This document shows positions 1-56,819 of a DNA stretch of 56,819 bases, piece after piece. Under the pieces are notes generated by a model, which was not told where the DNA came from, made no database searches, and was given only the letters and a program-made list of their open reading frames with translations. Made by a program: the position numbers and the translations under genes. The stretch spans positions 16,794-73,612 of the forward strand of contig CAZXPY010000002.1 of assembly GCA_964643435.1 (NCBI GenBank), in the 5' to 3' direction. Position 1 is the first letter of the stretch. The number at the start of each line of letters is the position of its first letter. This DNA is from an uncultured Gammaproteobacteria bacterium (lineage in GTDB: Bacteria > Patescibacteriota > Microgenomatia > Woykebacterales > RBG-16-39-9b).

Positions 1-2
1 TG

Positions 3-215
3 CACCTAACAATAATCGAAAAACAAGACCCTCTAAATAATGATGAGAAAGCCTTGATTATGACCCTAGCAAATTTAAGTGTACTTACGCCGACTACGGG
101 CCGCGACGAAATGGTTTCCTCACTCCTTGAAGAAGCAACGAGAACGAGATTGATTAAATTATCACTATTTAAGGCTCTTTGCCAAAAATTCCAAGTGGAT
201 CTTAAGCCACTTTAA
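3..215 (+). CDS. 3' end of a truncated hypothetical protein
   Basis: Open frame from the window edge (HLTIIEKQ...VDLKPL) to TAA at 213-215, followed by a terminator-like hairpin. Confidence 0.5.
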   Translation, partial: HLTIIEKQDPLNNDEKALIMTLANLSVLTPTTGRDEMVSSLLEEATRTRLIKLSLFKALCQKFQVDLKPL

Positions 216-257
216 GCACGCTTTTGCTCATAGACAAGAACCAAAAGCGTGCTTTTT
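214..257 (+). terminator. Intrinsic terminator-like hairpin
   Basis: AAGCACGCTTTTG (214-226) pairs with CAAAAGCGTGCTT (242-254), followed by Ts. Confidence 0.6.
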
Positions 258-280
258 CTATTATCTAGTCGGGCTTTTTA

Positions 281-312
281 GCCCTGAACCAGAACGAAGT
301 TCGGTTCAGGGC
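281..312. repeat. Intergenic palindrome (REP-like)
   Basis: GCCCTGAACC-AGAAC-GAA-GTTC-GGTTCAGGGC nested inverted repeat. Confidence 0.55.
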
Positions 313-352
313 TTGACAACCACTTATAAAATAACCCTATACTAAAAAGTAT

Positions 353-1162
353 ATGATACTATCTCCGGAACTTGATCCCCAAAAGAAAGAAGCTATCGAA
401 GCGGCGATGAACGCGGATTGGGAACGAGCGGTATTTCTAAATTTAGCTTTGCTTAAAAAATATCCAAAAGATATCGAAACCTTAAATCGTTTAGCCCGCG
501 CCTATTTTGAATCTGGAAGCCTAAATAAATCTAAGGCTACCTATAAACGGGTTTTAAATCTAGATCCATACAATAATATCGCTCTCAAAAATTTGCGCCG
601 TCTTATCCATTTAAGGGCAGCTGACTTAGAAAGAAACTCGGCTACCCCACTAAGACCTGAATTATTTTTGAAAGAACCCGGTAAAACAAGAATCTTGTCC
701 CTAGAAGATTTAGCAATGGATCGAATTTTGGCAAGACTGCGAACTGGAGATATATTAGCCTTAAACACTAAGAGAGATGAGGTTATTTTAAGTAACAGGG
801 AAAACGAAAGAATTGGCAAATTACCAAAAATTTGGAGCAAGAAAATCGCTACTGCCCAAAAAGCGGGCAGCAAGTTTAGTGCAATTGTTAAGGCAGTGAA
901 ACAACTTAATTCTGACGGTTATGGAGTTGATGTTCTGATTAGGGAAACTGAAAGGGGTCCAAAAGTTACCCAAGCAATTTTTCCGTCGGAAACTGACTTC
1001 GTTAGCTTTGTTAAAGAAGACGCCATCTCGCTTTTAAACCAACCGACTTTAACAACTTCAGATGATGAGGGGATGATTCTCAAAGAAAAGTCGCCGGAAT
1101 CTACTTCACTGGAGACACTACGAGAACAAGAGGCAACTGAAGAAGACGAAGAAAACGAATAA
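353..1162 (+). CDS. TPR protein with HIRAN-like central domain and acidic tail
   Basis: N-terminal TPR pattern (ETLNRLARAYFESG...AKATYKRVLNLDPYN); HIRAN-like segment (IGKLPK...AGSKFSAIV); E/D-rich C-terminus. Confidence 0.75.
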   Translation: MILSPELDPQKKEAIEAAMNADWERAVFLNLALLKKYPKDIETLNRLARAYFESGSLNKSKATYKRVLNLDPYNNIALKNLRRLIHLRAADLERNSATPLRPELFLKEPGKTRILSLEDLAMDRILARLRTGDILALNTKRDEVILSNRENERIGKLPKIWSKKIATAQKAGSKFSAIVKAVKQLNSDGYGVDVLIRETERGPKVTQAIFPSETDFVSFVKEDAISLLNQPTLTTSDDEGMILKEKSPESTSLETLREQEATEEDEENE

Positions 1163-1165
1163 AAA

Positions 1166-1957
1166 TTAGCTTAATTCTTCCTCACCCACTGTTCCGGTTA
1201 TTTGGGCCTTTCTCACTTCCGGGACCACAACTCCTTCGCTTATTTTCTCTTCTTTTTCAGCTCTCTTTTCTGGTTCCCTTTCAGCGCCTTTTTCCTTCTC
1301 TAGCATTTTTACTTGTGAAGATTCTTTCTTTAGCGGCGCTCTTACCTCATCCTCTATTTTAGCTCCCTTTTCGGAAATTCCCGGTTCTTGTTTAGTTCCT
1401 TTTACAACATCCGTCTTTTTTGGGCTGGTTTCAGTTTCCGGAGCAGGTCTCGTTTCTTCTGAAACCACTTTTTTCTTAATTATAGATTCGATCGCTCCGT
1501 AAGGAGAAGAAATATTAGCCGCTGGAATTTGCAACATAACCTCATCCCCTACTTGGCCTTTAAAATGGTCCACGCCACTAGGCAAAACCTTATAAGAACC
1601 TTCACTGGTAACCGCCGCGAATTTACCATCCTTTTTTGTTAAAATACCAGTTGTTTTATGCCTTTTTACGTGTTCTATCTGCTTAAACCTTTTTTGGCCG
1701 TTTTCCTCAACCAGTTTCAAGGTATCACCTACCACCAGCAAAGATTTTGAAGCGTAGTTTGCGGGCACTTCGAATTTTTCACCCTCACCGGTAACCATCT
1801 GCTCACCATTAAAAATACCTACTTTACCGGGTAATTCCTTGGCGTCTGGTCTTCTAGAAACACCCGTGTTTTCCAAATCAGCCAAAAGCTGGCGAGCTAA
1901 TTTTATTGAACTCTCGGCCGCAGTCAGGGCTTGACGAATTAAATCTATTCTATTTAT
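1166..1957 (-). CDS. Conserved CPR hypothetical protein (VPANYASKS motif); probable ATA start upstream of the called TTG at 1885
   Basis: Frame is open from 1957 (ATA, overlapping the TAA stop of the upstream gene) with SD-like AAGGTGA; core motif VPANYASKSLLVVGDTLKL; charged low-complexity tail. Confidence 0.7.
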   Translation of the reverse strand: MNRIDLIRQALTAAESSIKLARQLLADLENTGVSRRPDAKELPGKVGIFNGEQMVTGEGEKFEVPANYASKSLLVVGDTLKLVEENGQKRFKQIEHVKRHKTTGILTKKDGKFAAVTSEGSYKVLPSGVDHFKGQVGDEVMLQIPAANISSPYGAIESIIKKKVVSEETRPAPETETSPKKTDVVKGTKQEPGISEKGAKIEDEVRAPLKKESSQVKMLEKEKGAEREPEKRAEKEEKISEGVVVPEVRKAQITGTVGEEELS

Positions 1958-4581
1958 GGCTGCTCACCTTCCTTTCTCGGCAAAATTATCTCTCCTGATA
2001 TTATTTCTTTTTCACCAGCAGGGTTTGGGAATTGATGCAACTGCCCAGATTGTTCTTGAAACTTAGCCCTTGAAGGGGGCTCATCAGGAAGATTTGGTGG
2101 GATTGGTTCGGTAACTTCTTTTCCTTCAATCGGTGTTGTTTCAGTTGCCCAAGATGGCAAGATTGGTTGTTGACCCTGCCTAAACTTAGTTTCACTCCAT
2201 TTTCTGATTATTCTTTCTACTTTTTCGACTTCTCTTGAGTATTTTGCCCTTGAGTGAGCGATAGCGCGCTCCTTTGTACCGGTAGTTGTCTGGATTGGCG
2301 ATAGTGACCGGGCACTAAAAGGAGACGAGGCGGCATCGTCTATTTGCAATTTTAGATACATTTCAAACCTACCTAAGTTAATTAGATCATTTTCTAGAAA
2401 GGCTGGTGTAAACTCTCTTTCCAGAAAACGAGCGTCAGTAGGACCGATACCAAAACAAATCAAAGTACCAATATTGCCAAAAACAGCGTCGCGCACGCTC
2501 TCTGGCATCTGCTCAATATATTGATGAGTTAGGGTTAGATCTAGCCGGTATTTCCTTGCTTCCGACAAAACAATCGCGAAAGCTTCGGTGGCAAAGTTTT
2601 GAAATTCATCAGCATAAAGAAAGAAATCCTGACGAGATTCTTCGGGAATATCAACTCTTCTCATCGCCGCAAATTGCAATTGCGAAACGATCATCGCTCC
2701 CAAAAGGGCGGTATTATTGGCACCAATTCTACCGCTTGCCAAGTTAACAAAGAAGAGTTTACCGCCATTTATAACCTCATCTACTTTAATACTACTTTTT
2801 GGTTGCCCAACTATATTTCTAATCAATCCCGAATTAAGAAACTGACCAACTTTATTTTGAATTGGACTAATAGCCTCGGTAATCAATCTTTCGTTTTGCT
2901 CCATCCTGGCAAATTCATTGTTCCAGAAAAGTTTCATTTGAGGATCGTTAATTAAACCAACGATATATTTTCGATAATCCCGATCGGTCAGTAACCGGGT
3001 TATGGAAAGCAGAGAAGTGTTTGGAACTTCAAGTAAGGTAAGGATACAATTTTTTAAAATATATTCTAATCTTGGTCCCCAACTCTCCGCGAAATATTTC
3101 TTAAAAACATCAACTAAAGAATCTGCCGTCAAAGTTCTCTGCCGAGGGTCAAACATTTCTAACATATTTAAAGAAACTGGGTAGAGGGCATCAGCTGGGT
3201 TAAAAATAACTACATCTTCTAAACGCTCTTCTGGTACAAAATCTAGCAGTTCATCAATTAATTGCCCGTGCGGATCCAAAACCGCTAGACCTTCTCCAGC
3301 CCTCATATCTTGGATAATCATATTTTTAAGAAGAGTACTCTTGCCTGTTCCGGTTTTCCCGATTATATAGATATGTTTTCGGCGGTCAGATTTTTTAATA
3401 CCAAAAGGAATTTTTACATCCCGAAAAATTGTCTCACCAATAATAGTGCTTCCGCTCGTTGGTAAATTTAATGGCGGCTCCCCTTTCTTTGCCCTTGTCC
3501 AAGATATAGTCGGAGTCTCGACACTGATATTAGGCAGGTGAAATATCGAGGCAAGTTCTTCAATCGTTAAAACATAGTCGCCTTCTTGTTTTGGGAGGAA
3601 TAAGCGATCTTGAAATTCTTTAATAATTGCGGTTGCGTTCGGTGAATCGGGGTTAGCAGCGAATCCATTTAAACTAGCCGTGGAAAATTGTTGAAAACTA
3701 GCTAAAGCCCCGGAAAGCCTGTTTTCAGCTGCCGACGCGGTCGACGCGATTGCTACGACTCTAATTTTTGTCTCAAATCCCATTTTAGAAAGTTTATTTT
3801 CAATAAGTTTCAAGTCAAGTTCTTTACCAGCTGAAAGTCTAACTGGTTGGGGTGGACCGCTTCTTTGAGGTTCTAACGGAACTGGTCCTCTCATTGCGTG
3901 ACTAAAAACATTACCAAAAATATTCAACGTGTGTTTCCCAACATCCAAGGCAATTCCTCTTGGGTCCAAGCTAATTTCTCCCTGACCCATCCTGACTGAT
4001 TCAACATAATCGTGACCCCTTTCTTGCCAAAAATCGTCAACCGGTCTAATTAAAATTTGAACCCAGATCCTCTCATCCGGTCCTAAATTACCGACGGCGC
4101 TAGTTATCGCCGCCAAGGGATCGACTTCAAAATCCCTAAAGGTCTTGATCGGGAAGATAAAATCTTTAGCGAGAGAAATTTCGCTAGCAGCAACGTTCGC
4201 ACCAGCCGGAATACTCCTAGTATAATCTAAGGCTTGTTTTATCTCGGCATCGGGATATTGAGCGTAAATTTGGGATTGAACAAAGTTTTCAAAAATTTTA
4301 GGAGTATAGACATAAAAACGGATACCTTCAGTACTGGAAGCGATTTCTAAGGATAAGTGTTCTTTAATTTGGGGAGTAAATCGAATTAGACCATGTAAAG
4401 AAGCAAACATCTGCTCCGCCGCAATCGGAAGTTTTTCATTTTCCCGAGGAAGCTGTATGGAAAGAAGAACCCCCTCCTTACTAGCATTAGCGGTCGCCTC
4501 AATGCTTAGTTTTCTAGCTGCCCGGTAAGCAAAGAAAAAAGCTAAGGCAAGAACAATTATGATTACTGAAACATAAAGCAT
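1954..4581 (-). CDS. VirB4/TraD-like (HerA-FtsK superfamily) type IV secretion-type ATPase with N-terminal TM
   Basis: Walker A GKTGTGKS, LAVLDPHG, Walker B LYADEFQN, and EARKYRLDLTLTHQYIEQ motif. Confidence 0.9.
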   Translation of the reverse strand: MLYVSVIIIVLALAFFFAYRAARKLSIEATANASKEGVLLSIQLPRENEKLPIAAEQMFASLHGLIRFTPQIKEHLSLEIASSTEGIRFYVYTPKIFENFVQSQIYAQYPDAEIKQALDYTRSIPAGANVAASEISLAKDFIFPIKTFRDFEVDPLAAITSAVGNLGPDERIWVQILIRPVDDFWQERGHDYVESVRMGQGEISLDPRGIALDVGKHTLNIFGNVFSHAMRGPVPLEPQRSGPPQPVRLSAGKELDLKLIENKLSKMGFETKIRVVAIASTASAAENRLSGALASFQQFSTASLNGFAANPDSPNATAIIKEFQDRLFLPKQEGDYVLTIEELASIFHLPNISVETPTISWTRAKKGEPPLNLPTSGSTIIGETIFRDVKIPFGIKKSDRRKHIYIIGKTGTGKSTLLKNMIIQDMRAGEGLAVLDPHGQLIDELLDFVPEERLEDVVIFNPADALYPVSLNMLEMFDPRQRTLTADSLVDVFKKYFAESWGPRLEYILKNCILTLLEVPNTSLLSITRLLTDRDYRKYIVGLINDPQMKLFWNNEFARMEQNERLITEAISPIQNKVGQFLNSGLIRNIVGQPKSSIKVDEVINGGKLFFVNLASGRIGANNTALLGAMIVSQLQFAAMRRVDIPEESRQDFFLYADEFQNFATEAFAIVLSEARKYRLDLTLTHQYIEQMPESVRDAVFGNIGTLICFGIGPTDARFLEREFTPAFLENDLINLGRFEMYLKLQIDDAASSPFSARSLSPIQTTTGTKERAIAHSRAKYSREVEKVERIIRKWSETKFRQGQQPILPSWATETTPIEGKEVTEPIPPNLPDEPPSRAKFQEQSGQLHQFPNPAGEKEIISGEIILPRKEGEQP

Positions 4582-4643
4582 TTATTAACCTCTCTTGTTT
4601 ACTACAAAAGTTTTGTAGTTTTCTCCTCTTCTTTATTCAAGCT

Positions 4644-4672
4644 ATTCTAGCGCAAACTTAACCATAAGTCAA
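4644..4672 (-). promoter_or_regulatory. Sigma70-type promoter for the ATPase gene
   Basis: TTGACT-17 nt-TAGAAT on the minus strand. Confidence 0.7.
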
Positions 4673-4776
4673 GGCGCGAAGGGCCGCCGACCCCGTGAAA
4701 ATCGCTCTTTGAGCCGTGTACGAATAGTACTGAAAAGGCGAAAAGTAAGATCGTTCGGGGTCAATCTGTTTTAACT

Positions 4777-4810
4777 AAAAAAGCGCTTACCCTTAGGAAA
4801 GCGCTTTTTT
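4777..4810. terminator. Bidirectional intrinsic terminator
   Basis: AAAAAAGCGCTT...AAGCGCTTTTTT stem with A and T tracts. Confidence 0.75.
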
Positions 4811-4836
4811 AGGGGACACTAATTTTGGTGTCCCCT
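4811..4836. repeat. REP-like palindrome
   Basis: AGGGGACAC-8 nt-GTGTCCCCT. Confidence 0.5.
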
Positions 4837-4985
4837 GGAAGAAAGGAGAGAGATCAAGAATTATGATAACACACCTTAACCCAAAAGTCAAGGTATTATA
4901 CCAATCACTAATTTATCCACCAAAATATCGTTTAATCCATTTCCAATCCGCTACTTCCTGCAGATTTACCACAGCGAACCTTTCA

Positions 4986-6077
4986 CTAGTCACTAATTAA
5001 TTCAAGACGGTGGTAGAAATCTCTTCCTAAAACGATGACTATATCTCCTTGGGCGTCGGGTAATTCCTCTTTTATGATTTTTACTTGTAAAAATTTAGCC
5101 AATTTAGCAACGGTTCGGCTATTTTCCTTAGTGTAAATTAAAGTTTCAGTTGTTTGTTCCTCGTTTTTAACAGAAACAACTTCTAAGCCCATATTGGTAA
5201 TTACTCTTGAAACAAAGTTTCCCATACCGGATACTTGCGTAGCGTTCCTAATTTCAATTTTTTTAGCCTCACTGGCTAAGTTGGTATCGAGTAGATTTTC
5301 GGAAATGATATTATCAAGCAACTGCGGATCAAAATTAACTCCTTTTAAAGTTTTATCTAAATAAATAAATTCTAATTTGTCTAAGCTGCGAGTATTTTTT
5401 ATTTTCCAGGAAAGTGAAAGAAAATCTTTGAGTGAAAGTGAAGTTTTTATTTGCTTTGGTGGCCAGCTTTCTTTAAAAGGCTGGAGGAAAAAATCAAGAG
5501 TAAATAATTTTCCCTTTAGTCTTTGCAAATTTTCTTCACTTAAAGATACTTCGTTTAAGGCGATATACCCGTCAATCGGAACTGCTAATGCCCTCTGGAC
5601 AGAAGAGAGCAAAATATCAATCCCCTTCTTTTCTTTTTCCGTTTGTCCTAGCCAATAAGAACTGTAAAGAGGTTGGGTTCCGTAATTTTTGGGCAAGGAA
5701 ACTTCCACTTCCTTGGGTACAAAAATCACCATTAACCTCTCTTCTTTTTTTTCGTAAGATAGTAAAGCTAACTCCCCCACTTGATCAGATTTTAAATTTA
5801 TGAGTAAAATATTTACTCTTGTTTTGAAATCTAGGGCTTTTTCGTAATTTAAAGTAGATGGCAGTTTATTAAAAGGTCGGAAAATTGATGAGGTGACCTG
5901 TGAAAATCTAAAGACAAGATTAAAGATAATGGCTCCAAGAGCCAAAATAATAAGAAAGCGCAAAATATTCTTTCTTTGCCTACCTACTTGTTCCTTTTGC
6001 CAGAGTTTATGACCTTTTGTTTGACCGAATACTTTAGCGGAAAATCCTCTTAGGAAAACTTTATGGAGCTTGGGCAT
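4986..6077 (-). CDS. LytR-CpsA-Psr (LCP)-like protein with LytR_C domain
   Basis: N-terminal TM; RVNILLI...LMVIFVP LCP-like core; C-terminal IEIRNAT...G...VVLGRDF LytR_C signature. Confidence 0.8.
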   Translation of the reverse strand: MPKLHKVFLRGFSAKVFGQTKGHKLWQKEQVGRQRKNILRFLIILALGAIIFNLVFRFSQVTSSIFRPFNKLPSTLNYEKALDFKTRVNILLINLKSDQVGELALLSYEKKEERLMVIFVPKEVEVSLPKNYGTQPLYSSYWLGQTEKEKKGIDILLSSVQRALAVPIDGYIALNEVSLSEENLQRLKGKLFTLDFFLQPFKESWPPKQIKTSLSLKDFLSLSWKIKNTRSLDKLEFIYLDKTLKGVNFDPQLLDNIISENLLDTNLASEAKKIEIRNATQVSGMGNFVSRVITNMGLEVVSVKNEEQTTETLIYTKENSRTVAKLAKFLQVKIIKEELPDAQGDIVIVLGRDFYHRLELISD

Positions 6078-6083
6078 ATTTAA

Positions 6084-7766
6084 TTAGTTATTCCCTACCC
6101 TTTCTTTTAATTCTTTAAGATGGGTTTTCCTTAGTCGCGACAGGTTAATTTCTTTCTTCCAGGATCGTAATAACAGCTCTACTGTTTTCTCTCCTCCTAA
6201 AATTCTGGGAATAATGCAATAATCAGCTCCTTTTTCGTAAAGTTCCAAAGCCCCCTCTTCGGTCGGCGAAGTAACAATTTTTGTAAGAGCGCTACCTCTT
6301 TTTTTAAGTTCGTTAAGAACCTGCAGATTATCTTCTTTATCAAAAACCGTACTGACAATAAGTTTAGCTTCCTTGAGGCGGGCTTGATCAACAATTTCTG
6401 GATCAGAAATATCACCAAATAAAGTGTTTATCCCTTCACTGTCAAGCCGATTAACAACGAGAGGGTTAAAATCTACTACCAATGTAGGCACTTTTTTTCT
6501 CTTGAAAAGTCCCAATAAATTCGATCCAAGCCGACCGCAACCAATTAAAACAACGTGATCTTTCAATTCTCCTTCTTCTTTCCGAATTTTTTCGTCTGGG
6601 TTTCTCCGCTCAAAAAGCGAAAGTAAAGAGTTAGAATAGTTTATAATTTTACGATCAAATATAACTAAATAAGAAGAAACAGCAAAGGTTATTAAACTAA
6701 CCAACGTGACTAAAGAGACAGTTTCTCTCTCTACAAGTTGAAAAGCGGCTAGCACCAAAATCAAAACAAGGGAAAATTCACTAATTTGAGCAAGTGATAT
6801 GCCAGTAAAAAGAGCGGTTCTTTTTCTAAATCCAAGATAAAGCATACTTAAGGTTACGCTGATCAACTTTACTAAAATAATTGCCAGTGAAATTACTAAC
6901 GCTTGGCTAAAAATAACTTTTAAATTACTTAGGGAAATTTGGGTTCCTAAAAATACAAAAAAGATAACCAAGAAAAAATCGCGCAAAGGTCTAATTCTAG
7001 AGGCGATTTGGTATTCCTCCCTGGTATTTGCTAGGCTCAAACCAGCTAAAAAAGCACCGGCACTTGGAGAAAAATCTAGAAAATTTGCTAAGGCTGCCAT
7101 CATAAAAGCGTAAGCGAGCGCCCCTAAAAACAAGACTTCCAAATTTTTAGCTAACTTATCAAAAATAGAGGCTAGTAAAAATTCTTTTAGTAAAATCACC
7201 AAAATAATAAGGGTCAAACCTTTAAGAATAATGCTGGAAACAATAAAGGTCGGCGTGAAGTTTCCCAATTGGCTAAGAACAATTAAAACAGCAATAGCGA
7301 TCAGATCCTGTAAGATCAAGATACCAACGGTAATTTGGCCGTAGAGTGAATCCAAATCTCTTTTGTCAGAGAGTAACTTGACTACTAGAGCCGTGCTACT
7401 AAAAACAGACACCAGTGCCAAAAGAAGGGCATTAGTTTGGGATAAATTCAAATATTTAGCAACTGCAAATACAACTGCGAAAGTTAGTAAAACTTGAATA
7501 AAAGTAATCAAGGGTATTTTTTTAGAAAAGCCGGCTAGTTCTCGAAATTTTAGTTCTAGCCCTACTAAAAAAAGTAATAAAGCGATTCCCACTTGGGCAA
7601 AAGAAGCAAAAATTTCTTGGCTGGAAAAAGTTGAAAAGACCGGTCCGATTATTAAACCAGCGAGAATATACCCAAAAACTAGAGGTTGTTTAAAAAAAGA
7701 AGCTAGCGCACCTAAGAAACTCGCCAGCGCCAAAGCAAGAGTTATCTCCAAAAAAATGGCAGGCAT
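6084..7766 (-). CDS. CPA2 (Kef-type) cation:proton antiporter with TrkA_N domain
   Basis: About 12 TM segments; GILILQDLIA motif; C-terminal HVVLIGCGRLG Rossmann fold. Confidence 0.92.
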   Translation of the reverse strand: MPAIFLEITLALALASFLGALASFFKQPLVFGYILAGLIIGPVFSTFSSQEIFASFAQVGIALLLFLVGLELKFRELAGFSKKIPLITFIQVLLTFAVVFAVAKYLNLSQTNALLLALVSVFSSTALVVKLLSDKRDLDSLYGQITVGILILQDLIAIAVLIVLSQLGNFTPTFIVSSIILKGLTLIILVILLKEFLLASIFDKLAKNLEVLFLGALAYAFMMAALANFLDFSPSAGAFLAGLSLANTREEYQIASRIRPLRDFFLVIFFVFLGTQISLSNLKVIFSQALVISLAIILVKLISVTLSMLYLGFRKRTALFTGISLAQISEFSLVLILVLAAFQLVERETVSLVTLVSLITFAVSSYLVIFDRKIINYSNSLLSLFERRNPDEKIRKEEGELKDHVVLIGCGRLGSNLLGLFKRKKVPTLVVDFNPLVVNRLDSEGINTLFGDISDPEIVDQARLKEAKLIVSTVFDKEDNLQVLNELKKRGSALTKIVTSPTEEGALELYEKGADYCIIPRILGGEKTVELLLRSWKKEINLSRLRKTHLKELKERVGNN

Positions 7767-7784
7767 AAGTATATTTTACCAAGT

Positions 7785-8669
7785 TTAGCTAATTTTTTCT
7801 AAGAGCGCTCGCAATTCATCTGGAAGTGGAGCGTTGAATTCCACAAATCGCCCCGTTTTTGGGTGAATAAAGCCTAGGGAAGTTGCGTGGAGAAACGGCC
7901 GTTTTAGTAGTGGTTTTCCGCCGTAGAGCTTATCTCCGACTATTGGGTGGCCGATTGCCGAAAAATGAACTCTAATTTGGTGCGTCCGACCAGTTTTTGG
8001 TTCCACTTCTAATAAACTGTATCTTTCACCAAAATATTGTTTAACCCCGTAGAGCGTTTTCGCTTCTTTTCCGTTTGGACCAACCCGCCACTTTTTGATG
8101 GTAAAGGGGTCTCTTTCAATTTTTAGATTTATCTCTCCATTTTCTGGTGTAAGTTTTCCGGAAACTAGACAGAGGTATTTTTTGGAAACACTTCTTTTTT
8201 TAAACTGTTCCTGTAAAAATTTTAAGGCACTTTCTGTTTTGGCGACTACTAAGCAACCGCTGGTTCCGCGATCTAATCGGTGAACAATTCCCGGACGGGT
8301 CTTTTCACCGGGAAGAATTTTGTTTGTGTGGCTGGCAATCGCGTTAGCTAAAGTTCCCTTATGGTAATCGGAAGTTGGATAAATCACCACTCCAGAGGCT
8401 TTATTAATAACCAAAATTTCACTATCTTCATAGATTATCTTTAGGGGAATTTTTTCCGGTTGGATTCTTTTAGGAGGAGGAAAAGTTATTTCCAGAAAAT
8501 CGTCTTTGCGAAGGTTGTAACTAGCTTCCGTAGGTTTTTTGTTTACCGTGATTTGGCGGCTCTTAATTAGTTTCTGAATCTCACTACGACTTATGGGTTC
8601 TAAGATCTTAACAAGGTATTTATCAAGCCTACTTATCTTTGGTTTAACCTTAATTAAAATCCTTCTCAC
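7785..8669 (-). CDS. rluD: RluA/RluD-family 23S rRNA pseudouridine synthase
   Basis: S4 domain (RLDKYL...SRS), INKASG, catalytic HRLDRGTSG, GRTHQIRVH. Confidence 0.9.
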   Translation of the reverse strand: MRRILIKVKPKISRLDKYLVKILEPISRSEIQKLIKSRQITVNKKPTEASYNLRKDDFLEITFPPPKRIQPEKIPLKIIYEDSEILVINKASGVVIYPTSDYHKGTLANAIASHTNKILPGEKTRPGIVHRLDRGTSGCLVVAKTESALKFLQEQFKKRSVSKKYLCLVSGKLTPENGEINLKIERDPFTIKKWRVGPNGKEAKTLYGVKQYFGERYSLLEVEPKTGRTHQIRVHFSAIGHPIVGDKLYGGKPLLKRPFLHATSLGFIHPKTGRFVEFNAPLPDELRALLEKIS

Positions 8670-9052
8670 ACTTTCTTATTCAGAAACATATTAATTTCGT
8701 TCAAAATCTCGTCCGGTGCCATCGCACTTTTAATAATGTAGCCACTCGCTCCAAGGGTAAAACCCTCTTTAATAATCGCGTCTTGCCCTAAATTTGTTAG
8801 TATTACGATTGGTCCATTTTTGACTTTTGGCGGCTTATTTTTGGCATCTCTAAGAATCTCTAAGCCATCTTTTTTAGGTAACATAATATCAAGTAAAACT
8901 AGATCATAACCACCAGCTAAAAATTTTTGCTCGCCTTCAAGACCATCAGCCGCAACTTCCACCTCGTAACCTTCTTCGGTCAAAAGTTCTTGATAAAATT
9001 CCCTCATAAACTGATCATCTTCGACTACTAATATTTTTTTGGTACTCTCCAT
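8666..9052 (-). CDS. Stand-alone response regulator receiver
   Basis: ILVVEDD, DLVLLDIMLP (phospho-Asp), ILTN, YIIK motifs. Confidence 0.93.
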   Translation of the reverse strand: MESTKKILVVEDDQFMREFYQELLTEEGYEVEVAADGLEGEQKFLAGGYDLVLLDIMLPKKDGLEILRDAKNKPPKVKNGPIVILTNLGQDAIIKEGFTLGASGYIIKSAMAPDEILNEINMFLNKKV

Positions 9053-9087
9053 AATTGACCTCCTTTAAGTTCAGGGATTGACGTTCT

Positions 9088-9435
9088 TTAGGATCTCTGA
9101 CGTACTTTACTTTGACAATTAATACAAAGTACGGCTTGGGGCATAACCCCTAGCCTACCAGAATTAATTTTTTGACCGCAGCGCTTGCAGATTCCGTATT
9201 TGCCTTCTTCTATTCTTTTTAAGGCTTCTTGAACCTGACGTAAATTTTCTGTTAATTGAATTTGGGTAGCGTAAATACGATCATGTCCTTCTGTTTCCGT
9301 AATGTCATCATCTAACGTGTTTGAGATACTCCTATTCTCAAGAAGATAAGGATCCTCTTTTTTGTACAAATCTATTTCTTTCTCTAACTTAGATTTCAAT
9401 TCTTTCAATTTATTTTTAATTGTAGTGTAATTCAA
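9088..9435 (-). CDS. DksA/TraR C4 zinc-finger protein
   Basis: Coiled coil then YGICKRCG...RL...P.AVLCINCQ. Confidence 0.9.
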   Translation of the reverse strand: MNYTTIKNKLKELKSKLEKEIDLYKKEDPYLLENRSISNTLDDDITETEGHDRIYATQIQLTENLRQVQEALKRIEEGKYGICKRCGQKINSGRLGVMPQAVLCINCQSKVRQRS

Positions 9436-10226
9436 CTTTTTCTCCTTAAAAACTTATTATTAAAAACGGCAGTTAAAATCTTAAGGTCTCCTTTTAAATT
9501 GCGCTCCTTTTGTAAGTATAAAGCAATAAGACTAGAGATGGCAAGTAGAAGAGCAAGGACTTGATCAACTTTAAAATTTAGGAAATAAGTAGAATCGGCT
9601 CTTAAAAACTCTACTAAAAACCTGATTACCTCGATAAAAATAATCGCCGAAAGAAATGTTACACCACTTTTATTCTTAACCTTATCAATTTTTCTTAAAA
9701 CAAAAAGAGTCGCTAAACCTAAAGCCGCCTCGTAAAGTTGGGTTGGGTGCCTTTTTCCGATTTCGCCAATAAACTTAACTCCAAGAGGCAGTGAAGTTTC
9801 GATCCCGATTTCCGTACCCGCTAGAAAGCTACCAATTCTTCCAATTACAAAGCTAAGAGTTGCCGCTAGTGCAACAATATCAGCCACTTGAAAAAACGGC
9901 CATTTTCTTCTTTTAGTGTAAAGATAAAGAGCTAGAAGTCCGCCTAAAATACTACCGTGGAAAGAAAGTCCCCCGCTCCAAATTGCAAAAATTCGCAAAA
10001 AATCATCTCTAAAAGCTTCTGTATTGAAAGCAACAAAATATAACCTTGCGCCGACCAACGCACCAACAAGAATAAAGATGCAAAGATCAAGGAGTTTTTC
10101 CTCGTTATAACCTTGTCTTTTTCCCTCCCGCCAAACAAAAAAAGTACCAAATAAGTAACCGACGGTTAGGAAAAGACCAAAAGAGCGAATTGCAACCGGT
10201 CCAATATCAAATATTATTGGTAACAT
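9432..10226 (-). CDS. lgt: Prolipoprotein diacylglyceryl transferase
   Basis: VGARLYFV, WSGGLSFHG, GRIGSF, RHPTQLYE, RFLVEFLR motifs. Confidence 0.95.
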   Translation of the reverse strand: MLPIIFDIGPVAIRSFGLFLTVGYLFGTFFVWREGKRQGYNEEKLLDLCIFILVGALVGARLYFVAFNTEAFRDDFLRIFAIWSGGLSFHGSILGGLLALYLYTKRRKWPFFQVADIVALAATLSFVIGRIGSFLAGTEIGIETSLPLGVKFIGEIGKRHPTQLYEAALGLATLFVLRKIDKVKNKSGVTFLSAIIFIEVIRFLVEFLRADSTYFLNFKVDQVLALLLAISSLIALYLQKERNLKGDLKILTAVFNNKFLRRKS

Positions 10227-10247
10227 CTTTATAGTGAGCTTGTCGAA

Positions 10248-11213
10248 CTATTGTCTCGAATTTCGGGAAACTCTGATTAGTCCTGAACAAGAAATAATTT
10301 TGACTCCTTTTTTTTCTAATTCATCAAGCAATAAATTCATTCCCAAAGAATCGGAAACCATATGCCCAGCAACAACCACGTTAATATGAAATTTCTCTGC
10401 CTCCTTACGGTGCTCTTCACCTAAGTGCATATCAATACTCGTTCCCACTCCAGCCTGCGAGAGTTTTTCATAAATTTCCTTGGCCCCTTCGGTTCCACCA
10501 GTAAACCCTAAAACAGCAATTTTACCAGCCCGATTTTTTTCTGATCCGGCAACGACCATCGGACCAGCTTTAAATTTGGCGGCTTGTTGGTATTCTGGGA
10601 TCGCTAGAAGCATCTCAATTACTTCCCCAACTGTTTCTGGTTTGGTTTTTTCTACTTGTTGGGTGATAAAACGATGGGCTAAATTATCGGTCGGTGTGTG
10701 AACGCTCATAAAAGGAATATTTAAAAGCCGGGCGGCATCAACTGATTGAAAATGGTTAATTGGACCCAGTTTCCTTCTCACTTCCCCAATTCTATTTTTT
10801 AAAACTCCCTCTGCAATATTAATAGGTACGCCTTCGGCAGCCAAAAGATCAACTTGCAAATCCATAACTTCATCAAGGCTGGCTAGTGCGCCACCGTGGG
10901 GATGATGTCCCCAGATAAGATCAATTTTTTCTCCTTTTTCACTCAAACGATCGGCTAATAAAACTTCACCAACACCCATATCAACTCCAGCTAAAATACT
11001 ATTAACACCAGTTGAAGGATCTCCAAATAAAATTCTTGTGTCCGAATAGGGATTGGTTAAAGATTCTCTGTCGAAATATTTTTTCTTATTGGCAGGCATT
11101 TCCTCGTACTCACGTTTCAGCCGCACCAAAGTTTTTTTAACTCCAGTTTCGCCCCGAGGATCCGCCTTGATTCCCTTTTTGATAACTAACTCATAAATTT
11201 CGCTAATAATCAT
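10248..11213 (-). CDS. NIF3/NGG1p-interacting factor family metal-binding protein
   Basis: WGHHPHG, SVHTPTDN, AGHMVSDSLG motifs; likely start at Met34 of the called ORF (11213). Confidence 0.85.
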   Translation of the reverse strand: MIISEIYELVIKKGIKADPRGETGVKKTLVRLKREYEEMPANKKKYFDRESLTNPYSDTRILFGDPSTGVNSILAGVDMGVGEVLLADRLSEKGEKIDLIWGHHPHGGALASLDEVMDLQVDLLAAEGVPINIAEGVLKNRIGEVRRKLGPINHFQSVDAARLLNIPFMSVHTPTDNLAHRFITQQVEKTKPETVGEVIEMLLAIPEYQQAAKFKAGPMVVAGSEKNRAGKIAVLGFTGGTEGAKEIYEKLSQAGVGTSIDMHLGEEHRKEAEKFHINVVVAGHMVSDSLGMNLLLDELEKKGVKIISCSGLIRVSRNSRQ

Positions 11214-11386
11214 TTGGAAAACTATTCTAACAAAAAAAATAAGCAGAGTCCAATTACCGAATGTATAAGGAGGAATTGAACGCGTAGTCCGAAGCGCAGC
11301 GACACGAAGCATTCAATTCAATCCTATTTTATAGAAAGAAAAAGGGTGGTTTTGAAGCAACACCACCCTCGAAAAAGTCCGCCGGT

Positions 11387-11701
11387 TTAGATCAGTTTTA
11401 CCGACAAACACGTAGTAGTACGATCAACTCCTGGAACGTCTTGTAGGGCTTTAATGAATTCTCCTAGTTCGTCCAAATTGTCCCTTTCCACTACCACCAT
11501 AAGATCATAAGGACCAAGCAATGAATCTGCAGAAATAATATCTGCCAACAAACGAATCCTCCGTTCCACTTCTTTGGCAAAAGGTGGTTTAGCTTCGACT
11601 AAGATATGAGCCCTTTGCACTCCGTTTTTCCTCCTGCCGTTGGACTTAAGAAAGCCGCCGTGACCTAAATGAGAGCTCAAGAATCCCTCCTTCTCCGACA
11701 A
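11387..11701 (-). CDS. Stand-alone Lrp/AsnC ligand-binding (RAM) domain protein
   Basis: LLGPYDLMVVVE...L.EFI..LQDVPGV.RTTT pattern; no HTH; SD AGGAGG. Confidence 0.8.
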   Translation of the reverse strand: MSEKEGFLSSHLGHGGFLKSNGRRKNGVQRAHILVEAKPPFAKEVERRIRLLADIISADSLLGPYDLMVVVERDNLDELGEFIKALQDVPGVDRTTTCLSVKLI

Positions 11702-11740
11702 TCACGAATCCTCCTTCTTCCTTGAATTTGGAATAGAAAA

Positions 11741-11769
11741 ATTTTAGCAAACAACCAGTCTTTTGTCAA
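11741..11769 (-). promoter_or_regulatory. Sigma70-type promoter
   Basis: TTGACA-17-TAAAAT. Confidence 0.75.
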
Positions 11770-11830
11770 ACCCGAGGAGTGGAAAATTAGTCTTTAAAGG
11801 TAATCTCAATCCCATAACCTATAATACCAG

Positions 11831-11841
11831 AGGTTGAACCT
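11831..11841. repeat. REP-like palindrome downstream of the RAYT-type gene
   Basis: AGGTT-G-AACCT; identical 11-mer at 12447-12457. Confidence 0.65.
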
Positions 11842-11844
11842 AGA

Positions 11845-12438
11845 TTACTCTAAGGTATATGATCTTAGTTCAGGTCCAGGATATTCTTCCTTGGTTAAAC
11901 CGGTCTTTACGAATTCCTCATAATCCTTTTGTGAATTCTTTTTTGAAAAATATCCCAATATAAACTTGGTTTCAACAAATTCTCTATGCTGCTCACCAAC
12001 ATAATCTAAATAGCTACTCCAAGTATAATTTCCCACTGTTTTACCTAAGCCAGCTTTTACTGGATTTAAGTGTATATAGCGACTTAATTGTATCAAATAT
12101 TCGTCTTTATCAACTAAAATTGAATGGAACCTTCCTTGGAAAAGATGTCCGCTCCGCTTGTACTTTAAATTGAAATACATAGTACAGCTTGTGTTTAAGG
12201 CCTGCATAAATTTTGAAATTGGGACATCAGTATTTTGCCTTAATAATAAGTGGACATGGTTTGGCATGAGTACAAAGCAAAGAATAGTAACATTATATTT
12301 TTCTGAATATTCTTCAAGTTTCAATAAAAACCTTTTTCTATCAGAATCGTTAAAGAAAACTTTCTGTTGGTTGTTACCACGCGTGATTATATGGTAATAA
12401 TTTCCATTCGCAAAATTTCTTATAGTTAATTTCCCCAT
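11845..12438 (-). mobile_element. REP-associated (RAYT-type) / IS200-like Y1 HUH tyrosine transposase
   Basis: YYHIITRGNN, MPNHVHLL (HUH), GHLFQGRF, YIHLNPVKAGL, Y.WSSY. Confidence 0.9.
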
Positions 12439-12446
12439 AGTATTCC

Positions 12447-12457
12447 AGGTTGAACCT
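12447..12457. repeat. REP-like palindrome upstream of the RAYT-type gene
   Basis: CC-AGGTTGAACCT-CGG. Confidence 0.65.
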
Positions 12458-12529
12458 CGGTAAATATATTATATTACGAATAATAAAATAAAGAAGGCGG
12501 AAAGAACGACTTTCCGCCAAGAGGAAAGA

Positions 12530-12841
12530 TTACCTACCACTCCAATTAGAATAAATAACCCGCGAATCTCGAAAGATACTTTTTAATAGAGATGTTTTTC
12601 TGGTTTCTGCGATTTCTAATCGCGCATCAATACTTAACTCTTCCGCTAAAGTATTGAACTCTTCTACCTCAGTAAAAGAGAAGTCTTCAAGGTCAGCTCT
12701 AAACTTATTATAGAGTGACATGATGGCACAGCACTTTTGAAAAACTCGGTTTCTCTCGTGAGGAGGTAACCCCTCTTCAGCCAATTTTTCGACCAAAGCA
12801 GTAAGGACTTGGTTCTCCAGTTCTTCGTGTTTACTTAACAC
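12530..12841 (-). CDS. Hypothetical protein
   Basis: 103-aa ORF with SD (GGAGGG) and upstream TTGACT promoter-like site; no motif recognised. Confidence 0.6.
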   Translation of the reverse strand: MLSKHEELENQVLTALVEKLAEEGLPPHERNRVFQKCCAIMSLYNKFRADLEDFSFTEVEEFNTLAEELSIDARLEIAETRKTSLLKSIFRDSRVIYSNWSGR

Positions 12842-12901
12842 CTTCCCCTCCTTTCTCGAATTTATTATATAACCATATAAAAATTAGTCAAACAAATTCC
12901 C

Positions 12902-14008
12902 TTAAATCGTAACCTCTTTTAGAGAAATTGTTGATTTGGTAATGGTTTTGAACCCATTTTCAGTTAAAATTACCATATCTTCCAACCTAACGCCGCCCCA
13001 GAGGGGTATGTAAATTCCTGGTTCAATTGTAAAAACACTACCCACTTGCAATTTTTCTTTCCGACCAGAGTAAAGAGTTGGTTTTTCGTGAATTTCCAAG
13101 CCAACTCCGTGCCCTAAACCGTGGCGATAAATATGATCGCTTCTGCTTCGCAACCATTCCTTAACTTTCTCATCCACCTTGCCGGCGGCTATTTTTTGCT
13201 GAATAATTTCTTTACCCAATTCTAGTGCTTGGGATACTAATGTATATATTTTCTTTTGCGTATCATTTGGTTTTCCGATAAATACTACTCTGGAAAAATC
13301 ACTATGGTATCCTCCTATTACCGCTCCAAAATCCAGCTGCACAATATCACCTTTTTTAATTTTTCTAGTTCCGGCAGCGTAATGCGGAAGGGCTGAATTT
13401 AAGCCACTTGCCACAATAAAGGGATACCAAGCTGCCTTTTCCGCTCCCGCCTCTCTCATAAAGCGTTCCAATTCCCAAGCAATTTCACGTTCTCTCATTC
13501 CCGGCTTGATAAACTTTAAGATATGGTTAAAAGTACGGTCACAAATTTCCACTGCTTTCTCAATTTGTTTAATCTCTTTTCGGTCTTTGACAGCTCTCAA
13601 CTCTTCAACAAGATCCGAAGTCGCTACCCATTTTATTTTGGTGTTCCTTTTTAAATAATTTAAGGTGGCGTGGGAAAGGTGTTTTGCTTCAAATCCGATC
13701 CGCTTTATTTTTTCTTTTTGGATAAAGAACTCGAGAAAATCTTTTTTAAAGTCCTCAATTGACACTAATGTAAAGGCTCTTGTACCAGCGTTTTTATTAA
13801 TCCGAGCTACAATTTTCTTCGCTGCTTCTTCGTAGCGGCTATCAACGCCGAGGAAACAACTGCTTCTACTCACCACTAACCAACCAAAAGAACTTTTCAC
13901 GCCGCTTAAATAGACTCGATTTGCATAAGAGTTTGAAATAAAAGCGTCTAAATTATTTTTTTCAAAAACTTTCCGTAAGTTGGCGATTCTTTTTAAATAG
14001 ACTTCCAT
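12902..14008 (-). CDS. Xaa-Pro aminopeptidase (M24 family)
   Basis: Creatinase_N domain; DFG...YHSDFSR, HGLGHGVGLEIHE, TIEPGIY, GVRLEDMV; start at MEVYLKR. Confidence 0.92.
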   Translation of the reverse strand: MEVYLKRIANLRKVFEKNNLDAFISNSYANRVYLSGVKSSFGWLVVSRSSCFLGVDSRYEEAAKKIVARINKNAGTRAFTLVSIEDFKKDFLEFFIQKEKIKRIGFEAKHLSHATLNYLKRNTKIKWVATSDLVEELRAVKDRKEIKQIEKAVEICDRTFNHILKFIKPGMREREIAWELERFMREAGAEKAAWYPFIVASGLNSALPHYAAGTRKIKKGDIVQLDFGAVIGGYHSDFSRVVFIGKPNDTQKKIYTLVSQALELGKEIIQQKIAAGKVDEKVKEWLRSRSDHIYRHGLGHGVGLEIHEKPTLYSGRKEKLQVGSVFTIEPGIYIPLWGGVRLEDMVILTENGFKTITKSTISLKEVTI

Positions 14009-14058
14009 ATCCCTAAACTTGACGAATCTTTTCGGGCACATTATAATACATATTCAGT

Positions 14059-14496
14059 ATGTTAAGTACGCCTCATTTACTGGTTGGCGCGGTAATTGGC
14101 CAAATTATCCCCAATCCAGCTTTGGCAATACCTTTAAGTTTCCTAAGTCATTTTCCTCTCGATGCCGTCCCGCATTGGGATGGTGGTGCTCCAAAGCCAC
14201 CTTTTAAATTAACCACGGTGTTAAAAACTATTTTAGACTTGAGTTTTGGTTTAGCCTTAATTTTCGTTATTACTAGTGGAAAGCAAAGAGAACTGTCAAT
14301 TTTGGCTAGTTCATTGGCGGCAATTTCGCCAGATATTATTCAGGGAATGATCACAATCTTGGGCTTAAAGTGGAAACCGCTTAACGTTTTTACCACCTTT
14401 CATTTGAATATTCAAGGTAGAATCGGACCAGTAATCGGGCTTTATACAAGCGCAGTAACGGCAGTAATCGCCTTACTTCTTTTGCTTAAAAGTTGA
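14059..14496 (+). CDS. Membrane protein, possibly metal-dependent hydrolase-like
   Basis: HLLVGA...SHFPLDAVPHWD His motifs with TM helices. Confidence 0.7.
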   Translation: MLSTPHLLVGAVIGQIIPNPALAIPLSFLSHFPLDAVPHWDGGAPKPPFKLTTVLKTILDLSFGLALIFVITSGKQRELSILASSLAAISPDIIQGMITILGLKWKPLNVFTTFHLNIQGRIGPVIGLYTSAVTAVIALLLLLKS

Positions 14497-15048
14497 CCTC
14501 TCAACGTACTCGCCATTTCTCGTATCAATTTTAATTTTATCGCCAGTTTTTATAAAGAGCGGCACGGATATTTGCATTCCGTTAGAAAGGGTTGCGCTTT
14601 TGTAAACGTTGGAAACGCTGTCTCCCTTAACTCCGGGTCCGGTTTCGTTAACCGTCAATTCCATAAGTCTTGGTAATTCTAAACTAAGTGCTTCTTTATC
14701 AAAAAACAAAATTTCGTACTCTTCTTCTTCTTTTAGAAATTTTGCCGCTTCCCCTATTTGGTTTTTGTTCAAACTAAACTGCTCCCAACTCCCTGTATCG
14801 GTAAAGTTAAAAGAGGCTTCGTCTTTCCAAAGAAACTTAACTTTCTTTTTTTCAAGGTGGGCTTCGTTAACCCTTGCGCCACTTATAAAACTTTTTTCGG
14901 TTATTGCGCATGAGCGTAAATTTTTTACCTTCAGTTTAATATTGGCACTTCCCCGCCCCATTTTTAGGTGTTCGTAATTTAAAACTTCGAAGATATCGTC
15001 TTTTTCTTCGAAAAATTTTCCCGCCCTAAGTTCAGTTATGTTTACCAT
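14473..15048 (-). CDS. efp: Elongation factor P
   Basis: HLKMGRGSA loop, TGPGVKGDSV, VPLFIKTGD.IKIDTR.GEYVER. Confidence 0.96.
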   Translation of the reverse strand: MVNITELRAGKFFEEKDDIFEVLNYEHLKMGRGSANIKLKVKNLRSCAITEKSFISGARVNEAHLEKKKVKFLWKDEASFNFTDTGSWEQFSLNKNQIGEAAKFLKEEEEYEILFFDKEALSLELPRLMELTVNETGPGVKGDSVSNVYKSATLSNGMQISVPLFIKTGDKIKIDTRNGEYVERSTFKQKK

Positions 15049-15062
15049 ATACGAAAATCTTA

Positions 15063-16019
15063 TCAGTTTTTCGGCTTTGACGGCAAATTCTTTGATTTCC
15101 GAAACAAAAGAGCCAAAAGAGCTATGCGTATATACAACCCGTTCCGAGCTTGTCGAAAATATGCGGCACGCTTGTCGGAATCAACCTCTCGGCTGATTTC
15201 ATTTATTCTCGGTAACGGATGCATGATAACCGCTTGCTTGTTGAGTTTGTTTAATAATTTTTTATCAAGGACAAATGAATCCTTCATTCGTTCGTAGAGT
15301 TGTGGAGATGAAAACCTTTCTTTTTGAATCCTCGTCATGTACAGAATATCAACTTTCGGAAGTAGGTTTTCCAAATTATCTAATTCAGAAAATTTTATCT
15401 TGTGCGTCTTTAAGAATTGTCTGTATTTTTCTGGTAACCTTAATTCTCTCGGTGAAACAAAAAATACTTCGATATTATGACTAAATGAAAGGAGATAAAT
15501 AAGCGAGTGGATCGTCCTACCATAAAGCAGATCGCCGACCATCCCGATTTTGAAACCATCAATATGGCCAAATTCTTTTCTGATTGTATACAAATCAAGG
15601 AGTGCTTGGGTTGGGTGTTCGCCAGCTCCATCACCCGCATTGATGATTGGAACCAAAGAAACTTTAGCCGCTCTTTCAGCCGCACCGGCTTCCGGATGAC
15701 GTAGGACGATCACATCAGAATATCCGGAAATGATCCTAATACTGTCTTCCAACGTCTCGCCTTTGATAGCCGAGGAAAAGTGTCCAGCGCTTTCGGTAGA
15801 AATTACTTGGCCGCCGAGTTTCAGCATCGCCGATTCGAAAGAAAACCGAGTGCGGGTACTCGGTTCATAGAAAACACAAGAGAGAATTTTACTCTGTAAA
15901 ATCTTTGGGATTTTATCTTTTCGATCGGCTTTTTCGAAACTATCTGCAACCTTAAAAATCTCTTCAAGTACTTTCTTATTCAAAAATTGTTTGGTGCTCA
16001 AAATATGTTCAAAATTCAT
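15063..16019 (-). CDS. pyrB: Aspartate carbamoyltransferase catalytic subunit
   Basis: FYEPSTRTRFSFE, HPTQALLD, MHPLPR; start at MNFEHIL (16019). Confidence 0.96.
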   Translation of the reverse strand: MNFEHILSTKQFLNKKVLEEIFKVADSFEKADRKDKIPKILQSKILSCVFYEPSTRTRFSFESAMLKLGGQVISTESAGHFSSAIKGETLEDSIRIISGYSDVIVLRHPEAGAAERAAKVSLVPIINAGDGAGEHPTQALLDLYTIRKEFGHIDGFKIGMVGDLLYGRTIHSLIYLLSFSHNIEVFFVSPRELRLPEKYRQFLKTHKIKFSELDNLENLLPKVDILYMTRIQKERFSSPQLYERMKDSFVLDKKLLNKLNKQAVIMHPLPRINEISREVDSDKRAAYFRQARNGLYIRIALLALLFRKSKNLPSKPKN

Positions 16020-16034
16020 ATTGCAAATTACTAA

Positions 16035-16062
16035 GTGGTAGGACGTCAAACGTCCCTACCAC
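16035..16062. repeat. GT-N3-AC family hairpin just 3' of the tRNA locus
   Basis: Minus strand GTGGTAGG-G-ACGT-TTG-ACGT-CCTACCAC. Confidence 0.6.
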
Positions 16063-16070
16063 GCTCAGCG

Positions 16071-16284
16071 TGGTGGGCAAGGTGGGAGTCGAACCCACAA
16101 GGTGTTGCCATCACCCCGTTAATGGTGCCGGCGGTCGGAGTCGAACCGACATGAGCTTGCACTCACAGGTTTTTGAGACCTGCGTGTCTACCATTCCACC
16201 ACACCGGCACATTTTGCGGGGCTGCGTCTACCGGTTCCGCCGCGTCAAACGCGGCTGTAACGTTCGACGTTCTGCCACTTGCCC
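16071..16284 (-). tRNA. Interrupted outer Leu-type tRNA gene (anticodon not resolvable; split tRNA or pseudogene)
   Basis: Perfect acceptor GGGCAAG/CTTGCCC + A + CCA; T arm GTGGG-TTCGACT-CCCAC; GGTAGACGC D-arm 3' half; stem GCCCC/GGGGT; long variable arm. Carries a 35-nt insert in the D arm and a whole tRNA in the anticodon loop. Confidence 0.8.
16123..16208 (-). tRNA. tRNA-Leu (CAA), intact, CCA encoded
   Basis: GCCGGTGTGGTGGAATGGTAGACACG-CAGGT-CTCAAAA-ACCTG-long variable arm-GTCGG-TTCGACT-CCGAC-CGCCGGC-ACCA. Confidence 0.97.
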
Positions 16285-16297
16285 CTGTGTACAACCG

Positions 16298-16326
16298 ATT
16301 ATATAATTTTCAGTCTGTTCTTTCAA
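16298..16326 (-). promoter_or_regulatory. Promoter upstream of the outer tRNA 5' end
   Basis: TTGAAA-17-TATAAT ending 14 nt before position 16284. Confidence 0.8.
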
Positions 16327-16353
16327 TGAATTTTTGATGAGGGATTAGCTTTT

Positions 16354-16378
16354 AGGGTCAGACCCTCAGGTTAAACTT
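16354..16378. repeat. Tandem REP-like palindromes
   Basis: AGGGT-CAG-ACCCT followed by AGGT-TAA-ACTT. Confidence 0.55.
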
Positions 16379-16428
16379 TTTATTTCTAACTTATTACTTG
16401 TTACTCGTTACGTAATAACTTTACTTGT

Positions 16429-17772
16429 TCACTTGGAGCGCATTTTTTCGACGCCGTAGAATTTACGCCTCTCGCCTTTAAAGCGCAGATCAATTTCTCC
16501 CAACGGGCCGTTGCGGTGTTTGGCGATCAGCAACTTTATATCTTCGAAGTTCTCCTGATCTTCCCGATACAAAAACATCACTACATCCGCGTCCTGTTCA
16601 ATTGCACCACTCTCCCGCAGATCCGCAAGTTGGGGAATTTTCGCAGTTCTTGCTTCCACGGCTCGGGAAAGCTGCGATATTGCCAAAACCGGAATTTTAA
16701 GCTCTCTTGCCAAATTTTTTAGGGCTTGGGAGATTTCGCTCACCTCTTGGACTCGGTTTTCCAAATTTCGGCCCCGGACAAGTTGCAAATAATCAACGAT
16801 CAAAAGCTTTAAGTTGTGTTCCATCTGCAATCTTCTTGCCTTTGTTCTCATCTCCATTATCGAAATCCCCGGAGTATCATCAATAAAAAGCGGGGCCTCG
16901 GCCAACTCTCCCATTGCTTCAGAAAGTTTCGAGAAATCATCATCATCCAAATTCCCGGTGGTAATTTTCCAAGCATCAACATCCGATTCACAAGCAAGTA
17001 ATAAATCAATAAGTTGCTCTTTACTCATTTCCACTGAAAAAATCCCCACTGGTATTTTTTCGCGTACGGCAACGTGCTGGGCAATATTGCTGGCAAGAGT
17101 GGTTTTTCCTAAGGAAGGCCGGGCTGCCAAAATTATTAAGTTTGAATCCTGCAGGCCAGAGAGTTTCTTATCAATATCCGAAAAACCAGTCGGTACTCCA
17201 CGTAAGGCGCCGCCCTTTTTTTGCAGTTCGTCAAGCCGATCAAAACTTTCCGCCAAAGCTTCTCTAATTGGGATAAAGTTACTGCGCAAATGTTCTTGCG
17301 AGATTCCAAATAAATCCTTCTCGACGTCTTCTAAAAGAGTAGGAACTTCTTTATCCTCTTCAAACGCTTCTTGGGTTATTTTCGCGGCCGTACTAATCAG
17401 CGCCCTTTTTATTGCCTTATCTTTAACAATTTGAGCGTAATGTTCAACATGAGCGCTGGTCGGAACGCTATTTACCAAGGAAGTGAGGTAACTACTACCG
17501 CCAACAAAATCATACTTTTCCACTCTTTTTAACTCATCAGTAACGGTAACCAAATCTGCCGGCAATCTTTTTTCATAAAGAATAAGAATCGCGCGGTATA
17601 TTTCGGCGTGGATTTCGGTATAAAAATGTTCTGGTTTGAGGCTCTCCGCCACTTTTACAATCGCGTCTTTATCGATTAAAAGTGCCCCAAGAACGCTGGC
17701 TTCTGCCTCTAAATTTTGGGGAGGGAGTCTTAGATCGCTTTTTACTTTTTCTTTTATCTGCGTTTGGGCCAT
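16429..17772 (-). CDS. dnaB: Replicative DNA helicase
   Basis: PPQNLEAE, AARPSLGKT Walker A, IVDYLQL, DLRESGAIEQDAD, KHRNG. Confidence 0.98.
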   Translation of the reverse strand: MAQTQIKEKVKSDLRLPPQNLEAEASVLGALLIDKDAIVKVAESLKPEHFYTEIHAEIYRAILILYEKRLPADLVTVTDELKRVEKYDFVGGSSYLTSLVNSVPTSAHVEHYAQIVKDKAIKRALISTAAKITQEAFEEDKEVPTLLEDVEKDLFGISQEHLRSNFIPIREALAESFDRLDELQKKGGALRGVPTGFSDIDKKLSGLQDSNLIILAARPSLGKTTLASNIAQHVAVREKIPVGIFSVEMSKEQLIDLLLACESDVDAWKITTGNLDDDDFSKLSEAMGELAEAPLFIDDTPGISIMEMRTKARRLQMEHNLKLLIVDYLQLVRGRNLENRVQEVSEISQALKNLARELKIPVLAISQLSRAVEARTAKIPQLADLRESGAIEQDADVVMFLYREDQENFEDIKLLIAKHRNGPLGEIDLRFKGERRKFYGVEKMRSK

Positions 17773-17782
17773 ATTTTTTACT

Positions 17783-18424
17783 CTAGCGAATTTTCTCTAA
17801 AAGAACAATCTCTAATTCCTCGGGTAATTTCTCGCTCGAAACTACCAGTTTATTTTGGGCGACTATTTCTTCTTTACCCATCTCCTTCAAAAATTTACTT
17901 ACCATCTCTAGCGGAAATTTCAAGCCTTCTATTTTGTAATGCATGGGAATCACAATTTTTGGTTCAATTTGGGCCACAATCTTGGCAGCAGAATCAGCTT
18001 CAATTGTATAAACCCCACCAACCGGAATTAAAAGGACATCCACTGCTCCCAGTTCTTCAAGCTGTTGGTTCGTAAGGGGGTGTCCTAGATCACCGAAATG
18101 GGCTATCTGTACATTATCAATATTGATATTATAGATTGTGTTTTTACCGCGAAGTTTTCCTTCTTTCTCATCATGAAAGGTACCAACCCCAACAACATTA
18201 ACTCCTTTTAGCTCGTATTCACCTGGCCCTTCAATAACAAAAGGGTTGGTACTAACCACACTAACCGCATTGTGGTCACTATGACCGTGACTTACCGTTA
18301 CAATATCCGCTTCCACCTTTAAAGGGGTTAACCCGGTAAAAGTTGCCTCGTATGGATCGGTAAAAACAGCCGCATCCTTCCCTTTTAATTTAAATGCCGC
18401 TTGCCCGTACCAAGTTATTTCCAT
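17783..18424 (-). CDS. MBL-fold metallo-hydrolase (Lactamase_B_3-like)
   Basis: ITWYGQAAF, TVSHGHSDH, HFGDLG, IPMHYK. Confidence 0.9.
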   Translation of the reverse strand: MEITWYGQAAFKLKGKDAAVFTDPYEATFTGLTPLKVEADIVTVSHGHSDHNAVSVVSTNPFVIEGPGEYELKGVNVVGVGTFHDEKEGKLRGKNTIYNINIDNVQIAHFGDLGHPLTNQQLEELGAVDVLLIPVGGVYTIEADSAAKIVAQIEPKIVIPMHYKIEGLKFPLEMVSKFLKEMGKEEIVAQNKLVVSSEKLPEELEIVLLEKIR

Positions 18425-18505
18425 AGATAAATAATTTAACATAAAGAAATATTGCTTGACAATCTACCAAAAATCCAATTATTATCAAATTAGTATTTTA
18501 AAAAG

Positions 18506-18982
18506 ATGGAACAAGTTTCTTCAGACCCCCTAAAAAATAGCTTAAAGAGATCAGTCTCGATTTGGGGAAGAAGATTTGGATATGATGTTTTTTGGGCTGG
18601 AATAATTGGAATTGTTTTAGGATTATTTTGTTCCGCCCTTGTTTGGTATGTCCAAGATGGAATAAAAAGTTATTTTCTCGCTAAGAGTGCAACTCTTCCC
18701 TTTAAGGAAACAAAGATTCTAAAATTAGCTATTTCTGAACCAGAAGACGGACTAACAAGCGATGTATCCACTGTAAAGGTTAAGGGAACCACCACAACAG
18801 CGGCAAAAATCATTTTAACTGGCGGGGTAAGCGATTTAGTAATTGATTCAGATGAAGCTTTTAGTGCCGATTATGAACTAAACGAGGGTGAAAATGATAT
18901 CTCGGTAGTTGCTTTCAGTGATAATGGTGAAACTTCTGAAAGCAGTGTTAGTGTTCTCTACCTAAAGGATGGTATCGAATGA
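18506..18982 (+). CDS. Single-TM protein with C-terminal Ig-like domain
   Basis: TM then L.ISEPEDG...VKG.T...L.EGENDI.V.A; paralog of 19812..20264. Confidence 0.75.
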   Translation: MEQVSSDPLKNSLKRSVSIWGRRFGYDVFWAGIIGIVLGLFCSALVWYVQDGIKSYFLAKSATLPFKETKILKLAISEPEDGLTSDVSTVKVKGTTTTAAKIILTGGVSDLVIDSDEAFSADYELNEGENDISVVAFSDNGETSESSVSVLYLKDGIE

Positions 18983-19737
18983 AAAAAATACTATTAGCCG
19001 CCATTTTTCTCTCAATAATTCTTATCACTCCAGTTTTCGCTAATGACGACGATAGCGATAAAAGCTCTACCAGCGGCGCTAAAGGGAAGAAGATTTCGGA
19101 AAAAATTGAGAAAATAAAGGAAAAAGTCGCTACCAAAGAAGGTCGCTTGCGTGAGGCTACAAGTGAGGCCCAAAAGAAGCTTCTCAAACACCATATCAAA
19201 GGCGTTATCACTAAAATCTTAGGAGATTCTTTCGAATTACAAACCCCAAAATTAACCGTGATTATTCAGACAGATACCGATACAAAGTACGTTCAGATTG
19301 GTGGTGGACCAAAACAGACTATTTCTTTCAGCGATTTAAAGGTAAATGACCGCGTTTCCGTGGTTGGTATCGGGAAAAAGGACCTTGAAGGTTTAGCAAA
19401 ATTGGTTGTCCGCCACCCTAAGCAAAAGTTTTTAAAGAAAAGAGCGGTTTTTGGTACCCTTACTTCAATTGACGGAAACAATTTGGTAATTGCCCACATT
19501 AGAAAAGCGGACATCACTTGGGAAGTTCTAGTTACTGACGAAACAAGAATTAAGAAGATTGGTGCTAATAAAGCCACAATTGCTGATTTAAAGGTTGGTG
19601 ACCGTCTTGTTGCGGTTGGAACCGTGGATGATACCGGTTTAATAACTGCAAAGTTCTTGTTTATCAGCCCCGGAAAATTTAAAGGGATACCCCTTTCCAC
19701 CCCAAGCGCGAAGCCGGCCACAAACTCCGCCCAATAA
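18979..19737 (+). CDS. Secreted DUF5666 (OB-fold) repeat protein
   Basis: Signal peptide; two repeats G.I..I.G...T...TK...DLKV.DR..VVG. Confidence 0.8.
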   Translation: MKKILLAAIFLSIILITPVFANDDDSDKSSTSGAKGKKISEKIEKIKEKVATKEGRLREATSEAQKKLLKHHIKGVITKILGDSFELQTPKLTVIIQTDTDTKYVQIGGGPKQTISFSDLKVNDRVSVVGIGKKDLEGLAKLVVRHPKQKFLKKRAVFGTLTSIDGNNLVIAHIRKADITWEVLVTDETRIKKIGANKATIADLKVGDRLVAVGTVDDTGLITAKFLFISPGKFKGIPLSTPSAKPATNSAQ

Positions 19738-19811
19738 CTAGCGGGTTGACAAAAAAAATAATACTTGTTAACTTTAGATATTAATGAGGCAAAGCCTCTT
19801 TTGTAAACAAA

Positions 19812-20264
19812 ATGGAAGGAATGCAGGTCTCTCCTCAAATCGAAACAAGAAGCAAATTAAGTCTTTCTACCACAAAAGTTTTGGTAATAATTGGTTTAAT
19901 AATAATTGTAATTGCTGTTCCGTTAACCGTGTTCTTGGCAAAAACCCGGCAAGAACCTCGTTCCAAAGCAGCTGAACCTCTACCTCCCCTAACCAAAACG
20001 TTCAAACTAACCTTAACTTCACCGGCTGATGATTTAGCAACGAACCAAAACGTAGTTACCATCTCCGGATCAGTTAATAAAAAGGCGATCATCTTAATTT
20101 CTGGAGGTCTCCAAGAGGAAGCGATTGAAACCACAAATCAATTCTCGCAAAACTACGCTCTTACCTTAGGTGATAACCAGATTGAAGTAACTGCTTTTGA
20201 TGAAGAAGGGAACGAGGTTGGGCAAGTTAGAAATGTTTTATACGTGACGGAACCGCTTGAGTGA
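19812..20264 (+). CDS. Single-TM protein with RSKA motif and Ig-like domain
   Basis: TM-PLTVFLAKTRQEPRSKA; LTSPADD...ISG...LGDNQIEVTA. Confidence 0.75.
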   Translation: MEGMQVSPQIETRSKLSLSTTKVLVIIGLIIIVIAVPLTVFLAKTRQEPRSKAAEPLPPLTKTFKLTLTSPADDLATNQNVVTISGSVNKKAIILISGGLQEEAIETTNQFSQNYALTLGDNQIEVTAFDEEGNEVGQVRNVLYVTEPLE

Positions 20265-21250
20265 GATCACTCGTAAATTCTATGAAAAAAATTATTCTTT
20301 CGACAATAATATTATTCTTAGTGGCAACTTTAATTAGAGTTGATGTTTTTGCTCAAATCCCCGCTCCCCGCCTGTCAAATCCCCGTTCCTCAACACCGAG
20401 CGCCACTGCTAGCGCAAGAGTGGCTACGGCAAGTGCAAGACTTGCCAGTCCTCGAAATTTTGTCACTGGTGTGCTTGTTGCTATTGACGGTACAACCCTG
20501 GTTATTAAAGTTTCACCTTCCGGTCTTAAAGAACCGGAAAGAACTATTTCGGTTGCCACGAATGAAAAAACTAAGTTCTTCTCCATACCAAAAGGTAAAA
20601 GGATTTCGCTTTCCGATCTGGACAATGGTGATAGATTAGCGGTAACCGGGATTAACCCAAAAGATTCGCAAGGAACAGCCCTTTTTGTCTTCCAATTAAA
20701 CCCTTCGATTCCGCCAAGAGTTATTTCCCTTTTAGGTAAAATTACGCGGGTTGAGGATAGTGGTTTTAGTATTGAATCGGTTATTCCAAAAAGAAGTGGT
20801 GAATGGGAGGTTAGAACTACTGAAAATACTAGAATTATAAAGAAGGGTGAGAAAGTCACGGTCAGTGATTTACAAGTTGGCGATGGCGTTCTTGTGGTTG
20901 GGCTCACAACTGGCGAAAATTCTTTAAACGCGAGGTTGGTGGTGGTGTTAGGAACCTCTTTTCTAAAAGCAAAAATTAGTGGGGGCATCCTAAAGAAACC
21001 ACCGGTTGCTACTCGCCCTGCCGGTAGAGGACAAGAAGCCACAAGGGCGGCAACCATAGGTTCTTGTTTGGATCTAAACGGAGATAATAAAGTCACCATT
21101 GCTGATATTAGTGAAGTTGCCAAAAGAGGCCCAAGCAAAAGTGGTGATTCTTTGTACAATGAAAAATACGATGTAAATAGTGATCGTGTAATTGACAAAG
21201 AAGATGTAAAGGCAGTCGCTGCCCAGTGGAATAATACTTGTAGTCAATAA
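20261..21250 (+). CDS. Secreted DUF5666 repeat protein with C-terminal dockerin-like domain
   Basis: Two DUF5666-like repeats; paired Ca loops DLNGDNKVTIAD and DVNSDRVIDKED. Confidence 0.8.
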   Translation: MRSLVNSMKKIILSTIILFLVATLIRVDVFAQIPAPRLSNPRSSTPSATASARVATASARLASPRNFVTGVLVAIDGTTLVIKVSPSGLKEPERTISVATNEKTKFFSIPKGKRISLSDLDNGDRLAVTGINPKDSQGTALFVFQLNPSIPPRVISLLGKITRVEDSGFSIESVIPKRSGEWEVRTTENTRIIKKGEKVTVSDLQVGDGVLVVGLTTGENSLNARLVVVLGTSFLKAKISGGILKKPPVATRPAGRGQEATRAATIGSCLDLNGDNKVTIADISEVAKRGPSKSGDSLYNEKYDVNSDRVIDKEDVKAVAAQWNNTCSQ

Positions 21251-21268
21251 AAAAAGGCCAGAAGCTTT

Positions 21269-21655
21269 TTAGCCCTGGCCCAATTTGTTCTTTAGTTCTC
21301 GCAACAGGGCAAGTTGGCTACGATAATAGCTAGTCAACGCTTCTAAAACTTCAGTCATAAGATGATCCGAGGATTCGGATTTTTCCCACTCACGTCTAGC
21401 CTTAAAGATCCCTCCACGAGTCAATGCACTTTGGGTTAGCTCTGCTATCGTTGAATAGCTAAACTCCATAAGGGACCGAAGGTTTTTTTCGGAAATGTGC
21501 AGCCTAGAAATATGGTCGCTAGAAGGCTCCTTGTACCCTAGCCTCGCAAGCTGGCTTTGGATCGTGTAGATACCTTCGGCAAGTAGCCGGAACTTTTGTC
21601 TTTTCTCTCTCCTTAAACGGCGCTGGACCACTCGAACAGAACGGTTTTTCCTCAC
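21269..21655 (-). CDS. Hypothetical basic protein
   Basis: SD AAGGAGG upstream of an in-frame GTG at 21655 (called ORF starts 144 nt earlier across hairpins). Confidence 0.55.
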   Translation of the reverse strand: MRKNRSVRVVQRRLRREKRQKFRLLAEGIYTIQSQLARLGYKEPSSDHISRLHISEKNLRSLMEFSYSTIAELTQSALTRGGIFKARREWEKSESSDHLMTEVLEALTSYYRSQLALLRELKNKLGQG

Positions 21656-21706
21656 TTTCGGTGAACCTCCTTGCCAAGCTAAGCTTGGATTGAGAAAGTC
21701 CACCCC

Positions 21707-21741
21707 GGCACGTTGAACGTGCCAGTCGCGTTTGACGCGAC
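21707..21741. repeat. REP-like doublet (GT-N3-AC family)
   Basis: GGCACGT-TGA-ACGTGCC A GTCGCGT-TTG-ACGCGAC. Confidence 0.7.
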
Positions 21742-21827
21742 GCCACCAAGACGTTACTTCGGAATTATCCCATAAAAAGTATAATTTGTAAACTAACAAA
21801 CGGAACTTTTTCGTTTCTTAACCCCAC

Positions 21828-21856
21828 TTGCAAACAGGCAAACGCCATCCTATAAT
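21828..21856 (+). promoter_or_regulatory. Sigma70-type promoter
   Basis: TTGCAA-17-TATAAT. Confidence 0.75.
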
Positions 21857-21896
21857 AGGGCATAAGTAGCAGTTTAGCGAGAAAGGAGATCGAGTT

Positions 21897-22484
21897 ATGG
21901 CAAAGCCAAGGGGGGAAGATCCGTTTCCGCAAGAAACAGCCAAGTTTGTCGCAATAGTAAATATGCGGCAGGCGGCTCTCGCCAGTGTATGTGCAATGGT
22001 AGGGTTCGGCCTTGGAAACACCCACATGGCACTCCTTCGTAGGGTCAGCGTGAAAACGATTGAGACCCAAATAGAAGAAGCCATCCGGCACTTAACAGTT
22101 GTTCTTAAGCTTGACTTCCGCCCGAACCGAAGTCAATTTGTAATTATCTGCCATGAAATCATTCAAGAACGAATCCCAGAGATCTTCGCTCTAAACAGTG
22201 CGGAGGCAAAAGAAAAGGCTACCCATTTTGTCACTCTTTACAAACTAAGTCCTAGAGTTGCTGAAGTTTGTGCACTGCTAGGCTACGGATTTAATAGCCG
22301 AGAAATAGCCAGATTGCAGGTAGTACACCCTAAGACGGTTGAGAGCCAACTGCGGAAAGGTAGAATTCTGTTGAGATCCCAACTACGGGTTCTCGGAAAT
22401 CTTACCCATCGCCAATTTGTCATTGTCTGCTACCAAATCGCTAACGACCGCGTACCGCAGCTAGTAAACCCTGCTCAGAACTAG
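21897..22484 (+). CDS. Protein with two tandem LuxR/sigma-r4-type HTH modules
   Basis: VCAMVGFGLGNTHMALLRRVSVKTIETQI and LSPRVAEVCALLGYGFNSREIARLQVVHPKTVESQL. Confidence 0.75.
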   Translation: MAKPRGEDPFPQETAKFVAIVNMRQAALASVCAMVGFGLGNTHMALLRRVSVKTIETQIEEAIRHLTVVLKLDFRPNRSQFVIICHEIIQERIPEIFALNSAEAKEKATHFVTLYKLSPRVAEVCALLGYGFNSREIARLQVVHPKTVESQLRKGRILLRSQLRVLGNLTHRQFVIVCYQIANDRVPQLVNPAQN

Positions 22485-22609
22485 CTGGTACCTAGCCCAA
22501 AAAAGCTCCTGACGCAAACCGCTTTCCCACCTGCATAACCTCGCCACCAAATCCGTAGGGTTTGGTGGCTCTTCTTTTTTCTAGCCTCTTTATGCTAGAA
22601 TTATTCGAT

Positions 22610-23845
22610 ATGGCTAAAAAATTTGAGACTCGAAAAGGTCTTGCCCTGCGTACACCGAAGGGATTCCGGGATTTTTTACCCCCGGCCGCAGCCGGGCGCG
22701 CTTTTCTATTGGAAAAATTAGTTGGCAGTCTAAGAAAATTTGGTTTTGAGCCTTTGGAAACTCCGGCAATAGAATTTGCCGAAACTTTAAAAGGAAAATA
22801 CGGGGAAGAAGAACGACTCATCTTTGAATTTACTGATCGTGGCGGTAGAGCGGTTGCTCTGCGTTACGACCAAACAGTACCACTAGCCAGAGTAGTCGCT
22901 GCTAATCAAAACTTACCGCTGCCTTTCAAACGCTACCAAGTTGGGCCGGTTTGGCGGGCCGATAATCCTCAAAAAGGGCGATTTCGGGAATTTCTCCAAG
23001 TGGATTTTGATATTGTTGGCACTTCAAGCTTAATTGCTGATGCGGAAATTATCGCCGCTGCAATTGCGGCTACAAAAGAGGCGGGTTTCGCTAACTTTTT
23101 GATGAAAATAAACGATCGCGAAACTTTCCGCGGTCTATCTGCCCAAACCATACGAGCAGTCGATAAACTGCAAAAAATCGGCGACGTTGGAGTTGTGGAA
23201 CAATTAAAAAGAGAAGATTACGAAGAGAAAGAAGCAAAAGCGCTTTTAAAGAAAATTAAAGATTCTCCCCCAACTAAAAATATTGAAAACTTATTTAAAT
23301 ATTTGGGGAATTTAAAAGTAGATAAAAATCTTTTTGCTTTTGATCCCACCTTGGCTCGTGGTCTTGATTATTACACCGGAACGATTTTCGAAATGGAAAT
23401 TAAAGGTTACGCTGGTGGCTCGGTTGGTGCTGGGGGGCGGTATGATAATTTAATTGGAATATTTGCTAATAAAAAAATTCCGGCCGTAGGTTTTTCTTTT
23501 GGGTTTGACCGATTATTGGAAGCAGCTGAAAGGTTCAGATTAATACCCAATTATTCACCTTCGTCTCGTGTTTTAGTGACAATTTTTAATGGAAAACTTC
23601 TGCCGCAATCTCTTTCTCTGGTTACAAACTTGAGAAACCAAGGAATCGCCGCTGAAGTTGCTTTGGATGCGGATGAAAAATTAGAAAAACAACTCAAATA
23701 CGCTGATAATAAAGGAATTCCGTTTGCCGCTATTTTAGGACCAAAGGAATCGGAAAGTGGGACGATTACCTTAAAAAATTTAAGTGAAAAAACGCAAAGT
23801 ACAATCTCGCTTACGAGAGCTATTGAAAAAATAAAATCTGCCTAA
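22610..23845 (+). CDS. hisS: Histidine--tRNA ligase
   Basis: TPKGFRDF, LRYDQTVPLAR, WRADNPQKGRFREFLQVDFD, ARGLDYYTG, GGRYD. Confidence 0.98.
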   Translation: MAKKFETRKGLALRTPKGFRDFLPPAAAGRAFLLEKLVGSLRKFGFEPLETPAIEFAETLKGKYGEEERLIFEFTDRGGRAVALRYDQTVPLARVVAANQNLPLPFKRYQVGPVWRADNPQKGRFREFLQVDFDIVGTSSLIADAEIIAAAIAATKEAGFANFLMKINDRETFRGLSAQTIRAVDKLQKIGDVGVVEQLKREDYEEKEAKALLKKIKDSPPTKNIENLFKYLGNLKVDKNLFAFDPTLARGLDYYTGTIFEMEIKGYAGGSVGAGGRYDNLIGIFANKKIPAVGFSFGFDRLLEAAERFRLIPNYSPSSRVLVTIFNGKLLPQSLSLVTNLRNQGIAAEVALDADEKLEKQLKYADNKGIPFAAILGPKESESGTITLKNLSEKTQSTISLTRAIEKIKSA

Positions 23846-24765
23846 TGACTAAATATAAAACTGCCTTAATCTATCTCGGGGTCGCCAGTATTATCTGGGG
23901 TATTACTATACCAATCTTAAAAATGACCCTAGAACAAATCCCCATTTTTACCTTAGCGTTCCTAAGGTTCACGCTGGCAAGTATCTTTTCCCTGCCAATT
24001 TTTTTATTTAATAGGAAAAAAAGATTAGATAAAAAGGATTTGCCCGCTCTTTTAATTGTGGCGCTTCTGGGAACAACTCTAAGCATCTCACTCCTTTTTA
24101 CTGGGCTTAAGTTTTCAAGCGCTATTGATAGCTCTTTAATAATTTCTCTTGGACCGATCGCTACCTCGATTATTGCTTTTGTCTACCTTAAGGAAAAAAT
24201 CTCTAGAATCCATTTATTTGGTATTGCTTTAAGTTTTTTGGGAGTCTTATTTATCATTTTTGAACCAACATTACCCACTAAAATACAACAACAGTCTTCG
24301 CTATTGGGTAACTTTTTAATTTTTGGTGCCGTAATTGCCGGTTCGTTTTTTGTAATTTTATCAAAGAAACTTTTTTCTCACTATAAACCAACAACGATCA
24401 TCACCTTCTCATTTTTTATCGGCGCGATCTCCTTTTTGCCAACCGCAATAATTGAGTATATAAGTGACCCAAATTGGTTGATTAATGTTAATATGTCGGG
24501 AATTTTTGGTGTAGTATTTGTAGGAATATTTTCTTCTTGGTTAGCTTACCTCATTCATGAGTGGTCATTAGAAATCTTACCCATTCATATTATTAGTATT
24601 AGCAGTTACTTAATCCCTATCGTGGCAATAGTCTCTTCTATTTATCTTTTAGGTGAAAAAATTAGCCAAGGTTTTATTTTTGCGGCGGCTCTTATCTTAA
24701 TTGGTACCTTTTTTGGAACTTATTCCAAACACGAACACCACCGCCGTCCCGGCCACCGGGTTTAA
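23845..24765 (+). CDS. EamA/DMT family transporter
   Basis: 10 TM, two EamA repeats (WG...FLRF...LGEK). Confidence 0.9.
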   Translation: MTKYKTALIYLGVASIIWGITIPILKMTLEQIPIFTLAFLRFTLASIFSLPIFLFNRKKRLDKKDLPALLIVALLGTTLSISLLFTGLKFSSAIDSSLIISLGPIATSIIAFVYLKEKISRIHLFGIALSFLGVLFIIFEPTLPTKIQQQSSLLGNFLIFGAVIAGSFFVILSKKLFSHYKPTTIITFSFFIGAISFLPTAIIEYISDPNWLINVNMSGIFGVVFVGIFSSWLAYLIHEWSLEILPIHIISISSYLIPIVAIVSSIYLLGEKISQGFIFAAALILIGTFFGTYSKHEHHRRPGHRV

Positions 24766-24841
24766 TTTTCGTAGAAATGGTAAGGGCCCGGTGATTTGGT
24801 TATCGCTAAACTCTTCACACGGGCCCTGTTTTACCGGCTGC

Positions 24842-25252
24842 TCATTTACCAATCGGTTCCCCGACGAATTGACACCCATCGGCGAGGACGTCCGATGTGT
24901 TCACTTCAGACTTCAGGTCTATTGGAGGCGTAAAGATGATCTTGCAATTGTCCACGTCGACCGGGACTAACTGTCGCAGGACCTCCATTGCCTCCGCTCT
25001 CCTCAACCTAAAGTCCTCCATGCTAGCCGCCAGAATCCTGACGCCGATAACCGGCCGGAAACGAGCGGCGCACACGTCCTTACTTTGGTAGACGATTTCC
25101 ACGTCTCCTAGATTGGACGGGCAGGATCCAGTTTCGGTCAGAGCAACCGGTGTTGGGGTAAGCAATTCCACCCTTACCCCGGTGTTCGCCCTACCTCCGC
25201 AAGCGACAAGCGCTAGCGAAAGGAGCGTAGCTGCTGCGAATAGGAGTTTCAA
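24842..25252 (-). CDS. Predicted lipoprotein; paralog of the C-terminal domain of 25322..25894
   Basis: Lipobox LVA-C; VRI..AS..DFR...A..LR...C..I..PP.D.K...D...GC motif. Confidence 0.75.
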   Translation of the reverse strand: MKLLFAAATLLSLALVACGGRANTGVRVELLTPTPVALTETGSCPSNLGDVEIVYQSKDVCAARFRPVIGVRILAASMEDFRLRRAEAMEVLRQLVPVDVDNCKIIFTPPIDLKSEVNTSDVLADGCQFVGEPIGK

Positions 25253-25296
25253 TTATTGCCTCCTTTCAGGCAACTCGCAGCCGACTAATTATGTAT

Positions 25297-25325
25297 ATAA
25301 TACACTATAGGGTAATAAAAGTCAA
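25297..25325 (-). promoter_or_regulatory. Own promoter of the lipoprotein gene
   Basis: TTGACT-17-TATTAT overlapping the upstream gene's stop. Confidence 0.65.
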
Positions 25326-25894
25326 GTTCCTTGGAGACAACCAGTGGTTACGAGATCTCGCGTCGTAAGTTTATCTTTCACATCTTGAGGAGGCCCCCAA
25401 ATAATGGCTAAATTACAAAGATTACCAACACCAAAACTCCTGATTAAATCCTCTGCCAGTTTTTTCTTCGCCCGGTAATCATCTCTGGAAGCAACTATCG
25501 AGATCCGAACTGCAATTCTATCGGCAGTTTCAAGATGCTCAATACTTATTCCCTGCGTTTTATCCACAAAAGGAAGTTTGGAAATAATTTTCTTTTTTTC
25601 AGATTGATAGAGCTCAGATTTGGAGATCCGTTCACCTTCTTTTAGGTCAGAAGGGGAAATCACGGTGAGTTTCTTAAATTGTTTTCCTGGCAAAACTGTC
25701 TCAATAACATCTTTACTAACATTAGTAGAAAGTTTTATTAATCCTTTTCTTGGTACCCCTTTTTCATCCACTGGGTATTTTTTGCCAAGATAATAATCAA
25801 CGCCTAAAATAACTACAGCAACTAAAACAATCACTCCGATAATTACCAGTATTATATTTTTACGGTTTGTTAGATCTATCAATCGCACCTCCAA
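25322..25894 (-). CDS. Single-TM protein overlapping the stop of the 1353-aa gene
   Basis: N-terminal TM; 16-nt overlap; two-Cys C-terminal domain shared with 24842..25252. Confidence 0.8.
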   Translation of the reverse strand: MEVRLIDLTNRKNIILVIIGVIVLVAVVILGVDYYLGKKYPVDEKGVPRKGLIKLSTNVSKDVIETVLPGKQFKKLTVISPSDLKEGERISKSELYQSEKKKIISKLPFVDKTQGISIEHLETADRIAVRISIVASRDDYRAKKKLAEDLIRSFGVGNLCNLAIIWGPPQDVKDKLTTRDLVTTGCLQGT

Positions 25895-28800
25895 TATCCG
25901 TTATTCATTTTATACGTATTCCAGTTACAGGCTCCACCATTACTTATAATTTTTGCAGCACCCAAAATCTGGTCATATGGATCCCATAAATTGCCGTCTA
26001 AAGGAGACCAAGGCTCTGGCGGTCTTAACCATTCTACACTATGGAACGGTTCATCCTCTCCCGGTATTGTCCAACACGGTGGGGTTTTTGGTCCGTTTCT
26101 AAACCCTGATCCAGAATCAATTCCGTTCCTCCAAAAACCAGAACCGATCCAAAGTGATTTGAGAAACCCAAAAATACCAATCTCACCGCTCTTCCCAATA
26201 GCGCAGAGATCAAAATAACTTTCGCCGATTACGATCTCAACCATTACATCAGCCAAATTTCTGCCAGAAAGGGGTTCAATTTTATCTCCAGCTACTTGAT
26301 AAATATATTGTTGAATACGCTCTGCACCGGGAACACCTAGTTCCTCATGAGGCAGGGGTACGTGACAATCTTGCTTAAATGTTCCGTCTGTATTTGAATG
26401 CCGACCAAATTCACCTATATAAGCATAAACTCGCCACCAATGCTGGGTGTTGGATTTTATTCCTTTCCAGGTAAAGCTAGTTGCTGCTGGAACACGGTCT
26501 GGACTATTTACATTGTTTATAAAGTGGCCAGAAGTCCAACGAGTCGAAGGATTCGTATCAGTTGATAAGTCAACTATATAACCTTGGGCCTTGTTAGACG
26601 CTTGCCAAGTAAATATGGCTGTAACCGTACCTTTATTTCCACATTCAGTACCAACACCGGTAAGACTAAACCTCCCGGGACAGTTTGGTGAGTCGAATTC
26701 TTTGACTGTTACATCGCTTTTTTCACCCTTACTATTGTAGGCATACAAAAACGCTTTAAAGTGCTTGTTATTTTCTAAGTCATTATATTTTATCGTGCTA
26801 GTCGGCGCAGCTATATTAGTGTTATGAATCACGTTTGGTTTAGAAACATCGTATAAAATAACATTTACAACAGTAACATCAGGCGTGACTTTCCAGGACA
26901 AGCCTACAGAGGTCAACTCGTCATTCTGGTTACAGGATCTGTTTGTTACTTGTATATCAGTCGGCGAACTGACTCCTGAAGTAGGTGTAGGTGGCGTTAC
27001 GGCCGCAGTACAATTTGGTGTGGTAAAACTCCTAGTAGTACTTGGTCTCCATTCACCATTATTAAATTTGGTATTAACTCTCCAGTAATAAGTAGTTTTA
27101 CCATTAATAATATTTTGTATAGTGAAGGTTGAAGTAGTTGGGCTCTCTTGTCTTGCATTAAAGAGAATTGTGGCAAAATTATCGTTTTTAGTGGAAAAAT
27201 CAAGCCACTGCTCTATTGCTCCACTCGAAATTGAAGGCACCCATTTAAAGGTCACTTCGACCTTATTGTTAGTTTTGCAAGGACCAATACTTTCGGTTAG
27301 ATTAGTAGCCGGCAATAAGCCTACTACTGGCGCTTTAAAGGTAAAAGAATTCACACGGTTAGAAAACTTGATAAAACCCGGACAATCCGGGTGACGAGCA
27401 GAAACTCGCCAATAATAGACGATTCCTTCCTTCAAACCGCTATTCGGCGGTGCGTGACCGGCGGCAAGAGAGGTATTCCAACTAGCTGGATAGGAAATAT
27501 TCGGTACATCAATATGCGGTCCACTGTACCACCACCACTCCCCCGGTGTACCAAACGGTTGCTCAGATAAATCTACCCAATAGCTGTCTCCGAGTCCAGC
27601 GTATTCTGACCATGAAAATAAAGGTTTGTTTTGGTCGAGTACTTTTTTATCTTCCGGACTAACAAGATATAAATCGGAACTTAATCTACTACAGACAACA
27701 GCCCCGCCCGGAACAGCCGCAGAAGCAATGTTACTAGCTTGAACTGGAGGCAAGGAGACAGTAATAACCGCGTAATAAGTTTTCCCAGCTGTGAGTGCGT
27801 TTGCAAAGTTCATCGTGTGTTTGGGGATAGCAGTACTACAAATATTTATGTCATTACTCTTTACAGCACTATTTAGAATAGCGGTGTAGCTGCCACCATC
27901 AGTACCGACAGTAAGTTGTTCGGTGACGCAAGTGCCAGTCCAGGTCCAGGTGAAATTGGCAGTAGTTGCATTCGTAAAGCTCATACTAAGGTCGGTTATT
28001 GTTGCCGCCCCTCCCCCACTCACACCAAAGCTTATTGGCGCCGCTGCTCCTCCTAAAGAGCAGCCTCCAGTAGAATCATTACAAGACCAAGCTAGCCACC
28101 AGTAGGTTATTCCTGGGGAGAAGGTAGAAGGCGGAGCTCCAATGTTGTTTGAGCTCCAACCAGCACCATTGCTCCAAGCTAGAGAAGTAGCGCTAGTTTG
28201 TTTAAACCAGAATCCGCCAGCGCTGAAGTTATTGTCATTTGGTTTAACTAAGACTTTGTAATAAGTAGCGTTGGTAGCACTACCCCAAGAAAAGGTCGGG
28301 TTAGAGAAGCTACCAGTACCTTGGGGTTGGTTTAGGGTTGGCGGACCTGGGGATTGTCCACCGGTAGGAACCGTTGCAGAAGCAATGTTACTAGCTTGAA
28401 CTGGAGGAAATGAGACAGTAATAACCGCGTAGTAGGCCTTACCGGCTATTAGGCTTGAAGAAAAGTTCATAGTGTGTTTAGGAATATTTGTAGTACAAAT
28501 ATTTACGTTGTCACTTTTTACAGCACTATTAAGAACAGCCGTGTAGCTGCCACCATCAGTACCAACAGTTAATTGTTCCGTAACACAGTTTCCGGTCCAG
28601 GTCCAGTTAAAAGTAGCGCTGGTTGAACCCGTAAACTTCATAGTTAAATCATTAATTATCGAAGGCTCGCCAATCACACTAAAAGAGACAGGGGCGGCGG
28701 CTCCGGAAAGAGAACAGCCTCCAGTAGAGTCATTACAAGACCAAGCTAGCCACCAGTAGGTTATTCCTGGGGAGAAGGTAGAAGGCGGAGCTCCAATGTT

Positions 28801-29940
28801 GTTTGAGCTCCAACCAGCACCATTGCTCCAAGCTAGAGAAGTAGCGCTAGTTTGTTTAAACCAGAATCCGCCAGCGCTGAAGTTATTGTCATTTGGTTTA
28901 ACTAAGACTTTGTAATAAGTAGCGTTGGTAGCACTACCCCAAGAAAAGGTTGGGTTAGAGAAGCTACCAGTACTTTGGGGTTGGTTTAGGGTTGGCGGTC
29001 CGGGTGCGCTCGTAGTGGCGCAGGCATTATCGCTAGTAGCTGAATTTTGATAGTAGACACTAGTAGATGTAGCTGGAGAGTAAACATAATAAACATAATT
29101 GGTAGAAGGTTGAATCGCCGAGTTCCTAAAGGTATAAGATGTGACGGTTTCTGGCAAATAACCGCTTTGGGCAACAACATTGTTTGGATCGCCACCAGCA
29201 AGAGTTAGTTTGACTTTATAGGTGATCGGACAAACATTGGTTTTTTTAGTACCGCTAGTTACTAATACTCCGGTTCCACAATCGACGGTACAAACGTAGT
29301 AATCGTAGTTGTGATCTGGTTTTAGGCCAGTGAAGGTTACGGAAGTAGTGGTAGAGGTTCTAGTCGCTACTACCGCCCCTAAGTTACCACTTTCAGTGAG
29401 TCTGGCAGTGTAATACCAGGAAACAGTCAGGGTTCCTGAAGAAGAACTATTGGCGTCCCCTTCCTTGATCTTCTTCCCTGTACCACAATTTGGAGTACAG
29501 ACCACATAATGATAAGTAGTAGAAGCCTGTAATCCACTGAAAGTGTAGGAAGTACCAGAGATATCTGCTTGAGCAGCGACAAGTGCCCCACCTTTCGCCA
29601 AAGCCACGGCAAACCCAGGAGAACCCCAAGAAATAGTTAGATTCTGGGTACAATCGGTTGGTCGGTTAGGGTTTGGGGGCCAAGTAGCCGTAACCGAACA
29701 GTTCGTGACCGCTCTACTTCTGAGATCATTGATCGTCTTAATCCCGAAGACTGTCAAAGGAATAATAAAGATAAGAAGAATCAAGGAAACAATTGAAAGT
29801 TGAGTTTTGAATGGAAGACCACTAAGAAAAGAAATTTTATTAAAAGTGTATTTAAACTTTTGTAGTTGTTTAGAAAAAGGCAGTAAACTCACGTTATTTA
29901 CCCTCAAAGGGAAGTTTTGTCTATTCCTTAATAATAACAA
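25879..29940 (-). CDS. Large membrane-anchored surface protein: FN3/Ig-like stalk plus C-terminal lysozyme-like (SLT-type) domain
   Basis: TM-DLRSRA; FN3-like TYYWRV repeats; C-terminal IGESYFD...GEIGIFGF...DPYDQILGAAKII...WNTY. Confidence 0.8.
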   Translation of the reverse strand: MLLLRNRQNFPLRVNNVSLLPFSKQLQKFKYTFNKISFLSGLPFKTQLSIVSLILLIFIIPLTVFGIKTINDLRSRAVTNCSVTATWPPNPNRPTDCTQNLTISWGSPGFAVALAKGGALVAAQADISGTSYTFSGLQASTTYHYVVCTPNCGTGKKIKEGDANSSSSGTLTVSWYYTARLTESGNLGAVVATRTSTTTSVTFTGLKPDHNYDYYVCTVDCGTGVLVTSGTKKTNVCPITYKVKLTLAGGDPNNVVAQSGYLPETVTSYTFRNSAIQPSTNYVYYVYSPATSTSVYYQNSATSDNACATTSAPGPPTLNQPQSTGSFSNPTFSWGSATNATYYKVLVKPNDNNFSAGGFWFKQTSATSLAWSNGAGWSSNNIGAPPSTFSPGITYWWLAWSCNDSTGGCSLSGAAAPVSFSVIGEPSIINDLTMKFTGSTSATFNWTWTGNCVTEQLTVGTDGGSYTAVLNSAVKSDNVNICTTNIPKHTMNFSSSLIAGKAYYAVITVSFPPVQASNIASATVPTGGQSPGPPTLNQPQGTGSFSNPTFSWGSATNATYYKVLVKPNDNNFSAGGFWFKQTSATSLAWSNGAGWSSNNIGAPPSTFSPGITYWWLAWSCNDSTGGCSLGGAAAPISFGVSGGGAATITDLSMSFTNATTANFTWTWTGTCVTEQLTVGTDGGSYTAILNSAVKSNDINICSTAIPKHTMNFANALTAGKTYYAVITVSLPPVQASNIASAAVPGGAVVCSRLSSDLYLVSPEDKKVLDQNKPLFSWSEYAGLGDSYWVDLSEQPFGTPGEWWWYSGPHIDVPNISYPASWNTSLAAGHAPPNSGLKEGIVYYWRVSARHPDCPGFIKFSNRVNSFTFKAPVVGLLPATNLTESIGPCKTNNKVEVTFKWVPSISSGAIEQWLDFSTKNDNFATILFNARQESPTTSTFTIQNIINGKTTYYWRVNTKFNNGEWRPSTTRSFTTPNCTAAVTPPTPTSGVSSPTDIQVTNRSCNQNDELTSVGLSWKVTPDVTVVNVILYDVSKPNVIHNTNIAAPTSTIKYNDLENNKHFKAFLYAYNSKGEKSDVTVKEFDSPNCPGRFSLTGVGTECGNKGTVTAIFTWQASNKAQGYIVDLSTDTNPSTRWTSGHFINNVNSPDRVPAATSFTWKGIKSNTQHWWRVYAYIGEFGRHSNTDGTFKQDCHVPLPHEELGVPGAERIQQYIYQVAGDKIEPLSGRNLADVMVEIVIGESYFDLCAIGKSGEIGIFGFLKSLWIGSGFWRNGIDSGSGFRNGPKTPPCWTIPGEDEPFHSVEWLRPPEPWSPLDGNLWDPYDQILGAAKIISNGGACNWNTYKMNNGYWRCD
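27706..29005 (-). repeat. Intragenic tandem duplication, period 654 nt (218 aa)
   Basis: GPPTLNQPQ...ASNIAS unit occurs twice; about 215 nt are identical between copies, the rest differs mostly at synonymous sites. Confidence 0.9.
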
Positions 29941-30043
29941 GGAATATTAGTAGCTGTCAAAAGATGGGTTACCGAGGCAGTTTTATCAGAAAGAAAAGGC
30001 CCTGCCTTTGAATTTCGACAGGGCTTGCCTTGAATTTTTTTCC

Positions 30044-30664
30044 TTAATAGAGAGAAGGAATCAAATAAAATACATCAAATCCCAACTCTGCTCCATCGGT
30101 AAAGATGGTGGTGAAATAATGCATACCGCTTTTGTCTCTCGCATAACCGACACCGATCCGAATGTAGTTAGGTTTCAAGATATTATCGCGGTGGCCCTGG
30201 CTAGCCATCAGGTGCTCGACTGCGATCCTCACGGTGTCGCCGTCCGGGAAGTCGTTGCGGGCCAGGTTCTCGCCCGCCCAGGCGTACGGGACGCCCCAGC
30301 TGTCGAGCAAGTCCCATACCGTCTACCCATCAGGAGCTTCGTGAGAAAAATAATTTTTCCACGCCATGTCTTGAGAACGCTGACGGGCGGCTTTCACCAA
30401 AATAGGATCTAAAAATAAAAGCGGAAGACCCTCATTAATCCGTTCAATATTCAAGCCAATAAAAAACTGGGTTTCCTCCTCTGCCAATCCTAGGAGCTGA
30501 GCAGATGTTGTGAAAAGCACCTCGTTTGTGATGGGCTTTTGTTCCAGAACTGGCCCGCCAGAATTGTCAATAAAATTTTTCCAACTCAATCCGAGATTCC
30601 AGTTCTCAAAAATGATTATCACAATTGCAGAAATCAGAAGAGCTCTCAATATACTCCGCTTCAC
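30044..30664 (-). pseudogene. CAP/SCP-domain protein interrupted by one in-frame TAG
   Basis: ...YFSHEAPDG-TAG(30323-30325)-TVWDLLDSWGVPYAWAGENLA...SQGHRDNIL; both called ORFs are in one frame. Confidence 0.85.
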
Positions 30665-30786
30665 TCCACTCTCCTTTCTTGGATGATTTTTTAATGTCCA
30701 AAAGATATTATACCCCTTAAAGGAAGTTTATCAACGCCTTTTCTTTATTATTTTTTTTGTTTCTGTTAAAATATAGGTTCTAAACT

Positions 30787-31080
30787 ATGAAAGAAGGCAT
30801 TCACCCAGAATATTTTCCGCAGGCAGTGGTCGTTTGTGCCTGCGGCAATAGATTTAATGTTGGCTCTACTAGAGCTGAAATTCGCGTGGAAATTTGTAGC
30901 AATTGTCATCCTTTTTTCACTGGCAGTGAGAAGTTTATTGATACCGAAGGAAGGGTTGAGCGGTTTCAACGTCGCTCTTCTTTCAAAGTAGAACCCAAAC
31001 CTAAAAAAATAGAAAGTACAGAGGAGCCGGCTCGTCCAAAGAGTTTGCGGGAAATGCTCTCCCAATTAGAAGAAAAATGA
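30787..31080 (+). CDS. rpmE: 50S ribosomal protein L31
   Basis: [32 protein letters not shown]. Confidence 0.98.
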
Positions 31081-31086
31081 ACACCT

Positions 31087-31176
31087 CCCCGCTGCAAGCA
31101 GCAGGGTATCCTTAAAAGGACAAGTTCTTTCGGGTGTTCACCCCCGCAGTAAACTGCGAGGTATTCTCACCCGAAA
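31087..31176. repeat. Two IS200/IS605-end-like palindromes
   Basis: CCCCGCTGCAAGCAGCAGGGTAT and CCCCGCAGTAAACTGCGAGGTAT; the second is bracketed by TTTCGGGTG/CACCCGAAA. Confidence 0.55.
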
Positions 31177-31196
31177 TAAACTTAAAGCAAAAGCTA

Positions 31197-31946
31197 ATGA
31201 AAGAAGAACAAGATTCAGAAATAGCTGCTGCTATTTTGGAAATACGCTCTGCGGCTGGTGGCAGGGAAGCCGGTCTTTTTGCGCAAGATCTTTACCGGAT
31301 GTACTCTCGTTTCGCGCTCAAAAGAGGTTGGAAATTAAACCAGATATCAATTAACGAAGGTGGGATTGGCAATATTAAAGAAGCAATTTTTAGAATTGAG
31401 GGCCTAGAGGTCTTTAAGACTTTAAAGTATGAATCGGGTGTCCACCGCGTTCAAAGAGTACCAGCTACGGAGTCTTCGGGAAGAATTCATACTTCAACCG
31501 CAACTGTTGCGGTTCTGCCCGAAATCCCAGAACGCGATTTTTATATTAACCCAAAGGATATTAAAATTGAGACCTTTCGAGCCAGTGGCCACGGCGGGCA
31601 AAATGTCCAAAAAGTGGAAACCGCAGTTAGAGTTACCCACCTGCCTTCCGGCGTAGCCGCAACAAGCCAAGATGAACGCAGTCAATTTCAAAATCGCGAA
31701 AGAGCCTTATCAGTCTTGCGCTCCCGTTTATACGAAGCTTCTGAAAAGGCTAAACGGGAGAGTATAGATACTACTCGAAAGGTCCAAATTGGATCTGGTG
31801 ATAGATCTGAAAAAATACGTACTTATAACTTTCCGCAGTCCCGGGTGACCGATCACAGAATAAATAAATCGTGGCATAATCTAGAGAGTATCTTGGACGG
31901 AGATCTAGAAAAAATAATTTCTTCTCTTCAAGGAGTGGAAAGTTAA
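31197..31946 (+). CDS. prfA: Peptide chain release factor 1, lacking N-terminal domain 1
   Basis: [13 protein letters not shown] (PxT), [22 protein letters not shown]; only about 249 aa. Confidence 0.9.
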
Positions 31947-31948
31947 CC

Positions 31949-33073
31949 TTATTCGTTATCAGCTTCAGTCAGAGTTGCTTTTAGAGTCAAGGTCTTTCCG
32001 TCCCGAAAAACCTCAATTTCAACGCTGTCTCCAACTTTATATTTGCTTATTATCGTGGCTAAGGTTTGCTCTTCGGAAATTTGGCTACCAGCAAATTTGG
32101 TAATTATATCGCCTCTTTTTATTCCTGCCTTTTCAGCCGGTGAATCTTCGACTATTCTCTGGACAAAAGCTCCTTGCGGTAATCCTCTAATATCCGCGAT
32201 ATCTTTGTTGATTAATTGGTAAGCGACGCCAAGAAAAGGTTTAATAATCCTACCAACCTCCCTAAATTGCTCTAAAACAACCTTGGCTCGATTTATGGGA
32301 ATAACGAAGCCGATATTTTGGGCTCCTTCAGTAACCGCAAAATTTATACCAATCACGCGAGCGGAGAGATCCAGCAGCGGTCCGCCGCTATTACCGGGAT
32401 TCAAAGCCGCGTCGGTTTGAATGACGTTTTCTAAGGTTTCACTTCTAATTCCAAAGCTATCACTCGCGGTTACGCCCCGACCAATACCAGAAATAACTCC
32501 CACGGTTACTGTATTATCAAACCTACCAAGGGCATTACCAATCGCCACTACTGTTTGACCAACCTGAAGGTTGTCAGAATCTCCCAATTCAACCGTAGGT
32601 AATCCCACTGCCTCAACCTGTAGTATGGCTAAATCGTTTAAACTATCACGATCAATTTTTTTGACTGGGAAAGTTTTTTTATCTTTGGTTACGATAGTGT
32701 AGGAAATATCGGTGTCCTCAACCACATGGTCATTGGTTAAGATAATCCCGTTTGCATCGACGATAAACCCGGTACCAATACCTCTGCTATCGGATGTAGG
32801 GCCTCTCAAAGGATCGAAACCTACTTGTTTGGCAACAATACTGACGACTGCGGGCGAAGCTTTCTCGACTACTCTGATGACCGCGGATTCTTCACTAGTA
32901 ACGACTCTTTTTTCACTCTGCAGGGGGGTTTTTTGCTCTTGGGTAAGTATTGGTAATTTAATACCGAACGGTAGTTTTTGGCTCCAAACAGCGTAATTTG
33001 CTCCGACAATACTGCCAAAGACAGCGGCACTAATACCAAAAACTACAAAAAATATTTTTGTTCTTTGTTCCAC
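31949..33073 (-). CDS. HtrA/DegP-like serine protease with one PDZ domain
   Basis: TM; LTNDHV, DLAIL, TDAALNPGNSGGPL; PDZ (SPAEKAGIKRGD). Confidence 0.95.
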   Translation of the reverse strand: MEQRTKIFFVVFGISAAVFGSIVGANYAVWSQKLPFGIKLPILTQEQKTPLQSEKRVVTSEESAVIRVVEKASPAVVSIVAKQVGFDPLRGPTSDSRGIGTGFIVDANGIILTNDHVVEDTDISYTIVTKDKKTFPVKKIDRDSLNDLAILQVEAVGLPTVELGDSDNLQVGQTVVAIGNALGRFDNTVTVGVISGIGRGVTASDSFGIRSETLENVIQTDAALNPGNSGGPLLDLSARVIGINFAVTEGAQNIGFVIPINRAKVVLEQFREVGRIIKPFLGVAYQLINKDIADIRGLPQGAFVQRIVEDSPAEKAGIKRGDIITKFAGSQISEEQTLATIISKYKVGDSVEIEVFRDGKTLTLKATLTEADNE

Positions 33074-33114
33074 GTTAATATTCTAAAAAAATCTTTCTCT
33101 ATTTTCAAGTAGGC

Positions 33115-34314
33115 TTAGGAGGCAGAAGTAACTTCGAGAAGTTTTGTTAAGGAATGGCTAAGGTGTTCAACAATTCTGGCTTCTTTGTTGAGTTTACTTT
33201 CAGTTTTTACATCGGCAATTTCTTTCTTAAGATGGGCAGCTAGCTGCGATATCGTCTGAGCCTTTGCTACTTCTTGGGTGGCTTTTGAATCAATTAAAGA
33301 AGTACTTACTCTTGTCAACATATCCGCCAATCCTAAAAGGGTTCGGCTGTAAATATCTAGAAAATCAGCTCTAAAGGATTCTAATTCTTTTTCCAGGTTT
33401 AAAACTTGGTAATAGTGGCCTTGGATATTTTGATAAATAAGATTATCTTTTAGATGGATATTGAAGCTTTCCAGTAACCAGCCTAAGCTGTTTCTAAGTA
33501 ATCTGATCGTTTCGTAGGTATGAGGCGAACGAGAGGGAAACTGGTAAACTTCAAGTTCTTTTTCTTCAAATTTGCCGAAATAATTTTTGGCGCTCTCAAG
33601 AAAGTCTGGTTTTTTTTGCCCTTGGGTAGAAAAAACAAATGCCCTTCTTTTAAGATTAATAGCTACTTCTCTTAAGCTTAGCGCCAACCCAAAAGCGGCT
33701 GTTATAAGAATTATCATATAAATTGGGTCGGGACCGCTTACTGGAAGGGAGCTACTACCAGTCGTTTCCGTTGCTGCCCCAGTACCAGAAACAGTGTAAG
33801 TCCCTCCTAAAGCGCTTGTTAAGATATCAGAATTAGTGCCGTTTTCCGTTACATTGGAATCGGTTGTCGAACCAGATGTGAACTTAAAAGTAACCGCAGC
33901 GGTACCGGCGGCGGTTCCTTTAAAAGTAATTGTGGCAAACACACCGCTGCCAGAAAAGTAGGGCCCGCTGGTATTGGAAACTCCGCCAATCGTTATCGTA
34001 GTAGACGTACTTGTTTTAGTTGGATAAGTTGGATAAGTTGTACCACCAGCTATTGAGACAACTTGCAGTTTTGTGCCGTCGTAATTCAAAAGTGCATCAG
34101 CGCCATCAGTTTTGGCGCCGCCAGTGTTGATAATAATATCAACGTTGAAATTTTCACCAACCCCAACCGAATCTGAATCTGGTGAAAGGTAAAAAGAACC
34201 AGCTCCGAAAACGGCCTTAGCACTGAAGTGAAAGCTAATTAATAAAAGGGTTATTGAAAGTATCTTAAGAAGGGTCTTAGTTTTTGAAGTAAATATTGAT
34301 TGGGCAGTTATCAT
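33115..34314 (-). CDS. Secreted cohesin-domain protein with LPVSG-TM signal and long predicted cytoplasmic tail
   Basis: Signal peptide; LSP...VGENFNVDIIINTGG..TDGADALLNYD...GSGVFATITFK cohesin pattern; LPVSG then hydrophobic helix; about 185-aa helical tail. Confidence 0.8.
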   Translation of the reverse strand: MITAQSIFTSKTKTLLKILSITLLLISFHFSAKAVFGAGSFYLSPDSDSVGVGENFNVDIIINTGGAKTDGADALLNYDGTKLQVVSIAGGTTYPTYPTKTSTSTTITIGGVSNTSGPYFSGSGVFATITFKGTAAGTAAVTFKFTSGSTTDSNVTENGTNSDILTSALGGTYTVSGTGAATETTGSSSLPVSGPDPIYMIILITAAFGLALSLREVAINLKRRAFVFSTQGQKKPDFLESAKNYFGKFEEKELEVYQFPSRSPHTYETIRLLRNSLGWLLESFNIHLKDNLIYQNIQGHYYQVLNLEKELESFRADFLDIYSRTLLGLADMLTRVSTSLIDSKATQEVAKAQTISQLAAHLKKEIADVKTESKLNKEARIVEHLSHSLTKLLEVTSAS

Positions 34315-34347
34315 TTTATAGTGAGCCTAGAGAACTATATTTATTTA

Positions 34348-34377
34348 ACTATAAACTATTTAAAAACAACTTGTCAA
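34348..34377 (-). promoter_or_regulatory. Promoter of the LPVSG cohesin gene
   Basis: TTGACA-18-TATAGT. Confidence 0.65.
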
Positions 34378-34391
34378 GATTCTGAAATTTA

Positions 34392-34988
34392 TTAAGGAAC
34401 GATTGTGAAAGTTGCATTAGCAACTTTAGCTAAAATATCCTTCGAATTGGCGGTGGTGACATTACTCTCGGTTGTCTTACCACTATCATAATCGATGGTG
34501 ACCAGTGCGTTACCAACTGCTTTGGCTTTAAACTTAACTATCGCTAAAACACCGCTTCCGGAAAACTGCGCTTTCCCAGGTTCGCTGATCGCTCCAAAGT
34601 AAATTTTACCGTTTTTTTCACTATTTATCGCGAAGGTTCCGTAGAGGGAGCCGGTTTGAATTTGAATACCCTCCTTTTGTAAATCCGAATCGAGCACTTC
34701 TAGTTTTGTTTTATCATAGGAAATTAGCAAGTCCGTACCGACTGTTTTAGCGCTGTCAGTATCTAAATTTACGGCTACTTCAAAACTATCTCCCACTTTG
34801 TATGTTCCAGCGATTGGGTTTAAAGAAAGAGAAGCCGCGGGGATCTTAGGAGGGGCTACTGGGGTTAATTTTTTCTCTTTTCTCGCTGGAGAAACAATGT
34901 AAAAGTAAGCGGCAATGAGTTCAACTAAAATAACTAAAGCCAACATTACGTAAAGTAAATTTTTATTGTCCTTTAAAAATTTCTCCAT
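34392..34988 (-). CDS. N-terminal TM-anchored single cohesin
   Basis: SLSLNP...VGDSFEVAVNLDT...GTDLLISYDKTKLEV...SGSGVLAIVKFKAK. Confidence 0.85.
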   Translation of the reverse strand: MEKFLKDNKNLLYVMLALVILVELIAAYFYIVSPARKEKKLTPVAPPKIPAASLSLNPIAGTYKVGDSFEVAVNLDTDSAKTVGTDLLISYDKTKLEVLDSDLQKEGIQIQTGSLYGTFAINSEKNGKIYFGAISEPGKAQFSGSGVLAIVKFKAKAVGNALVTIDYDSGKTTESNVTTANSKDILAKVANATFTIVP

Positions 34989-35003
34989 AAAAATCCTGTT
35001 AGG

Positions 35004-36509
35004 TTACTCTGGATCGGCTTCCTGCAGATAATTAGCTAACATCATTGAATAATCGATCGAGTTCACAACTGTATCTAAATTAAGATCAGCTTTTGCGTCA
35101 TTCTTGGGTATGTAAGAGCTTACCAAGATTGAATAGTCAATTGAGTTTATGCTCCCATCACCGTTGAGATCACCAAGTTTAATTTTACCAGCCATTACGC
35201 TAATTTGTCTGGCAGCAGATGTTGTTACTACTACCCTTCTCAAGGCCTTGGTAATTTGGATTTTAATTTTAGAGGCAACCCCAACTTTCATCACCCCATC
35301 ACTTAAAGATAAATTCAAACTCACTAAGCCGCCGCCAACACTAATTTCTTGGCTAAAATTCGTACCGGGAATGCTCACAGCACCAGTTAGTTTACCGATA
35401 AGGGCGGCCGGTAGTTCCATACTCAAAGAAATCGTGTTAACCCACTGATCAGTTCCTCCTATTGGAGTAGGTGTAGGGGTTGGAGTAGGTGTAGGTGTAG
35501 GCGTCGGTGTTGGGCTGGTTCCGCCGGAAACTGTGTAAGAAATTTCTGCCGTATTGTTACCCTCATTGCTCTCAGGAACATTTTGTTGATAATCAGTAAC
35601 CACTCTAATTTTATACGTACCCGCTGTGCTTGGCGCAACAAAGGAATAGTTACCAATACTAGCGTCTGGTTGCCTTTGCGAAGCACCGGAAGCTAAAGAA
35701 GAGGTAAATGCTGCTCCACAAAGCTGTTCAGTGGTTTTTCCATTACAAGCGTTATACTGACCGGTCCAAAAGTTACTAGCGGTTCCGGTACCTTGATTTT
35801 TCACGTTGTAGAAAAAATCCACACTAGCACCTGGTGCCACGGTACTTCCAGTTGTGTTGGTTAAGTTTTGCACGATTAAATCTGGTAATCCGCTAGGTTG
35901 GGGTGTAGGAGTGGGAGTGGGGGTTGGCGTAGGCGTAGGCGTAGGAGTGGGTGTCGGTGTAGGAGGCGGCGGAGTTGGTGGTGCTGTCGTTGTCGCGGTA
36001 AAGGTTTCAAGAACTTTTATACTACAATCCAGGGCACAGATCTTACCATTGTAAGTCGTCCCTCCTTGAAGACCCTCAAAACTAGTCTGGGTTCCACTAG
36101 TACTGGCTATTTTTCCATCCAAGGTTATAACGTAACCCCAACTTTCGGTTAACACCCCACTAGCATTAGCTGTCCTAGATTGTTGCCGTAGTTTCGTACC
36201 GGTTCCACAGTTTGGTTGACATAAAACAACCGTATAAGTCTTGTTTGGTGTTAAACCAGTAAAAGTGGTACTTGTGGCTCTCCCCGACCAAGTTTTAACA
36301 AAAGTGGTACCATCAACAACAGCAACGGCAAATTCGTAATGACCCCAAGTAACGCTACAGCTATTAGAAGTACAGTTAGCGCCGCTAAATTCAGCTTTAC
36401 TGCGAAGATCAGAAATAGTTTTTATCCCAAAAGTAGTTAAAGGAATTGCCAAGGCAACTAGGGAGATTATAAGGAGAATTCGTTTATCTCGGGCAGTGAT
36501 TTTTTCCAT
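35004..36509 (-). CDS. TM-RSKA surface protein: FN3-like modules, PT linker, CARDB-like domain, C-terminal dockerin
   Basis: DLRSKA; LPDLIV..L...NQG...ESNEGNN CARDB pattern; DLNGDGSINSID / DLNLDTVVNSID. Confidence 0.85.
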   Translation of the reverse strand: MEKITARDKRILLIISLVALAIPLTTFGIKTISDLRSKAEFSGANCTSNSCSVTWGHYEFAVAVVDGTTFVKTWSGRATSTTFTGLTPNKTYTVVLCQPNCGTGTKLRQQSRTANASGVLTESWGYVITLDGKIASTSGTQTSFEGLQGGTTYNGKICALDCSIKVLETFTATTTAPPTPPPPTPTPTPTPTPTPTPTPTPTPQPSGLPDLIVQNLTNTTGSTVAPGASVDFFYNVKNQGTGTASNFWTGQYNACNGKTTEQLCGAAFTSSLASGASQRQPDASIGNYSFVAPSTAGTYKIRVVTDYQQNVPESNEGNNTAEISYTVSGGTSPTPTPTPTPTPTPTPTPIGGTDQWVNTISLSMELPAALIGKLTGAVSIPGTNFSQEISVGGGLVSLNLSLSDGVMKVGVASKIKIQITKALRRVVVTTSAARQISVMAGKIKLGDLNGDGSINSIDYSILVSSYIPKNDAKADLNLDTVVNSIDYSMMLANYLQEADPE

Positions 36510-36535
36510 ACAAAGATTAGGTTTTTAGTATCTCA

Positions 36536-36565
36536 AAGATAACAAACAAGCGGCTATCTTGTCAA
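36536..36565 (-). promoter_or_regulatory. Promoter of second dockerin-cohesin pair
   Basis: TTGACA-18-TATCTT. Confidence 0.55.
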
Positions 36566-36574
36566 CAATTTTTG

Positions 36575-37183
36575 TTATTCCGTAATTGTGTACTCTGCGT
36601 TTACCACTTTCGAAAGGATGTCAGCCGCCTTTTCGGTAACCACGTTAGAATCAGTCGTGGCCCCAACAACGCTCTCGATTTGAACTTGCGCCTCTCCCAA
36701 TCCTTTTGCTCTAAATTTTATGCTCGCCAAAGTGCCGCTTCCCGAAAATCGATTTTCCCCTGGACTGGAAACCGCGGCAAAATAAATTTTTCCGCTTTTT
36801 ACTTCGTTTGAGACCGCTGTATCGTATAAATCACCGCTTTTTATTTGAATACCTCCTTTACTTGAATCTGAATCGACAACTTCTAGTTTCGCTTTATCAT
36901 AACTAACTACCAAATCCGTCCCGACTGTTTCCACACCGCCGGTATCTAAGTACACGCCGACATCAAAACTTTCCCCTAGTCTATACCCAGCAACCGACGG
37001 AGTTAGGGCTAAAGTAGCGATTTGCACCTTTTTACTAGAAACTTTGACTCTTTCTTTTACTGGTAAAAGAATCTCTGGTAAAAATAAAGAGGTTATGAAG
37101 GTTGCCTCAACCAAAATTATCAAAGCCAAAGCCGCTGTCAAAAAATTTATATTTTCTTTCAAATAATCATCAAAGAGTTTCAC
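36575..37183 (-). CDS. N-terminal TM-anchored single cohesin (paralog of 34392..34988)
   Basis: LALTP...LGESFDVGVYLDTGG..TVGTDLVVSYDKAKLEV...SGSGTLASIKFRAK. Confidence 0.85.
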   Translation of the reverse strand: MKLFDDYLKENINFLTAALALIILVEATFITSLFLPEILLPVKERVKVSSKKVQIATLALTPSVAGYRLGESFDVGVYLDTGGVETVGTDLVVSYDKAKLEVVDSDSSKGGIQIKSGDLYDTAVSNEVKSGKIYFAAVSSPGENRFSGSGTLASIKFRAKGLGEAQVQIESVVGATTDSNVVTEKAADILSKVVNAEYTITE

Positions 37184-37192
37184 AATTTTATT

Positions 37193-38581
37193 TTACTCTT
37201 TATCGCCTTCCTGTAAATAGCTAGAAAGCATTATTGAATAATCGATTGAATTTACCACGGTATCTAAATTAAGATCGGCTCGCTCGTCATCAAGGGGCAT
37301 ATAAGAACTTACCAGAATTGAGTAATCGATCGAGTTAATAATATTATCAGCGTTTAAATCGCCTAGCTTAATTAAACCAGCGTTTATTGTTAGCTCTTTC
37401 GAGCTTGGAATAAAGTCAACTATTCGTAGTAGCGATTTTTCAACTGCCAATTTCAACCGCTTGGTAACTCCCGAAATAGCAAAAACTCCGTCAGGAATAG
37501 TTAAAGTTACGGTATTATTATTCGCCCCAAGATTACTACTAAATTCAGGACTAGTAGCGATAATATTCAACTTAGCGGCCAGTAAGCCTTGAAGGACGGC
37601 TGGTAAGTCTACATTCACGATGATTTTATTAACCCAAGTCGGTCCCCCGCCTGGTGGCGCGCCGGAAACAGTGTAAGTCTTTGTTAGATAATTATCTATT
37701 TCGTTAGCCTCGGCGTATTTGCAATCAGAGTCAGCAAAAAACCCTAGACTAAAAGTACCATCGGTAGTTGGGACCTGAAAGGCGCCGATGTGTGTCCGAG
37801 TCTGACCCGAGTCATAAGTATCGCTAAAGGTTCCGGCATCTCCGTCTGGCGCTGGTCCCCATTGGTTTACACCGCAAGCCGGTTTTGTGGGGCTGTGCTT
37901 GAAACCCTGAGTAACAACATCGAGTGCAGTAGGGCTACCATTGTTGCTAACCGTAATTTGAAAATCGACCCATTGGCCTTGAAAGTAGGGTCCTGGGGTA
38001 TTAAGAACAATAGAGTCAACACTTAAATGCGCTTCCCCGGGTTGTGGTGGTGGAGGTGGTGTTGGCGTTGGTGACGGACCAGAAACAGTGTAGGTGGTTG
38101 TTAGATAATTATTCGTTTCGTTACTACTCTCGGCATATTTGCAATCTGAATCAGCAAAAAACCCTAAGCTAAAAGTGCCGTCGTTAGTTGGTACTTGAAA
38201 AGCACCAGTATGAGTTCTTGCCTGTCCTGGGTCATAGGTATCACTAAAGGTTCCGGCATCACCATCTGGCGGTGGTCCCCATTGGTTTACACCACAAATT
38301 GGTTGGGTGGGACTATGTTTGAATCCTTGAGTTACGAGGTCTAGGGCGGTGCTGCTACCGTTGTTCCTAACTGTAATTTGAAAATCGACCCATTGGCCCT
38401 GGAGATATGGTCCGGGTGTAATTAAATTTATGGAAGCTACCTGCATATCAACACCGGGAGTTACTTGAGCTCTGGAGCGAAGATCTTCAACAGTTTTTAT
38501 TCCAAAACTGGTTATCGGAACAGCTAAAGCAATGAGAACTATTATGAGGAGGGTTCGTTTATCTCGGGCAGAAACTTCCAT
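37193..38581 (-). CDS. TM-RSRA surface protein with two CARDB-like repeats and C-terminal dockerin
   Basis: DLRSRA; duplicated GQWVDFQITV.NNG...FADSDCKYAE; DLNADNIINSID / DLNLDTVVNSID. Confidence 0.85.
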   Translation of the reverse strand: MEVSARDKRTLLIIVLIALAVPITSFGIKTVEDLRSRAQVTPGVDMQVASINLITPGPYLQGQWVDFQITVRNNGSSTALDLVTQGFKHSPTQPICGVNQWGPPPDGDAGTFSDTYDPGQARTHTGAFQVPTNDGTFSLGFFADSDCKYAESSNETNNYLTTTYTVSGPSPTPTPPPPPQPGEAHLSVDSIVLNTPGPYFQGQWVDFQITVSNNGSPTALDVVTQGFKHSPTKPACGVNQWGPAPDGDAGTFSDTYDSGQTRTHIGAFQVPTTDGTFSLGFFADSDCKYAEANEIDNYLTKTYTVSGAPPGGGPTWVNKIIVNVDLPAVLQGLLAAKLNIIATSPEFSSNLGANNNTVTLTIPDGVFAISGVTKRLKLAVEKSLLRIVDFIPSSKELTINAGLIKLGDLNADNIINSIDYSILVSSYMPLDDERADLNLDTVVNSIDYSIMLSSYLQEGDKE

Positions 38582-38589
38582 TTAATTAA

Positions 38590-38619
38590 ACTATAGCTTC
38601 TTAAAAGGGGCCTTGTCAA
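38590..38619 (-). promoter_or_regulatory. Promoter of first dockerin-cohesin pair
   Basis: TTGACA-18-TATAGT. Confidence 0.65.
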
Positions 38620-38632
38620 ATTTTTTACGGAT

Positions 38633-38663
38633 AAAAAAGGCGCAAACCCTCAAAGTCTGCGCC
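38633..38663 (-). terminator. Terminator after purC
   Basis: GGCGCAGAC...GTTTGCGCC-TTTTTT on the minus strand. Confidence 0.7.
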
Positions 38664-38674
38664 ATATTCTCTGT

Positions 38675-39613
38675 TTAGCCAATTGACCGTCCGGTTAGAC
38701 GGCGGAAGATCTCTCTATATCTTTTGGCGGTTGTTTCCACGATATCGGACGGGATTTCTGGGGCGGGTGGTTTCTTATCCCAACCAGTACGACTCGCCCA
38801 ATCCCGCAAAAATTGTTTATCCATTGCCCTTTGCGGACGGCCTGGTTCGTATTTGGTTGCGTCCCAAAAACGGCTTGAATCTGGGGTAAGAACCTCATCA
38901 ATTAAAAGCAACTCACCTTCAGAATCCAGACCGAACTCAAACTTAGTATCGGCGATGATTATCCCCCGGCTACGAGCATATTCACTGCCAACTTTGTACA
39001 ACTCTTGACTTAGTTCTTTTAGTTTTAAAGCTAGGCTCTTCCCGCCCACTTTACCCACAAATTCGTTCCAAACAAGGTTTAAATCGTGGCCGGTTTGGAC
39101 CTTGGTAGTAGGCGTGAAAATTGGTTCAGGCAGTTCTTGACTTTCGATGAGTCCAGATGGGTATTCAACGCCGGCGATCATTGCCCCCTTTGCCGGTCCA
39201 CCAAGACTTAGGTACTCCGCCCAAGCTGAACCAGTAATGTAACCCCTAACAATACACTCAACCGGAAAAACCCGTTTTGCTTTCTCAATAAGAAGAGTCC
39301 TGCCAGAAATTTCTGGACAATGGATTGGACCGGCTCTTGTTGTAAAAATATCCTCCACCAAATAGACCAGGTGGTTCTTGCAAACTGCTCCGATTAGATG
39401 AGAGGAGAACCAAAACGCGCTGAGTTGGGCAAGGATTTTCCCTTTATCTGGAATACCGTTTGGATGGACAACGTCGTAGGTAGAGATACGATCGGTTGTA
39501 ACCATTAAGAGACGACCGTCCCCCAAATCATAATTATCTCGCACCTTTCCCTGCGAAAGAAGCGGGATACCATGCGGCTCCAGGTACGACCGGCTATCCA
39601 GCATTATCTCCAC
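38675..39613 (-). CDS. purC: SAICAR synthase
   Basis: QGKVRDNY, TTDRISTYDVV, IADTKFEFG, DEVLTPDSSRFW, DKQFLRDW. Confidence 0.96.
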   Translation of the reverse strand: MEIMLDSRSYLEPHGIPLLSQGKVRDNYDLGDGRLLMVTTDRISTYDVVHPNGIPDKGKILAQLSAFWFSSHLIGAVCKNHLVYLVEDIFTTRAGPIHCPEISGRTLLIEKAKRVFPVECIVRGYITGSAWAEYLSLGGPAKGAMIAGVEYPSGLIESQELPEPIFTPTTKVQTGHDLNLVWNEFVGKVGGKSLALKLKELSQELYKVGSEYARSRGIIIADTKFEFGLDSEGELLLIDEVLTPDSSRFWDATKYEPGRPQRAMDKQFLRDWASRTGWDKKPPAPEIPSDIVETTAKRYREIFRRLTGRSIG

Positions 39614-39651
39614 TTCGTTTTCCTCCTTTATGGACTTGTTAAGCTGCGTTT

Positions 39652-39675
39652 AAAAAACCGACCACAAAGTCGGCA
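39652..39675 (-). terminator. Terminator after the ctpA-ending operon
   Basis: GCCGAC-TTTGTG-GTCGGT-TTTTT. Confidence 0.7.
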
Positions 39676-39733
39676 TTAATAATAATCTAACATGTTTACC
39701 AATAAGGTTCAAGACAGCTTCGGTATAACCTGT

Positions 39734-40936
39734 TTATTTTAACAGTTCAATGGCTTTATTAAGTTGAGGGTCAAGACCGGCTTCTTCATCTTTCTCGGTT
39801 AATTCGATCTTGAAATCTGGCTCTAAGCCGGCGTCGTTAACCCATGTTCCGTTTGGGGTAAGCCATTTACTTTTGGTAATATGGAGACCAGAACCAAAAG
39901 GCAAGTTTTCTCTTTCCTGAACACTTCCCTTTCCAAAACTAGTTTCACCGACTAATTTTACCCCTAAAATATCGCGTAGCGCCCCGGCCACAATTTCCGA
40001 AGCACTAGCACTACCTTTGTTTATTAAAACAACCACACTATAACCGGTTAGGGCGCCGTCTTTTCGAGATTTTAAGGAAACCCTATTCCCGTTCGCATCT
40101 TCCTGAAATACAATCGTCGTTCCGGCCTTTACAAATTCACCAGTAATATCAACTGCTCCGTTTAGGTGACCCCCAGGGTTATTGCGAAGATCTAAAATTA
40201 TTTTTTTGATACTAGAGAGTGAAATTTCCGCGACAGTACTTTCCCACTCGCTATTTGTGGTATCGGAAAAACGAGTAAGTTTTATAATCGCGACATCGTC
40301 TTTTTTCTCCCAAGTAACACTTTTAACTTCAATTCTTGCTCTTCTTAGAGTCAGTTCGAAATCTTCTTCACCCTTTCGAGTAAAGGTTATTTTTACTTCT
40401 GTCCCAGATTCGCCTCTTATTAATTTAACTGCCTCCGGTAAAGTAAGGTCAAAGGCGTCTTTATCCCCTATTTTTATAATCTGATCCCCAGCTCTAACCC
40501 CAGCTTCTTTTGCTGGCGTCCCTTCAAGAGGAGCGATTACTACCAATTTTTTATTTCGAAAACCAATTTGGATACCAACCCCTTCATAAACTCCAGAAAG
40601 ATTAGTTTCGAACTCTTTATTGGTTTCTGGATCAAGGAAAATCGTGTAAGGATCACCAAGTGCGGCTACCATACCGGAGATAGCTCCGTAAAGGAGTTTC
40701 TGCGGATCAATTTTGTCTTTATGAATATAGTCTTTATTGACTCTTTCCCAGACATCCCAAAATAGCGAAAAATCTACGCCTAAATTTTTTGGGGTTTCTT
40801 TGGAGGAGATTGAAATATTAAAGCCTTCGCGTTTTACTTGCCAATTTTGACCAACGAAGACTCCGAAACCAAAAACCCACAAAAAAAGAATTATAAGTGG
40901 GTAATTTTTTAAAGCCTTTTTTAAGAATTTTTTCAT
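39734..40936 (-). CDS. ctpA: S41 C-terminal processing protease
   Basis: DPYT, PDZ, DLRNNPGG, SASASEIVAGAL, TSFGKGSVQ. Confidence 0.93.
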   Translation of the reverse strand: MKKFLKKALKNYPLIILFLWVFGFGVFVGQNWQVKREGFNISISSKETPKNLGVDFSLFWDVWERVNKDYIHKDKIDPQKLLYGAISGMVAALGDPYTIFLDPETNKEFETNLSGVYEGVGIQIGFRNKKLVVIAPLEGTPAKEAGVRAGDQIIKIGDKDAFDLTLPEAVKLIRGESGTEVKITFTRKGEEDFELTLRRARIEVKSVTWEKKDDVAIIKLTRFSDTTNSEWESTVAEISLSSIKKIILDLRNNPGGHLNGAVDITGEFVKAGTTIVFQEDANGNRVSLKSRKDGALTGYSVVVLINKGSASASEIVAGALRDILGVKLVGETSFGKGSVQERENLPFGSGLHITKSKWLTPNGTWVNDAGLEPDFKIELTEKDEEAGLDPQLNKAIELLK

Positions 40937-42009
40937 TCCGTTAATATTTCCAAATTCGCACTTGGCAAGCTTTCTATTTTTTGATTAAACTTAACCGTCG
41001 CTTTCTGCACAGTTATTCCGTTTTCTAGTTTTTCCTCTTTACCAATTTCGATAACTTTTCCAACCGATTTTGAAGTGACGAAAGAACCGATTACCTTCAC
41101 TTTATCACCTAATGCCAGTTCCTTCCAAGCCGGAATTTCTTTCTGCTCGGGCACATGGTCCGTAAAGGAAAGCGGAATCGTTAGAGCACGTTCTTTGGTA
41201 CTTAAAAAAGCGTAACTATTTTCTAGTTTTTGCAGTATCTCCCATAAATCTGAACCGATTGGCATAATTCCAAAACCCTCCAAAATAATAATTGTCACCC
41301 CAATATCACTATTTTCTCCTAGACTCAAATAATCCCGGTAAGAAATTCCTCCTGCCACAATTCCCGAAACTCCGAGCGTAACTGCTTTTTCGATCGTGGT
41401 TCGACTAACGAGAGCACCTCCAACCAAAATTTTATCCCGACAAGTATGATCTACTAAGTTAGGTAAGATAAACTCGTCTGGTTTGGCCACTATTCTTATC
41501 GCGCCTTCTCTATCAAAACCAATTCCGAGTGTGCCAAAAACTTGGGCCGCTTCTCCCTCGATAATCACCGAGGTTTCTTTTATTTGAACAACTTTTCCCT
41601 TGGCGCCAGCCGCCATTCTCACCGGAACCGGCAAAAGTTTAATCATCGCTATACCACCTTCAATAGATTCAAAAACACCATCATTTGGGGAAACGCACGT
41701 CTTGGTGCCAAACAGCGTTTTGCGGCTTGCCAAAATTTCTCCTTTATAAATCCGCTCACCTTCTTTTTTAAGTAAATATTTAGGAACGTCACTGCCTCTC
41801 GCCCCTAAAATTTGGGCAATTTTAACTAGGCGCTGTCCACTACTCACTTGAGCCTGACCGATAACAGTTTCCGCCATGACGTGTTCACCAATACCAACCG
41901 TAACCTTTGCTTTAGCCGGAAATTTGCGCTCAAGGAGAATTTTCCTTCTTTTTGTCAATCGACGAGCCACCCGACAAATCATCTTTCCTCCCCAACAGCA
42001 CGGCGCCAC
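40933..42009 (-). CDS. Conserved hypothetical protein with barrel-sandwich-hybrid repeats and C-terminal KOW-like segment
   Basis: V.VGEHV.AETVIG; EGERIYKGEILA; coupled to the GlmL-like gene. Confidence 0.7.
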   Translation of the reverse strand: MAPCCWGGKMICRVARRLTKRRKILLERKFPAKAKVTVGIGEHVMAETVIGQAQVSSGQRLVKIAQILGARGSDVPKYLLKKEGERIYKGEILASRKTLFGTKTCVSPNDGVFESIEGGIAMIKLLPVPVRMAAGAKGKVVQIKETSVIIEGEAAQVFGTLGIGFDREGAIRIVAKPDEFILPNLVDHTCRDKILVGGALVSRTTIEKAVTLGVSGIVAGGISYRDYLSLGENSDIGVTIIILEGFGIMPIGSDLWEILQKLENSYAFLSTKERALTIPLSFTDHVPEQKEIPAWKELALGDKVKVIGSFVTSKSVGKVIEIGKEEKLENGITVQKATVKFNQKIESLPSANLEILTE

Positions 42010-43001
42010 TTTAGATTTTGGGCTGTATCTACTTCACCAGTGTTAATTGGTTTTTTTCGACTGTCTAAAAACAATCCCGCACTTCCTCCTAAAAGAGAAG
42101 CCACAATTCTTTTACTGCCCCTTTTAAATTCTAATTTCAAAAACGCTCCTTCCTTCGCGGGTAAACGAACGATGTCTTCCTCTTTAATTGTAATTTTCTG
42201 CTGCTCGTCACCAGAATCTAAAATAACTTCCCTTGCCCCTATCTGGACAGCTGCTCCTAAATTGATTATTTCTGGCTGCAGCCTCAAAGTAGTGTTTAAT
42301 TTTAAAAAGGAGAGCAGTACCCCTAAAGACGGTATAAATTGTTCCTTATCCAGATAGACTTGGAGTATTTCCTCGTTAAGAGAGTCCAAAACAAGCAGGA
42401 TTAAAGAGGTCATTTTTGGATGATTAGATAAAACCCCTCCGGTTAAAATTAGGGCACCGATATTTTGTTTAAGTTTTTTTTGCAAGACTAGTCTTGAAAA
42501 CCCCTCTTCAATTTGAAGCTGCAAAGGGTTCTCCGGTAATAAATAGGGGTAAATCTTCTTGTTGGCTATATAATTTTCAGTTTCAACATGAGAAGTGGCT
42601 TCTGTCAAAAATTGGTTTATTCGATCAATATCGGAAAGCTTAGAGACCTCATTGTAGTGGTGAGCACCAGCATCGAAAATTAGGGTTTGGGAGCCAAAAA
42701 ACCGATTTTTGGATAATTCCGCTTCTTCGGGTTCGATCCAGAAATATTTATTATCCCTTGCAAGAAGTGCCAATCCGTCTAATTTTCCACTCAAAATAAC
42801 TGGAATTTCTTTTAATTTGAACTTGTTGGTGATTAAATTAATTGTTAAATCAAGTTGACCTATTGATGTTGGTAAGGAAATTTTATCTTCAATTTTTATG
42901 ATTGTTTCAAAAGAGCGGTTTATATTAACTAAAAAACCCTTAGTCCAGGCACTCCCAACATCAATTATTAAAAATTCAGCTCGATTATTTTTTAAAACCA
43001 A
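41979..43001 (-). CDS. GlmL/MutL (glutamate mutase reactivase)-like ASKHA-fold protein
   Basis: IIDVGSAWTK, IFDAGA, ILTGGVLSNHP, LFLDSRKKP. Confidence 0.75.
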   Translation of the reverse strand: MVLKNNRAEFLIIDVGSAWTKGFLVNINRSFETIIKIEDKISLPTSIGQLDLTINLITNKFKLKEIPVILSGKLDGLALLARDNKYFWIEPEEAELSKNRFFGSQTLIFDAGAHHYNEVSKLSDIDRINQFLTEATSHVETENYIANKKIYPYLLPENPLQLQIEEGFSRLVLQKKLKQNIGALILTGGVLSNHPKMTSLILLVLDSLNEEILQVYLDKEQFIPSLGVLLSFLKLNTTLRLQPEIINLGAAVQIGAREVILDSGDEQQKITIKEEDIVRLPAKEGAFLKLEFKRGSKRIVASLLGGSAGLFLDSRKKPINTGEVDTAQNLKWRRAVGEER

Positions 43002-43018
43002 AGTAGCTCCTTAAATTA

Positions 43019-43258
43019 TTATACCCTTTGGGTAATTGGTAAAAGAGACAAAAATCGGGCTTGCTTTATTTGTTTTACGAGTTTCTTTTGGTGCGTGACA
43101 CACGTTCCCGTTTTTAAACGAGGGATTATCTTACCTCTTTCAGTAATAAAAGAATGCAGTTTACTGGTATCGAGCCAACTTGGTTCTAATCCTTCTTTAC
43201 AAAAGACGCACTTTTTTCTCGTGTATCTACCAATAATATTTACTTTTTTTTGGATCAT
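43019..43258 (-). CDS. rpsR: 30S ribosomal protein S18
   Basis: CVFC...FITERGKIIPRLKTGTC..HQ...IKQARFLSLLP. Confidence 0.97.
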   Translation of the reverse strand: MIQKKVNIIGRYTRKKCVFCKEGLEPSWLDTSKLHSFITERGKIIPRLKTGTCVTHQKKLVKQIKQARFLSLLPITQRV

Positions 43259-43314
43259 AGTAAGTTAGTGGAAGTTAAATTCAATCCACCTCTTAAGTTA
43301 TAACCTTAACTTCT

Positions 43315-43860
43315 TTAAAAAGGAATATCCTCAACATCGATATCGGCTTCCTGCGTATCCTTAACCTTCTTATCCCTCTTGGTTTCCTTTTCCTCTTTTT
43401 CTAGTTCTAAATCTTCGGCGGGTTCTTTTTCCGCTACTAACTCTGGTTCTTTTTCTACTTGGGAGGGTTCTTGACCTTCCTCTGCTCCTATCTTAACTTC
43501 GGCTTCTTTTGCTTCTGAACGCCGCGAATCTAAAATAACCATATCTTCGGCAACGATATCGGTTCCTTGGCGCTTTTCACCGCTTGGTGATTCCCAACTT
43601 CTCGTTTGCAGTCTACCTTCAATATAAACTTTTCTACCTTTGCTTAAAAGTTGAGCGCAAAGTTCAGCTAGTTTGTTCCAAGCAACTATACGGTGGAATT
43701 CAGCCTCTTCCCGCCTTTCGCTAGAATCAGATGGAACCCAACTTCGGTTTGTTGCCAAACCAAAAGAGCAAACTGCGGTACCATTTGGGGTATAACGCAG
43801 CTCCGGATCGCGAGTTAAATTACCGATTAACATTACTTTGTTCAAACTCCTTGTAGACAT
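43315..43860 (-). CDS. ssb: Single-stranded DNA-binding protein
   Basis: NKVMLIGNLTRDPELRYT, KGRKVYIEGRLQTR, C-terminal DIPF. Confidence 0.98.
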   Translation of the reverse strand: MSTRSLNKVMLIGNLTRDPELRYTPNGTAVCSFGLATNRSWVPSDSSERREEAEFHRIVAWNKLAELCAQLLSKGRKVYIEGRLQTRSWESPSGEKRQGTDIVAEDMVILDSRRSEAKEAEVKIGAEEGQEPSQVEKEPELVAEKEPAEDLELEKEEKETKRDKKVKDTQEADIDVEDIPF

Positions 43861-43885
43861 AAACTCCTCCTAAATCAATAAATTT

Positions 43886-44242
43886 CTATTTTGAATCAGT
43901 TTTTTCTTTATCACCTCCTTTACCCTCCGAAGTTTCATACGAAGGAGGGCTTTTCTCTTTTTCCAATTTAACCACTAAAAATCTAAGCACTTCTTCGGTT
44001 ATCTTTAATTTTTCATTTAGGGTTTTTGTCTGAAAAGGTTTTGCGGAAAAGGTTATCTGCCAAAAATCCCCCGCTAAATTTTTTTTGACTGGCAAAACAA
44101 GTTTCTTCTCACCTAAGTGACTAATTTTAAATTCGCCGGGTTCCAGAGAACTTTTCTTGATCGCCTCTTGTGCGTAGTTTAAAATTTCTTGTTTTCTCTC
44201 TTCTGTCAAGGTAGCCTTCAAAACCAAGGTTAAATCGTACAT
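43886..44242 (-). CDS. rpsF: 30S ribosomal protein S6
   Basis: MYDLTLVL, LGEKKL..P.KK, EEVLRFLVVK; position before ssb-rpsR. Confidence 0.92.
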   Translation of the reverse strand: MYDLTLVLKATLTEERKQEILNYAQEAIKKSSLEPGEFKISHLGEKKLVLPVKKNLAGDFWQITFSAKPFQTKTLNEKLKITEEVLRFLVVKLEKEKSPPSYETSEGKGGDKEKTDSK

Positions 44243-44314
44243 ATTTGTTCTTAATCACAATAAATTCATTTATAAAAATAATCTATTACTTTAGCCCGAA
44301 TAGGGCGCAGGATT

Positions 44315-44367
44315 CGAGAGTACCTAAATTACCTTCGCGGTAGCGAATGAATTTAGTTACGAAGAAT
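44315..44367. repeat. Dispersed about 53-bp imperfect palindrome, copy 1
   Basis: CGAGAGTACCTAAATTACCTTCGCGGTAGCGAATGAATTTAGTTACGAAGAAT; near-identical to 56324-56377. Confidence 0.8.
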
Positions 44368-45282
44368 CCTAGAAAATTTAAATTCAATTATATCACCGTC
44401 CGTCAACAAATAGTCTTTGCCTACTAGTTTAACTAAACCCTGCTCGTGGGCAACGGCCCAATTGCCTACCTCAACTAATTTCTGCCAAGATAAAACTTCT
44501 GCCCGGATAAAACCTCTTTGCATATCAGTATGGATTATTCCCGCCGCAGTCAGTGCTGTCTCTCCGGCCCCTATTGACCAAGCCTGAACTTGCTTTCCGC
44601 CGGCTATTGTAAAAAAAGTAATTAAGTTTAGCAATTTATAGGAGTTGGTAATAATTTTATCTAATTTTAAACCATTTTTTTCATTTAATTCTAATTCCTT
44701 TAAATAAGCCTCTCTTTCAGTTGGATCTAGTTCCTCTATTTCTGCTTCCAATTTAGCGCAAAGGGCGATAATTTGGTCAATTGGTTGCTTTGCAACTACC
44801 GAAATTTTTTTAATCATCTCTTGCACTTGACCGCTTTTTAATTTTGATTCAGCTATATTTAAGCAGTAAAGGGTTGGTTTTTCAATACCGGCTAGTTCTA
44901 ATTCTAAGTTTACAATTTGCAAATCCTCTATTGGATCATTTCTACTAGGCAAATATATATCGTAATATCTCAATAGGTGAATTAATATATCAATATCACG
45001 GATATAGGAGAGAAATTCATTGCCTAGCCCTTCTCCCTGGTGCGCTCCTTTGACTAAACCAGCAATATCGACAAATTGGGTAGCTGCTGGAACTATTTTT
45101 TCTATACCGGTAACTGCCGAGATCTTTTCCAATCTCTCGTCTGGAACTTGGACGACTCCTACATTTGGCTTGATCGTTGTGAAGGGATAATCCGCAACCG
45201 CGGCTATTTTGCGCTTCATCAGGGCATTAAAAAGCGTGCTTTTCCCACTATTTGGCAATCCAACTATCCCACACGAGACCAT
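44353..45282 (-). CDS. ychF: YchF/Obg-like ATPase with internal deletion
   Basis: GIVGLPNSGKST, YPFTTIKPN, DIAGLVKGA..GEGLGN, IHTDMQRGFIRAE, TGS domain. Confidence 0.93.
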   Translation of the reverse strand: MVSCGIVGLPNSGKSTLFNALMKRKIAAVADYPFTTIKPNVGVVQVPDERLEKISAVTGIEKIVPAATQFVDIAGLVKGAHQGEGLGNEFLSYIRDIDILIHLLRYYDIYLPSRNDPIEDLQIVNLELELAGIEKPTLYCLNIAESKLKSGQVQEMIKKISVVAKQPIDQIIALCAKLEAEIEELDPTEREAYLKELELNEKNGLKLDKIITNSYKLLNLITFFTIAGGKQVQAWSIGAGETALTAAGIIHTDMQRGFIRAEVLSWQKLVEVGNWAVAHEQGLVKLVGKDYLLTDGDIIEFKFSRILRN

Positions 45283-45309
45283 GCGTAAATTATACCAGGT
45301 GGAGTAATA

Positions 45310-45933
45310 CTAGTAGGAAATAACAACGGTTTTCCCTAACCATGCATTATCTTTTACGCACTTCAGCATAAAATCTGCAACGTCTGCTCTTGAAATGTGA
45401 TCTTTAAGATCAAGATCAAGTTGTTCTCCCATTCGATAATGACCAATTCTCGGTCCATCAGTCAAGGCCAAGGGTCTGACAATTACCCACTCTAAACCAC
45501 TTTCTTTAGTTTCTTTCTCTTGGGCAGTTTTATCATCTAAAATAGGTTGAACAGCAGTAACTTGTTCCTCACTCATTCCCGAATCTTTCAAACGCGCCAC
45601 ACCCTCAGGTGAACCACTAAAAGCATACGAGCTTTCAACAATTAAGCGCTTAACTTTGTGTTTTTTCATTGAATTGATTATGTTTTGGGTACCTTTTGCC
45701 AAAATAGGTATATTAGATCCAAGCGCTAAAAGAACTGCATCTACACCTAAAATTCCTTCATCTACTCTTTGGGGATCCAAAATGTCCCCCCTTACAACTG
45801 TCAATTTGTTATTGACAATCGTCATTTTTTCAGGATCCCTAACAAAAGCCCCTACTTCGTATCCTTGATCTAAAGCCTGTTGGACAATTTGTTTACCTGT
45901 ACCCCCGGTTGCTCCAAAAACGGCGATTTTCAT
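45310..45933 (-). CDS. Flavin/biliverdin reductase-like NAD(P)-binding protein
   Basis: VFGATGGTG, VRDPEK, WVIVRP, ISRADVA. Confidence 0.9.
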   Translation of the reverse strand: MKIAVFGATGGTGKQIVQQALDQGYEVGAFVRDPEKMTIVNNKLTVVRGDILDPQRVDEGILGVDAVLLALGSNIPILAKGTQNIINSMKKHKVKRLIVESSYAFSGSPEGVARLKDSGMSEEQVTAVQPILDDKTAQEKETKESGLEWVIVRPLALTDGPRIGHYRMGEQLDLDLKDHISRADVADFMLKCVKDNAWLGKTVVISY

Positions 45934-46031
45934 ACTTTCACCTCCTGTTTAAATTTTAACAAGATCAATTCTTCTTTTCCCATATTTTAAGATTTCACTA
46001 AAAATGGTAATTGACTTAGTATTATACTTGT

Positions 46032-46274
46032 TTGTTAGATTGTATGTCTATGGATAATGAAGATTTAAAAGCAATACAAAAATTATTTCGTAAGGAATTA
46101 AAAGTGGAGATGGAGCCAATAAAAGAAACGTTAGGAGCAAATACAGAGTCATTAATAAATATAGAAAAAGAAATTAAAGCGTATATGGACGCTTTAGGTG
46201 TGGAGAGAAAAAGAATAGATAAACACGATTCTCGTTTAGAAATAATCGAAGAAAGTCTTAATTTAAACCCCTAA
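46032..46274 (+). CDS. Small coiled-coil hypothetical protein
   Basis: Heptad-rich 80-aa ORF; start may be Met at 46049. Confidence 0.6.
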   Translation: MLDCMSMDNEDLKAIQKLFRKELKVEMEPIKETLGANTESLINIEKEIKAYMDALGVERKRIDKHDSRLEIIEESLNLNP

Positions 46275-46387
46275 GACCCATTCTGATTTACAAACCCACC
46301 AAAAGAAAAACGACTCTGCACTAAAATTCAAGTTAGCTTGAACTGTTTGGTATAATGGGCCTATCAACAAACGGTAGGAGGAGAAGA

Positions 46388-54506: not shown

Positions 54507-54525
54507 ACCTATAGCACTCTAGCGG

Positions 54526-56034
54526 TTAAATTATTTTCTTTAGCTTTTGGCCACTCTTAGTATCAACCACCTCATAGCCTAGCGCTTTGATTTCTTTTCT
54601 TATTTTATCGGCGGCTTCAAAATCGTTCTGCTTTCTCGCTTCTTCTCTTTTACTCATTAACTCCTTAATTTCTGCCGGAATTTTAGTAGCTTCCAAGGCT
54701 CTTCTTTCAAAATCTAAACCTAGAACTTGATCGAATTTATAAAGACTCTTTAGTTTTGCTCCTGGTGGATAATCGCTTCTGACAAGTTCCCAAACAACCG
54801 ACAAGGCCGAGGGCATATCCATATCGTTATTTATGCTTTCCAAAAACCGGCTTTCATATTCAGCGCAACCCTGCCCCTCGAAGCCTTGGCGAAGTGGGGC
54901 AATTTTCGCCTCACTTTCACCGGCGTAAAGAGAAATTTCCCGGTAAAGATTGTTTAGGGCGTTCTCAGCCGCTGCAAGCGCCTTACCAGTGAAGTTCAAA
55001 CGCGAGCGGTAATGGGCGGTTAAAACTAAGTAGCGGAAAGAAAGAGGGTTGTGACCATGGCCTGCTAGATCAGAAATTGTGTAAACATTTCCCTCCCGCT
55101 TAGCCATTTTTTTGCCATCAACTAAAAGGAACCCACCGTGCAACCAGTAATTGACAAATTTTTTCCCAGTAGCAGCCTCACTCTGAGCAATTTCGTCCTC
55201 GTGGTGAGGAAAAATGTTGTCTTCCCCACCAGTGTGGAGGTCAAACGTTTGTCCAAGATATTTCATACTCATTGCTGAACATTCGATGTGCCAACCGGGG
55301 AAACCTTCGCCCCAAGGACTTGGCCATTTTAGGGTCCTACCTTTTTCCGCTTTTTTCCAAAGCGCAAAATCAGCACTGTCTTTTTTATCAGTTTCCGTAG
55401 CAACGCGAACTGCTTTCAGGAGTTTATCCATCTTGTTTAAAGTGTTCCCAGAAAGCTTTCCGTAATTAGCAAATTTTTTGACATTAAAGTAAATCGTTCC
55501 AAAGCTTTTATGCTCAGTTTCGCTTCGGATTCCAGCTTTTTCACGTTTTGCGCCGACTTCGGCGTCTAATACTGTACCATCCGTCTCATAAGCGTATCCT
55601 TTGTTCAAAAGAGTTTTAGTCAATTCAATCATTTCTTGAACGTGTTCGGTTGCTTTTGGATAAACGTTCGCTGGCAAAATATTGAGGCGTTTCTCGTCCT
55701 CAAAAAACTTTTTTGTGTAGGTTTCGGCTATCTCCTGCGGGGTTTTTCCTTGCTTCAAGGCCTCGGCTATCACTGGGTCTACGACAATACCAGCTCTTTC
55801 ATCAGTACGCATGTGGCCAACATCAGTAATATTTTTTACGTGTTTTACTTTGTAACCGTTGTAGATCAAAACTCGCCGTAGAATATCGGCCATAAGGTAG
55901 GTACGAAAATTGCCAATATGGATATCGCGGTAAACCGTCGGACCACAGGTGTAAATACCTGCCTGCCCTTTTTTGATCGGCCCAAACTTTTCCTTCGTCC
56001 GGCTTAGAGTGTTTGTAAGAAAAATATCAGCCAT
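54526..56034 (-). CDS. cysS: Cysteine--tRNA ligase
   Basis: YTCGPTVY, HIGN, NITDVGH, DFALWK, PGWHIECSAM, HHEDEIAQ, KMAK. Confidence 0.98.
   Translation of the reverse strand: MADIFLTNTLSRTKEKFGPIKKGQAGIYTCGPTVYRDIHIGNFRTYLMADILRRVLIYNGYKVKHVKNITDVGHMRTDERAGIVVDPVIAEALKQGKTPQEIAETYTKKFFEDEKRLNILPANVYPKATEHVQEMIELTKTLLNKGYAYETDGTVLDAEVGAKREKAGIRSETEHKSFGTIYFNVKKFANYGKLSGNTLNKMDKLLKAVRVATETDKKDSADFALWKKAEKGRTLKWPSPWGEGFPGWHIECSAMSMKYLGQTFDLHTGGEDNIFPHHEDEIAQSEAATGKKFVNYWLHGGFLLVDGKKMAKREGNVYTISDLAGHGHNPLSFRYLVLTAHYRSRLNFTGKALAAAENALNNLYREISLYAGESEAKIAPLRQGFEGQGCAEYESRFLESINNDMDMPSALSVVWELVRSDYPPGAKLKSLYKFDQVLGLDFERRALEATKIPAEIKELMSKREEARKQNDFEAADKIRKEIKALGYEVVDTKSGQKLKKII
54873..54900. repeat. 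Palindromic element inside the cysS reading frame
   Basis: GCCCC-TCG-AAGCCTTGG-CGA-AGT-GGGGC, translated as APLRQGFEG. Confidence 0.6.
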
Positions 56035-56104
56035 AATACTAATTTTAGCAGTAACTAGTAGTTAGTATCTAGTGGCTTGAATTTAAGTATATAACCGCCA
56101 TATG

Positions 56105-56305
56105 AGGACAGCGTCTTTTGACTTGCAAAAACCCGAAGAGGAAACTGGAACTGACCGAACGCAGTGAGAGAATTCCAGAGGACGTCCCGAAGGTTTTTGC
56201 TTAGTCAAACAGCTACCGCAGTCTGGCGGCCGTTTTGGTGCTTAGTCCACGAAGTGGTCGCAGCATTTGGGAGTACCCCCGCTCAGCGGGGTTACGGAGA
56301 ATGCT
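56105..56305. other. Structured intergenic region, candidate ncRNA
   Basis: Nested stems TTTGACT/AGTCAAA, GCAAAAACC/GGTTTTTGC and CTGGAA/TTCCAG, plus three GC hairpins. Confidence 0.4.
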
Positions 56306-56323
56306 TAGCCTTAGCGCAGCACT

Positions 56324-56377
56324 CGAGAGTACCTAAATTACCTTCGCGATTAGCGAATGAATTTAGTTACGGAGAAT
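56324..56377. repeat. Dispersed about 53-bp imperfect palindrome, copy 2
   Basis: CGAGAGTACCTAAATTACCTTCGCGATTAGCGAATGAATTTAGTTACGGAGAAT. Confidence 0.8.
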
Positions 56378-56378
56378 G

Positions 56379-56804
56379 CTATCTTTGGGGTAAATCAAGA
56401 GGGATGTTGGTTCTTTCGGCTTGTCTTTTTTCCATTCGCTCAATTAATTGCTTCATCTCATCAAGATCTTTTTGCAAAGTATCAAATTCTTCGGCAATAT
56501 CCTCTAGGCGCTCTTCGGTTTCTTCTTCTTCTTTATCTTCCTCAATTGCCCTCTGTTCCGCAATTTCGGCCTGACGGTTTTGGGCAACCATTATGAAGGT
56601 GGCTAGGAAAATCGCTTCAAGGGAAACAACCATTGTTAGAAGACCAAAAGGAAACGCATCGCCAATTCTGTTAGCGAAAAGCAGCCACAAAACAAACCAA
56701 GCTATATGAACGTAAACAAAAAACATACTGCCAGCTAATCGGGTGATAGCATCGGCTAGTTTTGTTTCTGCATCTCGCCATTTTTTGCCAAAAATCGTAA
56801 ACAT
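56379..56804 (-). CDS. DUF1003 membrane protein
   Basis: LADAIT..AGSM.F...H..WF..W...PFGLLTMVVSLEAIFLATFIMVAQNR, then coiled coil. Confidence 0.9.
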   Translation of the reverse strand: MFTIFGKKWRDAETKLADAITRLAGSMFFVYVHIAWFVLWLLFANRIGDAFPFGLLTMVVSLEAIFLATFIMVAQNRQAEIAEQRAIEEDKEEEETEERLEDIAEEFDTLQKDLDEMKQLIERMEKRQAERTNIPLDLPQR

Positions 56805-56819
56805 ACTTTCACCTCCCCA

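What the first reader, a model, noticed from the sequence alone, without database searches (positions are those of the whole stretch)
16071..16284. A tRNA gene nested inside the anticodon loop of another tRNA gene
Seen: an outer Leu-type tRNA (perfect 7-bp acceptor GGGCAAG/CTTGCCC, A73, CCA, canonical T arm, long variable arm) has its anticodon stem GCCCC/GGGGT split. The insert is GCAAAATGT + complete tRNA-Leu(CAA) (16123-16208) + TTAAC. A strong promoter lies just upstream of the outer 5' end, so both would be one transcript. Established: RNase P and 3' processing release tRNAs from precursors. Inference: excising the inner tRNA leaves two outer halves that could stay paired or be ligated, or the outer gene is a recent casualty with intact stems. 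I know of no bacterial tRNA-in-tRNA arrangement, but cannot search for one.
Basis: partly seen in the sequence, partly recalled or inferred. Interest (0 to 1): 0.85.

Follow-up and report, generated by a model that had tools for sequence, protein, structure and literature searches.

The report
Leucine tRNA gene nested in relic
A working leucine tRNA gene sits inside the broken remains of an older leucine tRNA gene in an uncultured Woykebacteria-like (CPR) bacterium. Related genomes show the same kind of gene-in-gene replacement again and again at this spot, so the outer gene is most likely a recently disabled relic, not a second working tRNA.

Summary
On the minus strand, a complete tRNA-Leu(CAA) (16123-16208) lies between two halves of a second tRNA-Leu-like gene (16071-16284), and one strong promoter drives both.

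The outer gene is also a CAA-type tRNA, not UAA or UAG.

- **Closest relative (L231/L083):** it carries that outer gene intact at the same position after dnaB, which gives an "empty site" for comparison.
- **Same composite elsewhere:** two distant relatives (L311, L236) carry it too. Between them the outer parts differ at 19/69 positions, about the neutral rate, while the inner tRNA differs at 2/86.
- **Private lesions:** every copy of the outer gene has its own damage.
- **Recurrence:** roughly one in five related dnaB-efp loci carries nested or fragmentary tRNA-Leu(CAA) relics, in different type combinations.

My best explanation (confidence 0.6) is serial replacement of the tRNA-Leu(CAA) gene. 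The old halves now serve only as leader and trailer, and the relic has collected REP-like hairpins; a RAYT transposase gene lies 3.6 kb away.

Two readings remain open: a functional scaffold role for the outer halves, or a self-spreading tRNA cassette. I found no evidence for splicing or ligation.

The parts
16298..16326 (-). Sigma-70-type promoter TTGAAA-17 nt-TATAAT that drives the whole unit. It is the resident promoter of the outer (old) tRNA gene.
   Evidence: 11/12 matches. It is homologous to the promoter of the intact gene in L231 (36/55 identical).
16269..16284 (-). Outer tRNA, first 5' piece: acceptor 5' strand GGGCAAG, U8 G9, D-stem 5' strand GCA (G12->A) and GAAC of the D loop.
   Evidence: 15/16 identical to the intact A-type tRNA-Leu(CAA) of L231.
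16234..16268 (-). 35-nt double hairpin inserted in the outer D loop (AACGT-cga-ACGTT, then CCGCG-tttga-CGCGG), flanked by the direct repeat GAAC. It is absent from the intact gene in L231.
   Evidence: It belongs to a 3-copy hairpin family in the window with core CGTTTGACG. No hairpin copies occur in 1.35 Mb of relatives' loci.
16223..16233 (-). Outer tRNA, second 5' piece: D-loop 3' part CGGTAGA, D-stem 3' strand CGC, and nucleotide 26 (A).
   Evidence: 9/11 identical to L231.
16209..16222 (-). 5' arm of the bracketing helix GCCCC(G), followed by CAAAATGT, the immediate 5' leader of the inner tRNA.
   Evidence: inverted repeat I2. Homologous to L311 (GCCCCGTAAAAT) and L236 (GTCCTGTAAAATTT). 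Not homologous to TAGGT of intact A-type genes.
16123..16208 (-). Inner, intact tRNA-Leu(CAA) of the 'B type' (acceptor GCCGGTG/CGCCGGC, encoded CCA). This is the functional gene.
   Evidence: ARAGORN. Rfam tRNA 57.9 bits. 83-85 of 86 nt identical to the inner genes of L311 and L236.
16113..16122 (-). TTAAC trailer of the inner tRNA and the 3' arm (C)GGGGT of the bracketing helix.
16071..16112 (-). Outer tRNA 3' piece: variable arm GATGGCAACACCTT (G->A), T arm GTGGG-TTCGACT-CCCAC, acceptor 3' strand CTTGCCC, A73 and CCA.
   Evidence: (43/44 identical to the L231 intact gene).
16036..16070 (-). Second 35-nt double hairpin (CCACGC-tga-GCGTGG, then GGGACG-tttga-CGTCC), inserted directly after the outer CCA and flanked by the repeat ACCA. 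It is absent in L231.
16021..16035 (-). Native trailer CTTAGTAATTTGCAA, matching the sequence that directly follows the intact tRNA in L231 (CTTAGGAATTTGCAA). It marks the right-hand edge of the old gene's own context.
   Evidence: 14/15 identical, read directly.
21707..21741 (+). Third copy of the same double-hairpin family (GGCACG-ttgaa-CGTGCC a GTCGCG-tttga-CGCGAC), in an unrelated intergenic place.
11845..12438 (-). REP-associated tyrosine transposase (RAYT) gene, 3.6 kb from the tRNA locus. It is a candidate mobiliser of the hairpin elements; the link is inferred, not shown.
   Evidence: NCBIfam NF047646 85.8 bits (cut-off 80). Pfam Y1_Tnp 8e-20. The segment 11774-12898 has no counterpart in L231.

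Best explanation
The outer 'tRNA' is the recently disabled resident tRNA-Leu(CAA) gene of this locus. I call it the A type; it is the gene that normally follows dnaB in these Woykebacteria/WWE3-like CPR bacteria.

A roughly 110-nt segment replaced its anticodon arm. That segment carries a complete tRNA-Leu(CAA) of another sequence type (B type), bracketed by a short GC-rich inverted repeat. Because both genes read the same codon, the newcomer took over the function and now uses the old gene's promoter.

The locus would then work as follows.
- One transcript starts a few bases before the old gene's 5' end.
- RNase P cuts at G1 of the inner tRNA, and ordinary 3' trimming stops at its encoded CCA.
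- The two old halves are released as leader and trailer, with no decoding role.
- The relic has since picked up lineage-specific REP-like double hairpins (in its D loop and after its CCA) and point lesions.

The composite interior most likely entered this lineage by recombination into the native A-type gene after the split from L231. The highly conserved tRNA halves could have served as homology arms.

What is shown: the architecture, the homology, the empty site, the decay in relatives and the recurrence. What is inferred: the single transcript, the processing steps and the route of entry.
For: 1. Identity of the outer gene. It aligns to intact A-type tRNA-Leu(CAA) genes (L083/L231, L053, L229, L242), differing at 4 of 69 tRNA-like positions. 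Its variable arm is of the CAA type.

2. Empty site. L231 (=L083) has DnaB 99% identical in protein, flanks 88% identical in DNA, and a homologous promoter and trailer. It has the A-type gene intact at the same place, with no B-type gene and no hairpins.

3. Same composite in L311 and L236.
- Between them the outer tRNA-like parts differ at 19/69 positions. The adjacent promoter region is 76% identical.
- The inner tRNA differs at 2/86 (Fisher p = 5e-6).
- In L236 the acceptor stem has 5/7 pairs and the T stem has only G.U-weakened pairs.

4. Private lesions in every outer copy, at positions invariant in intact genes.
- Window: G12A, variable-arm G->A and the D-loop insertion.
- L311: C56->T in the T loop, a 1-nt deletion in the D stem and G13C.
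- L236: C11A and a decayed 3' half.

5. Recurrence with other type combinations and variable breakpoints.
- Nested: L304/L305 (insert between nt 32 and 33; the outer is otherwise perfect and is called tRNA-Leu(CAA) once the insert is removed), L321/L322, L239, L254.
- 5' fragments only: L223-228, L229/L092 (three layers), L244, L261, L038, L094.
- 3' fragments only: L303, L279, L079.
- About 15 of 60 distinct syntenic loci are affected.

6. Detection. The outer gene is not recognised as a tRNA by ARAGORN or Rfam unless the D-loop insertion is deleted by hand.

7. Promoter. There is one strong promoter and no internal one.
Against: - In the window and in L311 the acceptor stem (7/7), T stem (5/5) and bracketing helix (5/5) are all intact, although the two genomes are distant (DnaB about 77%).
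- Polarised against intact genes, the 3' half changed 12 times in L236 but only once in L311 (two-sided binomial p about 0.003 by my arithmetic). Decay is therefore uneven, and some constraint in L311 cannot be excluded.
- The window's outer parts are far more conserved against L231 than the promoter region is (4/69 versus 19/55 differences; p = 5e-5). I explain this by a recent event, but ongoing selection would give the same figure.
- Most relic 5' halves carry a hairpin insertion at the same D-loop site. The L321 (B-type outer) and L236 (A-type outer) insertions are about 74% identical. Simple neutral decay does not predict that regularity.
- No RNA data exist.
- The rest of the genome (tRNA set, processing enzymes) was not available.
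Confidence: 0.6

Rival explanations
1. Functional scaffold. The outer halves are kept because they fold into a tRNA-like 'top half' (acceptor stem plus T arm plus ACCA) that encloses the inner tRNA. RNase P and 3'-end enzymes would recognise this fold and define or protect the ends of the precursor, or order its processing. This resembles the way a processing stem encloses rRNA, or the way engineered tRNA scaffolds carry a cargo RNA in place of the anticodon arm.
For: - Perfect acceptor, T arm and bracketing helix in both the window and L311 despite about 77% DnaB identity.
- The 3' half changed once in L311 but 12 times in L236.
- The predicted minimum-energy fold keeps the outer acceptor helix closed around a cloverleaf-like inner tRNA (z = -2.75).
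- The inner genes of L321 (10 bp), L304 and L311 are bracketed by GC-rich helices exactly at the junctions.
- RNase P and CCA-related enzymes need only the acceptor/T-arm half of a tRNA. This is established knowledge and was not tested here.
Against: - L236, L239 and L321 have lost the T arm or acceptor pairing yet keep an intact inner tRNA.
- Many relatives have only a 5' or only a 3' fragment, and most have none; their tRNA sits 8-13 nt after the promoter.
- Each outer copy carries private lesions.
- Leader-trailer inverted repeats of 6 bp or more are common by chance around tRNAs (15/60 versus 40/220).
Confidence: 0.17
2. Self-spreading tRNA cassette. The insert is a small mobile unit, a tRNA-Leu(CAA) gene held in the loop of a GC-rich hairpin (ends CCCCG...CGGGG). 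It invades the anticodon region of resident tRNA-Leu(CAA) genes and replaces their function. It would be moved either by a single-strand (HUH/RAYT-type) transposase or by homologous recombination through the conserved halves of the gene it interrupts. On this reading the outer gene is its target site, not merely a bystander.
For: - Nested inserts with GC-rich terminal inverted repeats occur in three unrelated type combinations: window/L311 GCCCCG..CGGGGT, L321 CCCCGAATCT..AGATTCGGGG, and L304 CCTGCC..GGCAGG.
- L303 has the same hairpin as L304, at the same 32/33 site, but without a tRNA.
- The composite is shared by the window and L311/L236 but absent from the window's closest relative, and the window's flanks are native.
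- A RAYT gene lies in the window, and a homologue sits between dnaB and the tRNA in L306.
- Homologous hairpin doublets occupy the same D-loop site in different tRNA types.
Against: - Breakpoints in the outer gene vary (about nt 26, 31, 32/33, 38 and 43), and several have adjacent deletions. That is not what a site-specific element predicts.
- No target-site duplication was seen.
- No cassette copy was seen outside a tRNA-Leu gene.
- The inverted repeats are short and could arise by chance.
- RAYT genes are near only 2 of about 90 loci.
- The hairpins flanking the RAYT gene (AGGTTCAACCT) differ from the TTTGA family.
Confidence: 0.2
3. Split or intron-containing tRNA. The inner tRNA is excised and the outer halves are joined (for example by RtcB), or stay paired, giving a second functional leucine tRNA.
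For: - Outer acceptor, T arm, A73 and CCA are intact, and the two halves are perfectly complementary.
- With the D-loop insertion removed by hand, ARAGORN accepts the literal join as tRNA-Leu-like.
Against: - Joining after RNase P and 3' processing gives a 14-nt loop (GCAAAAUGUUUAAC) with no U33-anticodon-R37 register.
- The D loop carries 35 extra nucleotides, and the D stem has a mismatch.
- No group I intron or any other Rfam family matches even at E <= 10.
- No bulge-helix-bulge geometry is visible at the junctions by inspection.
- The outer decays in L236.
- A second CAA gene would be redundant.
Confidence: 0.02
4. Assembly artefact: a chimeric join of two tRNA-Leu loci.
For: The Logan contig L001 breaks inside the inner tRNA, and the EF-P contigs break inside pyrB. 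As a result, no second assembly of this species spans the 3' junction.
Against: - L001 reproduces the 5' junction exactly.
- L311 and L236, from other studies and other organisms, carry both junctions with homologous junction sequences.
Confidence: 0.01

Closest known systems
Partial tRNA copies left at tRNA-gene integration sites (attL/attR remnants of integrase-borne islands and prophages)
   Same: tRNA fragments lie next to an intact tRNA gene at a variable-content hot spot. The dnaB-efp interval carries different small genes in different relatives (pyrB here; an AsnC-type regulator, an acyltransferase or unannotated small ORFs elsewhere). 3' fragments downstream of an intact tRNA are very common: more than 120 hits in viral contigs, and L079 shows a tandem series.
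   Different: Here the fragments are not duplicates of the working gene; the acceptor stems differ (D1 repeat 76%). A 5' half is present. The two halves belong to each other and enclose the new gene with only 9 and 5 nt of spacer. No integrase was found among the seven ORFs between 10.2 and 18.5 kb that I scanned against Pfam.
Disrupted tRNA genes of archaea: intron-containing, split and permuted tRNA genes (reviewed in PMC4090602)
   Same: A tRNA gene is interrupted in or next to the anticodon loop, and a helix forms at the junction. The inserted RNA can itself be a functional small RNA.
   Different: Those genes are repaired by a splicing endonuclease acting on a bulge-helix-bulge motif, followed by a ligase, and the product is a normal tRNA. 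Here there is no such motif, the joined product would not be a normal tRNA, the host is a bacterium, and relatives show the outer gene decaying.
Group I introns in the anticodon loop of bacterial tRNA-Leu(UAA) (my own knowledge)
   Same: A bacterial leucine tRNA gene is interrupted in the anticodon region.
   Different: The insert is 100 nt and is a tRNA, not a ribozyme of 200 nt or more. No Rfam intron match was found, and the isoacceptor is CAA.
REP/REPIN elements and their RAYT transposases
   Same: Short GC-rich palindromic doublets are dispersed in intergenic DNA. A RAYT gene lies in the same window. The copies are lineage-specific.
   Different: Only three copies were seen in 57 kb. The stems vary while the loop (TTTGA) is conserved. 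The RAYT gene is not flanked by these hairpins. Insertion inside a former tRNA gene's D loop, at the same site in several lineages, is not a described REP property.
Engineered tRNA scaffolds, in which a cargo RNA replaces the anticodon arm of a tRNA to stabilise it (my own knowledge)
   Same: The topology is identical: acceptor, T and D parts of a tRNA, with a helix in place of the anticodon stem carrying a folded RNA.
   Different: Those scaffolds are designed and keep an intact D arm. Here the D arm is broken, and natural selection for the scaffold has not been demonstrated.

Membership tests
Canonical bacterial tRNA-Leu gene (the outer gene) | Recognised by tRNA covariance or heuristic models as one continuous cloverleaf | tested here: not met
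   ARAGORN finds only the inner gene. Rfam tRNA matches only 16126-16208. With the inner gene deleted, ARAGORN finds nothing, or only a spurious intron model.
Canonical bacterial tRNA-Leu gene (the outer gene) | 7-bp acceptor stem, A73, T arm with TTCGA loop, long variable arm | tested here: met
   43/44 identical to an intact gene. One A.C mismatch in the variable-arm stem.
Canonical bacterial tRNA-Leu gene (the outer gene) | Intact D arm (3-bp stem, 8-11-nt loop with G18 G19) | tested here: not met
   A 35-nt insertion lies in the loop, and G12->A gives an A.C mismatch. ARAGORN accepts the gene only after the insertion is removed by hand.
Canonical bacterial tRNA-Leu gene (the outer gene) | 5-bp anticodon stem closing a 7-nt loop with U33 and R37 | tested here: not met
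   The helix GCCCC(G)/(C)GGGGT encloses 100 nt. After removal of the inner tRNA the loop would be 14 nt.
Canonical bacterial tRNA-Leu gene (the inner gene) | Complete cloverleaf scored above the curated threshold, CAA anticodon, A73, conserved among relatives | tested here: met
   57.9 bits against a gathering score of 29. ARAGORN. 1-3 differences in 86 nt against L236 and L311.
Group I intron in a tRNA anticodon loop | Ribozyme core detectable by the Rfam Intron_gpI model; length of 200 nt or more | tested here: not met
   No match in 15000-17500 even at E <= 10. The insert is 100 nt and is a tRNA.
Archaeal-type spliced or split tRNA | Bulge-helix-bulge motif at both exon-intron junctions | tested here: not met
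   By inspection, the junction helix is 6 bp followed by mismatches. There are no two 3-nt bulges spaced by 4 bp.
Archaeal-type spliced or split tRNA | Splicing endonuclease and RtcB-type ligase encoded in the genome | not testable with these tools
   Only 56.8 kb of the genome is available. Absence from the window would say nothing.
Integrase-generated att-site remnant | The fragment duplicates the 3' end of the adjacent intact tRNA, with an integrase gene next to it | tested here: not met
   The outer 3' half differs from the inner 3' half (76% over 34 nt). A matching 5' half is present. No integrase was found among the seven ORFs between 10.2 and 18.5 kb that I scanned against Pfam.
REP/RAYT system (the 35-nt hairpin doublets) | RAYT (REP-associated tyrosine transposase) gene in the genome | tested here: met
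   NF047646 at 85.8 bits, above the cut-off of 80.
REP/RAYT system (the 35-nt hairpin doublets) | Many near-identical palindromic copies, including copies flanking the RAYT gene | tested here: inconclusive
   Three copies in 57 kb with a shared loop and core but different stems. The RAYT gene is flanked by AGGTTCAACCT instead. The whole genome was not available.
tmRNA | G3.U70 in the acceptor stem, tag reading frame, pseudoknots | tested here: not met
   Position 3-70 is G-C. ARAGORN finds no tmRNA. The Rfam tmRNA match covers only 17 nt of the T arm, at 15 bits against a threshold of 47.

The most novel reading that the evidence does not exclude
The nested gene is one instance of a self-propagating tRNA-Leu(CAA) cassette: a hairpin-bracketed tRNA gene that enters the anticodon region of the resident tRNA-Leu(CAA) gene, supplies the lost function, and takes over its promoter. 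It would then spread between CPR lineages. Spread could occur through a RAYT-type single-strand transposase, or because the very conserved halves of the interrupted gene act as ready-made homology arms after DNA uptake. On this reading, the D-loop hairpin doublets at one fixed site in several tRNA-Leu types would be a second, tRNA-targeted element.
Probability: 0.2. Interest if true: 0.85.

Novelty: new variant of a known kind. Interest (0 to 1): 0.6.

Why it matters
Disrupted tRNA genes are known from archaea and organelles, and tRNA fragments are known at integration sites. I found no description of a complete bacterial tRNA gene sitting inside another tRNA gene (three full-text searches).

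Here the arrangement is not a one-off. The tRNA-Leu(CAA) gene next to dnaB in this CPR group is replaced again and again, and it leaves nested or layered relics. That turnover offers a way to study three things:
- how an essential-looking tRNA gene is exchanged without loss of function;
- how fast a released tRNA sequence decays;
- whether small hairpin elements target tRNA loops.

It also matters for annotation. Standard tRNA finders see only the inner gene, and an intron-tolerant search gives spurious calls.

If the halves turn out to be functional, or the cassette mobile, this would be a new kind of tRNA biology in bacteria.

Tried and rejected
- **ARAGORN in intron mode on the outer gene.** It gives artefactual models: an odd Leu with a 42-nt "intron", a Cys, and a "stop" tRNA. 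I rejected these as over-fitting.
- **Two-T-loop pattern GGTTCGANTCC-N25-55-GGTTCGANTCC in viral contigs.** The search saturated at 120 hits. A tRNA plus a 3' fragment is too common for this pattern to be a useful probe, so I did not run it on metagenomes.
- **Genome-collection scan with the outer 3' 23-mer.** It gave 98 ordinary tRNA-Leu genes (58 UAA, 30 CAA, 9 UAG, 1 GAG) and no copy of the window's composite, so the species is not among the GTDB representatives. The scan was useful only for typing the outer gene and for L038, L079 and L094.
- **Exact-protein look-ups.** PyrB is not on record. The EF-P contigs stop inside pyrB. The 3' junction therefore has no second assembly in this species.
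- **L312 and L313.** These contigs end before the tRNA.
- **Rfam at E <= 10 around the locus and at gathering threshold on six related loci.** Only the tRNA family matched.
- **The idea that CAAAA in the 5' flank is the old anticodon loop.** This is possible, but the bracketing stem is unlike any Leu(CAA) anticodon stem in 55 relatives, so the stem may belong to the insert. The question is left open.
- **Inverted repeats around the inner gene as proof of a transposon.** A control shows that repeats of 6 bp or more are frequent around tRNAs by chance.
- **tmRNA and integrase att-site readings.** Both were tested and not met (see the membership test).
Full report
**1. What is in the sequence**

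The feature lies on the minus strand. ARAGORN finds one tRNA in the whole 56.8-kb window, tRNA-Leu(CAA) at 16123-16208. Rfam's tRNA model scores it at 57.9 bits.

Reading the minus strand gives the following order:
- a promoter TTGAAA-17-TATAAT (16326-16298; 11/12 matches);
- GGGCAAG TG GCA GAAC (16284-16269);
- a 35-nt double hairpin (16268-16234);
- CGGTAGA CGC A (16233-16223);
- GCCCC G CAAAATGT (16222-16209);
- the inner tRNA;
- TTAAC GGGGT (16122-16113);
- GATGGCAACACCTT GTGGG TTCGACT CCCAC CTTGCCC A CCA (16112-16071);
- a second 35-nt double hairpin (16070-16036);
- CTTAGTAATTTGCAA, and then the pyrB start codon.

The acceptor strands pair 7/7 (I9). No promoter-like or terminator-like site separates the outer 5' end from the inner gene.

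Standard tools do not recognise the outer gene as a tRNA, even with the inner gene deleted. ARAGORN accepts it only if the D-loop insertion is also removed by hand.

**2. Organism and context**

The flanking genes are dnaB (16429-17772), a carbamoyltransferase (pyrB-like, 15063-16019), efp, a 145-aa protein and an M24 peptidase. The best named DnaB relatives are Candidatus Woykebacteria and WWE3 MAGs at 74-79% identity.

The order Lactamase_B_3 - dnaB - tRNA-Leu(CAA) - efp is conserved across about 90 related loci, down to 61% DnaB identity. The tRNA occurs in either orientation, and various small genes are sometimes inserted.

**3. What the outer gene is**

A scan of species-representative genomes with the outer 3' 23-mer returned 98 ordinary tRNA-Leu genes. 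The closest to the outer pieces are tRNA-Leu(CAA) genes with acceptor GGGCAAG and variable arm TGGTGGCAACACCTT. I call this the A type. The inner gene (acceptor GCCGGTG) is a different allele type, which I call B. Both genes are therefore CAA isoacceptors, and no UAA or UAG gene has been sacrificed.

**4. The empty site**

The closest relative found is metagenome contig L231, identical in this region to the WWE3 bacterium RIFCSPLOWO2_01_FULL_39_13 (L083).
- Its DnaB is 99% identical in protein, and 4.8 kb and 2.2 kb of flanks are 88-89% identical in DNA.
- It carries an intact A-type tRNA-Leu(CAA) 125 nt after dnaB, behind a homologous promoter (36/55 identical) and followed by CTTAGGAATTTGCAA.

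Against that gene, the window shows these changes:
- G12->A, one D-loop change, G26->A and a variable-arm G->A, which is 4 differences in 69 tRNA-like positions;
- the two 35-nt hairpin insertions;
- replacement of the anticodon arm TAGGT-CTCAAAA-ACCTA by GCCCC-GCAAAATGT-[B-type tRNA]-TTAAC-GGGGT.

The pyrB-like gene is also absent from that position in L231.

The promoter region differs at 19/55 positions while the outer tRNA-like parts differ at only 4/69 (p = 5e-5). The outer gene was therefore either functional until recently or is still constrained.

**5. The same composite elsewhere, and its rate of change**

Two contigs from other studies carry the same composite: L311 (ENA ERZ27267425) and L236 (SDBT01089613.1). 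Their DnaB proteins are about 77% identical to the window's and 95.6% identical to each other. Each has an A-type outer gene with a D-loop double hairpin, a homologous junction (G[CT]CC[CT]G[CT]AAAAT...), a B-type inner gene, then [TG]TAAC and the outer 3' half.

This excludes misassembly, as does the Logan contig L001 with the identical 5' junction.

| Comparison, L311 vs L236 | Result |
|---|---|
| Inner tRNA | 2/86 differences |
| Outer tRNA-like parts | 19/69 differences |
| Adjacent promoter region | 76% identical |
| Outer vs inner, Fisher test | p = 5e-6 |

In L236 the acceptor pairs 5/7, the T stem survives only as G.U pairs, and most changes are G:C to A:T. L311 keeps all helices, but it has C56->T in the T loop and a deletion in the D stem. 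Every outer copy therefore has its own lesions at positions that are invariant in intact A-type genes. This is the signature of a gene released from selection.

One caveat applies. The changes in the 3' half are very unevenly split, 12 in L236 and 1 in L311.

**6. How the window got it**

The composite-specific interior is shared with the distant L311/L236 lineage: G12A, A26, the GCCCC/GGGGT helix, the junctions and the B-type gene. The window's promoter and trailer, in contrast, are those of its close relative L231.

The simplest reading is that the interior entered the native A-type gene by recombination after the split from L231. This is an inference. The 16-nt and 44-nt tRNA segments are almost invariant across CPR lineages, so they could have served as homology arms. 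That would also explain why the outer halves still look fresh.

**7. It is a recurrent process**

Among about 60 distinct syntenic loci, about 15 carry recognisable tRNA-Leu relics next to the working tRNA-Leu(CAA).

Nested cases with other type combinations:
- L304/L305. The outer GCCAGAG type is perfect and is interrupted exactly between nt 32 and 33 by CCTGCCCGACTTT + tRNA + ATCGAAGGCAGGCGGG. ARAGORN calls the outer gene tRNA-Leu(CAA) once the insert is removed, and L306 has the intact counterpart.
- L321/L322. A B-type outer encloses a GGCGCGG-type inner gene bracketed by a perfect 10-bp inverted repeat; the outer 3' half is truncated.
- L239 and L254.

Cases with 5' fragments only: L223-228, L244, L261, L038, L094 and L229/L092. 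L229 has three layers: an internally deleted A relic, a B-type 5' fragment and an intact A gene.

Cases with 3' fragments only: L303, L279 and L079.

Breakpoints vary (about nt 26, 31, 32/33, 38 and 43). The working alleles at this one locus are unusually diverse and look mosaic. This is serial gene replacement with slow clean-up of the remains.

**8. The hairpins**

The two 35-nt insertions and a third copy at 21707-21741 form a family: a hairpin followed by a second hairpin with loop TTTGA and core CGTTTGACG. About 0.07 such hairpins are expected by chance. No hairpin copies occur in 1.35 Mb of relatives' loci.

The window also encodes a REP-associated tyrosine transposase at 11845-12438, in a segment missing from L231. 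A homologue sits between dnaB and the tRNA in L306. A link between transposase and hairpins is plausible but has not been shown.

Most relic 5' halves in other lineages also carry hairpin insertions at the same D-loop site, after GGAA and before NGGTAKAC. The insertions in L321 (B-type outer) and L236 (A-type outer) are about 74% identical. Either a hairpin element targets this site, or something is being selected there. I cannot tell which.

**9. How it most likely works**

Inferred from established tRNA maturation, not measured here:
- One transcript starts a few bases upstream of 16284.
- RNase P cleaves before G16208.
- The 3' end is trimmed to the encoded CCA at 16123.
- The 76-nt leader and the trailer, which are the old halves, are discarded.

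Joining the halves would give a 14-nt loop and a broken D arm, so a second decoding tRNA is very unlikely.

A role for the still-intact acceptor/T-arm "top half" as a processing or stabilising scaffold remains possible. The evidence for it is the intact helices in the window and L311 and a predicted fold that keeps the outer helix closed. It is not required, because L236, L239 and L321 and most relatives do without it.

**10. Comparison with what is known, and verdict**

The arrangement resembles four known things: att-site tRNA remnants, archaeal disrupted tRNA genes (PMC4090602), group I introns in tRNA-Leu(UAA), and engineered tRNA scaffolds. It fails the defining tests of each (see the membership table). 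Three full-text searches found no described bacterial tRNA-in-tRNA gene.

I rate it a new variant of a known kind: a tRNA gene relic created by replacement. The arrangement is real and recurrent, and it was previously unnoticed because tRNA finders see only the inner gene.

Limits of this analysis: only 56.8 kb of the genome was available, there are no reads and no RNA data, the 3' junction was not seen in a second assembly of the same species, and only three copies of this particular composite exist for rate estimates.

Noticed in passing
window 11774-12898 (RAYT gene 11845-12438, minus strand; 103-aa ORF 12530-12841): A REP-associated tyrosine transposase gene (NF047646, 85.8 bits) and a small unknown ORF form a segment with no counterpart in the closest relative L231. 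The gene is flanked on both sides by the small palindrome AGGTTCAACCT.
   Followed up: partly
window 21707-21741 (+): A third copy of the double-hairpin family (GGCACG-ttgaa-CGTGCC a GTCGCG-tttga-CGCGAC) lies in an unrelated intergenic region. The family has conserved loops but different stems.
   Followed up: partly
window 15094-16020: The carbamoyltransferase (pyrB-like) gene between the tRNA and efp is absent from this position in all relatives examined. L231 has a different small ORF there, and L236 and L311 have efp directly after the tRNA. The dnaB-efp interval is a variable-content hot spot.
   Followed up: partly
L268-L276, L282, L285, L291-L297, L301 (tRNA-Leu(CAA) genes): Many working alleles have a T stem GTGGG/CCCTC with a U.U mismatch at positions 50-64. 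It looks as if the 5' and 3' strands came from different allele types. This suggests recombination inside the T loop, which is the classic crossover site of some integrases.
   Followed up: no
L229 4900-5146 (= L092): Three layers lie behind one another: an internally deleted A-type relic (GGGCAATTGG|TGCCCACC), a second promoter, a B-type 5' fragment with a 65-nt D-loop insertion, and then an intact A-type tRNA-Leu(CAA). This is the reciprocal of the window's arrangement.
   Followed up: partly
L079 4849-5130 (Candidatus Curtissbacteria JAUSJC010000005.1): An intact tRNA-Leu(CAA) is followed by two successive tRNA-Leu 3' fragments (variable arm, T arm and acceptor 3' strand). Each is preceded by the hairpin CTTTTTGCTTTAGCAAAAA(A)CG, like stacked integration scars.
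   Followed up: no
L094 about 480-660 (contig labelled 'uncultured Candidatus Saccharibacteria'): A tRNA-Leu(UAG) is enclosed by GCCGGCG TG GTAGAA... upstream and ...CGCCGGC A downstream. This is a perfect 7-bp acceptor-like pair from a different tRNA-Leu type, so nesting may not be limited to CAA genes or to this family.
   Followed up: no
L050, L077, L101 (Berkelbacteria and Saccharibacteria), directly after tRNA-Leu(CAA): A hairpin that pairs with the tRNA's own 3' end (CCACCA-CGCTTAGCG-TGGTG), followed by a second GC-rich hairpin. It closely resembles the window's post-CCA doublet (CCACCA-CGCTGAGCG-TGGT...). This trailer type is therefore shared across CPR phyla.
   Followed up: no
L306 4923-5402: A homologue of the window's RAYT (44% identity over 161 aa) lies between dnaB and the tRNA-Leu(CAA) gene. 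That gene is the intact counterpart of the outer gene of L304.
   Followed up: no
L303 and L304, downstream and around the tRNA: The same GC-rich hairpin (CCTGCCCG...GCAGGCGGG) sits between nt 32 and 33 of homologous old tRNA-Leu genes. In L304 its loop holds a complete tRNA; in L303 it holds only 22 nt. Related palindromes (CTGCC[CT]GCC..GGCAGG) interrupt the D arm of relics in L239 and L261.
   Followed up: partly
window 16070-16306 (+): A 78-aa open reading frame runs antisense across both tRNA genes. It is almost certainly spurious, but a gene caller could annotate it.
   Followed up: no
L304 4521-4605 versus L305: The inner tRNA of L304 has a C.A mismatch at positions 31-39 of the anticodon stem (CAGGC/ACCTG). 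The otherwise identical L305 has T-A. This is either a sequencing error or a slightly damaged working copy.
   Followed up: no

Follow-up and report, generated by a model that had tools for sequence, protein, structure and literature searches.

The minus strand of the window (the whole stretch of DNA analysed, 56,819 nucleotides) carries, between positions 33115 and 38619, five ORFs arranged as DocA-CohA, DocB-CohB and CohC, all of them lying where an earlier note on this DNA had placed them (Table 1). Their predicted products are two secreted-type Ig-domain proteins with a C-terminal dockerin and three membrane-anchored cohesins. A terminator-like hairpin forms the 5' boundary of the cassette. 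Each dockerin gene is closely followed by a cohesin gene, with 9 nt between the DocA stop and the GTG start of CohA and 15 nt between the DocB stop and the CohB start, and the cassette contains three real intergenic gaps, of 93, 65 and 77 nt.

Table 1. Features of the cohesin-dockerin cassette, in window coordinates.
Feature	Position (nt)	Residues (aa)	Strand	Description
Intrinsic-terminator-like hairpin	38639..38663		(-)	11-bp stem + T run; ends upstream SAICAR-synthase gene
P1, upstream of DocA	38590..38619		(-)	TTGACA-N18-TATAGT, 11/12
DocA	37193-38581	462	(-)	
DocA Sec-type leader		1-39	(-)	ends DLRSRA
DocA cargo			(-)	two CARDB/DUF11-like Ig domains, then P-rich linkers
DocA X-like module	37373-37636	316-403	(-)	~90 aa, beta-rich
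DocA dockerin	37208-37372	404-458	(-)	type-I-like
CohA	36575-37183	202	(-)	GTG start
CohA TM anchor		~14-35		N-terminal; conserved Glu in LALIILVE
CohA remainder		~56-200 (cohesin)		~20-aa basic linker, then cohesin domain
P2, upstream of DocB	36536..36565		(-)	TTGACA-N18-TATCTT, 10/12, with TG
DocB	35004-36509	501	(-)	
DocB leader			(-)	DocA leader type; ends DLRSKA
DocB cargo			(-)	Cys-containing fn3-like region, (TP)n linker, CARDB, (TP)n linker
DocB X-like module	35184-35444	356-442	(-)	
DocB dockerin	35019-35183	443-497	(-)	
CohB	34392-34988	198	(-)	
CohB parts				N-terminal TM anchor (LALVILVE motif) + cohesin domain
P3, upstream of CohC	34348..34377		(-)	TTGACA-N18-TATAGT, 11/12
CohC	33115-34314	399	(-)	
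CohC signal peptide				N-terminal, cleavable type, SAKA
CohC cohesin	33787-34203	38-176	(-)	then short G/T/S linker
CohC LPVSG	33733-33747	190-194	(-)	
CohC TM helix		197-214		then basic stretch NLKRRAF
CohC tail	33118-33672	~185	(-)	predicted all-helical, cytoplasmic

Each of the three gaps contains one strong sigma-70-like site (P1, P2 and P3). The region as a whole is not enriched in promoter-like sites (12 versus 9.9 in shuffles), and P1, P2 and P3 have the highest minus-strand scores among them. Their -35 and -10 boxes are kept in the orthologous gaps of two related loci, L091 and L004: P1 has identical boxes in L091, P2 is conserved in both, and in L004 P3 keeps its boxes around a different spacer. 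The proposal that each unit has its own promoter thus gains support from the position and conservation of these candidate sites, and the layout is best explained by transcription as three units, DocA-CohA, DocB-CohB and CohC. As 8 nt separate the P1 -10 box from the DocA ATG, the DocA mRNA may be leaderless.

Both domain families claimed for the locus score over their curated Pfam cut-offs. The three cohesins give independent matches to Cohesin (PF00963) of 39.7, 38.8 and 38.4 bits, 14–16 bits above the cut-off of 24.1, and the DocA and DocB dockerins match Dockerin_1 (PF00404) at 24.5 and 35.3 bits (cut-off 22.9), leaving DocA a margin of only 1.6 bits; the dockerin profile also matches solved dockerins (2y3n_B, E=1.7e-7). 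The AF2 model of CohA has a pLDDT >90 across most of the cohesin domain, and a Foldseek search of the PDB with it returned 66 matches at E<=1e-3, the best 50 of which are exclusively cohesins, among them 6kgf_C (TM 0.81), and with the non-cellulosomal A. fulgidus cohesin 2xdh in sixth place (TM 0.78); the model thus bears out the predicted cohesin fold. When X-DocA and CohA were modelled by AF2 as one fused chain, the X module and the dockerin stayed at pLDDT <50, too low to inform on an interface.

The Ca loops are DLNADNIINSID and DLNLDTVVNSID in DocA, and DLNGDGSINSID and DLNLDTVVNSID in DocB. As the earlier note observed, all four have Ser10-Ile11. D/N occupies positions 1, 3, 5, 9 and 12, and both dockerins retain a duplicated 12-residue loop-plus-helix pattern in which every Ca ligand position is intact; binding would be expected to depend on Ca. 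The two dockerins are conserved, not 'nearly identical' as had been stated, sharing 43 of 56 residues (77%) and ~74% of their DNA. Helix 1 reads SIDYSILVSSY in both proteins, and helix 3 reads SIDYSIMLSSY in DocA and SIDYSMMLANY in DocB. Within each protein the repeats are highly symmetric, which is compatible with the proposed dual binding mode. The X-like modules of A and B are about 30–40% identical and had no Pfam or PDB sequence match. Upstream, the description of the passengers as 2xCARDB and FN3+CARDB holds for CARDB in both proteins (28.3 bits in DocA, with DUF11 at 29.1 bits; 46.4 bits in DocB) and not for FN3, which at 22.4 bits falls under the Pfam cut-off of 25. The two CARDB-like units of DocA are an internal tandem duplication, with 83% protein identity and 80% DNA identity. 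Both Doc proteins begin with a hydrophobic leader, putatively cleaved at the S-x-A motif ~10 residues past the hydrophobic core.

CohA and CohB are 50% identical. In both, K/R residues after the TM helix are as many as or more than those before it, so the positive-inside rule does not place the cohesin side clearly outside. In CohC a linker of just ~20 residues joins the cohesin to the membrane, and the helical tail had no family match. The CohC LPVSG motif is not a canonical C-terminal sorting signal, as a TM helix and a ~185-residue tail follow it; sorting-signal models gave no match, and a classical anchoring role for the motif is not supported. CohC does resemble the sortase-anchored LPXTG proteins of monoderms in its succession of motif, hydrophobic helix and basic stretch, and LPx[ST/A]G-like motifs precede a C-terminal TM in distant members of the family. 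Unlike in LPXTG proteins, 205 residues separate the CohC motif from the C-terminus, and many family members (46 of 70 scanned) have no such motif, their C-termini ending in GLALL without a basic tail. No TLxTC sortase ORF is present within the window.

DnaB is 73–79% identical to that of three Ca. Woykebacteria MAGs and 79% identical to that of MAGs assigned to Woesebacteria and, in evident error, to Gammaproteobacteria. By these identities the host belongs to the ultrasmall CPR bacteria, as a Woykebacteria-like member of the Microgenomates group, which bears out the earlier assignment. The window gives no indication of how the organism lives; only taxonomy and cargo type point to an 'episymbiont' or to 'host attachment', and a role in attachment to host cells would be conjectural.

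The cohesin subfamily is large (4,852 representatives of 50%-identity clusters at E<=1e-10), and cohesin and dockerin genes stand together in every locus examined. For 12 of 12 N-anchored small-cohesin genes sampled outside the window (9 loci: L001, L004–L007, L009, L010, L091, L097–L099), the immediately preceding gene encodes a C-terminal dockerin, in most cases with an X-like β module in front of it, and a gene for a signal peptide, a cohesin and a C-terminal TM usually comes next. The triad of dockerin protein, N-anchored cohesin and C-anchored cohesin occurs in L004, L007, L009, L010, L097, L098, L099 and the window. The cargo is exchanged even among close relatives while the X-dockerin is conserved, the X-like module being co-conserved with the dockerin as the upstream cargo changes: CARDB in the window is replaced by 2x Big_7 in L091, yet CohB is 94% identical between the two. 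L007 carries a metallophosphatase and L009 a TIG domain, with two dockerin modules in the L009 cargo adjoining one cohesin of each type; in L004, alongside NHL and Big_7 cargo, a DocA-type X-dockerin bears a cohesin and would act as an adaptor. No CAZymes were seen among relatives' cargo, which comprised NHL, Big_7, TIG and phosphoesterase domains. L091 and L004 retain the A and B pairs as distinct groups of orthologues. Between the window and L004, CohA and CohB are 62–65% identical against 82–93% for flanking housekeeping proteins and an invariant dockerin core, which departs from the simple co-evolution that tight private pairs should show; the CohC ectodomain is better conserved (83%).

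We consider the locus, with reasonable though not strong confidence, a non-cellulosomal cohesin-dockerin docking and display cassette for variable surface proteins. A Pfam profile search found no glycoside-hydrolase or CBM family in the cassette, which is therefore not a cellulosome, in agreement with the earlier reading; since the docking pair comes without plant-degrading enzymes, its most likely role is to pin variable adhesin-like proteins to the cell surface. Sec would export DocA and DocB by their common leader ending DLRS(R/K)A. Their N-terminal Ig-type domains (CARDB, fn3-like) would form the variable cargo, displayed on Pro/Thr-rich stalks, while the C-terminal X-like module and Ca-binding dockerin would plug into cohesins held at the cytoplasmic membrane by an N-terminal (CohA, CohB) or C-terminal (CohC) TM helix, so keeping the cargo on the cell envelope. 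With relatives hanging other cargo on the same X-dockerin, the arrangement would amount to a general display platform. The plug-and-socket idea of the earlier note is strengthened by the adjacency of dockerin gene and small cohesin in every related CPR locus examined. Because almost all putative recognition residues are shared and each is internally symmetric, the DocA and DocB dockerins are probably interchangeable plugs able to bind in either orientation.

That two private pairs are present, as the earlier note implied, DocA binding CohA only and DocB binding CohB only while CohC takes up a dockerin from another part of the genome, is distinctly unlikely, and cross-binding appears more likely than orthogonal pairing. 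Each Doc gene shares an operon with one cohesin gene, the A and B sets have stayed separately orthologous, CohA and CohB have diverged to half identity, and the differing X-like modules could add specificity; against this, A and B have nearly identical dockerin helices, and the window covers ~57 kb of the genome, so that dockerins beyond it are uncounted. Three cohesins and two near-equivalent dockerins leave at least one socket without an assigned plug here, and this would also suit a two-station hand-over, in which the N-anchored cohesin receives or holds the dockerin leaving the Sec channel and a CohC-type cohesin provides final attachment, by transfer or by one symmetric dockerin bridging two cohesins at once. 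The recurrence of the triad, the near symmetry of the dockerin repeats, the doubled dockerin of L009 and the better conservation of the CohC ectodomain, matching the invariant dockerin core, all agree with a hand-over. We nonetheless judge it unlikely: its sole basis is gene order, and with its short linker CohC would reach no further out than CohA or CohB.

Cellulosomes are assembled through cohesin and dockerin modules, and the nearest structural matches of CohA are cellulosomal type I cohesins. A minimal cellulosome-like complex degrading polysaccharides is nevertheless very improbable, given Ig-like cargo, no GH, CE, PL or CBM family in either dockerin protein, no multi-cohesin scaffoldin within the window and relatives' cargo free of CAZymes. 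Still harder to credit is a profile artefact, with generic Ig-like β-sandwiches and EF-hand-like loops merely resembling the two families. The weak sequence similarity to solved cohesins (best E=0.009), the narrow DocA dockerin margin and the low-confidence dockerin fold would fit an artefact; the three independent cohesin scores, the purely cohesin fold matches among the best 50 of 66, the duplicated pattern with all Ca ligands in both dockerins and the co-occurrence of the genes in every locus examined speak against it. What is new in the docking and display cassette is the fixed operonic triad recurring across CPR loci, the domain pair itself being known from cellulosomes; in the literature searched we found no description of an operonic triad of X-dockerin cargo, N-anchored cohesin and C-anchored cohesin.

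Compared with the cellulosomal type I pairs of C. acetobutylicum (CohA2-Doc0917, 6kgf), C. cellulolyticum (Coh-DocCel5A, 2vn5/2vn6) and C. thermocellum (1ohz), the cassette has the same two Pfam families, best structural matches of CohA at TM 0.73–0.81, 22-residue dockerin segments that are duplicated and bear EF-hand-like Ca loops, and internal dockerin symmetry of the kind underlying the dual binding mode described for 2vn5/2vn6. It differs in having no enzymes, CBM or multi-cohesin scaffoldin, in its single-domain, directly membrane-anchored cohesins, which are only 12–20% identical to solved cohesins, in Ser-Ile in place of Ser-Thr or Ala-Leu at positions 10–11, and in an inter-repeat linker that falls about 5 residues short of that in solved dockerins.

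Non-cellulosomal cohesins and dockerins occur in archaea (A. fulgidus, ANME) and other non-cellulolytic prokaryotes (survey of Peer et al. 2009, as cited in PMC9012536), and a surface or cell-cell interaction role has been proposed for them without demonstration (PMC9012536). The cassette shares with them the lack of cellulose degradation, few cohesins per protein and cargo varying between close relatives, and is set apart by its fixed operonic triad and small cohesins with a conserved TM Glu motif. Among CPR surface proteins, SEML1_0315 of the cultivated Saccharibacterium Southlakia epibionticum, an envelope protein combining Ig/FN3-like domains with a dockerin, is comparable in domain content; it is essential or growth-defective by Tn-seq in epibiotic growth, and its authors speculate on host-glycan targeting (PMC10633639). 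Unlike in the cassette, the genes next to it are those for an alpha/beta hydrolase and a tRNA, not for cohesins, and a cohesin partner is unreported (PMC10633639).

The X-module-dockerin dyads of types II and III, C. thermocellum CipA XDoc-SdbA (5m0y/5k39) and R. flavefaciens XDoc-ScaE (4iu2), attach scaffoldins to cell-surface anchoring cohesins. While the cassette dockerin is nearest the type I profile, its X-like module is modelled at pLDDT <50 and anchoring is by TM helices in place of SLH domains or proven sortase substrates, the cassette resembles these dyads in the conserved ~90-aa β-rich module directly before the dockerin and in its cell-anchored partner cohesins, and the cohesin plus X-dockerin adaptor proteins of L004 would give a hierarchy like that of adaptor scaffoldins.

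The five co-directional genes of the cassette (see table) encode two putatively secreted proteins with a C-terminal dockerin (DocA and DocB), two small cohesins anchored at the N-terminus (CohA and CohB) and a cohesin anchored at the C-terminus (CohC), and a profile and regular-expression scan of all ORFs in the window found no further cohesin or dockerin, giving a total of three cohesins and two dockerins. Cohesin (PF00963, gathering cut-off 24.1) matches CohA, CohB and CohC at 39.7, 38.8 and 38.4 bits, respectively, and Dockerin_1 (PF00404, cut-off 22.9) matches the C-terminus of DocA marginally, at 24.5 bits, and that of DocB at 35.3 bits, so that all five domain assignments of the earlier note exceed the curated Pfam cut-offs. 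Solved cohesins share a nine-stranded flattened β-sandwich (jelly-roll) fold, and high-affinity dockerin binding is their hallmark. When X-DocA (the DocA dockerin with the β-rich X-like module directly before it) and CohA were modelled in that order by AF2 as a single chain with a block alignment, as a surrogate for multimer prediction, pLDDT was above 90 over most of the CohA cohesin domain. Foldseek comparison of the CohA model with the PDB gave 66 matches at E≤1e-3, the first 50 of which are all cohesins; type I cohesins are the best fold matches (6kgf_C, TM 0.81, rmsd 2.2 Å) and the non-cellulosomal A. fulgidus cohesin 2xdh is the sixth best (TM 0.78). CohA is thereby predicted to have the cohesin fold, and the CohC cohesin domain was modelled at pLDDT 65–93. 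By sequence the likeness to solved cohesins is no more than marginal (E=0.009), which makes this a remote branch of the cohesin family.

Coordinates of the cassette and of other features in the window
Feature	Position	Strand
Cassette, five genes	33115-38619	-
DocA, 462 aa	37193-38581	-
CohA, 202 aa	36575-37183	-
DocB, 501 aa	35004-36509	-
CohB, 198 aa	34392-34988	-
CohC, 399 aa	33115-34314	-
DocA promoter-like site up to start codon	38581-38619	-
Terminator-like hairpin of SAICAR-synthase gene, one flank of cassette	38663-38639	
HtrA-like protease gene, other flank of cassette		
Shared leader ...(I/P)LT.FGIKT(I/V).DLRS(R/K)A, in DocA	38465-38581	-
Shared leader, in DocB	36390-36509	-
Shared leader, in 1353-aa fn3 protein	5' end of 25879-29940	-
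TrwB/VirD4-like coupling-protein ATPase, 875 aa (TrwB_AAD_bind, DUF87), type IV secretion component	1954-4581	-
1599-aa protein, three DUF5667 repeats (155 bits)	47414-52213	+
GC-rich block, 55% vs ~41% in rest of window	52000-54200	
IS110-family transposase ORF, inside GC-rich block	52911-54131	-

Type I dockerins are built from a duplicated segment in which a 12-residue EF-hand-like Ca loop (Asp or Asn at positions 1, 3, 5, 9 and 12) leads into a helix; they have a three-helix fold and depend on Ca for folding and for binding. The X-Doc profile, covering module and dockerin together, matches solved dockerins (best 2y3n_B, E=1.7e-7), and the four Ca loops read, in order, DLNADNIINSID, DLNLDTVVNSID, DLNGDGSINSID and DLNLDTVVNSID, with all canonical ligand positions filled and with the Ser10-Ile11 pair originally noticed in all four. 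YSI(L/M)..SY follows each of the loops DLNADNIINSID, DLNLDTVVNSID and DLNGDGSINSID, giving the duplicated segments, and the post-loop segments SIDYSILVSSY and SIDYSIMLSSY are nearly symmetric. To call the two dockerins nearly identical, as had been done, overstates the likeness: they agree at 43 of 56 residues and in ~74% of their DNA, and are conserved only, this DNA identity also ruling out recent gene conversion between them. Dockerin pLDDT in the AF2 fusion model is 27–38, with just 3 sequences in the dockerin part of the MSA. The X-like module (~90 residues) is conserved and co-inherited with the dockerin; it is predicted to be β-rich at pLDDT <50, and neither Pfam nor the PDB gave a sequence match for it. 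In the type II/III X-dockerin dyad, an Ig-like X module packs on the dockerin and is required for binding the anchoring cohesin.

DocA and DocB align well only at their two ends, over the leader and over the last ~150 residues, the latter comprising the ~90-residue module and then the dockerin. The cargo between these ends had been described as two CARDB domains in DocA and FN3 plus CARDB in DocB; Pfam agrees on CARDB/DUF11 in DocA, where the domain is duplicated, and on CARDB in DocB (46 bits), while the DocB fn3 match is sub-threshold (22.4 bits, cut-off 25). The two DocA copies are 83% identical in protein, a duplication younger than that of the Doc-Coh unit, which is an old one in tandem (copies ~2185 nt apart, 73–75% identical in DNA). 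NCBIfam added nothing above threshold for the cassette proteins, and identity of DocA with PamT of the CPR Pam pilus (NF058579) was ruled out at 17.8 bits against an equivalog cut-off of 240; the Pam pilus paper mentions neither cohesin nor dockerin. A GH, CE, PL or CBM match in Pfam is absent from both DocA and DocB, and the window encodes no multi-cohesin protein, every cohesin protein having a single cohesin. Cellulosomes combine dockerin-bearing carbohydrate-active enzymes with a multi-cohesin scaffoldin, usually with a CBM, and the view of the cassette as non-cellulosomal and lacking a glycoside hydrolase therefore holds.

The gaps between each Doc gene and its Coh gene are 9 and 15 nt, and the remaining three gaps, of 93, 65 and 77 nt, each contain one near-consensus TTGACA-N18-TATAGT or TATCTT site, in keeping with the proposal that every unit has its own promoter. 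Over the region as a whole promoter-like sites are not enriched (12 vs 9.9 expected). The three gap sites are the top-scoring matches on the minus strand, and their boxes are kept where the orthologous gaps occur in two relatives, the close L091 and the more distant L004, in which spacer bases have changed; with this ranking and conservation, an organisation into three operons is well supported computationally. The -10 box before DocA ends 8 nt from the ATG, and none of the five genes has an evident Shine-Dalgarno sequence ahead of it; a leaderless DocA mRNA is possible.

At their N-termini DocA and DocB share a leader made up of a basic n-region, 19 hydrophobic core residues and the conserved FGIKTxxDLRS(R/K)A. 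The same leader is found on the otherwise unrelated fn3 protein, and its motif appears to be a signal-peptide c-region or cleavage motif used throughout the lineage. In other CPR loci, L004, L007 and L098 among them, dockerin proteins have variants of the form (D/E)(I/L)R(S/K)(K/R)A after the hydrophobic core. CohA and CohB have a single N-terminal TM helix and then the cohesin. Within this TM the N-anchored small cohesins (CohA, CohB and family members P0081–P0163) share a conserved acidic residue in the motif (L/I)(G/A)xxxx(V/I/G)E(I/L/V)(I/V)(W/Y/F)(G/A), represented in the window by LALIILVEATF (CohA) and LALVILVELIA (CohB), which suggests an intramembrane partner. A prepilin-like reading of this Glu was rejected, since it lies at +6, is preceded by hydrophobic residues and lacks a basic leader next to a G/A cleavage site.

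CohC consists of a standard signal peptide, the cohesin, LPVSG (aa 190–194), a TM helix (aa 197–214) and the basic stretch NLKRRAF, after which about 175 residues remain; AF2 models the ~185-residue tail as all-helical at low confidence (pLDDT 25–50). A classical sorting signal has an LPXTG-like motif and a hydrophobic helix, closes the protein with a short basic tail, and is served by a cognate sortase. The suggestion that LPVSG anchors the third cohesin as such a signal did not survive: the motif is not C-terminal but is followed by TM, basic stretch and long tail, and the 57-kb window contains no sortase TLxTC ORF. A word-indexed search found only one full-length CohC homologue, other relatives ending just past the TM, which likewise argues against a classical sorting signal here. 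C-anchored CPR cohesins (P0008–P0016, P0031–P0053, and those at 6614–7315 of L009 and 4301–5008 of L099) end in ..(I/V)G..LT(I/V)LG(I/L)(I/L)GLALL, a strongly conserved TM without basic tail that often has an LPx(S/A)G-like motif ahead of it. As no NCBIfam sorting-signal model matches these ends, the GLALL type may be an undescribed C-terminal sorting domain.

The exact cassette proteins are present on a few metagenomic contigs. L091 has the same cassette (CohA 89% and CohB 94% identical to those of the window), with two Big_7 domains in place of the CARDB of DocB. L004 is syntenic with the window, the flanking S41 protease, HtrA, RF1 and L31 being 82–93% identical, and its larger cassette encodes an NHL-propeller-dockerin, a cohesin-Big_7-dockerin adaptor, a cohesin-X-dockerin adaptor (orthologous to DocA by its X-dockerin), CohA, a CARDB/Big_7 X-dockerin giant (orthologous to DocB), CohB and CohC. 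CohA and CohB of L004 are just 62–65% identical to those of the window, yet the dockerin core is invariant, so these cohesins diverge fast. L004 also has, at 3154–7992, a second dockerin subtype, GDLN.DNK(V/I)DIFDLSILL, on the NHL propeller and the cohesin-Big_7 adaptor, as well as an additional cohesin subtype, AVQANL(S/T)Y. Taken together, the extra subtypes imply that L004 has a two-tier adaptor hierarchy, which is absent from the window.

At E≤1e-3 a small-cohesin profile matched 14,561 cluster representatives, a number that falls to 4,852 at E≤1e-10 and to 760 at E≤1e-30; many are single-cohesin proteins of 190–280 residues. In all six further family-member loci examined (L007, L009, L010, L097, L098 with two copies, and L099) an N-anchored small cohesin directly follows a gene ending in a dockerin (gaps -23 to +29 nt), a similar β-rich module usually precedes the dockerin, and a gene encoding signal peptide, cohesin, linker and C-terminal TM comes next in five of the six (all but the first copy of L098). 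Their cargo includes metallophosphatase and TIG domains, the phosphoesterase being that of L007. The exact X-dockerin type of the window is rare, a scan of JGI metagenomes giving only 6 loci; this plug is lineage-restricted. A word-indexed search with the DocB X-dockerin matched only one fragment, and patterns from the cohesin alignment gave 175 matches in the genome collection, with 0 confirmed.

The DnaB of the window is 73–79% identical to that of three Ca. Woykebacteria MAGs, 65–67% to that of Curtissbacteria, and 79% to that of further MAGs whose labels read Woesebacteria or, evidently in error, Gammaproteobacteria. DUF5667, repeated in the 1599-residue protein, is a family typical of CPR envelope proteins. 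A Microgenomates-group CPR bacterium is thus supported as the source and, by this placement, may be episymbiotic. Many MAGs that are GTDB representatives, including those in L016, L018, L021, L023 and L086, encode a DnaB 56–79% identical to that of the window and are entered as ‘uncultured Gammaproteobacteria/Pseudomonadales bacterium’, ‘Nanoarchaeia archaeon’ or similar; genomes so titled, including the complete 915-kb chromosome OZ246414.1, look like mislabelled CPR genomes. The GC-rich block of the window is likely an insertion sequence.

The most economical reading of these sequences is that the cassette is a non-cellulosomal cohesin-dockerin docking system, in which variable secreted cargo would carry an unvarying X-dockerin plug and would be retained at the envelope by cohesin sockets that share its operons and are anchored in the membrane. 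Dockerin specificity positions are known from type I complexes (e.g. 1ohz, 2vn5). As DocA and DocB share nearly all of them, we would expect both dockerins to cross-bind the cohesins rather than form two private pairs; CohC may be a second station, may bind both dockerins, or may be a socket for dockerins encoded elsewhere. Adhesin-type cargo and its rapid turnover make host attachment by the displayed cargo plausible, while the phosphoesterase cargo of L007 suggests that the platform displays enzymes as well. A more ambitious reading, which goes beyond a passive display of cargo, would unite the recurrent triad of cargo gene, N-anchored cohesin and C-anchored cohesin, with its symmetric dockerin and two modes of anchoring, in one trans-envelope receptor-like complex that couples cargo occupancy or load (e.g. 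on host contact) to the cytoplasm via the TM Glu contact and the CohC tail. This we consider very improbable; it takes the C-anchored cohesin to have gained its ~185-residue cytoplasmic helical tail in the lineage of the window, and if true it would mean that episymbiotic bacteria use cohesin and dockerin in a device for mechanosensing or for signalling host contact.

To our knowledge, little has been established about how CPR/Patescibacteria build their cell surface or recognise their hosts, apart from type IV pili and the Pam pili described not long ago. As a docking system, a conserved operonic module pairing a constant X-dockerin plug on Ig-type, propeller or enzyme cargo with adjacent membrane-anchored cohesin sockets would give a testable mechanism for modular, fast-evolving surface decoration, and would supply small, simple, highly diverged cohesin-dockerin pairs as possible orthogonal protein-assembly parts. 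Should binding fail, the widespread ‘cohesin’ and ‘dockerin’ annotation in CPR genomes would have to be reconsidered. CPR members already carry the NCBI name ‘cohesin domain-containing protein’. In the literature searched on cohesins and dockerins in CPR we found no account of such cassettes, of the operonic triad, the small-cohesin TM Glu or X-dockerin cargo swapping. Non-cellulosomal cohesins and dockerins as such are well known (Peer et al. 2009, as cited in PMC9012536; ANME archaea). Among CPR bacteria, Southlakia has a dockerin-domain envelope protein, with no known partner, no reported cohesin partner and no cohesin neighbour, which the only genome-wide Tn-seq of the group classed as essential or growth-defective (PMC10633639).
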